Source: Spirochaetia bacterium
GTDB taxonomy: Bacteria; Spirochaetota; Spirochaetia; SZUA-6; Bin103
Assembly (NCBI GenBank): GCA_965203055.1
Contig: OZ241863.1
Span: 3,840,001-3,904,000 of the forward strand
DNA: 64,000 bases
Reading direction: 5' to 3'
The notes under the pieces are model-generated. The model ran no database searches. It had not been told where the DNA came from and was given only the letters and a program-made list of their open reading frames with translations. Both the position numbers and the translations under genes were made by a program. Below, one piece after another: positions 1 through 64,000 of this stretch (its first letter is position 1; each line of letters starts with the position of its first letter).

Positions 1-14
1 ACGGAGGGACAGGC

Positions 15-605
15 ATGCCGACTACCGGAGCGCGGAGTGCCCCCGCGGTGAGCTTCACCACCATGGCCGAGGGCACCCGTGAGGACTACGAACTGCTGGC
101 GCGGTTCGAGGAGGAATTCGCCGCCGACCTGGCCGACCGGGTGCTGGCCCAACTGCGCGCGCTGGCCGGCTCGCTGGCCGGCTACCAGGTGGACCGGCTG
201 GAACACTCGCTGCAAACCGCGACCCGCGCCTGGCGCGACGGAGCCGATGAAGAGATGGTGGTGGCGGCGCTGCTGCACGACATCGACGACCTGCTGGCCC
301 CGCACTGCCACGGCGAACTGTCGGCGCTGGTGCTGCGCCCCTACGTGACCGAGCGCACCTGGTGGATCGTGCGCCATCACGGCCTGTTCCAACTCTACTA
401 CTACGCGCACCACTCGGGGCGCGACCGCAACGCGCGCGACAAGTACCGCGGTCACCCCTGGTACCAGGACGCGGTGGACTTCTGCCACCGCTGGGACCAG
501 TGCTCGTTCGACCCCGACTACGAGTCGCTACCGCTGGAGTTCTTCGAGCCGATGGTGCGCCGGGTGTTCGCGCGCGAGCCGTTCAGCCTGGCGCCGAGGG
601 GGTAA
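15..605 (+). CDS. HD-domain metalloprotein (PhnZ/TmpB-like diiron oxygenase or phosphohydrolase family)
   Basis: LEHSLQTA...LLHD...HCH...RHHG...WDQ gives the H-HD-H-H-D ligand pattern; GGAGG upstream. Confidence 0.8.
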   Translation: MPTTGARSAPAVSFTTMAEGTREDYELLARFEEEFAADLADRVLAQLRALAGSLAGYQVDRLEHSLQTATRAWRDGADEEMVVAALLHDIDDLLAPHCHGELSALVLRPYVTERTWWIVRHHGLFQLYYYAHHSGRDRNARDKYRGHPWYQDAVDFCHRWDQCSFDPDYESLPLEFFEPMVRRVFAREPFSLAPRG

Positions 606-608
606 GTC

Positions 609-1913
609 ATGCAGGGTCATCCGCAGAGCGTCGATCAGTCCGACCGCATCGTCCCGATCAACCTGCGCCAGAGCGGCCGCACGCCCACCGAGCTGCTGAT
701 CTCCAACCGCGTGCGCAAGTCGCCCTACTGGCATCTGTCCCACGAGGCGGGCTGCTGGCGCGCCACGGTGTACAACCGCGTCTACCATCCGCGCGGCTAC
801 GTGCGCCCGGAGGAGGGCGGCGCCGCGGCGGAGCATGCAGCGCTGACCACGCACGTCACGCTGTGGAACGTGGCTGTGGAACGCCAGATCCGGGTCCTGG
901 GGCCGGACGCGGAGCGGTTCGTGGACTACGTCATCACGCGCAACGCGGCCCGCATCAAGCCGCTGCACGCCAAGTACGTGATCCTCTGCAACGAACGGGG
1001 CGGCATCCTCAACGACCCGGTGCTGCTGCGCCTCTCGGCCGACGAGTTCTGGTTCTCGCTGGCCGACTCCGACCTGCTGTACTGGCTGCAGGGGGTGAAC
1101 GTGGGGCTGCGCATGGAGGTGCGGATCGACGAGATCGACGCCTGTCCGGTGCAGCTCCAGGGGCCGAAGTCGCTCGCCCTGATGGCCGACCTGGTAGGAG
1201 ACGGGATCCGCGACATCCCCTACTACGGTCTCATGGAGGCGCGCATCGCCGGGTGCCCGGTGGTGATTTCGCAGTCCGGCTTCTCGGGCGAAAAGGGCTA
1301 CGAGATCTATCTGCGCGACGCCACCCTGCACGCCGAGAAGATGTGGTACGCGGTGCTGGAGGCGGGCAAGGCGCACCATCTCCAGGTGATCGCGCCCGGG
1401 CACCAGCGCCGCATCCAGGCCGGCATCCTGTCCTGGGGCCAGGACATCGATCACGAGACCGTGCCGTTCCAGTGCAACCTGGCCTATCAGGTGCCGCGCA
1501 AGAAGCGGGCCGACTACATCGGCAAGGCGGCCCTGGAGCGCATCCGCGAACAGGTCGACGCCGGGCGCCCGCCGTTCAAGATGATGCTGGTGGGCATGAC
1601 CCTGGGCGGCAAGCCGATCGACGACTACGCGCCCGACTTCTGGCTGGTGTCGGACGCCGGCGGCGGCGATCCGATCGGCTACCTGACCTCGCCGTGGCAC
1701 GCCCCGGAGCTGGGCTGCAACATCGCCCTCGGCTACGTGCCGGTGGCGCGGGCGGCGGTCGGCACGCCGCTCACGGTATGGCTGCCCGACGAGTACGCCA
1801 GCGAGCCGGGCAAGCCGGAGCAGGCGCAGGTATGCGAAGTCCCGTTCCGGCCGTCGGTCAATCCGAGCGCGCGCGAGCTGGCCCACGCGCGCGGCGAGGA
1901 CGCCGCGCTCTAG
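609..1913 (+). CDS. GcvT/DmdA-family THF-dependent aminomethyltransferase/demethylase
   Basis: GPDAERF, GGILNDP, QGPKS, SGFSGEKGYEIY, RRIQAG, NIALGYV motifs; 3 nt after the previous stop. Confidence 0.85.
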   Translation: MQGHPQSVDQSDRIVPINLRQSGRTPTELLISNRVRKSPYWHLSHEAGCWRATVYNRVYHPRGYVRPEEGGAAAEHAALTTHVTLWNVAVERQIRVLGPDAERFVDYVITRNAARIKPLHAKYVILCNERGGILNDPVLLRLSADEFWFSLADSDLLYWLQGVNVGLRMEVRIDEIDACPVQLQGPKSLALMADLVGDGIRDIPYYGLMEARIAGCPVVISQSGFSGEKGYEIYLRDATLHAEKMWYAVLEAGKAHHLQVIAPGHQRRIQAGILSWGQDIDHETVPFQCNLAYQVPRKKRADYIGKAALERIREQVDAGRPPFKMMLVGMTLGGKPIDDYAPDFWLVSDAGGGDPIGYLTSPWHAPELGCNIALGYVPVARAAVGTPLTVWLPDEYASEPGKPEQAQVCEVPFRPSVNPSARELAHARGEDAAL

Positions 1914-1919
1914 CCTGGC

Positions 1920-2756
1920 TTGGCCTCCGAGGTCCGCGAGGTGCCTGCCGCGCTGATCGACGCGGCGCCGCCGCTCGACCGCGGGCGCCTCTACCGCGGG
2001 GAGCTGCTGGTGTTCCGGCGAATGGCGGCGATGACCGCCCTGGCCGCGCGGGCGCGGGAGATGGCCGGCGCGGCGTTTGCGCCCGCCGCGCCGCCGCGCG
2101 CCGAGCAGGCGTTCGCGCCGGCGGAGTTTCTGGCCCTCGCCGCGGCGCTGCGCCGCTCCTTCATGCGCGACGGGGAGGTGCGCGCCGCGCTGCGGGCGGT
2201 AATCGCGGAGTTGGGGCTCGACCCTGCCGCCACCAGCGCCGACCGCCTGATCCTGCGCCTGCAGCCGAGCAGCGCCGCGCACCGCGGCCGGCGGGTGCGC
2301 GACCTGCCCGCGCACCGCGACACCTGGGGCTCCAACGTCATGGCGCAGATCAACCTGTGGGGCCCGGTGTTCCCGATCGACGCCGGCGCCACGCTGGTGA
2401 TCTGGCCCACGCTGTTCGACCGCGCGGTGCCCAATACCAGCGCCTCCTGGGATCTGGAACGGCTGCGCGCGGCGCCGAAGTCATATCCCCTGCTGCCCGA
2501 GTGCCAGGCCCCGCTCGACGCCCACCCGGCGCTGGCGGTGGTCATCGAGCCCGGCGATCTGCTGTGCTTCTCCGGGGCGCAGCTCCATGCCAGCCGGCCC
2601 AACCGGACCGGACGCACCCGCCTGAGCCTCGACACCCGCATCTTCGAGCGCGGCGACGCGCGCGCCGGGCGCGGGGCGGTCAACGTCGACGGCCGCGCGC
2701 CGCGCGTAGCCTGGGACTGGTTCCACGCCCTGCAGAACCCCGCCGCAACGGACTAG
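1920..2756 (+). CDS. putative 2OG-Fe(II)/PhyH-like dioxygenase
   Basis: HRD (HxD), distal H in LHAS, and RxSLD; TTG start uncertain. Confidence 0.55.
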   Translation: MASEVREVPAALIDAAPPLDRGRLYRGELLVFRRMAAMTALAARAREMAGAAFAPAAPPRAEQAFAPAEFLALAAALRRSFMRDGEVRAALRAVIAELGLDPAATSADRLILRLQPSSAAHRGRRVRDLPAHRDTWGSNVMAQINLWGPVFPIDAGATLVIWPTLFDRAVPNTSASWDLERLRAAPKSYPLLPECQAPLDAHPALAVVIEPGDLLCFSGAQLHASRPNRTGRTRLSLDTRIFERGDARAGRGAVNVDGRAPRVAWDWFHALQNPAATD

Positions 2757-2769
2757 CAAAGCTGCCGAT

Positions 2770-3026
2770 TCACCGGTACACGGCTTTGCGGTGGCCAACC
2801 TTGACCACGATCACCACCAACTGAAGGTCTTCAATCTGATAAAGGATTCGGTATGAACCTGAGCGGATACGGTACAGCTCTCCGCCGGTCAGCTCCTGCT
2901 GTCTCGCGGTCGAGGACTCTCAGCCAGATGCTCGATCCGCCGCAGAATCCGATCTACTTCGTGCTTTGGAATGCCACGCAAATCTTTGCGCACGGAGGGT
3001 TGGAAGCGTACTTCATATCGTTCCAT
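2770..3026 (-). pseudogene. relE: RelE/ParE-family toxin, frameshifted
   Basis: Manual translation MERYEVRFQPSVRKDLRGIPKHEVDRILRRIEHLAESPRPRDSRS* (TGA 2889-2891); a second frame continues LTGGELYRIRSGSYRILYQIEDLQLVVIVVKVGHRKAVYR*; span 257 nt is one base short of an intact ORF. Confidence 0.85.
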
Positions 3027-3234
3027 CGGTGCGCAGCAGTTCCATAAACTCGTCGTATCCCACCGATTTCTCGTTCCGGCGCTGGCGCCAGTCTCTGATA
3101 TCCTCGAGATCTTCGGTCAGCGCCACCCGGAGCGCATCGTTGACGAGTTGAGACATCGACTCGTGGGTCTCGGCCGCCTTCAGGCGGAGCGCGTGGTGGA
3201 CATCGTCCTGCAGGTACAACGTTGCCTTGCCCAT
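3013..3234 (-). CDS. CopG/RHH-type antitoxin (73 aa)
   Basis: MGKATLYLQDDVHHALRLKAAET..SMSQLVNDAL ribbon-helix-helix pattern; overlaps the toxin start. Confidence 0.8.
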   Translation of the reverse strand: MGKATLYLQDDVHHALRLKAAETHESMSQLVNDALRVALTEDLEDIRDWRQRRNEKSVGYDEFMELLRTDGTI

Positions 3235-3358
3235 ACCGCTGCAATCATGCGGGTTTTGACGGCTTGACGGCAAGACGCCGGCGCTGCGGCGGCTGCGGCG
3301 CTCGGCACGCTGCCGGGGCCGGTAGCGCACGGCGGCCCGATCGGGGATAAACTACGGC

Positions 3359-4132
3359 ATGCAGTATCTGCGCGAACGGGTGCTGGCCGGCGAGTTGCTG
3401 GCCGGCACGTTCTGCAACATCGGCTCTCACGTCACCACCGAGATGGCGGGGCACGCCGGCTTCGACTGGCTGCTCCTGGACCTGGAGCACGGCGCCGGCG
3501 ATCAGAGCGAGCTGGTGCATCAGCTCCAGGCGGCCGCCGCGGCCGCCACGCCGGCCATCGTGCGCATCGCCTGGAACGAACCGTGGCGCTTCAAGCGGGT
3601 GCTCGATCCCGGCGCCGCGGGGGTGATGGTGCCGTGGGTCAACACGGCGGCCGAGGCCGCGGCCGCCGCGGCGGCCATGCGCTACGCGCCCGGCGGGGTG
3701 CGCGGGGCGTCGGTGCTCAACCGCGCTACCGACTACGGCCTGCGCGCCGGCGAGTACTTCGCGGCCGCCAACGACAGCCTGCTCACGGTGGTCCAGATCG
3801 AAACCCGCCAGGCGGTAGCGAACGCCGCCGCCATCGCCGCCGTGGAGGGGGTCGACGTGCTGTTCGTCGGTCCGTTCGACCTTTCGATCGGGCTGGGGAT
3901 CCGGGGCCGCTTCGACCATCCGGAGTTCCTGGCGGCGCTGGATCAGGTGGTGGCCGGCGCCAAGGGGGCCGGCAAGGCGGCGGGCATTCTGCTGCAGCGC
4001 GCCGAGCAGGTGGCAGCCACGGTGGAGCGCGGCTTTACTTTCATCGCCCTGGGCTCCGACGGCGGGCTGGTGGCCAATGGCATGGCGCAACTGGCGGCCG
4101 CGTTCGCCCCCTTCCGCGCCAACGAAGGGTAA
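3359..4132 (+). CDS. HpcH/HpaI-family aldolase (GarL/RhmA-like)
   Basis: GFDWLLLDLEHG, GVMVP, VQIET, FVGPFDL motifs. Confidence 0.9.
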   Translation: MQYLRERVLAGELLAGTFCNIGSHVTTEMAGHAGFDWLLLDLEHGAGDQSELVHQLQAAAAAATPAIVRIAWNEPWRFKRVLDPGAAGVMVPWVNTAAEAAAAAAAMRYAPGGVRGASVLNRATDYGLRAGEYFAAANDSLLTVVQIETRQAVANAAAIAAVEGVDVLFVGPFDLSIGLGIRGRFDHPEFLAALDQVVAGAKGAGKAAGILLQRAEQVAATVERGFTFIALGSDGGLVANGMAQLAAAFAPFRANEG

Positions 4133-4138
4133 CGGGGG

Positions 4139-4510
4139 CTACCGGCTCGCTGCGGGCGGTTCCGGGACCGGCGGCGGCGGGCCGATCTCGAGCCTGGTCT
4201 CGATGCGCACCAAGCGGGTGTCGATGGCGTGAACGTCGGCGCGCAGGGACTCCACGTCGGCGCTGATCTCGGCACGCAACGCGGCAACATCGGTCTTGAC
4301 CTCAGTGCGCAACGCGGCAACATCGGTCTTGACCTCGGCGCGCAACGCGCGAACATCGGCGCGCACATCCCGTATGTCAGCGCTCAGTACGAGCACGGCT
4401 ACCAGGATGGTCAGCACGATTACCACGAACTGAACGGCGGCTTGCCAGTCGATCAGGTTCCGGGCAGCGACCGCCGGTCTCCGGGTGGGCGTGGCGTCCG
4501 CAGCGCTCAT
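4139..4510 (-). CDS. small membrane-anchored coiled-coil protein
   Basis: TM segment FVVIVLTILVAVLVL followed by DVAALRT/AEVKT repeats; 33-bp DNA repeat at 4275 and 4308. Confidence 0.7.
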   Translation of the reverse strand: MSAADATPTRRPAVAARNLIDWQAAVQFVVIVLTILVAVLVLSADIRDVRADVRALRAEVKTDVAALRTEVKTDVAALRAEISADVESLRADVHAIDTRLVRIETRLEIGPPPPVPEPPAASR

Positions 4511-4662
4511 GCCGGCCAAGCTACCACAAGGATCGTGCCCGCGCATAGTCGGCGGTGATCTGACGGATTCTGAGGGCGCACTTCCTGAACGCGTCAGGCG
4601 GCCCAGTGGAGTCCTCGTGCGCGCCCCGCCGGCTGGCGTACCGCGTCAGCGGTCAGGTCAGG

Positions 4663-5361
4663 TTAGAGACGTTCGGGAACTTCCAGGTAGCGTACCCCGG
4701 CGGCAGCGGCGCGTTCCCGGTCGGCGGCATCGAGCCGATAACCGGCGACCAAGGCCACGGCCTCCTCGCCGAACACCGCGGCAAGCGTTTCCGCGCTGTT
4801 GCGGCTGCGGACGACGTCGTCGGCATCGAGCCGATTGGCAACCTCGACCGCGACCCAGACCGGCGCGCGTTCCCGCCGCCGCCGCCCGCGCAGAATGATG
4901 TCGGTAGCGATGATCCGGTGCTCTTGCGCCTCGCTGATACGACCCTCGTCGGCGGCCGCGGCGACCCGATCGGCAAAATCTTCAGGGCACTGGTGCACGG
5001 CGCTCTGGATGATGCGGACGCGCCGCAACTCCAGGAGCTGACTCAGCAGCGGCTGAATCCTGCGGTGCACCTTCATCTCCAGGTCCGACCCCTTCAGGTA
5101 TCCGACGTCGTTCTTGAGGCCCGCCACGTCGGTCTTGAGGCCCGCTACGTCCTTCTTGAGCTCGGCAATATCTTTCTCGATGCGGTCCAGCCGCGCCGGC
5201 ATGCCGAGAAACTCGTTGGTGAGCAGGGCGCGCAGCAACATTCGTTGCGCCTCGGGGTTGGCCTGCAGCTCGGCGATGATGCGCGCCACCAGCGACTCCG
5301 GGTTCAACTGTGATTCCGGGTTCAACTGTTCAGCCTGTTCAACCGCCACGGGTGATCCCAC
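4663..5361 (-). CDS. coiled-coil protein with degenerate PD-(D/E)XK-like C-terminal domain, copy 1
   Basis: Heptads DIAELKK/DVAGLKT then TDIILRG...VAVEVA; near-identical to the neighbouring gene. Confidence 0.75.
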   Translation of the reverse strand: MGSPVAVEQAEQLNPESQLNPESLVARIIAELQANPEAQRMLLRALLTNEFLGMPARLDRIEKDIAELKKDVAGLKTDVAGLKNDVGYLKGSDLEMKVHRRIQPLLSQLLELRRVRIIQSAVHQCPEDFADRVAAAADEGRISEAQEHRIIATDIILRGRRRRERAPVWVAVEVANRLDADDVVRSRNSAETLAAVFGEEAVALVAGYRLDAADRERAAAAGVRYLEVPERL

Positions 5362-5482
5362 GTCCCGATCGAACCTACACGGCGGGCGCGGCTCCGATCA
5401 AGCCTCCAGTCCCCTCCTCCCCTTCGGCCCAGTGGATGGTCCTCGTGCGCGCCACCGCCGGCTGGCGTACCGCGTTAGCGTG

Positions 5483-6205
5483 CTAGAGCCGTTCGGGAAC
5501 TTCCAGGTAGCGTACCCCGGCGGCAGCGGCGCGTTCCCGGTCGGCGGCATCGAGCCGATACCCGGCGACCAAGGGCACGGCCTCCTCGCCGAACACGGCC
5601 GCAAGCGTATCCGCGCTGTTGCGGCTGCGGACGATGTCGTCGGCATCGATCCGATTGGCTACCTCGACCGCGACCCTGACCGGCGTGCGTTCCCGCCGCC
5701 GCCGCCCGCGCAGAATGATGTCGGTAGCGATGATCCGGTGCTCTTGCGCCTCGCTGATACGGCCCTCGTCGGCGGCCGCGGCGACCAGATCGGCAAAGTC
5801 CTCAGGACACTGGTGCACGGCGCTCTGGATGATGCGGACGCGCCGCAACTCCAGGAGCTGACTCAGCAGCGGCTGAATCCTGCGGTGCACTTTCATCTCC
5901 AGGTCCGACCCCTTCAGGTATCCGACGTCGGTCTTGAGGCCCGCCACGTCCTTCGTGAGGCCCGCTACGTCGGTCTTGAGCTCTGCCACGTCCTTCTTGA
6001 GGCCCGCCACGTCGATCTTGAGCTCGGCAATGTCTTTCTCGATGCGGTCCAGCCGCGCCGGCATGCCGAGAAACTCGTTGGTGAGCAGGGCGCGCAGCAA
6101 CATCCGTTGCGCCTCGGGGTTAGCCTGCAGCTCGGCAATGATGCGCGCCACCAGCGATTCCGGGTTCAACTGTCCAGCCTGCTCAACCGCCGCGTATGGT
6201 CCCAC
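5483..6205 (-). CDS. coiled-coil protein with degenerate PD-(D/E)XK-like C-terminal domain, copy 2
   Basis: Paralog of 4663-5361 with two extra heptads. Confidence 0.75.
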   Translation of the reverse strand: MGPYAAVEQAGQLNPESLVARIIAELQANPEAQRMLLRALLTNEFLGMPARLDRIEKDIAELKIDVAGLKKDVAELKTDVAGLTKDVAGLKTDVGYLKGSDLEMKVHRRIQPLLSQLLELRRVRIIQSAVHQCPEDFADLVAAAADEGRISEAQEHRIIATDIILRGRRRRERTPVRVAVEVANRIDADDIVRSRNSADTLAAVFGEEAVPLVAGYRLDAADRERAAAAGVRYLEVPERL

Positions 6206-6294
6206 GTCCGATTGAACCTATAGGGCGAGTGCGGCTCCGGTCAAGCCACCGGCCTCCCTCCCTTCGGCGCGTGCGGCGCGGCCCCCCGGGCGTT

Positions 6295-7515
6295 TCAGGG
6301 AACGCGGGCGCGAAACAGCAGCGCCGTGCCGCGCGCGCGGTAGCTGCCCGCGCCGGCCGGTACGAAGACCGACTCGCCGGGGCGGCAGTGCAGCTCGCGG
6401 CCTGAGGCGTCGCGCAGGATGCCGTAGCCGAGCACCAGCAGCACGATCTCGGGGCCGGCGGGGGTGGCCGCGAATTCCGACCGGGACGGCAGTTCGTCCA
6501 GCGCCACCGACGAGAGCGCGAACTCGGCGGCGGGGGTCGGGTAGTGGCGCTCGCCGTTGGCGGCCGGGCGCGGGCGCAGCAGCGCCGGCGGCTCGGGCGC
6601 GAACTTCGCCGCCTGCAGGAGCTCCGCGGCGTCGACGTGCTTGGCGGTGAGCCCGCCGCGCAGCACGTTGTCGGAGTTCGCCTGCAGCTCGACGCCGGTG
6701 CCGCGCAGCGTGGCGTGCAGCGTCCCGGCGCCGGTGTAGGCCCCCTCGCCGGGCTCCATCCGCACCAGATTCAACAGCCAGGGACTGAGCGCCCCGGGGT
6801 CTTCCGGGTATTGCGCCGCCAGCCGCCGGACCCACTCGGCCTCAGCCGGGCCGGGCTCTCCGGGAGCAGCCGGCGGCGGCCGGCCGGCGGCGCTGCGGAC
6901 CGCGCGCGCCACCAACTCGGCGCGCTGCCCCGCGTCCAGGCGCAACGCCGCCGCCACCAGCGCGCGCAACGCGTCCGGCCCCGGACGCGCCTGCAGCGCG
7001 GCGACCGCCGGGCGCAGCGGCGGCGCGTCGATGACCTGCAACCGGCGCGCGAGCGCGGCGTAGGGACGAAACCCGGAGAGCAGCTCGTAGGGCTCCAGGG
7101 CCACCACCACCTCCGGCTTGTGGTTGCGGTCGCGGTAGCTGCGCTGCGGCGCATCCACCGCGATCCCCGCCGCCTGCTCGCGGGCAAAGCCCGCGGCCGC
7201 CTGCCGCCGCGTCGGATGCGCCTGAATCGACAGCGGCTGCGCCACCGCCAGCACCTTGAGCAGGAACGGCAGCACTCCCCCGAAGCGCGGCGCCGCCGGC
7301 CCCAGCGCCTCCGCCGGCCGCTCCGCCACCAGCCGCTCCAGGCTCACCCGGCGGCCTCCCACCGTCACCGCCGACGGCGCCTGCGGATGCGCTCCGAGCC
7401 ACAGCTCGGCCTCCGGCTGCTCCGCCGGCGGGCGCTCCTGCAGCCGCGCCAGCGCCGTCTTCGACCCCCATGCATAGTGCTGAATGGGGTTGTCCAGCTT
7501 CAGCAACCCGAGCAT
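6295..7515 (-). CDS. manA: mannose-6-phosphate isomerase, class I
   Basis: YAWGS, AELWLGAHP, PFLLKVL, LSIQAHP, NHKPE, ANSDNVLRGGLT. Confidence 0.95.
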   Translation of the reverse strand: MLGLLKLDNPIQHYAWGSKTALARLQERPPAEQPEAELWLGAHPQAPSAVTVGGRRVSLERLVAERPAEALGPAAPRFGGVLPFLLKVLAVAQPLSIQAHPTRRQAAAGFAREQAAGIAVDAPQRSYRDRNHKPEVVVALEPYELLSGFRPYAALARRLQVIDAPPLRPAVAALQARPGPDALRALVAAALRLDAGQRAELVARAVRSAAGRPPPAAPGEPGPAEAEWVRRLAAQYPEDPGALSPWLLNLVRMEPGEGAYTGAGTLHATLRGTGVELQANSDNVLRGGLTAKHVDAAELLQAAKFAPEPPALLRPRPAANGERHYPTPAAEFALSSVALDELPSRSEFAATPAGPEIVLLVLGYGILRDASGRELHCRPGESVFVPAGAGSYRARGTALLFRARVP

Positions 7516-7576
7516 CGACGGACCGCTAACGGCCCAACCTGACCCGCCGGCCGCGGCTCGGCTGCCGGCATCACGC

Positions 7577-9070
7577 TTACTCCTCGTCCGCGATCCGCAC
7601 CTGCAGCGTCCTGCCTTCCAGCGTCCGGCGCGCCCAGTAGAGGTTCTGGAACTGATCGTTGCCGGGCTCCGTCCACTCCGCGATGGCGGTTGCTCCGGTG
7701 CCGCTGCCGCCGGTAATGGTGATGGTGGGGCGCATCGGGTAGCCGCTCCCCCGGTTCGTGATCGTCACCTCGCCGAGCACGGCTATCAATGCGGAGGTGG
7801 CGGATGCCGCTTGACCGAACTCTTGTGAGAAGATAACGGTCGGGGCGGTCGTGTAGCCGTACCCCGGGTCCGTGACCGTCACCGAATCGACGGCGCCGGA
7901 CAGCACCGCGGTGGCCGTCGCCCCGCTGCCGCCGCCGCCCGTAAAGCTGACGGTCGGCACCGTCGTGTAGCCGCTCCCATTGCCCGTCACTGCCACGGAA
8001 GATATGCCGCTCTGCAGCGTCGCGGTGGCGGTGGCGGCCGTGGAGGGACCGCCGCCGCTAAAGGATACGGTCGGGGCCGACGTGTAGCCGCTCCCCGCGT
8101 TCGTCATCGTCACGCCCGTGACGGTACCCGTCAGGCTGAGCACCGCGGTACCGGTCGCCACGTTGGTACCGCTGGCCGGGTTCCCGAAGGTAACGGTGGG
8201 GGAGCTGTTGTAGCCGCTCCCATTGTTCGTCATCGTCACGGACGCGACGCCGGTTTGCAGGAACGCGGTGGCGACCGCCCCGGTGCCCGGCCCCCCAAAG
8301 GCAACGGTCGGGGCCGACGTGTAGCCGCTCCCCGGGTTCGTGATATCCACGTCATAGACTTCGCTCTTCAACGCTGCGGTGGCGGTGGGCATGGCGCCGC
8401 CGGACGGCGGCGCCGAAAAGCTGACGGTCGGAGCGACGCGTGACGCGTAGGTTTGAGCTCCGTCGTACGTGACCGTCACGGACCCGACGCCCATGGACGC
8501 CGCCGCGGTGGCGGTGGCCCTGACGCCGCCGGACGGCGGCGCCGAAAAGCTGACGGTCGGAGCGCTCGTGTAGCCGCTCCCCCGGCTCGTGACCGTGACC
8601 CGGCTGACGAATCCGCCCTCGTCCGACTGGTCCGGGGCCGTGAGCACCAGCACCACCTCGCCCTCCCGGACTTCCGCTTCGACCTTCCACTCCGCGCCGG
8701 AGAGATCGTCCGCGAAGACCGGCCGGTAACTGACGTTCTCGAGCGGCAGGTCCTGCCCGTCGATCGATACGCGCACCTTGCCGGCGGCGATCCGGTCCCA
8801 GGCGTACGGCGCGGAACGGTTGGTGGTCTGGATAAACACGTCCGCCTCGTCGCCAAAGTGAGCCACGCTGATCGGCCAGCTCTTCATCGTCTCCTGCGGC
8901 GTCGGCGTCGTCGGCTCATCGCCGCCGGTCCCGCCGCCGCCCGACCCCGGCATTGCCGGCGTCGTCGTTCCCGGCGTAGTACCGGGCCGCGCCGTCTGCG
9001 TGCACGCCACCAGCATGGCGATGCCGGCGGCCGCCGCGAGCGCTACCATCATCGTCGTCCTACTACTCAT
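7577..9070 (-). CDS. lipoprotein with eight ~40-aa VTVTNxGSGYTSAPTV beta-repeats
   Basis: Signal peptide and lipobox MLVAC; GGAG upstream of ATG 9070; exact 41-bp DNA repeat at 8395-8435 and 8524-8564. Confidence 0.8.
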   Translation of the reverse strand: MSSRTTMMVALAAAAGIAMLVACTQTARPGTTPGTTTPAMPGSGGGGTGGDEPTTPTPQETMKSWPISVAHFGDEADVFIQTTNRSAPYAWDRIAAGKVRVSIDGQDLPLENVSYRPVFADDLSGAEWKVEAEVREGEVVLVLTAPDQSDEGGFVSRVTVTSRGSGYTSAPTVSFSAPPSGGVRATATAAASMGVGSVTVTYDGAQTYASRVAPTVSFSAPPSGGAMPTATAALKSEVYDVDITNPGSGYTSAPTVAFGGPGTGAVATAFLQTGVASVTMTNNGSGYNSSPTVTFGNPASGTNVATGTAVLSLTGTVTGVTMTNAGSGYTSAPTVSFSGGGPSTAATATATLQSGISSVAVTGNGSGYTTVPTVSFTGGGGSGATATAVLSGAVDSVTVTDPGYGYTTAPTVIFSQEFGQAASATSALIAVLGEVTITNRGSGYPMRPTITITGGSGTGATAIAEWTEPGNDQFQNLYWARRTLEGRTLQVRIADEE

Positions 9071-9225
9071 CAAGATTCTCTCCTGCGCCGATCGACACCG
9101 TGTAACGCGCCGAACCCTGTCCCGAGTCCGGTGCCGAGTGCCGGGTGCCGGCGTCCAATCGGACCGGATTGTAGCACGAGTCCGGCCCACTTCCGAAACG
9201 CCGCGCCGGCGCGCGCGGCGCGCGC

Positions 9226-10152
9226 TCACGCCTGCTCCGGGTCGATGCCGGCCCGGCGCAGCATCGCCTCCAGCCGGTCAGCGCGGCGCCGTTCCTGCTC
9301 GGCGCGGCCGCGTTCCTGGTCAGCGCGGCGCCGTTCCTGCTCGGCGCGCCCGCGTTCCTGCTCGGCCGCTTCCTTGCCGGTGGGGATCAACTCGCCGCGC
9401 GCGTCCGTCCAGCGCAGCCACCGGCTCCGCACGCCCTCGAACTCCCCTTCCCACAGCGTCATTCCCAGCCCCAGCTCCGGGAACCAGGGCCGATCCTGGC
9501 GCTCGTATCCCCCGCCGCTCAACCGGTAGACGCGCAGGTCATCGCTCATCACCCGATGCAACAGGTCCTGGATTACGTAGTAGCCCACCCCCATCTCGGC
9601 GTAGCGCAACCGCTTCCCGCCGATCTCGCCCCCCTTCTGGTTCGACACGATCTCCACCACCAGGTCCGGCACCTTGCCGAACTCCCACACGAAGTAGGAG
9701 CGGTGCCTCTTGTCCCACCAGTTCGGGTTCACCTGCACGTCCAGACTCAGGAACACGTCCGGCACGATCGCCGGATTGCGCGGTTCGGGGAACACGCCCA
9801 CGTTGGCAGCGGTCAGAAACGGGCGCCCGCCGCCCGGGCCGGCCCAGGAAGTGTACAGCGGCTCGGTGAGCAGGCGTTGCTGCTTCTCGGAGGGCATGTT
9901 GTCCACCGGCGTATCATCCTCGGTGACCAGAGATTCGATGTCGAAGCCGGGCGCCGGCGCGGCAGGCGCCGCGGCGCCCGGCGCGGCCCGGGCCGGGGCG
10001 GCCGGCGGCGCGCCGGCCAGCGGCCGCGCGGGCCGGTGCCGCGGAGACCGGGCGGGACCCGTCACCAAGTCCGCCGCCGGCCGCGCCGCGGCGGGCTTGG
10101 CGGCGTGCGCGTCAGGCGCGGAACGACCGGCCGGGAACGTCGGCGAGTCCAT
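9226..10152 (-). CDS. Uma2-family (DUF820) endonuclease with C-terminal AEQER repeats
   Basis: TEDDTPVDN..SEKQQRLL, PDVFLS, PDLVVEIVS; ATG 10152 preceded by TATACT. Confidence 0.88.
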   Translation of the reverse strand: MDSPTFPAGRSAPDAHAAKPAAARPAADLVTGPARSPRHRPARPLAGAPPAAPARAAPGAAAPAAPAPGFDIESLVTEDDTPVDNMPSEKQQRLLTEPLYTSWAGPGGGRPFLTAANVGVFPEPRNPAIVPDVFLSLDVQVNPNWWDKRHRSYFVWEFGKVPDLVVEIVSNQKGGEIGGKRLRYAEMGVGYYVIQDLLHRVMSDDLRVYRLSGGGYERQDRPWFPELGLGMTLWEGEFEGVRSRWLRWTDARGELIPTGKEAAEQERGRAEQERRRADQERGRAEQERRRADRLEAMLRRAGIDPEQA

Positions 10153-10288
10153 GAGGGAGAGTATAGCCGCACCGCAGGCCCGAAATCTCAAGGCACTTCG
10201 GGACGGCGCGCGGCGTGGCCTCCCTACCCGGCGCCACCACCGGTAGCCGGCGGGTAGCCAGAGGCAGGCCGGGAGGCTATCGTAGCTC

Positions 10289-11362
10289 ATGGTTCGCTTT
10301 GGCATTATCGGCACCGGCGGCATCGCCGCCGGCGGCGCTACGGATCTGGCGGCGCATCCCGACGCCGAGCTGATCGCCGTCGCCGACCCCAGCCGGGAAC
10401 GGGTGACCGCGTTCGCCGCCCGCTTCGGGGTCGAGGCGGTGCTGGAGAACGCGCAGCAGCTCGTGGCGCTGGATGCGGTGGACGCCGTCTACGTGGCCGT
10501 GCCCAACTACCTGCACGCGCCCGTCAGCACCATGGCGCTGCAGGCCGGCAAGCACGTGCTGCAGGAAAAGCCGCTGGCGCTCAGCGCGGCCGACGCCGCA
10601 CCGCTGGCCGCGGCCGCGCGCCAGTCCGACCGCCACTTCATGCTGGGCATGAACCAGCGCTTCGCCCCGCCGGTGCAGCGCGCCCGGCAACTGGTGGACC
10701 AGGGCCGCATCGGCCGGCCCTATCACTGCAAGGCGTACTGGCGCCGACGGGAGGGCATCCCCGGCCTCGGAAGCTGGTTCACCCGCAAGGAGCGTTCCGG
10801 CGGCGGCGGCCTGCTCGACATCGGCGTGCACATGCTGGATGACGCTCTCTACGTGCTCGACGACTTCGACGTCCACTCGGTGTCCGGCGCCACCTACGCC
10901 GAGTTCGGACCGCGCGGTCTGGGCGAAGGCGGCTGGGGCCTCTCGGAACGCTCCGGCGCGCCGTTCGACGTGGACGACTTCGCCACCGCCCTCATCAAGC
11001 TGAAGCGCGGCGCCAGCGTGACGCTGGACGCGGTCTGGGCCATGCACGCCGAGCGGCGCAACGCCATGAACGTCGAGCTGTACGGCACCGACGGCGCCAT
11101 CGACACCTACGGCGAACGGCTCTACCGGGCGCAGGCCGACGGCTACCACATCATCGAATCACCCGCCGCCGGCGACCTCGCCTACCCGCACGCCAGCCGC
11201 TTCCACCACTTCGTGAACGTGATCCTAGGCCGCGAGGAACCATGCGTCACCCTGGAGCAGGCGCTGGTCGTGCAGCGCATCCTGGACGCCGTCTACGCCT
11301 CCGCCGCCACCGGCCGCGAAATCCTCTTTCAACCAACCGAATCAACTCCCGAGGCCAAGTGA
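10289..11362 (+). CDS. Gfo/Idh/MocA-family oxidoreductase
   Basis: GIIGTGGIA, HVLQEKP, GGGGLLDIGVH. Confidence 0.92.
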   Translation: MVRFGIIGTGGIAAGGATDLAAHPDAELIAVADPSRERVTAFAARFGVEAVLENAQQLVALDAVDAVYVAVPNYLHAPVSTMALQAGKHVLQEKPLALSAADAAPLAAAARQSDRHFMLGMNQRFAPPVQRARQLVDQGRIGRPYHCKAYWRRREGIPGLGSWFTRKERSGGGGLLDIGVHMLDDALYVLDDFDVHSVSGATYAEFGPRGLGEGGWGLSERSGAPFDVDDFATALIKLKRGASVTLDAVWAMHAERRNAMNVELYGTDGAIDTYGERLYRAQADGYHIIESPAAGDLAYPHASRFHHFVNVILGREEPCVTLEQALVVQRILDAVYASAATGREILFQPTESTPEAK

Positions 11363-11437
11363 CTGACTGACTGAGCGTATGTGGACAACCACGCCGCCAT
11401 CCGATAAGATATATGAATATACCTGTGAGCCTTGGGT

Positions 11438-11893
11438 ATGAAGATCACGAAACGACAAGAAGACCACGCTATCGTACTGCGTCAGATGAGCGGCATAGGC
11501 GCTGATGATGATACCCTGCCTGGCGAAGTGCAAGTATCTCTTAAGAAAGAGATTAGCGATCTACTTGAGGAGGCGGGAGTCGAGAACTGGGACGGAGAAG
11601 GCGCGACAGCACTTGACGAGGATACGGTTCGCACTGCCGAGATGGTGGTTGACGAGCTGCCGAATTATGCCGGAAGACCTGATGTTTCCGCAACTCCGCA
11701 TGGTGAGGTGGATTTCGACTGGGTAAAAAGGCAAGACTTGATGCTTACCGTAAGCGTTGGCCCGGGCGGTAAAGAGATCGCATTTGCCGGATTGTTTTGC
11801 GGAGCGCGATTGAGCGGACATGATTTGTGGACCGGAAAGCTCCCAAAAACCATGCATTGCTGCTTTGAACGACTGCGCGATTGCTCGAAATAA
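11438..11893 (+). CDS. hypothetical protein (NWDGEGA...PDVSATPHGEVDFDW family)
   Basis: ORF in an AT-richer islet, upstream partner of 11913-12290. Confidence 0.65.
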   Translation: MKITKRQEDHAIVLRQMSGIGADDDTLPGEVQVSLKKEISDLLEEAGVENWDGEGATALDEDTVRTAEMVVDELPNYAGRPDVSATPHGEVDFDWVKRQDLMLTVSVGPGGKEIAFAGLFCGARLSGHDLWTGKLPKTMHCCFERLRDCSK

Positions 11894-11912
11894 GTGAACG
11901 GTACAAAAGGAA

Positions 11913-12290
11913 TTGCTCGCTCGATTTGCATTAGAAAGTGGTCGCATTACAGACTCAGTTGTGAAACCCAAGCTGTTTGAACCTAACAGACGGCTTGAGC
12001 TCTCTGTCTTTTTCATAGACGATCTTATCGGTGAAGAAATCAAAGCTATTGGTATAAACGTGGCGACCCAACATCCCACTAGCAAACGACTCTATGGGTG
12101 GGGTGAAATCGACGAGAAAACGGTATATGAGGTCGGGCTGAAAGTGAATCGTGATGACGATCCGGAACGACATGCAAACATCGTTGGTTGGCCGAGAGTT
12201 CGGGAGGAACGAAAGCTGAAACAAATACTGCTGGCATCCTCATCCCGTCCAGTCAGACTTAGTCCGCCGGTCGAAGTCGGTCAACCGTGA
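11913..12290 (+). CDS. hypothetical protein, possible ADP-ribosyltransferase/RES-like fold
   Basis: LARF...ELSVF...ERHANIVG (R-S-H spacing); AAGGA just before TTG. Confidence 0.55.
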   Translation: MLARFALESGRITDSVVKPKLFEPNRRLELSVFFIDDLIGEEIKAIGINVATQHPTSKRLYGWGEIDEKTVYEVGLKVNRDDDPERHANIVGWPRVREERKLKQILLASSSRPVRLSPPVEVGQP

Positions 12291-12306
12291 GGGCCGATTG
12301 AAGACG

Positions 12307-13260
12307 ATGCGGATTCTGTTTGCGGATGATACTGACATCAGCCTGGACGGGGACATCGACTTTTCCGGACTGCAGGCGTTGGGGGAGTACCGCAGCCTGC
12401 CCAACGGCTCGGTGGCGGAGATCATCGAGCACGGCGCCGCCGCCGAGGTGATCGTGGTCAACAAGGCGCTGCTCACCGCGCCGGTGTTCGCGGCGCTGGA
12501 CGCCCTGCGGCTGGTGGCGGTGAGCGCCACCGGCTACAACAACGTCGATCTGGAAGCCGCCCGCGGCGCCGGCGTCACGGTGTGCAACGTGGCCGGCTAC
12601 GCCGGCGACACGGTGCCCCAGCACGCCTTCGCGCTGATCCTCAACCTGGCCACCCAGGCCCACCGCTACGCCGCCGACGTCGCCCGCGGCGACTGGCAGC
12701 GCAGCTCCTCGTTCACGCTGCTGCGCTACCCCACCTTCGAACTGAAGGGGCGCGCCATCGGCATCGTCGGCTTCGGGGTGATCGGGCGCGGCGTGGCGCG
12801 CATCGCCGAGGGCTTCGGCATGCGCATCCTCGCGCACGACGCCTTCCCGATCCACGGCAGCCCCTACGCCAACACGCCGCTCGACCGGTTGCTGGCCGAG
12901 TCCGACTTCGTGACCATCCACAGTCCGCTGACCGATCGCACCCGCAACCTGATCGACGCCGCGGCGCTGGCGCGGATGAAACCCACCGCCTGCCTGATCA
13001 ACACCGCCCGCGGCGGGATCGTCGACGAAGCCGCGCTGGCCGCGGCGCTCACCGCCGGGCGCCTGGCCGGCGCCGGCTTCGACGTGCTCAGCGAGGAGCC
13101 GCCGGCGGCCGGCAACCCGCTGCTGGCCGCGCCAAACGTCATCATTACCCCGCACAGCGCCTGGTCCACCCGCGAGGCGCGCCAGAAGCTGATCGACGAG
13201 ACGGCCGCCAACATCCGCGCCTTCATCGCCGGCGCGCCGCGCAACGTGGTCAGCGGCTAG
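12307..13260 (+). CDS. D-2-hydroxyacid dehydrogenase (glycerate/hydroxypyruvate reductase-like)
   Basis: ATGYNNVD, GFGVIG, LINTARG, DVLSEEP, TPHSAW. Confidence 0.92.
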   Translation: MRILFADDTDISLDGDIDFSGLQALGEYRSLPNGSVAEIIEHGAAAEVIVVNKALLTAPVFAALDALRLVAVSATGYNNVDLEAARGAGVTVCNVAGYAGDTVPQHAFALILNLATQAHRYAADVARGDWQRSSSFTLLRYPTFELKGRAIGIVGFGVIGRGVARIAEGFGMRILAHDAFPIHGSPYANTPLDRLLAESDFVTIHSPLTDRTRNLIDAAALARMKPTACLINTARGGIVDEAALAAALTAGRLAGAGFDVLSEEPPAAGNPLLAAPNVIITPHSAWSTREARQKLIDETAANIRAFIAGAPRNVVSG

Positions 13261-13279
13261 CCGCGGGGCTACACCCGGA

Positions 13280-15559
13280 CTACACCCACACCAGGTTCTC
13301 GGTCTCCGGCTCCACCGCCGGCAGCAGCGCTTCCACCTCTTGCACCGTGGTGGCGGCCAGCATGGAGGCGGCCAGCGCCTGCGCGGCCGGCAGCTCGAGC
13401 GCGGCAATGGCCGCCTGCACCGGCGGCAGGTAGACCGGCTCCACGCTCAGGCTGCGCACCCCGATGCCGACCAGAAACGGCAGGTACTGGGCCTGATGCG
13501 CCATGTCGCCGCAGACCGACAGCGCCGTCCCGCGGCGGGCGCACGCCGCGACCACCGCGCGCAGCGTCCGCAGCACGGCCGGGTGATGCGGCAGGTAGAG
13601 GTGCGCCACCTTCTCGTTGGTGCGATCCACCGCCAACAGGTACTGGATCAGGTCGTTGGTGCCGATCGAGAGGAAATCCGCCTCCTCCGCGAAGTCGTCG
13701 ATCAGCGGCACCACCGACGGCACCTCCACCATCGCCCCGACCGCCACCTCGGCGCTGATCAGATGATCCTCCGCGCGCAGCTCGGCGGCGCACTGCTCCA
13801 CCGCGGCGCGCCCGGCGCGCAGCTCCTCGATGGAAGACACCAGCGGAAACATCACGTGCAGCTTGCGGCCCCCGCTGGCGCGCAGCATGGCGCGCAGTTG
13901 CTGCGTGAAGATGTCGCGGTTGCGCAGGCTGAAGCGAATGGAACGCACCCCCAGAAACGGATTCTGCTCGCGCATCTCGGGGAAGTAGGAGAGCACCTTG
14001 TCGCCGCCGATGTCGAGCGTGCGGAACAGGATGTCGCCATGCGGGAAGCGCGCCACCAGCTCCCGGTACAAGGCGTACTGCTCTTCCTCCGAGGGCAATT
14101 CGCGCCGCACCATGAACGGGAACTCGGTGCGGTACAGCCCGATCCCCTCGGCGCCGAGCTGGCGCGCCAGGTCGGCGTCGCTCATCAGATTGACGTTGGC
14201 CATGAGGCGCACCACCACGCCGTCCGAGGTCGCGGTCTGCGGCTCGATCGCGCCGCACGGCGCGGGCGCCTGCTGCACCGCGATACGGGGGCCGAAGTGG
14301 GCCGCCACCGCCTCGTTCGGCCGCACGTACACCCGGCCATGGTCGGCGTCGAGCAGGATGTCGGTGCCCGGCGCCAGCGCCAGCAGGCGCGGGTCGTCGA
14401 CGATCACCAGCGGCACCATCAGGGAGCGCGCCAGGATCGCGACGTGGGAGGTCACGCCGCCGGTAACCAGCACCACTCCGGCCGCCTGCTGCGACGACAG
14501 CCGCAGGAGCTGCGACGGGAACACCTCGCGCGCAATGACGATCCGCCCGCGCCACTCGGCCGCCTCGGCCTGGGCGTCGCTGACGTTGTGCAGCAGGCGC
14601 GTGACCAGGTCCTTCACGTCGTTGGCCTTCTCGCGCACGAAGCCCACGTTGCTGGACTGGAAGCGGTGCACGTACTGGTTGGCGATGCGCAGCACCGCCT
14701 GCGGTACCGCCACCCCCTCCTCGATGAGCCGTTCGACCGCTTCCGTGAACCCGGGGTCCTTGAGGATCAGCAGATGGGAGGAGAAGATGAGGGAGGCGAC
14801 GTCGGACAGCCGTTCGCCGACCTGCGCCTGCATCTCCTCCAACTGCTCCTCGGTGGCGCCGATCGCGGTGCGGAAGTCGTCCCGCGTCAGATTGGGGCGA
14901 TACTCGGCCTTGGCCAGCGAGTCGTACTGCGATTCCCGGTCCAGCCTCAGACTGGGGCCGCGCGCCAGCCCGCCGGACGCCACCTGGCCTTCGAAGGTGG
15001 CGGCCGTGTCCAACGGCGCGTCGTCGCCGTCGCCGGGACCGGGCGCCGACCCCAGCAACAGACGCGCGTTCTCGATCGCGCCGGTGAGCTGGGCGCCGAC
15101 GGCGCGCAGGCCCTGCACGTCGGTGCGCGTGAACTTGCGGTTCTTCCGGCGCTGCACCACCAGCACCCCGATCCGGGTAATGCCGCGCAGCAGCGGAACC
15201 GCCAGGAAGCATTCGAACTCCTCTTCCCGGAGGTGCGGCACGTGGCGGTAGAACGGGTTGGCGCTGGCTACCGGCTCCACGATGTAGCGAAGCTGCTTGA
15301 GCGCCACCCCGGTGAGTCCTTCGCCCAGCTTCAGGCGCACCTTGCCCACCAGCTCGCGGTTGAGCCCGTGGGTGGCGCTCAAGGTGAGCTCCCGGTCGGC
15401 GGGATCGTAGAGATAGATCGAGCACACCTCGGCGTCCACGTGCAGCGCCACCATCCTGGCGGTACGCTGCAGGAACGTGCTCAGGTCGAGCGCTTCGTGA
15501 AACAGCGCGCTGAGCTCGTTGATGTCGCAGACCAGGCTGTAGTGCTCCACTTCGGTCAT
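13280..15559 (-). CDS. ptsP: GAF-domain PEP-protein phosphotransferase (EI-Ntr)
   Basis: N-terminal GAF (CSIYL..GEGLTG), TSHVAILAR phospho-His, GIGLYRTEF, DIGGDK, SIGTNDL. Confidence 0.92.
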   Translation of the reverse strand: MTEVEHYSLVCDINELSALFHEALDLSTFLQRTARMVALHVDAEVCSIYLYDPADRELTLSATHGLNRELVGKVRLKLGEGLTGVALKQLRYIVEPVASANPFYRHVPHLREEEFECFLAVPLLRGITRIGVLVVQRRKNRKFTRTDVQGLRAVGAQLTGAIENARLLLGSAPGPGDGDDAPLDTAATFEGQVASGGLARGPSLRLDRESQYDSLAKAEYRPNLTRDDFRTAIGATEEQLEEMQAQVGERLSDVASLIFSSHLLILKDPGFTEAVERLIEEGVAVPQAVLRIANQYVHRFQSSNVGFVREKANDVKDLVTRLLHNVSDAQAEAAEWRGRIVIAREVFPSQLLRLSSQQAAGVVLVTGGVTSHVAILARSLMVPLVIVDDPRLLALAPGTDILLDADHGRVYVRPNEAVAAHFGPRIAVQQAPAPCGAIEPQTATSDGVVVRLMANVNLMSDADLARQLGAEGIGLYRTEFPFMVRRELPSEEEQYALYRELVARFPHGDILFRTLDIGGDKVLSYFPEMREQNPFLGVRSIRFSLRNRDIFTQQLRAMLRASGGRKLHVMFPLVSSIEELRAGRAAVEQCAAELRAEDHLISAEVAVGAMVEVPSVVPLIDDFAEEADFLSIGTNDLIQYLLAVDRTNEKVAHLYLPHHPAVLRTLRAVVAACARRGTALSVCGDMAHQAQYLPFLVGIGVRSLSVEPVYLPPVQAAIAALELPAAQALAASMLAATTVQEVEALLPAVEPETENLVWV

Positions 15560-15630
15560 ATGCTGCCGCCCGCGCGCGGCCCGCTCCGGCGCCGGCTGCG
15601 CGGTCGGGGTAATATACCGCAGTATTGGAA

Positions 15631-16458
15631 ATGGTGAAGCTTCACGATCAACACCTGCACTCGCGCCATTCGGTCGACTCCAAGGCGGATCCGGCGGCCA
15701 ACTGCGAACAGGCCATCGCCGCCGGTCTGGCGGGCCTCACGTTCACCGAGCACTACGACATGCATCCGAGCGAACGCGACCAGTGCCAATGGGACTACGA
15801 CGCCATCGCCGCCACCGTGGCGGCGCTGCGGCGGCGCTACTCGCCGCCGCTCGCCATCGGCTTCGGCATCGAGGTGGACTACCAGCCGGCGCTGGTCGAG
15901 GAGACCCTGGACTACCTCGACCGGCACCGCTTCGACGCGGTCCTGCTCAGCGTTCACTGGTGCGGCGGCCGCCCCCTGCACCTGCGCCGGCGCTGGCAAC
16001 GGCTCGACGCCGCCGCCATGCGCCGCGACTACCTGGCGACGCTGCGCGAGGCGGCCGAGCTGTGCCGCGAGCTGGCCGCCGCCGGGCACTGCCCGTTCGA
16101 CATCCTCAGCCACCTCGATTACGTCAAGCGCTACCTGCTCAGCTACTGGGGCGCGCCGTTGGGGGCGGTGGAGCCGGCGCTGCTGGACCCGATCCTGGAA
16201 GCGATCATCGCCGCCGGCGTGGTGCCCGAGATCAACACCGCCGGACTGCGGCGCCCGGAAGCCGCGGCCTACCCCGACTGGCCGCTCCTGCGGCGCTACC
16301 GCGAACTGGGCGGGCGCGAGGTGAGCATCGGCAGCGACGCCCACCGCAGCCGCGAGGTCGGGCACGGGTTCGGCGCCATGGCAGCGCGGCTGCAGGCCAT
16401 CGGCTTCGCCGGCGAGACGGTGTTCCGGGAACGCCGGCGGCGGCTCATCTCCTGGTGA
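15631..16458 (+). CDS. PHP-family histidinol-phosphatase-like protein
   Basis: DQHLHS, FTEH, SVH, HLDY, EINT, GSDAH. Confidence 0.85.
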   Translation: MVKLHDQHLHSRHSVDSKADPAANCEQAIAAGLAGLTFTEHYDMHPSERDQCQWDYDAIAATVAALRRRYSPPLAIGFGIEVDYQPALVEETLDYLDRHRFDAVLLSVHWCGGRPLHLRRRWQRLDAAAMRRDYLATLREAAELCRELAAAGHCPFDILSHLDYVKRYLLSYWGAPLGAVEPALLDPILEAIIAAGVVPEINTAGLRRPEAAAYPDWPLLRRYRELGGREVSIGSDAHRSREVGHGFGAMAARLQAIGFAGETVFRERRRRLISW

Positions 16459-16460
16459 GG

Positions 16461-16480
16461 GGGCGGCGTTCCGGCCGCCC
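16461..16480 (+). terminator. GC hairpin after the PHP gene (no U-tract)
   Basis: GGGCGGC-gttccg-GCCGCCC directly after the stop codon. Confidence 0.35.
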
Positions 16481-16529
16481 GCGCTGCCCACGGAAATACC
16501 TGATAACTCAATCCCCGCGGCGCCAGGGC

Positions 16530-16558
16530 TTGACCAGTGGCCGGCAGTATCATAGCAT
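16530..16558 (+). promoter_or_regulatory. putative sigma70 promoter of the RiPP locus
   Basis: TTGACC-17 bp-TAGCAT. Confidence 0.55.
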
Positions 16559-16630
16559 CTGGCATAGTTGAGCAGCGCGCCGCGGATCGTGCCATGAGCG
16601 ATGCTGCGCGAGCTGCCGAAGGAGAGGATC

Positions 16631-16903
16631 ATGGGCGAGAAGACGATGACCGTCAGTGCTCTGCGCCAGCAACTGATCGACAAGGCGACCGAGGACAACG
16701 AGTTCCGCAGCCAATTGATAGCGGACCCCAAGGCCGCGATCGAGGCCGAGATCGGCATGACCGTGCCCGCCGAATTCAACATCGAGGTGCACGAGGAGAC
16801 GGCGACGACCAGTCACCTGATCCTGCCGCCCTCCGCCGAGCTCGGGGAAGCTGATCTGGTGCAGGTCGCCGGCGGCTTTTCCTGGGACAACGTGGGCTGG
16901 TAG
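16631..16903 (+). CDS. NHLP-leader RiPP precursor, core FSWDNVGW
   Basis: RBS GGAGAGG; leader KATEDNEFRSQLIADPKAAIE...VHEET...LILPP..ELGEADLVQVAGG (double-Gly), then an 8-aa core. Confidence 0.92.
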   Translation: MGEKTMTVSALRQQLIDKATEDNEFRSQLIADPKAAIEAEIGMTVPAEFNIEVHEETATTSHLILPPSAELGEADLVQVAGGFSWDNVGW

Positions 16904-16949
16904 CTGCGGTTCTGCCGACCTGCCGGTCTCCTGAATTGAGCGGGAGCGC

Positions 16950-18077
16950 ATGAGCACCGGAGACGACCGCTCGACCGGCGCCGCGCGCGCCTCCTTTGCG
17001 TCGATCCTCGAGCGCTGCCGTTCCCTGTTCCCGCCCGCGCTGCTCGACGCCGCGGGCTGGGAGCGAATCATCCGCGCGGCGAAGCCGCTGCCGCGCGCCA
17101 TTGCCGACACCCACTTCGGCTTCGAGTTCCATCTCGCGGAGCCGAACGCGGACGCTGACTTGGTGGTGCTCGCGATTCCGGGATCGGAGGTGGCGCGGCA
17201 CTACGTCAGCGCGGGGAAGCGCGCCGCGCCCGGGTCGGCGGCGGCGGCGCTCGCAAGCGGACTTGAGCGGCAGGCGGCGGATCCCAACTCCTACCTTGCC
17301 CGAGGAGTGCGCGCCATGATGCTGGAGTACGATATGACGGGACTGGCGCCGCACCGGCCGGTGCCGCCGCCGGGCGTCTTCTTTTCGCCGAGCAAATCCG
17401 CCCCCGGCTCCCGGGGCGGCGTCCCCGAGCACGGAGACGCTGCCGCCCTGCTCGAAGCGCTCGCCGTTACCGCCGGCTGGAACAGCCACCGGGAGATGGT
17501 GCCCACGGTCGAGCGCATCGTCGCGGCGCTGCCGGAGGCGGCGTACGTGTTCCAGGCGGGAGCCCACCCGGCGCGCTCCCCGAAGGGGTTCCGCATTCTC
17601 CTCTGGGACGTCGCGCCACAGGAAGTCCCCGCCCTGCTGCAACGGTTGGAGTGGCCCGGATCGACCGCCGCGGCGGCGGCCGTGCTCGCCGCCATGGACG
17701 ACCTGATCACCTACGTCGCCGTCGGCCTGGAAGTCACCGCGCAGGGGATCGGGCCGCGCCTCGGCCTGGAGCTGTACCGGCCGGTGAGGTGGTTCGACGC
17801 CGATGCCAGAGGGTGGCATCCCTTCATCGACCGGGTCGCGGAGCAAGGCTGGTGCATGCCCGAAAAAGCGGCCGGGCTGCGGTGCTGGCCGGGCGTCGAA
17901 CGGATGCTTGGGGACGGCAAGTTGTACATCGTCCGCCAGGGCATCAGCTACTTCAAGGTCGTGGTCGAACGAGGCGCGCCAATCGCGGCGAAGGCATATA
18001 CCGGCATGTCCGTGCTGCCGTACCGGCACCGCCCCGCCGAGAGTCCCATTCCTCCCCCGGACGCAGCGCGGCCCTGA
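16950..18077 (+). CDS. putative RiPP-modifying enzyme, ABBA/PT-barrel prenyltransferase-like
   Basis: GGAG RBS; 46 nt after the precursor; motifs FGFE, LEYD, FQAG, GPRLGLELY, SYFK, KAY. Confidence 0.6.
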   Translation: MSTGDDRSTGAARASFASILERCRSLFPPALLDAAGWERIIRAAKPLPRAIADTHFGFEFHLAEPNADADLVVLAIPGSEVARHYVSAGKRAAPGSAAAALASGLERQAADPNSYLARGVRAMMLEYDMTGLAPHRPVPPPGVFFSPSKSAPGSRGGVPEHGDAAALLEALAVTAGWNSHREMVPTVERIVAALPEAAYVFQAGAHPARSPKGFRILLWDVAPQEVPALLQRLEWPGSTAAAAAVLAAMDDLITYVAVGLEVTAQGIGPRLGLELYRPVRWFDADARGWHPFIDRVAEQGWCMPEKAAGLRCWPGVERMLGDGKLYIVRQGISYFKVVVERGAPIAAKAYTGMSVLPYRHRPAESPIPPPDAARP

Positions 18078-18159
18078 AACGATCCCCGATCCTCCCGCTT
18101 CACCAGTTCGCGCCCCGGCCTGACCGGCCGGACCCGGCTTGACCCGGCCTGCCGGCAGA

Positions 18160-18188
18160 TTGCCGCAACGCCCGGAATGGCCTACACT
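18160..18188 (+). promoter_or_regulatory. putative sigma70 promoter
   Basis: TTGCCG-17 bp-TACACT, then AAGGAG RBS and ATG 18213. Confidence 0.6.
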
Positions 18189-18212
18189 GTGGGCACTCAA
18201 GGAGCAACCAGA

Positions 18213-20558
18213 ATGAGCGATACCATGACCGCCAAGCCGGACTACCGCTGGATCGGCAAACGTCCGATCCGGCACGACGGCGTCGACAAGGTGACCGGCC
18301 GCGCCCAGTACGGCGCCGACTTCTCCCTGCCGGGCATGCTGTACGGCAAGGCGCTGCGCAGCACCTGCGCCCACGCCCGGATCAAGTCGATCGACACCCG
18401 CGCGGCGCGCGCCCTCGACGGGGTCAAGGACGTAATCACCGCGGCCGACTTTCCCGAAGTCAGCGCCGAAGGCCAGATCGACAGCGAGGCGCCGGCCAGC
18501 ATCAAGGATACGGCGCACAACGTGATCGCCCGCGGCAAGGTGCGCTACCACGGCCATACCGTGGCGGCGGTCGCAGCCGTCAGCCCGGCAATTGCCGACG
18601 CGGCCCTCAAGTTGATCGAGGTGGAGTACGAGCCGCTGCCGGTGGTGCTGGACGTGATGGAGGCGAGCGCCGCGGACGCGCCGTTGATCGACGAGTCGCT
18701 GCGCACCAACGGCGAGGCCGGCGCCGCCCCGTCCAACGTCGCCTCGCGCAACGTCTTCGAGGGCGGCGACCTGGACCGGGGCTTCGCCGCCGCGGAGGTG
18801 GTCTTCGAGCGCGAATTCGACAGCGCCACCGTCCATCAGGGCTATATCGAGACCCACGCCTGCATGGCGCGCGCCACCGAGAGCGGCGAGATCACCCTGT
18901 GGGTATCCAGCCAGGGTCACTTCTCGATCCGCGACAGCGCCGCCCAGGTGCTGGCGATCGAACCCTCCCTGATCCGGGCGATTCCGGCCGAGATCGGCGG
19001 CGGCTTCGGCGGCAAGACCACGGTCTACCTGGAGCCGCTCGCGATTCTGATGGCGCAGCGTACCGGGCATCCGGTGAAGATGGTGATGTCGCGCGACGAG
19101 GTGTTCCGCGGCACCGGCCCGGCGCCCGGCAGCCACACCCGCATCCGGATGGGCGCCACCCGCGACGGGCGCATCACCGCGGTGGACTGCGAGCTGTGGT
19201 TCGAGGCGGGCGGCTTCCCCGGCTCCGCGGTGGGGGCCGCCATGATGGCGCTGATCGCCCCCTACGAGGTGGCCAACTTCCGCATCGTCGGCTACGACGT
19301 GCTGGTCAACAAGCCCAAGTCGCACGCCTACCGCGCGCCCGGCGCGCCCAACGCCGCCCACGCCAGCGAGTGCGTGATCGACGAGATCTGCGAGGAGATC
19401 AAGATGGATCCTCTGCAGTTCCGCCTCAAGAACGCGGCCCGCAAGGGCACCAAGGCGCCCTACGGTCCGGTGTTCCCGGAGATCGGCATGGTGGAGACGG
19501 TGCAGGCGGCGCTGGATCATCCCCACTACCGGACGCCGCTGGGACCCAACCAGGGCCGCGGCGTGGCCTCCGGCTTCTGGATGAACGGCGGCGGCGACGC
19601 CACCGCCCATATCTCCGTCCTGCCGGACGGCAAGGTGACGCTGGTGACCGGGCGGCCTGACATCGGCGGCTCGCGCGCCGGCCACGCCATGGTACTGGCC
19701 GAGGAGCTGGGCATCGACGTGGACGACGTGCGGCCCTCGATCGGCGACACCGACGCCGTCGGCTTGAACGGCGTCACCGGCGGCAGCAGCACCGCCTACG
19801 CGGCCGCGGTAGCGGTGCACGAAGCCGCCGGCAAGCTGATCGCCGACGCCTGCCGCCGCGCCGCGGAGATCTGGGACGCGCAGCCGGCCGACGTCGAGTG
19901 GCGCGACGGCGCCGCCCATCTCAAGGCGGGGGTCAACGGCACCGAGGCGCCGCTCACGCTCAAGGAGCTGGCTTCCCGGGCGTCGCAGACCGGCGGACCG
20001 CTGGCCGCGGACGCGGCGGTCAACGCCAAGGGCGCCGCGCCCGCGCTCGGCACCCACATCTGCGACGTGGAGGTGGACCCCGAGACCGGCAAGGTGGACG
20101 TGGTCCGCTACACCGTGGTGCAGGACGCCGGACGGGCGATCCACAAGAGCTACGTGGAGGGCCAGATGCAGGGCGGCGCGGTGCAGGGCATCGGCTGGGC
20201 GCTCAACGAGGAGTACCTGTTCGACGAGGACGGGGTGATGGAGAACGCCGGCTTCCTGGACTACCGCATGCCGGTGGCGCTGGATCTGCCGATGATCGAC
20301 ACGGTGATCGTCGAAGTACCCAACCCGCGCCACCCCTACGGCGTGCGCGGCGTGGGCGAAAACGCCATCGTGCAGCCGCTGGCGGCGATTGCCAACGCCA
20401 TCTACGACGCCGCCGGCGTGCGCCTGTACCACGTGCCGATGTCACCTCCGAAGGTGCTCGCGGCGGTGCGGGAGGCGCAGGCCAAGCGGCGCGTCCCCGC
20501 CGGCAATGGCGCCGCGGCGCCCGCGCCGCGGGAACCGGAGCCGGTCGCCGCACGCTGA
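18213..20558 (+). CDS. xanthine dehydrogenase/CoxL-family molybdopterin-binding large subunit
   Basis: KVTGRAQY, IGGGFGGK, AYRAPG, EVDPETG, EGQMQGG, RGVGE. Confidence 0.92.
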   Translation: MSDTMTAKPDYRWIGKRPIRHDGVDKVTGRAQYGADFSLPGMLYGKALRSTCAHARIKSIDTRAARALDGVKDVITAADFPEVSAEGQIDSEAPASIKDTAHNVIARGKVRYHGHTVAAVAAVSPAIADAALKLIEVEYEPLPVVLDVMEASAADAPLIDESLRTNGEAGAAPSNVASRNVFEGGDLDRGFAAAEVVFEREFDSATVHQGYIETHACMARATESGEITLWVSSQGHFSIRDSAAQVLAIEPSLIRAIPAEIGGGFGGKTTVYLEPLAILMAQRTGHPVKMVMSRDEVFRGTGPAPGSHTRIRMGATRDGRITAVDCELWFEAGGFPGSAVGAAMMALIAPYEVANFRIVGYDVLVNKPKSHAYRAPGAPNAAHASECVIDEICEEIKMDPLQFRLKNAARKGTKAPYGPVFPEIGMVETVQAALDHPHYRTPLGPNQGRGVASGFWMNGGGDATAHISVLPDGKVTLVTGRPDIGGSRAGHAMVLAEELGIDVDDVRPSIGDTDAVGLNGVTGGSSTAYAAAVAVHEAAGKLIADACRRAAEIWDAQPADVEWRDGAAHLKAGVNGTEAPLTLKELASRASQTGGPLAADAAVNAKGAAPALGTHICDVEVDPETGKVDVVRYTVVQDAGRAIHKSYVEGQMQGGAVQGIGWALNEEYLFDEDGVMENAGFLDYRMPVALDLPMIDTVIVEVPNPRHPYGVRGVGENAIVQPLAAIANAIYDAAGVRLYHVPMSPPKVLAAVREAQAKRRVPAGNGAAAPAPREPEPVAAR

Positions 20559-20638
20559 CCCCGCATCGCGCTGCAGGCGCAGCGCCGGCGATAGCGTCGG
20601 CGGGCAACCGCTGGCCGGGCGTTGCGCCTGCCAAGCGG

Positions 20639-21757
20639 TCAGTGGCGCACTGACCCGTCGGCGTAGTACGCGGCGGCGGGCCGGCGCGGCCGGAACGGCA
20701 GCCGCGCCGCGGCGGCCTCGTCGATCTCGATGCCGATTCCGGGGCGCTGCGGAAGCTGCAGGTAGCCGGCCACCACCCGCGGCGCCTCATCCACCAGCTC
20801 CAGCGCCGGCCCGGGCGGCAGGTTGGCCTCCTGCGCGAAGTAGTTGGGGATGGCGGCGTCGAGCTGCGCGAACGCCATGGTGTTGACCGGGCTGCCCATC
20901 AGGTGCGGGAAGTAGCGCACGAAGTGCGCCTCCGCCAGCGCCGCGATCTTCTTGGCCTGGGTAATGCCCCCGGCCAGCGACAGATCGGCGCGCACGAAGG
21001 CCACGATGCGGCGTCCGATCAGCTCGGCGAACCGATGCAGGCTGTAGCTGCGCTCGCCGGCGGCCAGCGGCAGGTCGATGCGGCGGGCGACGTATTCCAA
21101 CGCCTCCTCGCTCTGCGGCGGCAGCGGATCTTCGTAGTAGGTCAGGCGCAGCGGCGCCAGCTCGCGGGCCAGCGTGATCGCCTCGTCCGGCGTCAGGTTG
21201 CGGTGAATCTCCACGCCCAGATCGGCCCGCTCCCCCACCGCCTCGCGAATCGCGGCCACGATCTCCACCGCGGCGGCGAGCACCGCGGTGGAGCTTTCCG
21301 CCGCCTCCCAACCGGCGAAGAAGGGTTGGGTGCGGAGCGAGACGAAGCCCTGCTCCACCAGCTCCCGCGCATGGTCGGCCCGCTCCTCCGCGCTGGCGCC
21401 GGTCACGTTCTCGAACACCTTGATGCGGTCCCGGCAGCGGCCGCCCAGGAGGCGGTGCACCGGCAGCCCGGCCACCTTGCCGGCGATGTCCCACAGCGCC
21501 ACGTCGATGGCGCTCAGCGCGGCGCTCGCCACCGAGCCCATGAAGTGGCCGGCGCGCGAGACCGCCTGGTGGTGATGCTCGATCAGCGCCGGATCCTTGC
21601 CCACGAAGTACTCGGCGAGCGACTCGATGGCCCGCGCCACCACCTCGTGACTGGCCCACAGGCCGGCTTCGCCGTTCCCGGTCAGGCCGGCGTCGGTGGT
21701 GACCCGCACCAACAGATATTGGTCGCTGAGGATCGGCTTTACCGCGGTGATGCGCAT
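20639..21757 (-). CDS. mandelate racemase/enolase-superfamily acid-sugar dehydratase (DgoD-like)
   Basis: SAIDVALWDIAGK..GLPVHRLLGG, EDP, AAGE, GGIT, PH, PGIGI. Confidence 0.85.
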   Translation of the reverse strand: MRITAVKPILSDQYLLVRVTTDAGLTGNGEAGLWASHEVVARAIESLAEYFVGKDPALIEHHHQAVSRAGHFMGSVASAALSAIDVALWDIAGKVAGLPVHRLLGGRCRDRIKVFENVTGASAEERADHARELVEQGFVSLRTQPFFAGWEAAESSTAVLAAAVEIVAAIREAVGERADLGVEIHRNLTPDEAITLARELAPLRLTYYEDPLPPQSEEALEYVARRIDLPLAAGERSYSLHRFAELIGRRIVAFVRADLSLAGGITQAKKIAALAEAHFVRYFPHLMGSPVNTMAFAQLDAAIPNYFAQEANLPPGPALELVDEAPRVVAGYLQLPQRPGIGIEIDEAAAARLPFRPRRPAAAYYADGSVRH

Positions 21758-21771
21758 GACCGCCCCCGCGC

Positions 21772-22635
21772 CTAATCGACCGGCACGCCGGCCGCGGCGG
21801 CGATGCGCCGCGTCGAGGCGACGGCGGCGGGGATGCGCTCATCCGGGAGATGCTCCACCAGCATGTAGCCGTCCGGCCGTAGCGCCTGCCAGCGCCGCAT
21901 GGCGGCCGCCAGGTCCAGGCAGCCTTCGCCGGGGGCCGCCTCGTCGAGATGCACCACGAACCCGTCCGCCGGGAGCAGGTCCTTGAGGTGGGCGATGGCG
22001 GCGACCGGCCCCATCAGATCGAAGATGTGATCGATCCGGGCGCGGCTGGAATATGCCTGTTCCAGCGACTGGAAGTGGTTGACGTAGTCCAGCACCACCC
22101 GAAGCCGCGGTGAGCCGACCGCGTCGATCACCCGGCGGTTGACTTCCGGGGTGCCGAGGATGGTCAGATTGTGGGTCTCCACCACCACGGTGAGCCCCGC
22201 CGCCTCCGCGGCCGCGGCCACGGCGCGCAGCTCGTCGATGAGCAGTTCCAGGCGGCCCGGTTCGTGGTTGCGCGGCGACGGACCGTAGGAGCCGGCAGGG
22301 CTCAGGCTGCCGGTGCGGATCAGCGCCACGCCCGCGTCCAGCGCGCGCCCCACCTCCAGGCCGCGCGCGATGGCGCGTTGAATCGCCGCGCGCACCGCGG
22401 GGTCGGGATCGAACAGGCACTCGCCGTAGCCGATGCCGAGCTGGGCCAGCTCCAGGCCGGCGTCGGCATAGCGCCGCCGGCAGTCGCGGAGCTGCACGGC
22501 GGTCACCGCGAACAGAACCTCGGCGGGCGCGTGGAAGCAGGCCGCCGACACGCCCAGCGCGCGCGCCCGCTGCAGGTGCTCGCCGCGTACGGCGCGCGGG
22601 TCTCCGGGCAGCAGGCCGACGATGCCGAGCCGCAT
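21772..22635 (-). CDS. sugar phosphate isomerase/epimerase (xylose-isomerase-like TIM barrel)
   Basis: VVETH, LDYVN, HLKD, VEH metal-ligand pattern. Confidence 0.8.
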   Translation of the reverse strand: MRLGIVGLLPGDPRAVRGEHLQRARALGVSAACFHAPAEVLFAVTAVQLRDCRRRYADAGLELAQLGIGYGECLFDPDPAVRAAIQRAIARGLEVGRALDAGVALIRTGSLSPAGSYGPSPRNHEPGRLELLIDELRAVAAAAEAAGLTVVVETHNLTILGTPEVNRRVIDAVGSPRLRVVLDYVNHFQSLEQAYSSRARIDHIFDLMGPVAAIAHLKDLLPADGFVVHLDEAAPGEGCLDLAAAMRRWQALRPDGYMLVEHLPDERIPAAVASTRRIAAAAGVPVD

Positions 22636-22645
22636 GGCGCGCCGC

Positions 22646-23482
22646 TCAGCCGAGCTGCGCCAGGTAGTGGCGCATCTGCCGCACGTACTGCGGAAACCCC
22701 ACCGCCGGGTCGGGCAGATAATCCTTCCACGCCTTCTCCCACTCCAGCGTCAGGTAGCCGCCGTAGCTCTCGGCGCGCAGCACCCCCAGCGCGTCGACCA
22801 CCGGCACGTCTCCGTCGCCCAGCAGACAGTAGCGGTAGCCCTCCGGCTGGGCGTCGGTGAGGTACGAGTCCTTGAAGTGGACGTCCACCACCTGCGGGCC
22901 GACGTTGTCCCAGCACTGCCGCGGGGTCTGGCCGTATTGGCGCCACGGGTGATGCAGGTCCCACAGCACCTTGAGGAACGGATGAGCCACCCGCGCCACG
23001 ATCTCCTTCACCAGCACGGTGTCCACGAAGTCGTCGTGAGTCTCGATCGCGGCCGCCACGCCCACCGAGGCGCCGTACTCGGCCACGGCGCGCAGGCTCT
23101 CGACGATCCGGCCATGGGCGGCCGCGCGCTCCACCTGCGGCGCGATGCGCCCGCCGTACAGGCGGATCTTGTCGATCCCCATGGCCCGCGCCAAGTCCAT
23201 GTTCGCCTTCGCCTCGTCGACGTTGGCCCGCCGCGCCGCGGCGTCGGCCGACGAAAACTGGCAGCCGGTCATCAGCATCATGATCTCCAGGCCGGCGTCC
23301 GCCGCCCTGCGCAACGTCTCCGCGCGCCGCGCGGGCCGCAGCTCCGGCACCTTGAGGAGATCCATCTCCCCCATCACCCCCCGGATCTCGAACCCGTCGA
23401 AGCCATACTCCCGCGCCCTCTCCACGATCGTCGGATAAGGCCAGTCGGGACACCCCAACGTAGAAAACCCCAGCTTCATCAT
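22646..23482 (-). CDS. sugar phosphate isomerase/epimerase (xylose-isomerase-like TIM barrel)
   Basis: KLGFSTLGCPDW, IETHD, WDLHH, HFKD, LEWE. Confidence 0.88.
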   Translation of the reverse strand: MMKLGFSTLGCPDWPYPTIVERAREYGFDGFEIRGVMGEMDLLKVPELRPARRAETLRRAADAGLEIMMLMTGCQFSSADAAARRANVDEAKANMDLARAMGIDKIRLYGGRIAPQVERAAAHGRIVESLRAVAEYGASVGVAAAIETHDDFVDTVLVKEIVARVAHPFLKVLWDLHHPWRQYGQTPRQCWDNVGPQVVDVHFKDSYLTDAQPEGYRYCLLGDGDVPVVDALGVLRAESYGGYLTLEWEKAWKDYLPDPAVGFPQYVRQMRHYLAQLG

Positions 23483-24033
23483 GGGCACGCCCTCAACAAC
23501 ATCGGATTCGTAGTGAGCACCTCGATCCCTCCGGTAGTGAAGTCGGCGTCATTCGTCACCAGCTTCCATCCATTGCGACGGCACGTATCAGCTAACAGAC
23601 CATCGTTCAAGTCGCTCGCCCCGGCCTCAAAGCCTGCCAATACCTGCGCTATGTTCGTCTGTGCAAAGGGATGATCTACGCGCCGGCTCAACTTCAGTAT
23701 CTTTCGCGCGGCCGACGCCGCCTTTCTACCTGGCACAACGAAGTCCGATGACTTGCGGAAGTCCTTGAAGTCAGGGTATCTCCCCCTATGGAGGGCGTTC
23801 CACACGATACGACAATAGCGGTTCAGATACTCGCTGAGCACCAACACGTCGACAATCAGCTCCACTCCCGCGTACCGCATCGACTTCAGTCCTCGGCTGT
23901 ACGTCGCCGCGTGTCGATAGACTACTCCGATCGGTGTAGGAAACAAGTAGAGCCAAACATTGGCGTCGAACAGTAACGACTCTCCTTTACGGAACGAATA
24001 GTTGGACAGATGGTAAGCCTTATTCGTCATCAT
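23479..24033 (-). CDS. PIN-domain (VapC-like) nuclease
   Basis: FDANVW, LSEY, DLND, TNDADF acidic tetrad; start about 24030-24033, overlapping the STAS stop. Confidence 0.85.
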   Translation of the reverse strand: MMTNKAYHLSNYSFRKGESLLFDANVWLYLFPTPIGVVYRHAATYSRGLKSMRYAGVELIVDVLVLSEYLNRYCRIVWNALHRGRYPDFKDFRKSSDFVVPGRKAASAARKILKLSRRVDHPFAQTNIAQVLAGFEAGASDLNDGLLADTCRRNGWKLVTNDADFTTGGIEVLTTNPMLLRACP

Positions 24034-24391
24034 CTTCTTCATCATTTCCCAATTCTTCACGCCACGCCCTATCGAACTCTTTGGGATTTTTGAAGTAGAC
24101 TTTCGCATTGTCGATTACATGCTGCCAAATCTCTGCATCGTCGGCGAGCAAGTGGGTCGCAGTAAGCAGGTCGTCGACATGTTCGTCTGGTAATTCACCG
24201 TATAGCTGGCCGACAGCTGCGTTGAGAAATGCGGAGATTATCGTCTCTACCCGATCGAAAGAAAGAACTACTGGCGTACCTGCCTGCAAGAGCGGCGCAA
24301 TCTTGTCATGTAAACGCTGCCCGTCGTCGGTCGAAACACAAAGCGAACCGCCGACAATGTCGAACACTCGAACGGTAATAGGTTGAATCAT
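24020..24391 (-). CDS. STAS-like (DUF4325-type) protein
   Basis: DDGQRLHDKI..VVLSFDRVETIISAFLNAAVGQLY; RBS GGAGGAG. Confidence 0.85.
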   Translation of the reverse strand: MIQPITVRVFDIVGGSLCVSTDDGQRLHDKIAPLLQAGTPVVLSFDRVETIISAFLNAAVGQLYGELPDEHVDDLLTATHLLADDAEIWQHVIDNAKVYFKNPKEFDRAWREELGNDEEDDDE

Positions 24392-25287
24392 GGCTCCTCC
24401 GAAGAAGAAATTTCCTTCCGCAGAAGGTAAATATTTGTATCAGCGGTGTTGACCTCAACGGTTACTGCAGTCCCGGGGAAGTCCGACGTCATTCTCAGAA
24501 AAACCTCGTTGCCACCGTCATATTCATGAAACGCAAATCGAGATACGATCCGAATCTTTCCCTGATTCTTGGTAGCGAACTGGCGAATGAATTCAAGACC
24601 GAGACCCCCGGGATGATTACCACGCTTCGTAGTATGGCTTTTCCTTACCGCCCATTTCAGTGCGGCAACGGAGCTGATCCTATTGACTAGCTCACGGTTC
24701 TCATCAGTCCACAGAATCTTGAAATAGCGACGAACCGCATCACGGATACCGATGCCGCCATCGGCGATGGTGAAATCCAGACGATCTCGAGAAAGGGTCT
24801 GTCCGCAGACAAAAATGCCGATTAATGACTCAGAATGGGTGACTGCATTATGATATACTTCGAATAGATTCTTCTTGAACATCCTTCTCGCCATATCAGA
24901 CAAGCTGGGAAACGCTTCCCTTGCAAACAGACGGTGAACATATTCTTCCAAAGCTCGCCTGTCAGAAAGTCGAAAACGGCAATGGGGAATGGTAGTACTC
25001 TGTACATCATCGATTGGTTCATACCGAAAGTGAGTGAGAAACTGGTTTTCCCTTAGTATCTGTTCTACGTCTGCAGGTACAGATACAATCTTGACAGAGT
25101 TGAACTTGTCGGTTACGCGAGCAAGAACCACGCCAAGAGGAGCGGCCATGTTGGCGTCGAACGAGCTCACTCGCGACATGTCCAGTTCGAGTTTGTCGGC
25201 ATAGAGATGCCTGGTCGCTTTCGCAAGTTGGCCGAGGCATTCGAATCCCGCGCGATTGCTACGCACGCTGCGCAGTTGGTAGATCAA
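24388..25287 (-). CDS. GHKL/HATPase ATP-binding protein with STAS-like N-terminus
   Basis: EVYHNAVTHS (N), IADGGIGI (G1), GGLGL (G2), FPGT (G3); probable TTG start overlapping the rbsK stop. Confidence 0.8.
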   Translation of the reverse strand: MIYQLRSVRSNRAGFECLGQLAKATRHLYADKLELDMSRVSSFDANMAAPLGVVLARVTDKFNSVKIVSVPADVEQILRENQFLTHFRYEPIDDVQSTTIPHCRFRLSDRRALEEYVHRLFAREAFPSLSDMARRMFKKNLFEVYHNAVTHSESLIGIFVCGQTLSRDRLDFTIADGGIGIRDAVRRYFKILWTDENRELVNRISSVAALKWAVRKSHTTKRGNHPGGLGLEFIRQFATKNQGKIRIVSRFAFHEYDGGNEVFLRMTSDFPGTAVTVEVNTADTNIYLLRKEISSSEEP

Positions 25288-26237
25288 CGAGGATTCTCCG
25301 TCAGGAAGGCGTCGACTTGGCGGCGGGTGTGGTAGGAGGGCAGGGTGGCGAGTCCGGTGCAGCAGAGGGCGGCGGCGGCGTTGGCGAAGCGGGCCGCCTC
25401 GGCCAGCGGGCGGCCTTCCGCCAGCGCCACGGCCAGGCCGGCGTTGAACGCGTCGCCGGCGCCGGTGGTGTCCACCACCCGCGGGATCGGGAAGCCGGGC
25501 ACGTGCTCGCTGCCCGCGGCGGTGACGCACAAGCAGCCGCGCTCGCCAAGGGTGAGCAGCGCCGCGCCGCAGCCCCGGGCCAGCAACCGGCGGCCCAGTT
25601 CCTCCTCGTCGGCGCGGGCGTCGGCGGCGAGCCCCAGGCAGACGCGAGCCTCGGTCTCGTTGGGGGTGATGACCGCCACGCCGGACAGGTCCTGCGCGGT
25701 CAGATCCCGGGCCGGCGCGGGGTTGAGGATGGTGGCGCAGCCGGCGGCGCGCCCCGCCTGCATGCCGCGCAGGGCGGTCGGCAGCGGAATCTCGAGCTGA
25801 GTCAGCACCGTCGCCGGCGGGCGCAGCAGGTCACGCGCGCGGTCGACGTCCGCGGCCGCGAAGTGAGCGTTCGCGCCGGGGTCGATGGCGATCATGTTCT
25901 GCCCGGCGCCGCCGAGCAGGATGAAGCCGACGCCGGTGGGGCTGTCCGCCTGAAACTGCAGGTGGCTCGCGCCCACTCCCTCGGCCGCCAGCAGGTCGCG
26001 GAACGCCCACCCGCGGGCATCGCCGCCCACCCGGCCGACGTAGCTGACGCTCGCCCCCAGCCGAGCCGCCTGCACCGCCATGTTGGAACCCTTGCCGCCG
26101 TGGGTCTCGAAGTAGCCGCGCCCGTGGACCGTCTCCCCGACTGCCGGAAAGCGCTCCACCTCGATCACCAGCGCCGCCAGGTAGCTGCCGATCACCACTA
26201 CCGGCGCCGGCCCGCGGGCGGCCGCGTCAGGCTTCAT
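25284..26237 (-). CDS. rbsK: ribokinase/PfkB-family sugar kinase
   Basis: GGKGSN, LNPAP, PNETE, DTTGAGDAF. Confidence 0.85.
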   Translation of the reverse strand: MKPDAAARGPAPVVVIGSYLAALVIEVERFPAVGETVHGRGYFETHGGKGSNMAVQAARLGASVSYVGRVGGDARGWAFRDLLAAEGVGASHLQFQADSPTGVGFILLGGAGQNMIAIDPGANAHFAAADVDRARDLLRPPATVLTQLEIPLPTALRGMQAGRAAGCATILNPAPARDLTAQDLSGVAVITPNETEARVCLGLAADARADEEELGRRLLARGCGAALLTLGERGCLCVTAAGSEHVPGFPIPRVVDTTGAGDAFNAGLAVALAEGRPLAEAARFANAAAALCCTGLATLPSYHTRRQVDAFLTENPR

Positions 26238-28284
26238 CTTTCACGCAGCGGAAGCCGATGGTGGCGCAGCGGTCGATGCCGGGATACAGCAGCAACACCT
26301 TTTCGTGGCAGTCGTTGGCCTGCGCGCCGCTGGCCAGGTACCACTTGCTGCCCTGCACCGGCAGATAGCTGCCGCCGCGCACGATGGCAAACCGCGTGTG
26401 CCCGTCGTCCCGCTCGCTTTCGGTCCACTCCCACACGTTGCCGCACAGGTCGAGGCAGCCGCACGGGCTGGCGCCGGCGGGGAACCGGTCCACCGGGGTG
26501 GTGCCGCCGGAGTTCCCGTTGCAGCGGTCGGCGGCGAACGAATCGCCCCACGGCCAGCGGTCGCGGCCGGCGGCGCGCTGCCACTCCTCTTCCCGCGGCA
26601 GCCGCTTGCCGGCCCAGCGGGCGTAGGCGCGGGCGTCCTCCAGGTCCACCCACACCACCGGATGGCGCTCCTTGCCGGCCGGTATCCGCCAGCGCCGCGG
26701 CTCGTCAGCCGGCGCCTCCCCGCGCGGCCAGTGGCGCAGGAAGTTGCGCAACTCCGCTGGCCGATAGCCGCTCGCGTCCAGGAACGCCTTGAACCGGGCG
26801 TTGGTCACCTCGGTGCGGTCGATCCAGTAGGGCCGCAGCTCGAATGCCTGCGGCGGATGGGAGAGATCGCGGTGATGATCCTGGCTCCCGTAGCACGCTC
26901 CTTCCATGACCGCGGCGACGTCGTGGCGCACCAGCATGACGTAGGGGCCGCCCTCCACCCGGCACATCTCCGGCGGCGCTGCGCCGCCCGCAACCGGCGG
27001 CGCCGGCGCGGCCGGCGCCGGCCGCAGGTCGGCCACGTTGACCCGGCGGCGGTAGCCCGCGTCCCCGTTCGGTCCCGCCGCCGCGGCCGGCGGGAAGGGT
27101 ACGGCCACCCCCTCCGGCGCCGATACCACGCAGCCGGCGCCGCCCGGCGCCAGCGCGGGCGCCAGCGCCGCGCCGCCGGCATGCTCCACCGGCCGCAACT
27201 CGCGCCTGTTCCAGACGTCGTAATGGCGCAGCGGCGCACCCGACGAATCGCGCGCGGCCACTTCCAGCACCGGCCCGGCGCTGGCCTCCGCCGAGGTATT
27301 CAACAGTGTATGCACCACCCGCTGCCCGTCCTGCCAGCGGTGCGCGTACACCCCGTCCGCCAGGGTCGCTACGCACGGCTGCCAGTGCGGGTCCTGGAAC
27401 GCCGCGGCGTAGGCGCGCAGCAGCCACACGCAACGCCGCAGCAGGGCGCGGTCCGCGGCCGGCCACGGATTCCACCAGCCGAAGATGTTTTCCCACACCA
27501 CCTGCCCGCAGCCGTGGAAGAACGCCGTCTGCACGATCTCCTGATGGTCGAGCGCGGTGCGGTCGATGGCGCGGAACGAGAAGCGCGGCTCCAGCCAGCG
27601 GATGGTCAGCAGCCCCGGCGGCGCCGGCGCGGGCCGTTGCAGCCAACTGCCGGTCACCGACTGCATGGCGCTGAGCGGCGGCACCACCTCCGGGTCGAGC
27701 ACGATCTCCGGATTGGCGTCTTCCAGCGCCGCGCGAAAGCCGGGCTGATCCATGGTCATGGTGTCCAGGAACACGCCGTCGGCGCCGATCGCCGCCACGA
27801 TCCCGGCCAGCGCCGCGCCGTCGGAGCAGCCCCGCGGTTCGCGCCGGGTACCGATGTCCCACGGGTTGTAGTTGACGAACACGCGTACCCCGCGGGCCTG
27901 GGCGCGCCGTACCAGCTCGCGCAGCGCCGGCAGGCCGCCCGGCATGTCGCGGTACAGGTCGAACTGGTTGCGCCCGTCGATCCCCAGCCGCGGATAGGAC
28001 TGCCACAGCAGCACGAAGTCGTAGCCGCCAAACTCGCGCTCGCCGTCATCCAGGATCTCGTCGATGCGGTAGCGGCGCGCCGCGCGGTCGTAGAAGCGGG
28101 TGTCGTACATGAACAGGAACGCTTCCACGCAGGCGCGCCGGTACCAAGCCGTTGCCGGACGCTCGAACAGGCGGCCGTCGAGTTTCCGCCGCAGCTCCGC
28201 GCGCCGTTCCTCCAGAGCGGCCGCCGCCGCCGGTCCGCCGCCGACCGCGGAGAGGTCGTTGTACCACTGTGCCGGGTCAATCAT
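26227..28284 (-). CDS. glycoside-hydrolase-like N-terminal domain fused to a SUMF1/FGE-fold domain
   Basis: N-terminal YNPWD, DGVFLD, WENIFG; C-terminal IDRTEVTN, HPVVWV, RLPREEEW, GNVWEW, RGGS, IGFRC. Confidence 0.8.
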   Translation of the reverse strand: MIDPAQWYNDLSAVGGGPAAAAALEERRAELRRKLDGRLFERPATAWYRRACVEAFLFMYDTRFYDRAARRYRIDEILDDGEREFGGYDFVLLWQSYPRLGIDGRNQFDLYRDMPGGLPALRELVRRAQARGVRVFVNYNPWDIGTRREPRGCSDGAALAGIVAAIGADGVFLDTMTMDQPGFRAALEDANPEIVLDPEVVPPLSAMQSVTGSWLQRPAPAPPGLLTIRWLEPRFSFRAIDRTALDHQEIVQTAFFHGCGQVVWENIFGWWNPWPAADRALLRRCVWLLRAYAAAFQDPHWQPCVATLADGVYAHRWQDGQRVVHTLLNTSAEASAGPVLEVAARDSSGAPLRHYDVWNRRELRPVEHAGGAALAPALAPGGAGCVVSAPEGVAVPFPPAAAAGPNGDAGYRRRVNVADLRPAPAAPAPPVAGGAAPPEMCRVEGGPYVMLVRHDVAAVMEGACYGSQDHHRDLSHPPQAFELRPYWIDRTEVTNARFKAFLDASGYRPAELRNFLRHWPRGEAPADEPRRWRIPAGKERHPVVWVDLEDARAYARWAGKRLPREEEWQRAAGRDRWPWGDSFAADRCNGNSGGTTPVDRFPAGASPCGCLDLCGNVWEWTESERDDGHTRFAIVRGGSYLPVQGSKWYLASGAQANDCHEKVLLLYPGIDRCATIGFRCVKDEA

Positions 28285-28389
28285 GGACCCGATCATGCCA
28301 CGAAAGGCCCGTTCGTGCACGGTCCTCGACTACCGCGGACGCGGCATGCCATGCTCGGCGAACCGAGACCAGCCCAAGGGGAGGTGTCC

Positions 28390-29745
28390 ATGCCCGTTGC
28401 CGCCGCCGCTACCGGAGTAACCATCGACTCGCTCGTTGCCGAGTACCGCGCCCGCAACGCGGCTTCCTGCGCACTGTTCCGGCGCGCGCAGGCGGTGCTG
28501 CCCGGGGGCAACACCAGAACCGGCGTGTTCGTGGATCCGTTTCCGCTCTACGTCGACCGCGCCGCGGGGGTGGAGCTGGTCGACGTGGACGGCAACCGCC
28601 GCCTGGACTTCGTCAACAACGCCAGCGCCCTGATCCTGGGCCACGCCCACCCCGCGGTAGTGGCGGCCATCGCGCAGCAGGCCGGGCGCGGCACCGCCTA
28701 CTTCGCGCCCGGTCCCCCGGAGGTGGAGCTGGCCGAGCTGCTCGCCGAGCGCATCCCGTCGCTGGAGCGGCTGCGGTTCTGCAGCTCCGGCACCGAAGCG
28801 GTGCTGGGCGCCCTGCGCGCCGCCCGCGCCTTTACCGGGCGGCCCATGATCGCCAAGTTCGAAGGCGCCTACCACGGCATCGACGACCCGGCGCTGATCA
28901 GCTACCTGCCGCCGCCGGGTCCCGCCCTCGGTCCGGCGACCCGGCCGCGGCCAATCCCGGCGTCCGCCGGACTCGCTCCCGGCACCGCCGAGCAGGTACT
29001 GGTACTGCCGTTCAACGACGCCGCCGCGTGCGCCGCGCTGCTGCGCGAGCACGCCGAGCGGCTGGCCGCGGTGATCGTCGATCCGCTGTCCACCGCGGCC
29101 GGGCTCACCCTGCCGGCGCCCGGCTTCCTGGAGACCCTGCGCCGCCTCACCGGCGAGCTGGGCATCGTGCTGATCTTCGACGAGGTGGTGAGCTTCCGCG
29201 CCGGAGCGGGCGGCGCCCAGGGCCGGTTCGGGGTGCGGCCCGATCTGACCTGTCTGGCGAAGGTGGTGGCCGGCGGCACCCCCGGCGGAGCGTTTGGCGG
29301 CCGGGCCGACATCATGGCGCTGTACGACCCCACCGACGGGGCGCCGGCGATTCCCCAATCCGGCACCTACAACGGCAATCCGATCGTCATGGCAGCCGGC
29401 CTGGCGACGCTGCGCGTCATGACACAGGCCGCGTACCGCTCCCTCGACGAGCGCACCGGCCGCCTCGGCGCCGGGCTGCAGCGGGCGTTCGACGCCGCCG
29501 GAGTGCCTGCCAGCGTGGTCACCGCCGGCTCCCTGTTCCAGTTCTACTTCCTGCCGCAGCCGCCGCGCAACTATCGCGAGGCGGCGCAGGATGACGCCGC
29601 CCGCCAGCGCTGGCTCTACTTCCGGTTGATGAACCGCGGCGTCGTGACCCGGCGCGGCGGGAACGTGTCGCTGCCGATGGAGGAGCGCCACCTCGACCGC
29701 CTGCTGGAGGAAGTGAGCGCCGCCCTGCGCCTCCTGCCGCGCTGA
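28390..29745 (+). CDS. class III PLP aminotransferase (GSA aminomutase-like)
   Basis: DVDGN, LGHAHP, SSGTEA, KFEGAYHG, LIFDEV, AKVVAGG, SGTYNGNP; RBS GAGG. Confidence 0.9.
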   Translation: MPVAAAATGVTIDSLVAEYRARNAASCALFRRAQAVLPGGNTRTGVFVDPFPLYVDRAAGVELVDVDGNRRLDFVNNASALILGHAHPAVVAAIAQQAGRGTAYFAPGPPEVELAELLAERIPSLERLRFCSSGTEAVLGALRAARAFTGRPMIAKFEGAYHGIDDPALISYLPPPGPALGPATRPRPIPASAGLAPGTAEQVLVLPFNDAAACAALLREHAERLAAVIVDPLSTAAGLTLPAPGFLETLRRLTGELGIVLIFDEVVSFRAGAGGAQGRFGVRPDLTCLAKVVAGGTPGGAFGGRADIMALYDPTDGAPAIPQSGTYNGNPIVMAAGLATLRVMTQAAYRSLDERTGRLGAGLQRAFDAAGVPASVVTAGSLFQFYFLPQPPRNYREAAQDDAARQRWLYFRLMNRGVVTRRGGNVSLPMEERHLDRLLEEVSAALRLLPR

Positions 29746-29748
29746 CTG

Positions 29749-30507
29749 CTACGCTTCGATCTGCTCGGTCACCGCCATGCGGATCATCTCCAGCATGAAC
29801 GCGATGAACGCCGTGCTCTCGCCCGCCGCCGAACTTTGCCGGATGGCGGCGTAGTAGGCGCTCTGCCGCGCGTGCACCATGCTCTCTACGGGCAGGTGAG
29901 CGAACAGCTCCCGCCAGCGGGTCAGAATGAGCGTCTGCCACAGCCGGCCCAGGCGCCCGTTGCCGTCGTCGAACGGATGGATGAACTCGAATTCGTAGTG
30001 GAACACCGAGCTGGCGATCAGCGGATGTTCGCCGGCGGCGCCCAACCACTGCAGCAGGTTGGCCATCAACTGCGGTACGCGCGCCGCCGGCGGCCCGACG
30101 TGGTGCACTCCTTCCGGTCCCGCCACCATCACCCCGCCGCGGCGATAGCGCCCCGGCGCATCCAGCAAACCGGCCATCAGCACGTGGTGGGCAGCCAACA
30201 GATCGGCTTGGCTGGCCGGGTCCCACTCCTGGTACGCGTCGTACGCCTTGATGGCGTTGCGCGCCTCCTGTATCTCGCGCAGCGGTCCGACTACCGGCTT
30301 GCCGTCGAGCAGGGTGGCCACCTGCCGCCGGCTCAGGGTATTGCCCTCGATTGCCAACGAACCCTGGATCGTGCGGATGCGGTTGATGCGCCGCAGCCGC
30401 AGGTCCCCGGCCATGCCGGCAGCCTCCGCCCGCCCGAGACCCTCGCCGATCCGCTCCACCAGCGACACGATCTCGGGCGTGATCCGGTACGGGGGCGGCT
30501 CGTCCAT
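29749..30507 (-). CDS. Fic-domain protein with N-terminal inhibitory motif
   Basis: HPFDDGNGRLGR and SLAIEGN. Confidence 0.92.
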   Translation of the reverse strand: MDEPPPYRITPEIVSLVERIGEGLGRAEAAGMAGDLRLRRINRIRTIQGSLAIEGNTLSRRQVATLLDGKPVVGPLREIQEARNAIKAYDAYQEWDPASQADLLAAHHVLMAGLLDAPGRYRRGGVMVAGPEGVHHVGPPAARVPQLMANLLQWLGAAGEHPLIASSVFHYEFEFIHPFDDGNGRLGRLWQTLILTRWRELFAHLPVESMVHARQSAYYAAIRQSSAAGESTAFIAFMLEMIRMAVTEQIEA

Positions 30508-30608
30508 TGGCGCCGCATGGTAGCGGCCGGGCGGGAATTGACAAGCGCCGGGCTTTACGCGACGGTTGAACGTGGCGCCGCCCACGGCGCCGGATGATTA
30601 GTCAGACC

Positions 30609-33323
30609 ATGTCCTTCGATCCCCGCAACCTGCCCCGGCACTACGACGCCGCCAGCCGGGAGCAGCACTTCCGCCGCTGGTGGGAGCAGGCCGGCGTGTA
30701 CCGCTACGATCCGAACCACCGCCGCGACCAGGCGTTCGTGGTGGACACGCCGCCGCCCACGGTGTCCGGGTCGCTGCACGTCGGCCACGTGTTCAGCTAC
30801 ACCCAGGCCGACGTCGTCACCCGTTACCAGCGCATGCTGGGCAAGCGGGTGTTCTACCCCATGGGGTGGGACGACAATGGGCTGCCCACCGAGCGGCGGG
30901 TCCAGAACTACTTTCACGTGCGCTGCGATCCGAGCCGCCCCTACGAGCCGGGCCTGGAGCTGCCAATGGCGACCGGCAAGGCGTTCAAGTCGCCGCCGCG
31001 CGCCGTGTCGCGGCGCAACTTCATCGAGCTGTGCGCCCTGGTGACGCGCGAAGATGAGCGGGCGTTCCAGCGCGTGTGGCAGACCATCGGCCTGTCGGTG
31101 GACTGGAACGAGGAGTACGCCACCATCGGCGACGCGAGCCGCCACCTGGCGCAGTACAGCTTCCTGGACCTCTACCGCAAGGGCCACCTGTACACCGCCG
31201 AGGCGCCCACCATGTGGGACGTGGACTTCCGCACCGCCGTCGCCCAGGCCGAGGTGCAGGACCGCCCCACCCCCGGCCACTACCACGACATCGCCTTCGC
31301 CGTGGAGGGGAGCGCGCGGGAACTGGTAATCTCCACCACTCGTCCGGAGCTGCTCGCCGCCTGCGTGGGCGTGGCCGCTCATCCCGCGGACGCCCGCTAC
31401 CGCGACCTGTTCGGCAAGCGCGCCGTCACGCCCCTGTTCCGCGCCCGGGTGCCGATCTTCGCCACCGAGCTGGCCGACCCCGACAAGGGCACCGGCATCC
31501 TGATGGTGTGCACCTTCGGCGACACGACCGACGTCCACTGGTGGCAGGAGCAGCGCCTTCCGCTGCGCCAGATCCTCGGCCGCGACGGGCGCCTGCAGCC
31601 GGTCACCTTCGGGCGCGGCGTGTGGGACAGCGCCGACCCGGCCGCGGCCAACCGCTGCTACGCCGAGTTGGCCGGCAAGAACCTGCGCCAGGCGCGGGCC
31701 GCCACCGTGGCCCGGCTCCGCCGCCCCGAGGCCGCCGCGGGCGGCGCGCAGCCGCCCCTGCGCGGCGACCCGCGGCCCATCGAGCACACCGTCCGCTACT
31801 ACGAGCAGGGCGACCGCCCGCTGGAGTTCATCACCACCCGCCAGTGGTTCGTGCGCCTCACCGACAAGCGCCGGGAGCTGATCGAACGCGGGCGGGAAAT
31901 CCAGTGGCACCCCGGCTACATGCTGAGCCGCTACGTCAACTGGACCGAGAACCTGCAGTTCGACTGGTGCATCAGCCGCCAGCGCTACTTCGGCGTGCCG
32001 TTTCCGGTGTGGTACCCGCTCGACCAGGCCGGAACCCCCAACTACGAGCAGCCGCTGCTGGCCGCGCCGGAGTCGCTGCCGGTGGACCCGCTGAGCGACG
32101 CGCCGCCCGGCTACGCGCCCGATCAACGCGACCGGCCGGGCGGGTTCACCGCCGAAGCCGACGTGTTCGATACCTGGTTCACCAGCTCCCTGACACCCCA
32201 GATCGGCAGCGGCTGGATCCTCGATCGCGAACGCCACGAGCGGCTGTCGCCGATGGATATCCGGCCGCAGGGGCACGACATCATCCGCACCTGGGCGTTC
32301 TACACCATCGTCAAGGCGCACCTTCACTTCGACGCCATCCCGTGGCGGCATGCCTTGATCTCCGGCTGGATCCTCGATCCGGAACGCAAGAAGATGTCCA
32401 AGAGCCGCGGCAACACGGTCACCCCGCAGCAGATCATCGACACCCACCACGCCGACGCCGCGCGCTACTGGGCGGCCAGCGCGCGGCTGGGGGTGGACAC
32501 CGCCTACGACGAGTCGGTGTTCAAGGTCGGGCGCCGGCTGGTGACCAAGCTGTACAACGCCGGCAAGTTCGTGACCGGCATCGTGGCCGCGGCGCACGCC
32601 GAGCCGGGCGGGAGGCCCGGCGTGGAAGCGGTGACCGACGAGTTGGACCGCGGCTTTCTGCAGCAGCTCCGCGCCCTGGTGGAACGGGCTACCGCCGCGT
32701 TCGACGACTTCGACTACGCCGCGGCGCTGGCGCATACCGAAGAGTTCTTCTGGGGCAACTTTACCGATTCCTACATCGAGCTGGCCAAGAATCGCGCCAA
32801 GGGCAGCGGCGGCGCGAGCCGCGCCGCGCGCGCTTCGGCCGTGGCCGCCCTCGACTTCGCGCTGCGCGCGCTGGTGCGCCTGTTCGCGCCGGTGCTGCCC
32901 TACGTCACCGAGGAGGTGTGGTCGTGGGACTACGCGCCGCGCGCGGCGGCTGAGCTGGCCGAGGGGGACGGCGGCGGCGCCGGCGGCGACCTGCCGGCCG
33001 CCTGTTCGGTGCACCGCGCCGCGTGGCCGGCGGCGGCCGAGTTCGCGCCCCTCAGAGCGCCCGACAACGACGCCAGCTTCGCCGCCGCCAAGGCCTGCCT
33101 GGCGGCCATTCACCGGCACAAGACCCAGGCCTCGGTATCGGTGGCGCGGGCGGTCGACTCCATCCGCCTCGCCGCCCATCCGAGCACGGTGCGGGTCGCC
33201 GAGGCGGTAACCGGCGACGTGATCAGCGCGGTGCGCGCCGCGAGCTTCGAGCTGGTGGAAGACGATTCCCTCGCCGCCGGCGAGTTCGCCGTGCGGGCGG
33301 CCGAGTTCGCCGCCCGCGCCTGA
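30609..33323 (+). CDS. valS: valine--tRNA ligase
   Basis: DTPPPTVSGSLHVGH, DWCISRQR, KMSKS. Confidence 0.95.
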   Translation: MSFDPRNLPRHYDAASREQHFRRWWEQAGVYRYDPNHRRDQAFVVDTPPPTVSGSLHVGHVFSYTQADVVTRYQRMLGKRVFYPMGWDDNGLPTERRVQNYFHVRCDPSRPYEPGLELPMATGKAFKSPPRAVSRRNFIELCALVTREDERAFQRVWQTIGLSVDWNEEYATIGDASRHLAQYSFLDLYRKGHLYTAEAPTMWDVDFRTAVAQAEVQDRPTPGHYHDIAFAVEGSARELVISTTRPELLAACVGVAAHPADARYRDLFGKRAVTPLFRARVPIFATELADPDKGTGILMVCTFGDTTDVHWWQEQRLPLRQILGRDGRLQPVTFGRGVWDSADPAAANRCYAELAGKNLRQARAATVARLRRPEAAAGGAQPPLRGDPRPIEHTVRYYEQGDRPLEFITTRQWFVRLTDKRRELIERGREIQWHPGYMLSRYVNWTENLQFDWCISRQRYFGVPFPVWYPLDQAGTPNYEQPLLAAPESLPVDPLSDAPPGYAPDQRDRPGGFTAEADVFDTWFTSSLTPQIGSGWILDRERHERLSPMDIRPQGHDIIRTWAFYTIVKAHLHFDAIPWRHALISGWILDPERKKMSKSRGNTVTPQQIIDTHHADAARYWAASARLGVDTAYDESVFKVGRRLVTKLYNAGKFVTGIVAAAHAEPGGRPGVEAVTDELDRGFLQQLRALVERATAAFDDFDYAAALAHTEEFFWGNFTDSYIELAKNRAKGSGGASRAARASAVAALDFALRALVRLFAPVLPYVTEEVWSWDYAPRAAAELAEGDGGGAGGDLPAACSVHRAAWPAAAEFAPLRAPDNDASFAAAKACLAAIHRHKTQASVSVARAVDSIRLAAHPSTVRVAEAVTGDVISAVRAASFELVEDDSLAAGEFAVRAAEFAARA

Positions 33324-33337
33324 GCGGAGCGCGGGCG

Positions 33338-34480
33338 GTGGCGGCGCAACCGCGCGTCCCCGGCGCCAGCCGGCGCGTGGTGCGCGGGCGCGGCGCGGTG
33401 GCCAACCCCGGCAACCGCTTCGACGGCATCGACCACCTGCCCGACCCCGAGGCCCTGCAGGCGCAGGCCGACGCCGGCGAGGCCCCCGAGCGCCCGCGCA
33501 CCGAGCTGCTGCGCGACCGCTCGCGCAGCATCATCACCGGTAACGACAGCCCGGACGTGGGCTTCGCCGCCTCCATCAACCCCTACCGGGGCTGCGAGCA
33601 CGGCTGCGCCTACTGCTTCGCCCGGCCCACTCACGAGTACCTGGGCATGTCCGCCGGCCTCGACTTCGAGACCAGGATCCTGGTCAAGGAACACGCCCCG
33701 GAACTGCTACGCCGCGAGCTGGCGCGGCCCGGATGGCGCCCGCAGGCGCTCGGCCTGAGCGGCGTCACCGACCCCTACCAGCCGATCGAGCGCCGCCTGC
33801 GGGTGACGCGCGGCTGCCTGGAGGTGCTGTGCGAGGCGCGCAATCCGGTGCATGTGATTACCAAGAACTACTTGGTGACGCGCGACGTCGACCTGTTGGG
33901 GGAGCTGGCGCGGCAGCGGCTGGCCGCGGTGTGCATGTCGCTGCCCACCATCGACAGCGCCTTGAGCCGCGCGCTGGAGCCGCGCACCAGCCAGCCGCAA
34001 CGGCGCCTGGAGGCGATTGCGCGGCTCGCCGCCGCCGGCATACCGGTGGTGGTGCTGGTGGCGCCGGTCATTCCCGGACTCACCGACCACGAGATACCGG
34101 CCATCATCGCCGCCGCGCGCCGCGCCGGCGCCACCGGCGCCGGCTACGTCACCCTGCGGCTGCCGCTGGCGGTGGCGCCGCTGTTCAGCGCCTGGCTCGA
34201 GGAACACCGCCCCAACCACGCGCGCAAGGTGCTGCAGCGGGTCCGCGACCTGCGCGGCGGCGCCTTGAACGAGGCCGCCTTCGGCCACCGCATGCGCGGG
34301 CGCGGGCCGTTTGCGAAGTTGATCGAGCAGCTCTTCGCCGGCGCCTGCCGCCGCCACGGCATCGCCCCCGAGCTCCCGGCGCTGCGCACCGACCTGTTCC
34401 GGCGCCCGCGCGCCGACGCCGCGCAACTCCCGCTGTTCGCCGAGGACGGCGCCGAGCGCGGCGCGGAGGGCGGCCCGTGA
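33338..34480 (+). CDS. radical SAM protein (PA0069/SPL-like family)
   Basis: NPYRGCEHGCAYC, TDPYQPIE; start approximate. Confidence 0.9.
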   Translation: MAAQPRVPGASRRVVRGRGAVANPGNRFDGIDHLPDPEALQAQADAGEAPERPRTELLRDRSRSIITGNDSPDVGFAASINPYRGCEHGCAYCFARPTHEYLGMSAGLDFETRILVKEHAPELLRRELARPGWRPQALGLSGVTDPYQPIERRLRVTRGCLEVLCEARNPVHVITKNYLVTRDVDLLGELARQRLAAVCMSLPTIDSALSRALEPRTSQPQRRLEAIARLAAAGIPVVVLVAPVIPGLTDHEIPAIIAAARRAGATGAGYVTLRLPLAVAPLFSAWLEEHRPNHARKVLQRVRDLRGGALNEAAFGHRMRGRGPFAKLIEQLFAGACRRHGIAPELPALRTDLFRRPRADAAQLPLFAEDGAERGAEGGP

Positions 34481-34800
34481 GCGGCGCGGCGCAGGAGGCG
34501 CCCTGGCCCGAGGCAATCGACGCCCCGGACGCCGGAACGGAGGCGCGCGAGCCGCCGTTGTTTCAGGTGATCATGCACAACGACCACTACACCACCATGG
34601 ACTTCGTGGTGAGCGTGCTCGAGAGCGTGTTCTACAAGTCGCCCTCCGAGGCTACGCAGATCATGCTCGCGATTCATCGCCGCGGCGCGGGCCGCTGCGG
34701 CGTCTATACCCGCGAGGTGGCGGAAATGAAGATCGAGCAGGTGCATCGGCTGGCGCGGCGGCGCGAGTTTCCGCTGCGCTGTTCGCTGCAAGAGGAATGA
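34477..34800 (+). CDS. clpS: Clp protease adaptor ClpS
   Basis: VIMHNDHYTTMDFVV..IHRRG..GVY..AEMK..FPLRC. Confidence 0.93.
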   Translation: MSGAAQEAPWPEAIDAPDAGTEAREPPLFQVIMHNDHYTTMDFVVSVLESVFYKSPSEATQIMLAIHRRGAGRCGVYTREVAEMKIEQVHRLARRREFPLRCSLQEE

Positions 34801-34807
34801 TTCGACG

Positions 34808-37156
<2,349 letters not shown>

Positions 37157-37190
37157 TTCGGGCGCGGCGCGCTACCCGTTACGTCCTGCG

Positions 37191-38342
37191 TTACAGTGGG
37201 CGCTCGTAGATGCGGTAGCGTTTGTAGACCCGCGCGCCCAGCTTCTCCAGCGTGTTGCGCATGGCGTAGTTGTCCTCCAGCACCCACGAAAACTCGCCGC
37301 GCCGGTATCCCTTGGCCACGCCGCGGGTGTAGGTCTCGTAGTAGAACACCGCGTCCAGGCCAAGGTTGCGGAACTTGTGGCGCACCCCGGCCAGCGCCAC
37401 CCGCAGCAGGTCGATCTTGCGGCGGTACCACAGCACCTTGAGCACGCCGGTGGGAAGCAGCCGCCCGTTGAGGCGCCGCAGCACCTGGTGGAAGTCGGGC
37501 AGCGCCAGCGAGAAGCCCGCCGGCTCACCGTCCACGAACGCCAGCAGCGCCAGGTCGGGGTCGATCACCATCTTCAGGTCGGCCACGCTGTAGTCGATCT
37601 CGGCGTCGCTCCACGGCACGAATCCCCAGTTCCTGGTCCAGGCGTCGTTGTAGATCTGCTTGACCAGCGCCATTTCGCGGTCGAGTTGGCGCAGGTTCGC
37701 GCTGCGAATGGTGACGTTGTGGCGGCGGCGCACCAACTCCGCCAGCCGCGCGGCGCGCGGCGGCACCGGCGTCTCGCGCGAGTCCATGTAGAGCGCCACC
37801 AGGTCCTTGGCCTTGACCAGCCCGGCGGCCTGCAGCAGACGCGGGTAGTAGGAGGGATTGTAGGCCATGAGGATGGCGGGCGGGAGGTCGTACGCATCGA
37901 GCAGGATGCCGAGCGACTCCGCGGTGGAGGGGTTGACCGGCCCGCGCAGGCAGGTCATGCCGCGCGCCTTCAGCCAGCGGCCGGCGGCGTCCAGCAGGGC
38001 GCGCGCTACCGCCGTCAGGTCCTCGGCCTCGAAGAAGCCGAAGAAGCCGGTGCGTTCCTCGTGGAACTTGTTGTACTCATGATCGATGATGGCGGCCGCG
38101 GTGCCCGCGACCTCGCCGCCGCGGTAGGCCAGGAAGGGCTGGATCTCGGCATGTCGGTAGAACGGGTTGCGCGCGGTATCGAGTTTCTTCCTGAAGTCCG
38201 AGAGCAGCGGCGGCACCCACGCCGAGTTGCCGCGGTAGACCGACCACGGGAACCGCATGAAGCGCCGCCGCTCGGCCGCGCTCCGCACCGCCGCCACCCG
38301 TATCGCTTCCTGGGAGGTCTTGCGGGCGGCGGCGACTGCCAT
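37191..38342 (-). CDS. GNAT acyltransferase, YghO/bacterial ceramide synthase-like
   Basis: FPWSVY...WVPPL, NPFY, GFFGFFE, RGP, YNPSYY, NWGFVP, SWVLEDN. Confidence 0.8.
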   Translation of the reverse strand: MAVAAARKTSQEAIRVAAVRSAAERRRFMRFPWSVYRGNSAWVPPLLSDFRKKLDTARNPFYRHAEIQPFLAYRGGEVAGTAAAIIDHEYNKFHEERTGFFGFFEAEDLTAVARALLDAAGRWLKARGMTCLRGPVNPSTAESLGILLDAYDLPPAILMAYNPSYYPRLLQAAGLVKAKDLVALYMDSRETPVPPRAARLAELVRRRHNVTIRSANLRQLDREMALVKQIYNDAWTRNWGFVPWSDAEIDYSVADLKMVIDPDLALLAFVDGEPAGFSLALPDFHQVLRRLNGRLLPTGVLKVLWYRRKIDLLRVALAGVRHKFRNLGLDAVFYYETYTRGVAKGYRRGEFSWVLEDNYAMRNTLEKLGARVYKRYRIYERPL

Positions 38343-38444
38343 AAGCGGTAGCGCAGCATACCATGAAGATGCGCTTTCCCGTATCGTAACTCCGAGCATG
38401 AGGATGGCGACCGCGAACCATGCCAGGGATGGCGCAGCTCACCG

Positions 38445-39425
38445 GTGCGGGTAGCGGTGACCGGCGGCAGCGGGTTCATCGGCGCCCATCTGCTGGCCGC
38501 GCTCGCCGCGCGCGGCGACCGGGTGCGCTGCCTGTTGCGCCCGGGCAGCGACCGCGCGCATCTGCCGGCGGCGGTGGAACCGGTGGTCGCGGCCGATCTG
38601 ACCGCCGCCGGCGCCCTGGAGCGGCTGGTGCGCGGCAGCGACGCCGTGGTGCACCTCGCCGGGTTGACCCGGTCGTGGAGCGCGCGGGAGTTGCAGCGCG
38701 TCAACCGTGACGGCAGCGCGGCGCTGTGCGCGGCGCTGGCGCGGGCGCGCCCGGCGGTGGGCCAGCTCATCATGGTCAGCAGTCAGGCCGCGGTGGGTCC
38801 CTCCTGCGGGCGCCGGCCGCGCCGCGAGCAGGATCCGCCGGCTCCGGTCACCGCCTACGGGCGCAGCAAGCTGGCCGCCGAGCGCGTGCGGCAGCGCCAT
38901 CCCCGGTTGCCGATCACCGTACTGCGCCCGCCCGCGGTGTACGGCCCCGGAGACCGCGACATATTCGCCTACTTTCGCCTGGTACGATCCGGCCTGCGCC
39001 CCGAACTGGTGCCTGCGGGCCGCCTCAGCATGGTGTACGTCGGCAACCTGGTGGACGCGCTGCTGCTGCTGCTGGAGCGGCCGCCGCGCGCCGGGCACCG
39101 CGTCTACCACGTGGCCGACCGCGGCGTGGTGACCATGAGCACGGTGGCGCGCTGGATCGCCGCCGCCTACGGGCGCCCCACCCTGCGGCTGCCGGTGCCG
39201 CTGGCCGCCCTGGCCGTGGCCGGGCTGCCGCTGGCCGCCGCCGGCCGCCTGCTGCGCCGCGACCTGCTGCTGAGCCGCGACAAGCTGCGCGAGATCGCGC
39301 AACCGTCCTGGGTGTTCGCCGCAAGCCGCATTCAGCGCCAACTCGGCTACCGGCCGCGCGTCACCACCCGCGACGGCATCCGGCGCACCGCGCAGTGGTA
39401 CCTGGAACACCGCTGGCTACGCTGA
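38445..39425 (+). CDS. NAD-dependent epimerase/dehydratase (extended SDR, CerR-like)
   Basis: TGGSGFIG, HLAG, YGRSK, RPPAVYGPGD. Confidence 0.85.
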   Translation: MRVAVTGGSGFIGAHLLAALAARGDRVRCLLRPGSDRAHLPAAVEPVVAADLTAAGALERLVRGSDAVVHLAGLTRSWSARELQRVNRDGSAALCAALARARPAVGQLIMVSSQAAVGPSCGRRPRREQDPPAPVTAYGRSKLAAERVRQRHPRLPITVLRPPAVYGPGDRDIFAYFRLVRSGLRPELVPAGRLSMVYVGNLVDALLLLLERPPRAGHRVYHVADRGVVTMSTVARWIAAAYGRPTLRLPVPLAALAVAGLPLAAAGRLLRRDLLLSRDKLREIAQPSWVFAASRIQRQLGYRPRVTTRDGIRRTAQWYLEHRWLR

Positions 39426-39449
39426 CGTTACGCCTTGACTCCGGCAGGG

Positions 39450-39791
39450 TTACGGTCGTTCTGCCGGCGGTTCCGGCACAAGCGCGGGGGACGGCCACGG
39501 GCGGCGCAGGTCCTCGACACGGGTTCCCATCACGGCCAAGCGCGTCTCAACGGCGCCTACCCTGGTTTCCACCACGGCCAAGCGGGTCTCAATGGCACCC
39601 ACTCGGTCGGTCAGCTTGCGCACCTCTCCGCCCAGGTCCTTCACGTCGTTCTCGATGCCCTTCACGTCGTTCTCGATGCGCGCCAAGCTCTGCCGTACAT
39701 CCGCGCGGCCATCCCGCAGGATTGCCCACGCCAGCGCACCAAGCGCTACCACGGCCGGCGCAAGGCTTATCAGCAGGTTGGCGGGCTCCAT
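39450..39791 (-). CDS. small membrane-anchored coiled-coil protein
   Basis: TM segment LAPAVVALGALAWAIL plus heptads IENDVKG/IENDVKD and VETRLAV. Confidence 0.65.
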   Translation of the reverse strand: MEPANLLISLAPAVVALGALAWAILRDGRADVRQSLARIENDVKGIENDVKDLGGEVRKLTDRVGAIETRLAVVETRVGAVETRLAVMGTRVEDLRRPWPSPALVPEPPAERP

Positions 39792-39846
39792 GCCGGTCAC
39801 CTTACCGCGATTCGTCTGGTGGTGTGTGAAGTCGCGGGCTGCCAGT

Positions 39847-41892
39847 CTACGGGGCGGGCTCGCGGTGCAGGGACTGCACCGCCGGCAGGCTCTTCAGGTG
39901 CTTGATCACGCGGCCGTAGTCACGTCGGCTCTTCACCGCCACGGTGAAGCGGCCGGTGAGGTGGGCCTGGCTGTCCGGGTCCAGATAGCCGGACACCAGC
40001 GTGCCGCCGTCGTTGTGGATGATGCGCTCGATCTCCGAGTAGAGGCGCGCGTCGGGCGCGGCGGTGACGGTGAAGCTGTAGCTCAGCCGCGGCGCCGGCA
40101 TTTCCCACGCCACCTCCACGCCGCGCTCGTCGAAGTCGCGAATGTTGAGCACGTTGGCGCAGGCGGCGCGGTGCACGGTGATGCCTTGGCCGCGTGACAC
40201 GTAGCCGACGATCTCGTCGGCCGGGGTGGGCTGGCAGCAGCGCGCCAGCCGGATCAGCAGGCCGGCGTCGTTGCCGTCGCGCAGCCCCACCCGCCAGGAC
40301 GCGTCGTCGCCGGAAGCCGGTTCGTCGGGCCGGGCGCCGGCGCCGGGCGCCCGGCGGCGGCGGGGCGCCGGGTCCGAGGTCCGGGCCGGGCGCGCCGGCT
40401 GCGCCACGATGTTGCGCTGGATGATCAGGTCGGGGTTCTCCTGGATCAACCAGTGGCGGATCTTGGAGCGGGCGCGGGCGGTCTTGACCGAGCGCAGCCA
40501 GCCGACGTGCGGCCGGGCGCGGGGGCTGGTGATGATCTGAATCACCTGCGTGTTCTTCAGTTCCCCGCTCAGCGGCACGATGCTGCCGTTGGCCTTCGCC
40601 GCCTGACAGTGGTTTCCCACCTCGGTGTGAATGTGATAGGCGAAGTCGATGGGAGTGGACCCGCGCGGCAGCTCGATGATGTCTCCCTCCGGCGTGAACA
40701 CGTAGATCGAATCGCGCAGCAGCTCGCGCTTGATCTCATCCAGGAACTCGGTGGAAGCCGCCTGCGCCCCCTGCCAGTCGCGCAGCTTGTTGATGATCGA
40801 CAGCTTGCCGGCGAGCGCCGCGGCGTCGCCGTTGCGCGGTGACTTGTACAGCCAGTGGGCGGCGATGCCGTTCTCCGCGGTCTCGTGCATCTGAGCGCTG
40901 CGGATCTGAAATTCGATGGTGGTTCCCCCGGGGCCCATCACCGTGGTGTGCAGGCTCTGGTAGCGGTTGGACTTGGGCATCGCGATGTAGTCCTTGAACC
41001 GCCCCTCGATCGGCAGCCAAAGCTGGTGCACCAGGCCGAGAATCTCGTAGCATTCGCCGGCGGAAGCGCAGATGATCCGCACCCCCAGCAGATCGTGGAT
41101 TTCGTCCGCGGAGTGGCCGCGGCCCTTCATCTTCTGGAAGATCGAGTAGAAGTGCTTGGCGCGGCTCTCCACCCGCAATTGGACGCCCGCGTCGCGCGCC
41201 GCGGCGGTGAGCTGTTCGGTAACGCGCCGCAGGTAGACGTCGCGCTCCGCCCGCGTCGCCGCCACGAACTCCTTGAGTTGCTCGTAGGCGCGCGGGTAGA
41301 GGTGCTTCATCGCCAAGTCTTCCAATTCGGTGCGGATCCGGTAGAGGCCGAGCCGCCCTGCCAACGGACAGTAGATGTCCATGCACTCGCGCGCGATACG
41401 GGTGCGGTTGTCGGGGTTGTGGAACTCCAGCGTGCGCATGTTGTGCAGCTTGTCGGCCAGCTTGATGAGGATTACGCGCACGTCGCGCACCATCGCGAAC
41501 AACATCTTGCGGATCGACTCCGCCGCCCGCGCCCAGTGGCTCTGCCCCTTGATGATGGAGATCTTGGTGACCCCCTGGACCAGACCGGCCACCTCGGCGC
41601 CGAACGCGGCGGTGATCTCTTCGAGGGTCGAGCCGGTGTCTTCCACCACGTCATGGAGCAGCGCGGCCATCACCGTGTCCGCGTCGAGGCGGGTTTCCAC
41701 CAGAATGGCGGCTACTTCCAGCGGGTGAATGATGAACGGGTCGCCGCTGGCCCGGAACTGCCCCGAGTGGCGCGCGTTGGCCCAGCGCGCCGCGGCGATG
41801 ATCCTGCCCTGCGCGGCTTCGTCGTATTCCTCCGCCGCGGCCTCGAGGCGCTCGCAGAAGCGGTTGACCAGCCGCCGCGAGGCCTGCGTCAC
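39847..41892 (-). CDS. rel: bifunctional (p)ppGpp synthetase/hydrolase
   Basis: HDVVED hydrolase, RFKDYIA..YQSLHT synthetase, TGS domain, ARCC; GTG start approximate. Confidence 0.93.
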   Translation of the reverse strand: MTQASRRLVNRFCERLEAAAEEYDEAAQGRIIAAARWANARHSGQFRASGDPFIIHPLEVAAILVETRLDADTVMAALLHDVVEDTGSTLEEITAAFGAEVAGLVQGVTKISIIKGQSHWARAAESIRKMLFAMVRDVRVILIKLADKLHNMRTLEFHNPDNRTRIARECMDIYCPLAGRLGLYRIRTELEDLAMKHLYPRAYEQLKEFVAATRAERDVYLRRVTEQLTAAARDAGVQLRVESRAKHFYSIFQKMKGRGHSADEIHDLLGVRIICASAGECYEILGLVHQLWLPIEGRFKDYIAMPKSNRYQSLHTTVMGPGGTTIEFQIRSAQMHETAENGIAAHWLYKSPRNGDAAALAGKLSIINKLRDWQGAQAASTEFLDEIKRELLRDSIYVFTPEGDIIELPRGSTPIDFAYHIHTEVGNHCQAAKANGSIVPLSGELKNTQVIQIITSPRARPHVGWLRSVKTARARSKIRHWLIQENPDLIIQRNIVAQPARPARTSDPAPRRRRAPGAGARPDEPASGDDASWRVGLRDGNDAGLLIRLARCCQPTPADEIVGYVSRGQGITVHRAACANVLNIRDFDERGVEVAWEMPAPRLSYSFTVTAAPDARLYSEIERIIHNDGGTLVSGYLDPDSQAHLTGRFTVAVKSRRDYGRVIKHLKSLPAVQSLHREPAP

Positions 41893-42002
41893 CCGCGGGT
41901 AGCCGGCATGCGGGCCGCGGTCGCGGGTCGCCACCGCCGCCGGGGGCGCGCCGCCGGGCGCGGCCGCGGCGGGCGGCGGCGCGGCGGGCGGAGGCCCCCC
42001 GC

Positions 42003-42916
42003 TCACCGCGTTCCCCGGTGGGCGATCAACACCCGCGGCAATCCCGCCAGGTCGCGCCACAGCTCGACGGGCGCGAAGCCGCGCCGCTCCAGTGCGGGCG
42101 CCAGCGCCGCGGCGCCGCCGGCGCCGGTCTCCAGCAGCAATGCGCCCCCCGGCCGCAGGCGCCGCCGCGCGCAGTCGAGCAGGCGGCGGCTCGGCCCCAG
42201 CCCGTCGGCGCCGCCGTCCAGCGCCAGCGCCGGCTCCGGCCAACCCCGCCGGCGCAGCCGCGCAACCTCCGCGCTGGTCAGGTAGGGCAGGTTGGCTACG
42301 ATCAGGTCCCAGCGCGCCGGCGCCGGCGGCAGCAGGTCGCACACCCGCAGCCGCAACCGCCCCGCGCCCAGGCGGTCGCGGTTGCCCCGCGCCGCGGCCA
42401 CCGCCGCCGGCGACAGATCCGAGGCGCTCACCCGCCACGCCGGGCGCTCGAGCTGCAGGGTCACGGCCACCGCGCCGCTGCCGGTGCCGACCTCGTGCAG
42501 CGCCGGGACCCCGCCGGCCGCGGCGCCGGCGTCACCCCGGCGCAGCGCCGCCTGCACCAGCAGCTCGGTCTCCGGGCGCGGGATCAGCACGCGCCGGTCC
42601 ACGCGGAAGGGGCGCCCGTAGAACTCCTTGCAGCCGCGCAGGTAGGCTACCGGTTCGCCGGCCGCGCGCCGCTCCAGGACCTGCTCGAAGCGCGCCCTGG
42701 TGAGCTCCGGCAACGGCTCCGGATAGGCCGCGAACAGCCGCTCCTTGGAGACCGCCAGCAGGTGCGCCAGCAACACCGCGGCGTCCAGGTAGGGGGTGTC
42801 CGCGCCGCGCGCGCGCAGCCGGGCGGCGGCCGCGCCCACCGCGGCGCCGACCGTGACCGGCGCGGCGCCGCGCGCCCGCGGCAGCGCCGCCGGCGCCGCC
42901 ACTGCGGCCGCGGCCA

Positions 42917-42917
<1 letters not shown>
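42003..42917 (-). CDS. prmC: release factor glutamine methyltransferase
   Basis: LIPRPETE, GTGSG, NLPY; follows prfA. Confidence 0.92.
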
Positions 42918-44013
<1,096 letters not shown>

Positions 44014-44017
<4 letters not shown>

Positions 44018-44595
44018 GACTTACGCGGCGCCGGACTGCTCCGGGGCTGGCGATGGAACAGGAAGCCGAACAGGCTGCCGCAGACCCCGCCGGCGATGTG
44101 CGCGAACTGGGAAACGGTGTCGTCCGCGAACGCGCCCAGCACCTCGCGCACCAGGTACACCACCACCACCAGGATGAAGGTGAGCGGTATCTCGCCGCTG
44201 GCGATGTTGGTGAAGGAACTGAGCAGGATCATCATGAACACCACGCCGCTCGCCCCCATGAGGCCGGTATCGAGGAACAGGACATTGATCACTCCGGTAA
44301 CCAGCGCGGTGACCAGCATCATGGCCAGCAGCGGGCCGGAATGGTACTTCTCTTCCAGTATCGGCCCGATCAACAGGATGAGCGAGAAATTGGCAACCAG
44401 ATGGGTCCAGTCCTGGTGACCGGCGACGTGGGAGATCACGCGGAAGTAGCTCAGCGGCGACTGGCCGTCGAACGTCGGCGGCACCGCGAAGTAGAGCCGC
44501 GACACCTGGCCGCCGGCCAGCAGATCCGCGGCCAGCACCGCGACGCTGACCAGGGCGAAGGAAAGTACGGACGGCGCGTTGTAGCGGATCTTCAT
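44014..44595 (-). CDS. rhomboid intramembrane serine protease
   Basis: H..N, GASG, AH..G; multiple TM segments. Confidence 0.85.
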
Positions 44596-45947
44596 AGCTG
44601 TGCTCCTCCAAGCAGTTCCATGATGCGGGCGTTGGCCTCCGCCAGCGCCTGCTCATCGACCGCCTCCAGCCGCAGCCGCAGCAGCGGCTCGGTGTTGCTC
44701 GGGCGCAGATTGAACCAGAACCGGTCGTAGCTCACGCTGACCCCGTCCAGCTCCTCCCGGCGGCCGTCGGCGCAGGCGGCCCGCACCCGCTGCAGCGCCG
44801 CGTTCGGGTCGCGCCCGTCGAGGCGGATGTTCACCTCCTCCTGCTGCGCGTAGCGGGCGCGCAGCGGCGCCGCCAGCTCCGACAGCGGGCGCCCGCGCCG
44901 CAGCATCAGGTTGAGCAGCATGCCGAGCCCGTAGATGGCGGACTCGGTGTAGAAGGAGTCGCTGACCCGGAAGTAGAGGTGGCCCGAGGTTTCGTTGCCG
45001 TACCACGCGCCGGAGCGCACCATCGCGTCATGGAGGTGGCTGTACCCTACCCGGGCCTTCACCGGGATGCCGCCGGCCGCGGCGATCTCCTCCGGCAACA
45101 CCCGGGAGGAGATCAGGTCGTAGACGATGGCCGCGCCCGGATGCTGCTCCAGCACGGCGCCGGCGATCAGGGCGCCGGCGAAGTAGCTCTCCAGCGCGCG
45201 TCCGGTCTCGTCGAAGAACAGGATGCGGTCGCCGTCGCCGTCCAGCACCGCGCCCAGCGCCGCCCCGGCGCGCGGCACCGCGGCCGCCGCCTGGCGCTGG
45301 CTGGCGGCCTCCAGCGGGTTGGGCGGGTGGGCGGGGAACGATCCGTCGGGGGCGCCGTTGAGCAGCACGGCGTCCAGGCCCAGGCGTTCCGCGGCAGCGG
45401 CCAGCAGCCCCCCGGCCGAGCCGTTGGAAGCGTCCAGCACCACCTTCATACCGCGCGCCTCGGGACGCACGTGGGCGGTGGCGAACGCCACGTAGGACTC
45501 TAACGCCGCGGCCGGCAGCGCCGGCAACGGCGCCGGGACCGCGGGCGGGACGCCGGCGTCGCCGGCCACCGCCGCTTCGATGGCGCGCAACCCCTTGGCG
45601 TAGCTCACCGAGCCGCCGTTGCCGTCGTACAGCTTGAAGCCGTGGTACTGCGGCGGATTGTGGGACGCGGTGGCCATCACGCCGGCGCCGTAGCCGCGCT
45701 GCAACTGCAGGTAATGCAGCGCCGGGGTGCTGATGCAGCCGGCGTCGCGCAGCGCGCTCCCGGCGCTGGCGGCGCCGGCGCCGAAGGCGCGCAGCAGCTC
45801 CGCCGAGTGGGTGCGCGCGTCGGCGCCGCCGAGCATCTCCGCGGCGCCGCTGAAACGGGCAAAGGCGCGCCCCACCCGGAACGCCAGGACAGCGTCGATC
45901 TCGGCGCCGTAGATGCCGCGAATGTCATACGCCTTGAACGGATTCAT
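44592..45947 (-). CDS. phosphomannomutase/phosphoglucomutase
   Basis: FKAYDIRG, TASHNP, DGDGDR, RPSNTEP. Confidence 0.92.
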   Translation of the reverse strand: MNPFKAYDIRGIYGAEIDAVLAFRVGRAFARFSGAAEMLGGADARTHSAELLRAFGAGAASAGSALRDAGCISTPALHYLQLQRGYGAGVMATASHNPPQYHGFKLYDGNGGSVSYAKGLRAIEAAVAGDAGVPPAVPAPLPALPAAALESYVAFATAHVRPEARGMKVVLDASNGSAGGLLAAAAERLGLDAVLLNGAPDGSFPAHPPNPLEAASQRQAAAAVPRAGAALGAVLDGDGDRILFFDETGRALESYFAGALIAGAVLEQHPGAAIVYDLISSRVLPEEIAAAGGIPVKARVGYSHLHDAMVRSGAWYGNETSGHLYFRVSDSFYTESAIYGLGMLLNLMLRRGRPLSELAAPLRARYAQQEEVNIRLDGRDPNAALQRVRAACADGRREELDGVSVSYDRFWFNLRPSNTEPLLRLRLEAVDEQALAEANARIMELLGGAQL

Positions 45948-47908
45948 ACGGTCGTGGCGCCGGCCCCCTCCAGGATCCGTTCCACCTCCTCCCATGCCGC
46001 CGCGGCGGCCTGCTGCGCGCGGCCGTTGGCCTGCAGCTTGCGCTTCAGGTCGCGGACCCGCGCGCCGTCGGGGTAGACCGCCGGATCGCCGAGCTGATCT
46101 TGCAACCGGCGCTCGGTTTGCTGCAACCGGTCCAGCTCGTCGAGCAGCGCCTGCTGGCGGCGGCGCAACGCCTCCGGCGCGCGCTCCCCGCGCAGGCGCC
46201 CCGCAGCGCGCCGGGCGCCGGACCGCGGCCGCCGCGGCGCCCGCCCGGCCGCCGCATCACGCCCGCCCGGCGGCGGCGTGAGCGCCGGCGGCGTCGGCGC
46301 GGCCGCGCCCGCGCTTCGCTTCCACTGAAAATAGTCCCATCCGCCGTGATAGAAGCGCACCTCGTCGCGGGTCACCTCCAGCACCTTGGTGGCAAGCTGA
46401 GCGATGAAGTACTCGTCGTGCGAGGCGAATACCAGGGTGCCGGCGTAGCGCCGCAGGGCCTGCGTGAGGATGCCGATGGCGCTCAGGTCGAGGTGGCTGG
46501 TAGGCTCGTCGAGCAACAGCAGGTTGGCCGGCTGCAACAGCAACCGGACCAGCGCCACCCGGCTGCGCTCGCCGCCGCTGAGCACCCGCAACGGCTTGAA
46601 CACGTCGTCGCCGCTGAACAGGAACGCGCCGAGCAGGTTGCGCAAGCGCGGCATCATCTCGCCCGGCGCCACCGCTTCCACGTCTTCCAGCACGCAGTGG
46701 CTGCCGGTCAGTTGTTCGGCGCGGTCCTGGGCGTAGTACCCGACCGTGACCCCGGTGCCCAGCACCACCTGGCCGGCGGCGAGCGGCGCGGCTCCGGCCA
46801 GGGCGCGCAGCAGAGTCGACTTGCCGGCGCCGTTGTCGCCCAACAACGCCAGGCGGTCGCCCCGGTCCAGCTCCAGATCCAGATCGCGGATCACCTGCCG
46901 GGAGCCGTAGGAGAGGCTCAGTCCCGCCGCCCCGAGCGCCCGCCGGCCGCCCGGCGGCGCCGGCGGGAAGCTGAAGCTGAGGTGCGACTGCACCGGCGGC
47001 GGTTCCAGCCGCGGCAGGCGCTCGAGCTGCTTGAGGCGGCTCTGCACCAGGCGCGCCTTGGAGGCGTTGGCGCGGAACTTGCGCACGAACGCCTCCATGC
47101 GCGCGATTTCCTCCTGCTGGCGTTCGTAGGCGGCGGCCATCTGCTCCAGCTCCGCGGCGCGCCGCTGCAGGTATTCCGAGAACAGGCCGGGCCAGGTGCG
47201 CAGCCGGCCGCGGTAGATTTCCGCCACCCGGTCGCAGGTGCGGTCCAGCAACGTGCGGTCGTGCGCCACCAGCAGGAACCCGCCGGGCCAGGTGCGCAGG
47301 TAGCCCTCCAGCCACTGGCGCGCTTCCAGGTCGAGATAGTTGGACGGCTCGTCGAGAAGCAGCAGATCGGAGTTCCGCAGCAGCAGCTTGGCCAGGGCGA
47401 TGCGCATCTGCCAGCCGGAGGAGAAGGCGGAGGTCTCCTGGTCGGCGTCGCGCGGCCGGAATCCCAGGCCGCGGCTGACGCGGTCGAGGCGCGCGGCGCG
47501 CTCGGCGGCGCCGTCCGCGCTCACCCGCTCGGTGAGCTGCGCGTAGCGCTCCAGCAGGCGGTCGAGCCGGGCGCCGTCGCCGGCCGCGGCCATCTCCTCC
47601 TCGACCTGCCGCAGCTCGCGCTCGGCGGCCAGCTCGGCGGCGAACGCGAGCGTCAACTCCTCGTGCAGGGTGCGTCCGGAGTGCTCCACTCCGGACTGCG
47701 CCAGGTAGGCGATGCTGACGCCGCGCCGCGCGATGACGCGCCCCCGGTCGGCGCTGCCGTGCCCGGCGATGATGCGCATCAGGGTGGACTTGCCGCTGCC
47801 GTTGGCCCCGCACAGGGCAATGCGGGCTCCCCGGTCGATCGTCAGACTGACGCCGTCCAGCACCACCTGCGCGCCGTACGCCACGGAGAGATCGGTGACT
47901 GTTACCAT
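45944..47908 (-). CDS. ABC-F family ATPase
   Basis: Two NBDs (GSGKST, SSGW, LDEP; GAGKST, LSGGE, LDEP), no TM segments, C-terminal coiled coil. Confidence 0.92.
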   Translation of the reverse strand: MVTVTDLSVAYGAQVVLDGVSLTIDRGARIALCGANGSGKSTLMRIIAGHGSADRGRVIARRGVSIAYLAQSGVEHSGRTLHEELTLAFAAELAAERELRQVEEEMAAAGDGARLDRLLERYAQLTERVSADGAAERAARLDRVSRGLGFRPRDADQETSAFSSGWQMRIALAKLLLRNSDLLLLDEPSNYLDLEARQWLEGYLRTWPGGFLLVAHDRTLLDRTCDRVAEIYRGRLRTWPGLFSEYLQRRAAELEQMAAAYERQQEEIARMEAFVRKFRANASKARLVQSRLKQLERLPRLEPPPVQSHLSFSFPPAPPGGRRALGAAGLSLSYGSRQVIRDLDLELDRGDRLALLGDNGAGKSTLLRALAGAAPLAAGQVVLGTGVTVGYYAQDRAEQLTGSHCVLEDVEAVAPGEMMPRLRNLLGAFLFSGDDVFKPLRVLSGGERSRVALVRLLLQPANLLLLDEPTSHLDLSAIGILTQALRRYAGTLVFASHDEYFIAQLATKVLEVTRDEVRFYHGGWDYFQWKRSAGAAAPTPPALTPPPGGRDAAAGRAPRRPRSGARRAAGRLRGERAPEALRRRQQALLDELDRLQQTERRLQDQLGDPAVYPDGARVRDLKRKLQANGRAQQAAAAAWEEVERILEGAGATTV

Positions 47909-47973
47909 GTGCGTTGCGCCGCAAGTGTAGCATCAGTCGGGCGCGCATTTCGTCAGGCCGCTTGGCGGCCCGT

Positions 47974-48025
47974 CCCTGTCCCCGGTCCCCGGCCAATCCC
48001 CAGTCCTCCAATCCCCAGTCCCAGT
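47974..48025 (+). repeat. degenerate heptamer tandem repeats (CCCCAGT/CCCCGGT-like)
   Basis: ccctgtc cccggtc cccggcc aatcccc agtcctc caatccc cagtccc agt. Confidence 0.55.
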
Positions 48026-48064
48026 GTAGGAAATGAGATCGCCGCGAGACGTTGAATCACCGGT

Positions 48065-49390
48065 CTACCGGCGCTGGCCATCCTCGTCGGGGCGCCCGAA
48101 TCCGGCGCCGGCGTGGCGATAGCGGTGATGCGCGGCGCACAGCAGCCGGAGATTGTTCGGCTCGGCGCCGCCGCCGCAGGCATACGGCACGACGTGATCG
48201 ATCTGCAGCAGGTGTTGCGAGCCGCAACGGCGCCCGCTGGCGCGGTCCACGTAGCGGCAGCGGCCCCGGTCGCGCCGCCACACCTCGCGCTTGACCGCCG
48301 GGATGGCGCGGCCGGTCACGCCCTTCTTCGCTGCCGAAGTCCGGGTCCGCGGCGGCGCAGCCGGCTGCGCGCACGCCGCAGCCTGCCGGCCGAGACGCCG
48401 CGTCTTCGCCGCCGAAGTGGTGTCGCCCGCCGGCTTCGCTGCCGAAGTGACCGGGCGGTCAGCGGCTTCGTCTCCCGGCTGCGCCGGCGTCTGAGCCGAT
48501 ACCTTCGCCGCCGAAGGAGCGGCGCGGTCCGCGCCGGCCTCCTGCTTCGCTGCCGAGGCCGCCTGCGTCTTCGGCGCCGAAGTTTGCTCGGCGCCTTTGG
48601 CCGGCGCGGTGCGCCGCCCGCGCGGCGGCCGGGCCGGGTCGTGGCGGTCGAGCCCTTCCCGCACCAGCCGCCCCATGAGCTGCCCCATCGTCAGGTGCGG
48701 GTCTACGTGGGACAGGAGGCCCTGGAGCCGCTCCAAGCCGCGCCGGCACTCATCGTCGATCACCGCCTTGATCTCCCAGCGCCCGCCGCCCAGGGGCCGC
48801 ACCCGAGCCGCCGGCGCCGCCAGCTCGGGGTCCACCTCGGCCAGCAACTGCATCACCTCCCGGCTGCTCTTGCCGGACGCCTGCTCCACCAGCTCCCGCC
48901 GCGCCTCCGAGTCCAGCACCGGCACCGGCGCCGGCTTCCGCTCCGCCGGCCGCGGCGGCCCCGAGCCGTTCTGCGACTGAGCGGCAGCCCCGAACCCGGC
49001 CCCGCCCGGCGTGCTACGCGCCGCCCGCTCCTTCCTGCGCTCCTGCCGGTCGAAGGCATGCTGCAACTGCGCCGCCGCGTTCAGCGTCATCATGCCATTC
49101 TGCAGGCGCTCGCGCACGCCGTCGACCTCCGCGCAGAGCCGCATCGCCTTGATGCGCCGCCACGCTGCGGCGTCGCTGTAGCCCAGTTCGCGCACCGCGT
49201 AATCGAACAGGCTCGAGAACCCGCGGCGCAGATACAGGCGGCGCCTATGAATCTCGCGCAGGTGGTCGATCACGACCACTTCGAGATGGTGTTCGATGCC
49301 GGAAAGTTCCTTGGTCCGCTCCAGCAGGAGGTCGTCTGAGAGGGCGGAAACGGTAGTGGTGATGGCCCCGTCGGAACCCTGATTGTTCAT
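48065..49390 (-). CDS. HNH endonuclease with N-terminal helical domain and repeat linker
   Basis: VWRRDRGRCRY...CGS...IDHVVP..GG....NLRLLCAAHH; N-terminal HLREI..R.LY..GFSSLFDY. Confidence 0.88.
   Translation of the reverse strand: MNNQGSDGAITTTVSALSDDLLLERTKELSGIEHHLEVVVIDHLREIHRRRLYLRRGFSSLFDYAVRELGYSDAAAWRRIKAMRLCAEVDGVRERLQNGMMTLNAAAQLQHAFDRQERRKERAARSTPGGAGFGAAAQSQNGSGPPRPAERKPAPVPVLDSEARRELVEQASGKSSREVMQLLAEVDPELAAPAARVRPLGGGRWEIKAVIDDECRRGLERLQGLLSHVDPHLTMGQLMGRLVREGLDRHDPARPPRGRRTAPAKGAEQTSAPKTQAASAAKQEAGADRAAPSAAKVSAQTPAQPGDEAADRPVTSAAKPAGDTTSAAKTRRLGRQAAACAQPAAPPRTRTSAAKKGVTGRAIPAVKREVWRRDRGRCRYVDRASGRRCGSQHLLQIDHVVPYACGGGAEPNNLRLLCAAHHRYRHAGAGFGRPDEDGQRR
48326..48582. repeat. six in-frame 14-bp palindromic repeats CTTCG-N4-CGAAG
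   Basis: Copies at 48326, 48404, 48434, 48503, 48545 (1 mismatch) and 48569; encode (T/P/A)SA(A/P)K. Confidence 0.8.
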
Positions 49391-49396
49391 GACATA

Positions 49397-49425
49397 AATA
49401 TAACCATGGAAACTATTTGAGTCAA
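49397..49425 (-). promoter_or_regulatory. near-consensus sigma70 promoter, leaderless HNH transcript
   Basis: TTGACT-17 bp-TATATT, then 6 nt to ATG 49390; no SD sequence. Confidence 0.7.
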
Positions 49426-49586
49426 GGTATTCGGCCCGTAAGATGCCACCTGCGGGCGTGACTAGGCGGCGCATTTCCAAGCGGCTGGACATTCCGTCAG
49501 ATGCTGCTGCCGAGAACGTCGCCGGCGTCGACAGGGGGTACCGAGGGGCCGGCTGCGACGCCGGCGCGGGCTGGAAGTGCGCCCCA

Positions 49587-51341
49587 TCAGTCGGCAGCGG
49601 AGAAGTACATCACCACCGGGGTCGGGCTGACTTCGGTGACCAGCAGGGTAACCGGGTCCGGCTGGGCCGGGGTCAGGCGGATGCCGTTGGCGTCATACTC
49701 GGCCAGCACGGTGAGCTCCGCCGCCGGTTCGAACGCCGGCGCCGGACGCGCCGCGGCGGCCGCCGGCTCAGCCCGACCTGCCGCTTCGCCGGAGTCAGCG
49801 CCGACGCCTGGGCCACTGGCGAGCGGAGCGGCCGCGGGCGGCGGGTCGGCAGCCTCAGGCGGCGAGTCGGCGGCGCCGGGCGGGGCGGCTTCCGCAGGCG
49901 ACGGATCGGCAGGCGCGCCGGAGTCCGCGGCCCCCGGACCATCGGCGGGCGGAGCTTCCGCGGGCGGTGGGTCGGCAGCCTCAGGCGGCGAGTCGGCGGC
50001 GCCGGGCGGGGCGGCTTCCGCAGGCGGCGGATCGGCAGCGGCAGGCGGCGCGCCGGAGTCAGCGCCGGCGCCGGGGCCATTGGCGGGCGGAGCCGCGGGC
50101 GGCGGGCCGGCAGCTTCGGGCGGCGGGCCGGCGGCGCCGGGCGGGGCGAACAGAAAGGTGATCACCGCATCGTAGCGGCCGGCCAGTTCCTCGCCCGGCG
50201 CGTAGCGAAAGTCGATCCATCCGCTGCCCGGCAGCCCCGCCGGCACCAATCCGGGAACCAGCGCCTGGAAGCCACGCCAGCGGTAGCCGCGTTCCGGGTC
50301 CAGCTCGATGGTGCCGTAGCCGGTGCTGCGCCACACCGCGCCGCGCGCCAGCAGCCTGGCGTAGCGTTGGTCGCGGCGCGCCAGTTCCGCGGCGATCAGC
50401 TCGGTCACGTCGCTGCTCAGGGCGGTGAAGATCCGCGTGACCGTGCGCGCGCCTTCGGCGTAGGTAACGGCCAGCCGGGTGGCGCTCTGCAAGGTGAGCC
50501 GCAACCGACTGACCGTGTCCTCCAGCAGCAGCACGTAGCGCCCGTCGCCGACCCGCTCGATGCTCTCGTAGGCGAACTCGCGCGTTCCCGCCGCCGTGAC
50601 CAGCCGGAACACCTGCGCCGCGGGGTCGGGAAACAGGCCGTACTCGGCCCGAAACCGGTTCAGGTCATAGCGCCCGGTAACCACCATCGCGCGGAACTCG
50701 TCGGGCCGCCACACGGTCGCCAGCAGATGCTCCAGGGTAGCGTCCTCGGCCAGCAGGCGGGCCGCCTCGGCATGCGGATCGCCGCGCGACTCGAACACCG
50801 GCAGAAACTCGCCAAAGGTATAGCCGGTGGTGCCATCCGCGGCGAGCACCTCATACCAGTAGTTCTCGTACACGCCGACCTGCTCCGGCTGCGCGGAGCG
50901 CTCCAGCACCTTGGCCACCTCGCCGGCGCGCAGCTTGTAGACGATGTCGGCGGTGGCGGAGGCCGCGCTGCGCACCGGCAGGCCGTTGCGCGCGGCGTAA
51001 CCGTAGCTGGCGGCGAACGGAGCGTAGCGCGCGGCGAATGCGGCCGCCTGCTCCGGTTCCGGGAACACGCGCACCCGCCAGCGCGCCACCGGCACCGGTT
51101 CCGCGCCGCGCTCCGCGGCGCCGGGCCGGACCATATAGCGATTCTCGATGGAGGACTCTTCCAGCACCAGGATGACGGCGCCCGCGGGCAGCGCGCCGCC
51201 ATCGCTCCACAGCACGACGCCGTGGCCCAGCGGCGCCGGCCCGCAGGACGCCGCCAGCAACGCCAGGAGCGCGCCGCCGGCGGCTGCGGCGGCGCTCCTC
51301 CCGCCAAGCCAGGCCGCCGCGCCGAAGTGCGGCCCCATCAC
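49587..51341 (-). CDS. SH3-domain lipoprotein (spirochete-type) with Pro/Ala repeat insert
   Basis: LAASC lipobox; GLPVR..IVYKLR.GE..WYEVL..DGTTGY.FG. Confidence 0.75.
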   Translation of the reverse strand: MMGPHFGAAAWLGGRSAAAAAGGALLALLAASCGPAPLGHGVVLWSDGGALPAGAVILVLEESSIENRYMVRPGAAERGAEPVPVARWRVRVFPEPEQAAAFAARYAPFAASYGYAARNGLPVRSAASATADIVYKLRAGEVAKVLERSAQPEQVGVYENYWYEVLAADGTTGYTFGEFLPVFESRGDPHAEAARLLAEDATLEHLLATVWRPDEFRAMVVTGRYDLNRFRAEYGLFPDPAAQVFRLVTAAGTREFAYESIERVGDGRYVLLLEDTVSRLRLTLQSATRLAVTYAEGARTVTRIFTALSSDVTELIAAELARRDQRYARLLARGAVWRSTGYGTIELDPERGYRWRGFQALVPGLVPAGLPGSGWIDFRYAPGEELAGRYDAVITFLFAPPGAAGPPPEAAGPPPAAPPANGPGAGADSGAPPAAADPPPAEAAPPGAADSPPEAADPPPAEAPPADGPGAADSGAPADPSPAEAAPPGAADSPPEAADPPPAAAPLASGPGVGADSGEAAGRAEPAAAAARPAPAFEPAAELTVLAEYDANGIRLTPAQPDPVTLLVTEVSPTPVVMYFSAAD

Positions 51342-52654
51342 GCGCGCGCGGCGGCGCCGGGAGGCTCACCGCGGCGCGGCACCTGCAGGACCTGCCCGGG
51401 ATGCAGCACGCTGGTCGGGCGCAGTCCATTGGCGGAAGCGAGCGCCTCGACGGTGGTGCCGTGCGACCGCGCGATTCTCCACAGCGAGTCGCCGCGCGCA
51501 ACGCGGTAGTCGGCTTCGAACGGGCGGCTGTCGCGCGGCGCCGGCGCCGGAAACCGCACCGCGCCGGGATCGACGCCGCGCACCAGCGGAATGCGGAGCC
51601 CGGCGCCGACCCGCATGCGGCGTGGATGCACCCCGGCGTTGTAGTGGCGAATGAGGGCCACGCTCACGTTGAACGCCTCGGCCAGCTCGGACATGGTATC
51701 GCCGCTGCGGATGATGTGCCGGTGCAACCGCACCAGCTCGCCGGCGGGGTCCTCCAGCACCGCGAGCAGGCGGAGGTAGGCGTCCGCCGGCACCTTCAGC
51801 AGGTACGACTTGCTGCCGCGGACCGTGGGAGTCAGACCGTACATCAGTTCCGCGTTGGCCTGCTCCAGGAGATCGCCGGAGATGCCGCTGAGCTTGCCGA
51901 GCTGGCGCAGCTCCACCCCCGGCGGCACCGTGATCCGCTGCCAGCGCTGGAGCTGATCCAGCGCCGGCGTGTCGCCGGCAGGGTAGGTGCGCATCGCCAG
52001 CACCAAGCCGAAGAAGCGGGGCACGAAGTCGCTGGTCTCGCGCGGCAGCACTCCGCGGCGACGCAGCTCCCAGAAGTCGCGCGTGCCCGCCCGCTGCACG
52101 TCACGGCGCACGCGGCCCAACCCGGCGTTGTACGCCGCCAACGCCAGCTCCCAACTGCCCAGCTCGCGGTAGTTGACCTCCAGGATGCGCAACGCCACCT
52201 CGGTTGCCTTCCAGAAGTCGCGCCGCTCGTCGATCAGCTCATCCACCACCAGGCCGTGCAGCCGGGCGGTGCCGGTCATGAGCTGCCACAGGCCGACCGC
52301 CCCCGCCGGCGACCTGGCCACGCCTACGTAGGACGATTCGATCGCCGGCAGGAACACCAGCTCCGCCGGCAGCCCCCGCTCCTCCAGCTGCTCCAGCACG
52401 TGATCTGCGTAGAGGGCGGCCCGCCCCAGGATGCGCTGCATCCACGGCCGCCACCCGGCGCTGGAGTAGACGGCGGCATAGTGCCGCACGCGCTGCTGGT
52501 CGGGGACTTCGAGGGACACCGGTACCAGGTCCAGCAGGTGCTGGGCGGCGCCCGGCAGCGCCCCGCCGACCAGCAACGCCGCCACCGCGGCGGCGCACGC
52601 CCGGCCGGCGCCCCGCCGGCGCGGCCCACGGCAATATGAGGTATGCGCAGTCAT
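51338..52654 (-). CDS. mltD: MltD-like lytic transglycosylase with two LysM domains
   Basis: IESS, AVGLWQLM, LAAYNAG, PRET; LysM motifs GDTMSELA and GDSLWRIA. Confidence 0.85.
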   Translation of the reverse strand: MTAHTSYCRGPRRRGAGRACAAAVAALLVGGALPGAAQHLLDLVPVSLEVPDQQRVRHYAAVYSSAGWRPWMQRILGRAALYADHVLEQLEERGLPAELVFLPAIESSYVGVARSPAGAVGLWQLMTGTARLHGLVVDELIDERRDFWKATEVALRILEVNYRELGSWELALAAYNAGLGRVRRDVQRAGTRDFWELRRRGVLPRETSDFVPRFFGLVLAMRTYPAGDTPALDQLQRWQRITVPPGVELRQLGKLSGISGDLLEQANAELMYGLTPTVRGSKSYLLKVPADAYLRLLAVLEDPAGELVRLHRHIIRSGDTMSELAEAFNVSVALIRHYNAGVHPRRMRVGAGLRIPLVRGVDPGAVRFPAPAPRDSRPFEADYRVARGDSLWRIARSHGTTVEALASANGLRPTSVLHPGQVLQVPRRGEPPGAAARA

Positions 52655-53697
52655 AATTTCTCGCCCAAGAATATGCCGGCCCACTCCCAGCGGCCATCTA
52701 TTTCGGGATCGGCCTTGAAATCGATACGCCGAAAGTAGAGGTACCAGGTCCGGACCCGGTGCGACCAACCGGTGGTGCGGAGAAACGCCTCGTTGGCGTT
52801 GGAGTCCGGGTCCAACTCGGCGTCGAACCGAACCCGCGCCAGGGCGAACGCGGCCAGATCGAAGACCTGCGCCGCGCTCTCGTCGGCCACCTGCTGCTCC
52901 CACGACATAGTGAAGAAGCCGGACTTGGAGCGCAACCGGTTCAGCGCGCGCAGGTCGCGGGCGCCGATGGCGCGCTTGATCTCCCCTACCAGGGAGTCGA
53001 GGTCCTCCATCACCCAACTCTTGTCGGAGAAGTGGAAGTTGACCTTGTCGAGGATCTCGCGGTGCACGTTGGGGAACCCGGGGATGGCCGTCGCGTGCTG
53101 CAGGTATACCCGGTAGGCGCCCACCGCCTGCTCCCACTCGCCGAGCGCCTCGTAGGCGCGGGCCAGGTAGAAGTGGCTGCGCCCCGGATCGATGGCGCCG
53201 CGAAACCGGTCGATCAGCTCCTCGTACAGCTCCGCCAGCCGGCGCGGATCGCGTTCCAGGGCGATCAACTCGCTGAGGGACGCCAAGTGGATCGAGCGCC
53301 CCGCGACGAGCGCGTCGGGATAGTCGAGCGCGCGCTCGTAGTAGTGAACCGCCTGCGGCGCCGCCTCCAGCTCCCGATACCCCTCCGCCGCCGCCATCAG
53401 GTAGACGGCGTTGTAGACATCCGCCGGGTGCTGCTCCACGTAGGTGGTAAGGAACAGCAGCGCGCGCCGCGGCGCGCCGGCGGCGCGCAGCACCTTGGAG
53501 ATCTCCTGCACGATCACGAACCGCTGTTCCGCGCCGCCGGTCTCCCTGTCCAGCAACGCCAGCAGCTCGACGAGCTGGCGGTCGTACTCGCGATTCCCGA
53601 CCCGATACTCGGGATGGTCGGCGCTGCAGCCGAACAGCAGCGCGGCGACCGCCAGCAGCCCGCCCGCCGCGGCGCCCGGCCGCCGCCCCTGCCTCAT
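52651..53697 (-). CDS. TPR-containing lipoprotein
   Basis: LLFGC lipobox, TPR helices, C-terminal WEWAGIFLGEKL. Confidence 0.75.
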   Translation of the reverse strand: MRQGRRPGAAAGGLLAVAALLFGCSADHPEYRVGNREYDRQLVELLALLDRETGGAEQRFVIVQEISKVLRAAGAPRRALLFLTTYVEQHPADVYNAVYLMAAAEGYRELEAAPQAVHYYERALDYPDALVAGRSIHLASLSELIALERDPRRLAELYEELIDRFRGAIDPGRSHFYLARAYEALGEWEQAVGAYRVYLQHATAIPGFPNVHREILDKVNFHFSDKSWVMEDLDSLVGEIKRAIGARDLRALNRLRSKSGFFTMSWEQQVADESAAQVFDLAAFALARVRFDAELDPDSNANEAFLRTTGWSHRVRTWYLYFRRIDFKADPEIDGRWEWAGIFLGEKL

Positions 53698-53745
53698 GCC
53701 GCGGCGCGCGGCGCGGCCCGGCGCGCCGGGAGCCCCGGGCGCGCG

Positions 53746-54345
53746 CTAGAACGCAATCGCCAGATCGAGACCGAAACCGAGCTGGAACCCGCTTACGACC
53801 GGACGTATGCCGTTCTCCAGCACGCTCCCTTGAGCGTCGTCGTCAAGCGGTTCGAGGTCGGCGAACGGCATGCGGTACACCATGCTGCCGCGCGGCGTCA
53901 CCGCGACCGGCCCCCACACGAACTGGTAGCCGATCTGGGTGACGACCGCGAGCCGGAACCCGGGCGCCTCGGTCTTGTCGTGGTCTTGGAGGAACAGGTA
54001 GCCGGGAGCCAGTCCCAGGCCGGCGAAGAATCCCCGGGGAGCGTCGTTCTGCGGGTAATAGTTGGCGCCAAGGTCGGCGTAGAGTTCCCAGTAGGTCCAC
54101 GTGTCCGGCACCAGCGCGCGCTCGTCCCGCCATATCAGGCTCCAGGCGGGGGAGTAGAACACGGGGCGCACGAAGATGCCCAGATCGTTCCGCACCAACT
54201 GCTGGAACGACGCGCTGTAGACCCCGAACAGCGGGGCGGCGGCGTCGACGCCGATCAAGGTGTCGCGCTCGTGGGTCTCGGCGAAGGCCGGGCCGGCCCC
54301 CAGCAGCGCCACCGCCAGAGCGCTGCGTAGAATTAGTCGTCGCAT
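53746..54345 (-). CDS. putative small outer-membrane beta-barrel protein
   Basis: Signal peptide (AFA), amphipathic beta strands, terminal Phe (LDLAIAF). Confidence 0.6.
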   Translation of the reverse strand: MRRLILRSALAVALLGAGPAFAETHERDTLIGVDAAAPLFGVYSASFQQLVRNDLGIFVRPVFYSPAWSLIWRDERALVPDTWTYWELYADLGANYYPQNDAPRGFFAGLGLAPGYLFLQDHDKTEAPGFRLAVVTQIGYQFVWGPVAVTPRGSMVYRMPFADLEPLDDDAQGSVLENGIRPVVSGFQLGFGLDLAIAF

Positions 54346-54436
54346 GGGCCGAATCTTCGCCAGCGGGTATCGCCTCGTCAAGCCGAGCGGGTGGCCGCCG
54401 TGGCCGCCGGCCACGGCCGGCCGCGGCCCGGGCGGT

Positions 54437-55513
54437 TCAGTCCAGCCGCCAGGCCACGCCGTACTTGGCGGCGGCGGTTCTGAACCAGTCGATCACCTCC
54501 GGATGGTAGGGAATGCCATGGGCGCGCCGGTCGGCCTCGGTGCGGGCTTCGGGATAGCCGGAGTAGAGCACCGGACCGGCGCCGGGAACGGCGGGACACT
54601 CCAGCAGATCGGTGAGGTACTGATCCAGATCGGCCATGAACTCCTGCGGCTCCGAGAAGCAGGCAATGTCGTACGCCAGGAAGTGATGCACCGAGCCGGC
54701 CCGCCGCCGGGGACCCGCGCCGGAGGCGCACAGCACGCTGGTGATGATCTCGCCGATCACCGACAGCGCGTAGCCCTTCTGCGAGCCGCCCTCGCGCGTC
54801 GAGCCGAGGGGCAACATCAGGTACTTCTCCGGTATCGGCGCTTCGTCCATGATCGGATTGCCGTGCTGGTCGGTGATCCACCCGGGCAGCACCGTCTGCC
54901 CCAGCCGCTTCGCCAGGGTGAGCTTGTTGCCGGCCACCACGCTCGGAGAGGCATCGTACACGAAGGGCGGATTGCGCTGCGCCGGCGCCGCGAACGCCAT
55001 CGCGTTGAGCCCGAGCAGCGGCCTGGTGCCGTAGGTCGGCACCATCGCCACCCCGCCGGTGGTGGTGGCCTGCCCCAGCATGCGGTGCGGCAGCGCCATC
55101 TGGGCGTAGTAGGAACAGGGGCCGAGATGGCGGCAGTTCATGACCGAAACCGAGCCGATGCCGAACTCGGCGGCGCGTCTGATCGCCTCGTTCATCGCCG
55201 CCGGCGAGACCACCATGCCGTGGCCGCCGTCGCCGTCGATCACGCAGGTCGCCTTGTGATCGCGCGCCAAGCGCCAGCTCGGCGCGGGATTGATGGCGCC
55301 GCCGTCGAGCCCCTGGAGGTAGGAACGGAGCATGTTGCTGACGCCGTGGGTGTCGATGCCGCGCAGGTCGGCGTACAGCAGCACGTCGGCCGTCTGGCGG
55401 GCGTCAGCCTCCGGCATGCCGGCCGCCTGCAGCAGCCGCTCGGTGGTCCAGCGCACGTCCTCGGCCGCGACCCGGACCGCGATCTCGTTGGGAACCTGGA
55501 ACTTCTTCAGCAC
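54437..55513 (-). CDS. Ldh2/malate-lactate-ureidoglycolate dehydrogenase family oxidoreductase
   Basis: [27 protein letters not shown]; start GTG 55513 or ATG 55525. Confidence 0.9.
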
Positions 55514-55628
55514 CTCGGCCGGCATCGTAGCACATGGAGCAGCGACCGTGCCGGCGGTCAACTGCAGGCCGCGGCAGGCCGCGCCGGCCGACCTGCGCCG
55601 ATCCGATTCGCGCGGGCGGTTCGGGCGG

Positions 55629-55657
55629 TTGAGCAGCGGCGGACGGGCGGCTACACT
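55629..55657 (+). promoter_or_regulatory. putative sigma70 promoter of icd
   Basis: TTGAGC-17 bp-TACACT. Confidence 0.5.
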
Positions 55658-55706
55658 CCGGGCCAGCGTGGCGCGCCGGACGGCGGGCGCCAACGGGAGG
55701 ACGCGC

Positions 55707-56948
55707 GTGGGCCAATCCATTACCATGACCGGCGCGGGGCTGCAGGTCCCCGACCGACCCCTCATCCCCTTCATCGAAGGAGACGGCACCGGGCCCGATA
55801 TCTGGGCCGCGGCGGTGCGCGTGTTCGACGCCGCGGTAGCGCAGGCCTACGGCGCCCGGCGCAGCGTGGAGTGGATGGAGGTGCTGGCCGGCCAAAAGGC
55901 GTTCGACCGCACCGGGAGCTGGCTGCCGGAGGCCACCGAAACGGCGTTCCGCGACCATCTGGTGGGCATCAAGGGGCCGCTCACCACGCCGGTAGGCGGC
56001 GGCATCCGCAGTCTCAACGTGGCCCTGCGCCAGCGCCTCGATCTGTACGTATGCCTGCGCCCGGTAAAGTACTACCCCGGGGTCCCGTCGCCGGTGCGGG
56101 CGCCGGAGCGGGTCGACATGGTGGTGTTCCGGGAGAACACCGAAGACGTCTACGCCGGCTTCGAGGCCGCGGCCGGCAGCGCCGAGGCGCGCAAGCTGCT
56201 GGATTTCCTGCGCGAGGAACTGGGCTGGTCGCTGCGCGCCGATTCCGGCATCGGCATCAAGCCGATCAGTCGGACCGGCACCGAGCGCCTGGTACGGGCG
56301 GCAGTCGAGTACGCCATCGCCAACGGCCGCCGCAGCGTGACCCTGGTCCACAAGGGCAACATCCAGAAGTTCACCGAGGGCGCCTTCCGCGAATGGGGCT
56401 ACCAGACGGCGGCCGAGCATTACCCGGAGCAGACGGTAGCCTGGGAGGCGGTGGACGGCGAGGTCCCGCCGGGGAAGATCGTGATCAAGGACACCATCGC
56501 CGACATCTTCCTGCAGCAGGTGCTGACCCGGCCGGCGGAGTTCGACGTGGTGGCCACGATGAACCTGAACGGCGATTACATCTCCGACGCGCTGGCCGCG
56601 CAGGTGGGCGGCATCGGCATCGCTCCCGGCGCCAACGTCAACTATCGGAGCGGCCACGCCATCTTCGAGGCGACCCACGGCACCGCGCCCAAGTACGCCG
56701 GCAAGAACGTGATCAACCCGTCGTCGGTGATCCTGTCCGGGGTGATGCTGTTCGAGTACCTCGGCTGGACCGAGGCGGCGCGGCTGATCGACCGGGCCCT
56801 GACGCGCACCATCGGCGAGCGCTGCGTTACCTACGACTTTGCCCGGCTCATGGAGGGCGCGACCCAGGTTACCACCAGCGCGTTCGCCGACCGCATCATC
56901 GCCCACTTGCGCGCGCAGCCGGCCGCCGCCGGCGCGCGGGCCGGTTAG
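55707..56948 (+). CDS. icd: NADP-dependent isocitrate dehydrogenase (E. coli-type)
   Basis: [47 protein letters not shown]. Confidence 0.96.
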
Positions 56949-57010
56949 GGCGGCCGCGCCGCACCGGCCCGGCGATCACGCTCCAACCCGTTTCCCGCGA
57001 GGACTCGATA

Positions 57011-59203
57011 TTGTCAATCTACGGCGTCAGCGGCCCGCACCGGCGCACCGGGGCCGCCTCTACAGTAAAGCCCGCCGCCGGGCGGGAGGGCCGCGCGCGG
57101 CGCGCCCGCAGCCGGCCGCCCGCAGCCCGCCGCCGCTGGCGGTGGCAGTGGCGATGGTGGGCGCTGCTCCTGGCGTGCGGCGCGGCCGCGCCGCTGCCGG
57201 CGCGCGACGCGGCGAGCGAGATTGCGGCCGGCTTCGAGCAGGTGGTGGCGGCCGGCGAATACCGCTACGCCCGCAGCCGCCGCGCCGGGGTGTTCCTGTC
57301 CCTGGACGGAGGGCGCACCTGGCAGCCGCGCAGCGCCGGCCTCCCGCACCGGGTAGTGCACCCGTTCCCGCAGCCGCCGGAGTACCGCTACATCACCTCC
57401 CTCGGCGTCGATCCGAGCGATCCGTTGCGGGTGGCGGCCACCACCGCGCGCAGCCTGCACCTGAGCGAGGACGGCGGCGCGTCATGGCAGGCGATACCGG
57501 TCAGGGAACCGGTGCGCGGCGTCGCCTACTTCACCAGCGTGGCGCCGTCGCCGCATCAGCCCGACGCCCTGCTGCTCGGCACCTCGTTCAACGGTCTCTA
57601 CGAAACCACCGACCGGGGCGCGACCTGGCACTACCTCCCGGCGGCGAGCCGGGCTCTGATCCAGGACACGCGCTACCTCGAAGAGGCCGCGGCGCTCAGC
57701 TACGACCCCGGCGCCGCGGACGCGGTCGCGATGCTGGCCGGCTTCGACGGCGGCGTGTACTACCATCCTGATCGGCGCGCCCCCACCGAAGGGGCGGGCG
57801 CCGGCGGCTGGCAGCGCTACCCGGTGCCGGCCGCGGCCACCACCCACCTGAGCTTCGTGCGGCGCGGCGCGGCGTGGGCCCTGGAGGCCGACGCCGGCCG
57901 GTCCCGCTGGCGGCTCACCGAGGCCGGTGCCTGGGTTCCGGTGGCGCGCGCCACGCCCGCGTCGGCGAGCCCGCGGCCGCGGCAGAGCGCGCCGCCGGGC
58001 GCGGCGCGGGCGGCGGGCATACCGATGGCGCCGCCTCCGGCCGCCGTCCGGCCGCTGCCGGAACCGGAACCGGCGCGCGCCGCCGCGGAGCTCCACCCGC
58101 GGGCGCGGGCGGCGCAGCGCAACGGCATCTACCTGAGCGCCGGCAGCGCCGCGGCGCGGCTGCCGGAATTCCTGGAGTTTCTCCGGCACCACGGCCTCAA
58201 CTCGTTCGTGGTCGACCTGAAGGACGACAGCGGCTATCTCACCTACGATTCGGCCGTACCGCTGGCGCATGAGATGGGCGCCGTCCGCGCCTCGATCGAG
58301 CTGGACGAACTGGTCGCGCAGGCGCACGCCGCCGGCATCTACGTGATCGCCCGGCTGGTGGTGTTCAAGGATTCGTTCCTCTACCGCTGGCAGGATCATC
58401 GCCTGGCGATATGGGACCGGGAGCAGGACGCTCCCTGGCGCAATCTCATCCCCGTCGCCGGCGGCGGGGATGCCGGCAGCGCGGAAGCCGGCGCCGGGGA
58501 GGCGGCGGACGCTTCGGAGGCGGACGCCGGGGAGACGGGCGCCGGGACGGCGCGCTTCGAACAGCGTGAGTTCTGGGTGGACCCGTTCGCCGCCGAGGCC
58601 TGGGAGTACAACGTCGCGGTGGCCGCGGAGCTGGCCGCGCGCGGCGTGGACGAGATTCAGTTCGACTACATTCGCTTCCCATCGGACGGCCCGGTGGAGC
58701 GCGCCGGCTACCGCCACCGCCGGCCCGGGATGACCCGGATCGACGCGATCGAGTCGTTCCTGGCGCTGGCCCGGGAACAGGTCCGGGTGCCGATCAGCAC
58801 CGACCTGTTCGGGTTCAATTCCTGGTACCGGAGCGGCAACTGGATCGGTCAGAACATCGACGTGCTCTCCGAGTACGTGGACGTAATCAGCCCGATGTAC
58901 TACCCCTCCCACTTTCCGGACCACTTCCTGAGCGACCGCAGCTACCTGGATCGCGCCTACGTCATCTACGAGCGGGGGGTGCGCCGGGCGCGCCGCCTGG
59001 CGCGCGGGCGGAGCTTCATCCGCCCCTACGTGCAAGCCTTCCTCATCGGCGGCGAGCTGAACATGGACGAGGAGGAGTACGGCCGCTACCTGACGCTCCA
59101 GCTCGAGGGCACCCGCACCGCCGGCGCGGCCGGCTTCACCCTGTGGAACGCTTCGAACCGGTACTATATGGTCACCGAGCCGTTGCGGCCCTACCTGAGG
59201 TAA
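57011..59203 (+). CDS. BNR/beta-propeller domain fused to a putative glycoside hydrolase (DUF4015-like)
   Basis: SLDGGRTW, SEDGGASW, TTDRGATW Asp-boxes; VDLKDD, ARLVVFKD, DEIQFDYIRFP, PMYYPSH; start uncertain. Confidence 0.8.
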   Translation: MSIYGVSGPHRRTGAASTVKPAAGREGRARRARSRPPAARRRWRWQWRWWALLLACGAAAPLPARDAASEIAAGFEQVVAAGEYRYARSRRAGVFLSLDGGRTWQPRSAGLPHRVVHPFPQPPEYRYITSLGVDPSDPLRVAATTARSLHLSEDGGASWQAIPVREPVRGVAYFTSVAPSPHQPDALLLGTSFNGLYETTDRGATWHYLPAASRALIQDTRYLEEAAALSYDPGAADAVAMLAGFDGGVYYHPDRRAPTEGAGAGGWQRYPVPAAATTHLSFVRRGAAWALEADAGRSRWRLTEAGAWVPVARATPASASPRPRQSAPPGAARAAGIPMAPPPAAVRPLPEPEPARAAAELHPRARAAQRNGIYLSAGSAAARLPEFLEFLRHHGLNSFVVDLKDDSGYLTYDSAVPLAHEMGAVRASIELDELVAQAHAAGIYVIARLVVFKDSFLYRWQDHRLAIWDREQDAPWRNLIPVAGGGDAGSAEAGAGEAADASEADAGETGAGTARFEQREFWVDPFAAEAWEYNVAVAAELAARGVDEIQFDYIRFPSDGPVERAGYRHRRPGMTRIDAIESFLALAREQVRVPISTDLFGFNSWYRSGNWIGQNIDVLSEYVDVISPMYYPSHFPDHFLSDRSYLDRAYVIYERGVRRARRLARGRSFIRPYVQAFLIGGELNMDEEEYGRYLTLQLEGTRTAGAAGFTLWNASNRYYMVTEPLRPYLR

Positions 59204-59223
59204 CCGAGGAGAGGAGATTTGGG

Positions 59224-59682
59224 ATGAGAGTGCGCATGGTTCCGGCGCCGGCGCGCGCCGCGGCGCTCCTGCTCGGCGCCGCGCTGCTGGCGAGCTGCGT
59301 CACCGAAGTGCCCGAGGTGGCCGCGGACCTTACCCCCGCGGAGTACTTCCAGCGGGCCCAGGAAGCGACGGCGCGGCAGGCGTACCAGCTCGCCCTGCGC
59401 TGGTACGCCGCGTTCCGCCAGCGGTACGCCGACGATCCGTCGGCGGAGCAGACCGCGCGCCTGCTCTGGGCCGAGTACGAAACCGCGTTCCTCTACCACA
59501 AGATGGACGACGACGAGACCGCGCTGCGCCTGCTGCGCCAACTGGTGCGCCGCTACGAACTGCCGGCCGCAGCCGATTACCCGCCCGGCCCCCGCATCCT
59601 GGCGCAGCGCGTCATTCGCGAGCTCGACCCGGCCGCCGCCGACGCGGGCGCGGAGGCGGCCCCCGAAGCGCAGCTCCCCTAG
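59224..59682 (+). CDS. TPR/BamD-like lipoprotein
   Basis: GGAGG RBS, LASC lipobox, EYFQRAQEA..WAEYE. Confidence 0.7.
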   Translation: MRVRMVPAPARAAALLLGAALLASCVTEVPEVAADLTPAEYFQRAQEATARQAYQLALRWYAAFRQRYADDPSAEQTARLLWAEYETAFLYHKMDDDETALRLLRQLVRRYELPAAADYPPGPRILAQRVIRELDPAAADAGAEAAPEAQLP

Positions 59683-59745
59683 CCTGGCCGCCCGGACCTG
59701 AGCGCGCGCAAAAGCGGCGGCGACGAGGCGCCGTTGAATGAAGGC

Positions 59746-60780
59746 ATGCGACCTCAATCATATCGGACCGCCCGCAACGGGCGCCTCGTCGCCATGGCCA
59801 TCGCCGCCTGGGGCTGCCTGGGCTGCGAGCCTATCGGCCACGCGCTGGTGGAGGATGTCGATCTCCTGCCGCCGGTGTTCAATGGGATCACGGTTACCTC
59901 CGCCACCAGCCTCATCGCGCGCTTCGACGAACCGGTCACCATGGCGCAGGATTCGGTGTCGATCGACCCCGGACCGGCGGTGACCGGAATCCGCGGCGGC
60001 AAGGAGGTGGAGCTCACCCTGGCCGCGCCGCTGGTGGCCGGCAAGCGCTACACCCTGCGCGCCAAGGCCAGCGACCAGCGCGGCAACAGCACCACCTTCG
60101 TGGCGCAGCTCTGGGGCTACAACCCGCGCCCGCCGGAGCTGGTGATCAACGAATTCACCACCCAGGGTTCCAAGAAGCGGCCGGACGCCATCGAACTCTA
60201 CGTTACCCGCGGCGGCAATCTTGGCGGGGTGGCCGTGTATGACGGCGCCAACGACAACTATCGCGACCGCGTGGTGCTGCCCGGGGTGGAAGTGGCCGCC
60301 GGCGATTACCTCGTCATTCACGCCACCGCCAACGGGCTCGGCGAGGACGAGGACACCGGCCCCGACCAGTCGGACCACGAGTTGGCACTGGCCGGGGTGT
60401 GGGACTTCTGGATGGAGGAGGGCACCGGCCTCTCCGGGAGGAACGGGGTGCTCACCGTGCACGCCGCGCCGGACGGCGCGTTGCTCGACGGCGTGCTCTA
60501 CAGCAATCGAACCTCGGACTCGGACAGCCGCTACCGCGGGTTCGGCAGCAAGGCGACCATGCTGCGCGCCGACCGCCTGGCGGAGCTGGGAGGCTGGAAG
60601 TTCTCCGGGGAGCGAATCGCGCCGGAAGACGCGATCAGTTCAGCGGCCACTACCTCCACCCGCTCGCTGAACCGCGACGGCAACGCCACCGATACCGACA
60701 GCGCCGCCGACTGGCACACGGTGCCAACCCGCGGGTCGAGCTTCGGCGCGCCCAACAGCGAGGAGGTGCACGGCGGGTAG
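59746..60780 (+). CDS. lipoprotein with Ig-like and lamin-tail-like domains
   Basis: CLGC lipobox; FDEPV; LVINE..IELY..GDYLVIH. Confidence 0.7.
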   Translation: MRPQSYRTARNGRLVAMAIAAWGCLGCEPIGHALVEDVDLLPPVFNGITVTSATSLIARFDEPVTMAQDSVSIDPGPAVTGIRGGKEVELTLAAPLVAGKRYTLRAKASDQRGNSTTFVAQLWGYNPRPPELVINEFTTQGSKKRPDAIELYVTRGGNLGGVAVYDGANDNYRDRVVLPGVEVAAGDYLVIHATANGLGEDEDTGPDQSDHELALAGVWDFWMEEGTGLSGRNGVLTVHAAPDGALLDGVLYSNRTSDSDSRYRGFGSKATMLRADRLAELGGWKFSGERIAPEDAISSAATTSTRSLNRDGNATDTDSAADWHTVPTRGSSFGAPNSEEVHGG

Positions 60781-60854
60781 CGCGCGCGCCGGCGCCGCGG
60801 CAGCGGCGCCGGCGGTGCGGCCGGCGCCCGTCCGCTGCGGGCCTGCTACGCCTG

Positions 60855-61178
60855 CTACACGTGGGCCTTGAACATCCCCTCGATGGTCTCGCGCGGCACG
60901 GCGCCCACCTGCTGGCCGACCACGTCGCCGTCCTTGAACAGCAGCAGGGTGGGGATGCTGACGATGTTGTACTGCTGCGCAATCGCGCCGTTATCGTCGA
61001 CGTTGACCTTGGCGACCTTCAACTTGCCGGCGTAGTCCTGCGAGATCTGCTCCAGGACCGGGGCGATCATCTTGCACGGCATGCACCATTCGGCCCAGAA
61101 GTCGACCACTACGGGGGTCTCCGACTGGATTACCTCGGCGGTGAAGTTGTCTTGCGTGATTGTCACTTCGGCTGACAT
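60855..61178 (-). CDS. trxA: thioredoxin
   Basis: DFWAEWCMPC, SIPTL; AAGGAG RBS. Confidence 0.95.
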   Translation of the reverse strand: MSAEVTITQDNFTAEVIQSETPVVVDFWAEWCMPCKMIAPVLEQISQDYAGKLKVAKVNVDDNGAIAQQYNIVSIPTLLLFKDGDVVGQQVGAVPRETIEGMFKAHV

Positions 61179-61256
61179 TTGCGGCTCTCCTTGGGGAAGT
61201 AGTAGCGGGATGCACCGGCGCCAATATACTGATTGGAGCGCGCTGCTAGGAAGTGT

Positions 61257-62002
61257 TCAGGAAGCCAGCAGGGCCGCCGCGGCCTCGGCCATCAGGCGGC
61301 GCGGCGCGGCGTTCGGATTGCGGCGCAGCAGTTGCACGAACCAGGTGCCGACCACCACGTAGGCCACGTGCGGGCCCAGCGCCTCCACCTGGGCGCGGTC
61401 GCGAATGCCGAAGCCGGCCAGCGGTTGGCCGCCGAGCGCGCGAATGGCGCCCAGGAAGGCGAGATTGTCCGCCCCGATTGCGGTGTAGCTGCCGGTGATG
61501 CCCTTGCGCAGCGCCGCGTACACCCAGTCGCTGTTGCGCGCGCGGCCTACCACCATGCGCAGCCGCTCCGGCGTCGTGGTGGGCACCACCACGGGAATCA
61601 CGGCGATGCCGGCGTCGGCGCCGGCCGCGTACAGCCCCTCGTCGTAGTCGGGCGGCAGGTCGGGCGCGATGATCGCGTTGGCGCCGGCTTCCCGGCAGGA
61701 GCGCACGAAGTCGGCCACGCCGTTCTGGAAGATCAGGTTGGCGTAGCTCATCACCGCGATCGGGACCTCGCTGCCGGCGCGCAGGGCGGCGACCAGCTCG
61801 AACCCGCGCCGGAGCGTGAAGCCGGCCTGCAGCGCGGCGTCGCACGCCGCCTGGATGTGCGGCCCGTCGGCGGTGGGATCGCTGAACGGGAACTGCACCT
61901 CCAGGAACGCCGCGCCGCCCTCCACCAGCCCCCGGCCCGCTTCCAGGGACGCCTGCCAGTCGGGGAACGAAGCCACCAGGTGAGCCATGACGCGCGGCGC
62001 GC

Positions 62003-62006
<4 letters not shown>
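61257..62006 (-). CDS. trpA: tryptophan synthase alpha chain
   Basis: EVQFPFSDPTADGP, MSYAN, PDLP, GITG, AGFGI. Confidence 0.93.
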
Positions 62007-63240
<1,234 letters not shown>

Positions 63241-63244
<4 letters not shown>

Positions 63245-64000
63245 CCTGCAGTGCTCCGTGCCGTGCCGGCTGCCGCCGGCAGCCGGCGGAAGAAGGCGCG
63301 CAGCTTGCCCGCGTCCTTGCGTCCCGGGGCCGCCTCCAGGCCGCTGGAAGCGTCGATCAGCTCCGGCCGATGCGCGCCGACCACCGCGGCCACGTTGTCG
63401 GGACCAATGCCCCCGGCCAGCCACAACGGGCGCGGCGGCGGCTCGGCCGCGGCGCGGCGCGCCAGCACGGCGCCATCGACGCGGCGCCCGCTGCCGCCGC
63501 GCAGCGCGGGGGCGAAGGCGTCCAGCAACACCCGCGGGCAGCGGTAGCGGCGCTCCGGCGCGAGGTCCGCGGGCGCGCCGACGCGCAGCGCCTTGTAGTA
63601 GGGAAATGCCAGTTGGTAGCACTCCTCCGGCTGCTCGTCGCCATGCAACTGCACCGCGTCGAGCAGCCCGGCGCGCAGCAGCGGCCGCGCCTCGCCGGTA
63701 TCGTTCACCACCACCCCGACCTTGGTTACCGCCAGATCGGCCAGTTCGGCCAGCAGCTCCGGCGCGGCGCGGCGCGGCGACGGCGCCAGGATGAACCCCA
63801 GCAGGTCGGCGCCCAGCTCCACCGCGGTCTCGGCGTCGGTGCGGTTGGTAATGCCGCACACCTTTACCAGCGGGCGCCCGCGGCGCGCGCTGCGGGCCGC
63901 GAACACCCGTTCCCAGAACGGGCGCCGCCCGCCGGCTGGCGGCGCCGCGCCCAGCGCCTGGCGCAGCTCCGCCGCCAACTGCGGGCGCCGCATCACCGCC
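63241..64000 (-). CDS. trpF: phosphoribosylanthranilate isomerase, 5' truncated by the window edge (probably the C-terminus of a TrpC-TrpF fusion)
   Basis: VKVCGITN, VQLHGDE, GGSG, LAGGI, DASSGLE; frame open to the window edge. Confidence 0.85.

Follow-up and report, generated by a model that had tools for sequence, protein, structure and literature searches.

The locus analysed here, on the plus strand at positions 16530-18077 of a 64,000-nucleotide stretch of DNA (the window), raises the question of what is made where the gene of a small NHLP-leader precursor peptide is followed directly by the gene of a 375-aa protein that belongs to no named family. The answer we consider rather probable is that the pair is a two-gene RiPP cassette whose enzyme is a leader-guided peptide tryptophan prenyltransferase, prenyl transfer being the predicted reaction, and on the strength of the modelled fold the pair would most likely make a short lipidated peptide. 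DNA of this stretch occurs in sponge metagenome runs, and no RNA data set is listed among those that contain it.

A sigma-70-like promoter candidate lies 5' of the precursor gene at 16530..16558 (+), a consensus match only, with TTGACC at 16530-16535 and TAGCAT at 16553-16558 separated by a 17-nt spacer. The first-pass annotation had proposed this element and it is present as described; a consensus scan of 16300-18400 returns one promoter-like site, compared with a mean of 0.1 across 50 shuffles. The precursor ORF in full occupies 16601..16903 (+), and an AGGAG ribosome-binding site that can be read off the sequence (16620..16624, +) stands 6 nt ahead of an ATG at 16631. Because AGGAG precedes this codon, we prefer the 90-aa form of the precursor (16631-16903) and rejected a start at the in-frame ATG at 16601. 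The NHLP leader (residues 1-82, TIGR03793), which has a Gly-Gly cleavage motif at its end, is encoded by 16631..16876 (+), and the core FSWDNVGW (16877-16900) together with the stop codon (16901-16903) fills 16877..16903 (+). The codon for Trp3 of the core is at 16883-16885 and that for the second Trp, the final residue, is at 16898-16900. After a gap of 46 nt comes the gene at 16950..18077 (+), an ORF whose product is a PT-barrel of the ABBA fold in the AlphaFold2 model and is predicted to be the peptide tryptophan prenyltransferase. A GGGAG ribosome-binding site, likewise evident by eye (16942..16946, +), stands 3 nt ahead of its ATG at 16950, and homologues begin at the equivalent MSTG... 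position. The arrangement described in the first-pass annotation, a 90-aa precursor followed 46 nt later by a 375-aa gene, is therefore the one found.

Third-position GC is 0.88 in the precursor gene and 0.87 in the enzyme gene versus 0.69 for the genome. Long minus-strand ORFs run across the locus (for example 16776..20432, 1218 aa) and were dismissed as high-GC artefacts, given that homologues exist for the plus-strand genes and that their third-position GC is high. Hairpins resembling terminators occur within the enzyme gene at 17358-17378 and were taken as chance.

The precursor matches the leader_NHLP model TIGR03793 with 73.1 bits (cut-off 50.9, E 1.2e-20), its residues 10-82 aligning on model positions 4-77 of 77. 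The leader end reads ...ELGEADLVQVAGG, and the leader-core junction, ...LVQVAGG/FSWDNVGW, is of the Gly-Gly type with a short variable core after it; the equivalent Gly-Gly junction was aligned in 32 cognate precursors, and the alignment sets the window leader against 31 cognate precursors of other genomes. An NHLP-type leader with an 8-residue core free of Cys, as had been suggested beforehand, is confirmed by the profile match and by the sequence itself. Across the alignment, Trp is found at the position of the window core Trp3 in 31/32 cognate precursors, the lone exception being a core that ends in Tyr-Tyr and is paired with a 31%-identical enzyme. The sole core residue kept across the family is aromatic, a Trp that gives way to Tyr in the clade most distant from the rest. 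The earlier description of a di-Trp core thus stands with respect to Trp3, which is the conserved residue; the C-terminal Trp is not the one conserved family-wide. The nearest orthologues do keep a C-terminal ...VGW(R), leaving room for a second or different modification site.

What, then, is the enzyme? At E <= 1 neither Pfam nor NCBIfam yields a match for it, in line with the initial impression that it fits no standard family, and PDB sequences give none beyond chance level. Profile searches of PDB sequences with two family alignments returned YchJ (E 0.16) and a Nif regulator (E 0.048), both discarded as homologues since these E-values are at chance level. When 87 diverse family members were scanned, none matched the prenyltransferase Pfam families Trp_DMAT (PF11991) or PTase_Orf2 (PF11468), and the only Pfam matches were scattered ones to unrelated families at E >= 0.008; none of the 120 relatives listed has a Pfam match either. 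The protein had been called an orphan, a term that must be withdrawn: the unannotated family of which it is part is large and counts 1474 representatives at E <= 0.001. PF11991 has no match in the 301 genomes of the phylum searched, this one included, and the LanC-like family PF05147 has none in this genome; control genomes are equally silent for both, and neither blank demonstrates absence. Language-model features offer a lead only: after the protein's own unnamed clusters, the nearest named clusters are Trp_DMAT (0.90) and PTase_Orf2 (0.88).

The AlphaFold2 model (pLDDT 89.6, pTM 0.87) has five strand pairs with helix pairs between them, which is a PT-barrel, and shows the ten-stranded antiparallel barrel by which the ABBA superfamily is recognised. 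Ten beta-strand segments had been picked out by eye, and all ten lie inside DSSP strands of the model: FGFEFHL (56-62), ADLVVL (69-74), MMLEYD (123-128), GVFF (142-145), YVFQAG (199-204), GFRILL (213-218), YVAVGLEV (255-262), RLGLELY (270-276), SYFKVVV (333-339) and AKAY (347-350). Foldseek against the PDB gave 77 matches at E <= 0.001, a prenyltransferase in every match listed, with IptA (7w8u) the best (E 2.2e-6, TM 0.50). A second structure search found MpnD (4yla) with Z 18.0 and an rmsd of 4.0 over 293 residues, and aromatic prenyltransferases make up all of the best 50 matches listed. In a search of 48,161 solved chains made independently of Foldseek, 19 chains have Z >= 8 and all 19 are ABBA aromatic prenyltransferases, so that the expectation of a PT-barrel is upheld by the predicted fold; below this set the search drops to a designed beta-barrel (Z 6.0). 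The highest group (Z 15.3-18.0) consists of DMATS-type indole prenyltransferases from bacteria and fungi, followed by EpzP, AmbP1, Orf2 and CloQ (Z 13.7-14.8) and by the cyanobactin F-type proteins PatF (Z 11.9), PagF (11.6) and DciF (10.9). The first-pass annotation had invoked DMATS and the cyanobactin F-family together; the first half of that likeness holds well and the second is lower. Structural matches cover residues 7-357, indicating a single barrel and no additional domain. We therefore predict that the enzyme is a member of the ABBA (PT-barrel) superfamily by fold, not by sequence.

The surroundings of the two genes were assessed through 18 flanking ORFs between 3359 and 33320, called with a purpose-made GC3 filter and then domain-scanned; at about 7516-9228 and 23489-25286 no ORF was called, placing those stretches outside the scan. 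No LanM, YcaO, radical-SAM enzyme, halogenase or C39 protein is among these 18 ORFs, which bears out what had been noted of the locus at first sight. The flanks instead carry genes for sugar and central metabolism, along with PtsP, a PHP-domain protein, a molybdopterin oxidoreductase, Fic and a tRNA ligase, and 3 of the 18 (4142-6205) have no Pfam match. Neither a partner modifying enzyme for the precursor nor an isoprenoid-donor gene is present among the window-locus ORFs scanned, and no cyanobactin protease or terpene cyclase was recognised among the neighbour genes scanned.

These observations bear on the strongest alternative, unlikely in our estimate, in which the NHLP precursor is indeed the substrate of the barrel enzyme but the reaction is something other than ordinary Trp prenylation. 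The enzyme could use another electrophile, alkylate the Asp or Ser beside the Trp or the peptide C-terminus, or prenylate as the first step of a cyclisation, for example to a pyrroloindoline or a Trp3-Trp8 link. The family is a sequence orphan and its chemistry is therefore unconstrained; moreover, Asp directly follows the conserved Trp in 22/31 precursors, and the second Trp of the nearest orthologues, in ...VGW(R), is compatible with such chemistry as well. More steps are also suggested by a JmjC oxygenase that recurs in 13/40 related loci and stands beside this genome's second cassette, and by an FAD oxidase with a cytokinin-dehydrogenase-like domain in 4 Chloroflexota loci. Against this, the solved proteins with Z >= 8 are all prenyltransferases or their relatives, the only core residue conserved in the family is aromatic, the usual acceptor of the superfamily, and the window locus is without a partner enzyme among the ORFs scanned. 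Ordinary prenylation of the core Trp consequently remains the reading that we prefer.

Conservation was evaluated in 87 representatives with identity down to 23%. E59, K336 and Y350 are invariant, and D70, E126, D128, R209, R215, K306, H334 and K348 are at least 90% conserved. Conserved residues alternate on or between model strands (126/128, 270/272/274/276, 334/336 and 348/350), and from this strand periodicity we infer that the conserved basic and Tyr residues may line the barrel lumen. In DMATS-type structures the diphosphate is bound by basic and Tyr residues that ring the lumen of the barrel, and a Glu engages the indole. By analogy, and from residue conservation, an isoprenoid diphosphate would be held inside the barrel by R209, R215, R270, K336, K348 and Y350; the indole of core Trp3 would then be alkylated, with the invariant E59 a candidate for the base used by DMATS-type enzymes.

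We also folded the enzyme together with its precursor. The co-fold score is 0.56 (best control 0.01), a value that falls in a band where a pass is mistaken more often than it is correct, unless the pairing was already probable: the pass mark is reached by 116/157 solved complexes and 2/215 mismatched pairs, and passes at scores <= 0.60 comprise only 18/157 solved complexes and both of the passing mismatches. The runs have at least 67% of contacts in common, and partner pLDDT is at least 78. Synteny and this weak co-fold pass tentatively suggest that the enzyme is leader-dependent, in which case it may dock on the NHLP leader.

Could the barrel protein be non-catalytic, serving as a peptide-binding partner, a chaperone or an immunity protein? 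PatF is a reportedly inactive barrel prenyltransferase homologue of a cyanobactin pathway, and its presence among the structural matches (Z 11.9) means that a shared fold alone does not prove function. The locus has no donor-supplying gene among the ORFs scanned, and the co-fold hints at binding and is silent on catalysis. We nevertheless regard a non-catalytic role as quite improbable: down to 23% identity the barrel-strand residues E59, K336 and Y350 never vary and R209, R215 and K348 hardly do, a constancy difficult to account for unless there is a catalytic or ligand site. Paralogues of the enzyme also diversify alongside core classes, as expected of a site-specific modifying enzyme, the enzyme clades of a quick tree following the core classes of their precursors.

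Comparison across genomes provides further support for a peptide substrate. With an HMM made from the NHLP leaders of this genome itself, NHLP ORFs were detected in 40/40 related loci, and the linkage of homologues to NHLP precursors on which the first-pass annotation had staked its proposal is thus seen throughout; the NHLP gene is upstream on the same strand in 33/40 loci and within <= 400 nt in 31 of these. Counting by enzyme gene, with at least 700 nt of upstream sequence for each, 43/54 have a same-strand NHLP ORF ending <= 500 nt upstream, or 42/54 without locus L019, a wrong-frame artefact among the 43. The other 11/54 (12 without L019) have no NHLP gene directly upstream, and in those exceptions NHLP genes lie downstream or on the opposite strand. 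Many loci are tandem arrays of precursor-enzyme cassettes. The related loci come from MAGs labelled as six or more bacterial groups, and near-identical cassette types, with enzyme identity of 76-85%, occur in MAGs labelled Spirochaetia, Binatia and Vicinamibacterales. For distant relatives the linkage rests on loci L044-L052 only, and within that set L044-L046, L048 and L051 carry full RiPP export sets with HlyD and C39 transporters. That the enzyme is instead a small-molecule aromatic prenyltransferase, for example for free Trp or an indole metabolite, placed near NHLP genes by chance or shared regulation, is very improbable: its best structural matches, MpnD, 6-DMATS, CymD and FgaPT2, do act on small-molecule indoles, but NHLP adjacency holds in 40/40 loci from six or more bacterial groups and in repeated cassettes, no small-molecule pathway gene is conserved beside the enzyme across the related loci, and the paired precursors keep one Trp as the remaining core varies.

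Elsewhere in this genome a second enzyme paralogue, 57% identical, is likewise 3' of an NHLP gene and thus forms a second cassette. A genome check for other NHLP precursors, which had been recommended at the outset, also uncovered five more intact, unlinked precursors with leader identity of 78-85% to the window precursor and Trp at core position 3 in all five. Given their like leaders and the shared Trp, the window enzyme probably serves these five as well. C39 has a single match in the genome (C1:956639-957022), located in a 697-aa peptidase-ABC protein (C1:954875-956968) that adjoins another NHLP gene, so a transporter exists for the cleavage and export in trans that the first-pass annotation had anticipated. 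This sole C39 peptidase-ABC exporter would cut after Gly-Gly and export the short prenylated peptide. The genome has two polyprenyl synthase genes.

As to what such a peptide might do, one proposal is that the cassettes yield prenyl-tryptophan peptides of the ComX kind, which would be diffusible signals and not toxins; we put this forward as speculative and rather unlikely. It is compatible with the apparent horizontal spread of cassettes among unrelated sponge-associated bacteria, with the possibility that every enzyme paralogue recognises a leader class of its own and has a small set of dispersed precursors to modify, and with cores that vary yet keep one Trp. Hybrid histidine kinases and a response regulator adjoin three Chloroflexota loci (L047-L049) and could be receptors. 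Were the signalling proposal right, several phyla in one host habitat would have a lipopeptide signal system in common.

If the tryptophan prenyltransferase assignment is correct, the cassette would be a very small peptide-lipidation module, made up of a single precursor with its leader and a single soluble enzyme, and the peptide would not first have to be cyclised. It would provide a genetically encoded tool for lipidating a tryptophan of choice in a linear peptide, assign a role to a large protein family that has no database name, and add, as a further class, prenylated NHLP peptides of uncultured bacteria that are short and free of Cys.

Parts of this scheme have precedents. Leader-dependent barrel prenyltransferases that act on Nif11 lanthipeptides (MppC and NctPC) are already known, as is the NHLP-linked PalQ. 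For an NHLP-linked ABBA prenyltransferase no description was found in the full-text literature, coverage of which mostly leaves out subscription journals; the word "prenyl" occurs 0 times in a 2025 review of sponge peptides, and "NHLP", "leader" and "sponge" occur 0 times in a 2026 review of peptide prenylation.

In structure the closest relatives are the DMATS-type enzymes MpnD, 6-DMATS, CymD, PriB, IptA, TleC and FgaPT2 (Z 15.3-18.0), with alignments of 282-312 residues over model residues 6-363 at an identity of only 6-12%. Bacterial members are of about 340-375 aa, similar in size to the window enzyme. Their acceptors are free Trp, diketopiperazines or indolactams rather than ribosomal peptides, and PF11991 does not match the window enzyme. 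The cyanobactin enzymes PagF, PatF and DciF share the ABBA fold and have ribosomal-peptide substrates, with aromatic residues among the acceptors. According to one account, the F-family is leader-independent and acts after leader removal and macrocyclisation (PMC12715784). The window enzyme falls outside that family, with Z 10.9-11.9 to its members and no Pfam or NCBIfam match.

PalQ/PalX of Paenibacillus alvei, as described in the literature (PMC10853753), resembles the window in gene content: an NHLP-type precursor with an 8-residue core, DNVRRFFW, that ends in Trp stands adjacent to a Trp prenyltransferase in a minimal cluster, and the mature PalX peptide resembles a ComX-type pheromone. 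There are three differences. PalQ is, like ComQ, an all-helical member of the isoprene-synthase superfamily, and the window enzyme is modelled as a beta-barrel; PalQ is selective for a C-terminal Trp, whereas the conserved Trp at the window is internal, at core position 3; and palX/palQ are accompanied by a histidine kinase gene, which the window locus does not have. The all-helical isoprenoid synthase fold of the ComQ/PalQ type, which goes with an aspartate-rich motif, is not seen in the model, which is a beta-barrel with flanking helices whose matches at Z >= 8 are all ABBA barrels.

MppC and NctPC were set beside the window enzyme by their published descriptions. The report on MppC, from the mpp cluster of Moorena producens, describes a leader-dependent lanthipeptide Trp C5-geranyltransferase, a barrel of the alpha-beta-beta-alpha type, that acts on one specific core Trp, has no activity without the leader and does not accept free L-Trp (PMC12715784). 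Going by that report, MppC is, like the window enzyme, a soluble barrel encoded beside a structured-leader precursor with a Gly-Gly type junction; its precursor carries a leader of the Nif11 type and a core cyclised beforehand by LanM, in contrast to the NHLP leader and Cys-free core here. No LanM partner or lanthionine-cyclised core is found at the window, where the core is without Cys and the 18 flanking ORFs are without LanM. The MppC host is cyanobacterial and that of the window is not, its DNA being found in sponge metagenome runs.

NctPC was reportedly described by Hubrich et al. in Chem in 2024. According to a review, it is a prenyltransferase-cyclase fusion that places a C20 geranylgeranyl group onto Trp, and a barrel-fold RiPP prenyltransferase of low sequence similarity to the cyanobactin enzymes (PMC13290415). 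On that account it shares the barrel fold and the Trp acceptor with our prediction and differs in being fused to a terpene-cyclase domain, the window protein being modelled as a single barrel. Since MppC, NctPC and PalQ were described in 2023-2025, the concept itself would not surprise a specialist; the novelty lies with the family of the enzyme, with a substrate that is linear, with the arrays of cassettes and with the habitat. As with MppC and NctPC, a precursor with a long structured leader and a core Trp adjoins the enzyme, and the leader is of the NHLP rather than the Nif11 type.

The first-pass annotation had described a promoter, an NHLP precursor with its core and a downstream enzyme ORF, and each of these details was found again in the sequence. 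A consensus scan located the sigma-70-like promoter site (TTGACC-17-TAGCAT, 16530-16558, + strand; 1 observed versus 0.1 expected from shuffles), and the precursor ORF was called at 16601..16903 (+), where the ATG at 16631, giving 90 residues, is the likely start because AGGAG lies 6 nt ahead of it. Against TIGR03793 (NHLP leader family, cut-off 50.9 bits) the precursor reaches 73.1 bits; its leader ends ...ELGEADLVQVAGG and its core is FSWDNVGW. The precursor stop is separated by 46 nt from the ATG at 16950, preceded by GGGAG, that opens the 375-aa enzyme ORF (to 18077, +), and third-position GC is 0.88 in the precursor and 0.87 in the enzyme gene versus 0.69 in the genome. The 18 called ORFs flanking the unit (3359-33320) code for proteins of central metabolism and of the PTS, PHP, molybdopterin oxidoreductase, Fic and tRNA-ligase types; RiPP maturation enzymes and transporters are absent among them, in line with what had been stated for the locus. 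Two further stretches drew attention. Three consecutive minus-strand ORFs at 4142-6205 (135, 232 and 240 aa) resemble coding sequence in their third-position GC but match no Pfam family at E <= 1e-5. A 1146-aa ORF at 26305-29742 (+) carries a class-III aminotransferase match confined to its last ~400 residues; the ~740 residues before it are unassigned and may stem from an ORF called too long in GC-rich sequence.

Searches with the enzyme gave no match to Pfam or NCBIfam at E <= 1, and its matches to PDB sequences do not exceed chance level. The enzyme had been called an orphan, which it is not: a word-indexed search of 8000 candidates yielded 178 relatives at E <= 0.001, with a Pfam domain or name absent from all 120 of those listed, and an exhaustive search of 50%-identity representatives yielded 1474 at E <= 0.001 (574 at E <= 1e-10, 90 at E <= 1e-30). 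Among 87 diverse family representatives, none matches a prenyltransferase Pfam family. The AlphaFold2 model, made with an input of 43 sequences (pLDDT 89.6, pTM 0.87), has helix pairs alternating with strand pairs, and all ten strand segments proposed at first reading lie inside its strands. In Foldseek against the PDB, each listed match is an aromatic prenyltransferase, headed by IptA (E 2.2e-6), and VIA re-alignment gives the indole prenyltransferase MpnD at Z 18.0 over 293 residues (4.0 A). A comparison made independently of Foldseek, covering 48,161 representative chains, returned 19 chains at Z >= 8, every one an ABBA prenyltransferase, so that the modeled fold is a PT-barrel; the next match is a designed beta-barrel at Z 6.0. 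DMATS-type enzymes align with the model at Z 15.3-18.0, EpzP, AmbP1, Orf2 and CloQ at Z 13.7-14.8, and PatF, PagF and DciF at Z 10.9-11.9. The PT-barrel call of the first-pass annotation thus holds, with indole prenyltransferases nearer to the model than the cyanobactin F-family that it had also named. A language-model look-up linking the enzyme to Trp_DMAT (0.90) and PTase_Orf2 (0.88) clusters agrees with the fold and is taken as a lead only.

Three residues, E59, K336 and Y350, do not vary across the 87 representatives, whose identity extends as low as 23%; conservation is 90% or more at D70, E126, D128, R209, R215, K306, H334 and K348, and R270 is also invariant in a closer enzyme set. Conserved residues alternate along the model strands (126/128, 270/272/274/276, 334/336 and 348/350), the pattern expected if their side chains all face the barrel interior of the model. 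In DMATS-type structures an Arg/Lys/Tyr ring holds the diphosphate and a Glu engages the indole, and by analogy the conserved residues of the window enzyme would correspond to these.

A pattern scan using one genome per species collected 40 related loci with enzymes at 28-85% identity, all in MAGs, labeled Spirochaetia, Binatia, Vicinamibacterales, Gamma- and Alphaproteobacteria, Dehalococcoidia, Chloroflexota, SAR202 or simply "bacterium". NHLP linkage of homologs had been put forward as a check on the original reading, and an HMM built from ten NHLP leaders of the source genome matched NHLP ORFs in 40/40 loci. A same-strand NHLP gene lies upstream of the enzyme gene in 33 of these (within 400 nt in 31); in other loci NHLP genes lie downstream or on the opposite strand. 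For 54 enzyme genes the sequence available upstream is 700 nt or longer; an NHLP ORF on the same strand ends no more than 500 nt ahead of 43 of them, or of 42 once a wrong-frame artefact at locus L019 is removed. Two or three enzyme paralogs, each with its own precursor ahead of it, occur at many loci. The conserved unit is therefore a precursor-enzyme cassette, of which the window holds one bare copy. Some related loci depart from this form. In two MAGs labeled Vicinamibacterales (L032:5100-5831 and L035:5193-5957), a protein of 244-255 aa encoded after the enzyme gene joins an NHLP-like N-terminal leader to an unrecognised domain of ~170 C-terminal residues, not a short core. Two cassettes, at L038:3672-3953 and L039:3720-3953, look as if they are decaying: one cognate precursor has Arg in place of the conserved Trp (...ESDRDALC... 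versus ...ESDWDALC... in sister copies) and the other lacks part of the leader-core junction.

Among 32 aligned cognate precursors, Trp occupies the position of the window core Trp3 in 31, directly followed by Asp in 22 of the 31; the exception, the precursor of a 31%-identical enzyme, has a core ending in Tyr-Tyr. The C-terminal Trp of the window core is kept in the nearest orthologs only (IDWGEVGWR, WSWDEVGWR and VDWDNIGWR). In a quick maximum-likelihood tree the window enzyme falls in a four-row clade (100% SH-aLRT) with the enzymes paired to these three cores, and other enzyme clades match other core classes (...TFWDD..., VDVNWDT..., Trp-ended and Tyr-Tyr-ended). A single aromatic kept in an otherwise free core, together with enzyme clades that track core classes, is consistent with modification of that residue by the enzyme.

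Co-folding of enzyme and precursor scored 0.56 versus 0.01 for the best control, with 67% or more of contacts shared between runs and a partner pLDDT no lower than 78. Of 157 solved complexes, 116 reach the mark, as do 2 of 215 mismatches; passes at 0.60 or under comprise just 18 of the 157 solved complexes and both passing mismatches. The co-fold lends weak support to engagement of the leader by the enzyme. No RRE-like domain was recognised in the enzyme (0 Pfam hits; the barrel fold takes up residues 7-357). Within the reach of computation, the results support the first-pass interpretation. We consider it fairly probable that the window enzyme, a member of a new ABBA sequence family, prenylates core Trp3 under guidance of the leader; the single C39 transporter of the genome would then cleave and export the peptide.

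The source genome, one contig of 4,557,819 bases, holds two polyprenyl synthase genes and a single C39 peptidase match, at the locus L053:5566-10968 (G000:C1:951566-956968), within a 697-aa peptidase-ABC protein adjoining a 1000-aa ABC protein. Cleavage and export had been expected to be supplied in trans, for which this sole peptidase-ABC protein is a concrete candidate. The NHLP gene beside it encodes the core AGQHAGDAPQTFWDDQPK, containing ...TFWDDQPK. The first ~450 residues of the 1000-aa protein have no Pfam match, and an ISL3 transposase fragment also lies at this locus. A second cassette (L054:5931-11428 = G000:C1:1719931-1725428) comprises an NHLP gene (L054:7643-8014, +) with ...SFWDDYGG... 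in its core and, directly after it, an enzyme paralog 57% identical to the window enzyme (L054:8028-9164, +); upstream, on the opposite strand, is the sole JmjC_2 oxygenase gene of the genome (L054:5931-7247). Downstream, the minus strand carries two further NHLP genes, of which one is interrupted by an in-frame TAG; a YhgA-like transposase gene comes next. Altogether the genome has 12 NHLP matches, 11 above the family cut-off. One leader class contains six intact precursors including that of the window; the other five share 78-85% leader identity with it and all have Trp at core position 3, the six cores starting FSWD, MGWS, IDWS (three copies) and INWS (junction ...AAGAG). A seventh copy is degenerate, and the other precursors of the genome belong to a second leader class, which is closer to the precursor of the paralog. 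The unlinked window-class precursors, five intact and one degenerate, lie at L055:7710-8612, L056:6752-7093, L057:6628-7298 and L059:4947-5336. Since these scattered precursors share the leader class, the window enzyme probably serves several of them. Several adjoin genes for a YhgA-like transposase (PF04754) or a restriction-modification methylase, as though carried along with mobile DNA.

Scanning 113 ORFs around the related loci revealed a JmjC_2/Cupin_8 oxygenase with the cassettes at 13/40 loci. At four of the five VDVNWDT-core loci (L044-L048, labeled Dehalococcoidia or Chloroflexota), the four at which this ORF was in the scan, the enzyme gene is directly followed by an FAD-linked oxidase (FAD_binding_4) with a cytokinin-dehydrogenase-like substrate domain (L044:5096-6562, L046:5114-6580, L047:5043-6563, L048:5110-6552). 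Isopentenyl side chains are the target of cytokinin dehydrogenases, and further processing of a prenyl group by the oxidase would fit. HlyD and C39 transporters (L044-L046, L048, L051), P450 genes (L050, L052), hybrid histidine kinases (L047, L049) and a response regulator (L048) also occur, and these neighbors confirm the RiPP setting of the cassettes. The window and its clade (L013, L014, L023, L024) are without oxygenase, oxidase, transporter, P450 or kinase partners. The enzyme family occurs in 4 of the 301 genomes searched in the phylum, source genome included. The window clade spans MAGs labeled as three phyla at 76-85% identity, which suggests horizontal spread of its cassettes, though MAG labels can be wrong. 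Sequencing runs in which index shares of 0.31-0.70 indicate the stretch are recorded as sponge metagenome (runs X2-X5 and X14), as marine metagenome or under coded organisms.

No description of such an NHLP-linked barrel system was found in the literature searched, which lies largely outside subscription journals, and two recent reviews do not mention one. By analogy, the system is predicted to work like three known ones. In PalQ/PalX, a Trp prenyltransferase accompanies an NHLP precursor whose 8-residue core ends in Trp, yet PalQ has a helical isoprene-synthase fold (PMC10853753), unlike the predicted PT-barrel of the window enzyme. MppC, a barrel prenyltransferase, depends on a Nif11 leader and adds a geranyl group to a single Trp within a lanthionine-cyclised core (PMC12715784), and NctPC, a barrel prenyltransferase-cyclase fusion, is described in a review as geranylgeranylating Trp (PMC13290415). 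The window system differs from these in a putatively separate enzyme sequence family, in its NHLP leader, in its linear Cys-free core, and in its bare two-gene cassette with tandem arrays, JmjC partner and host.
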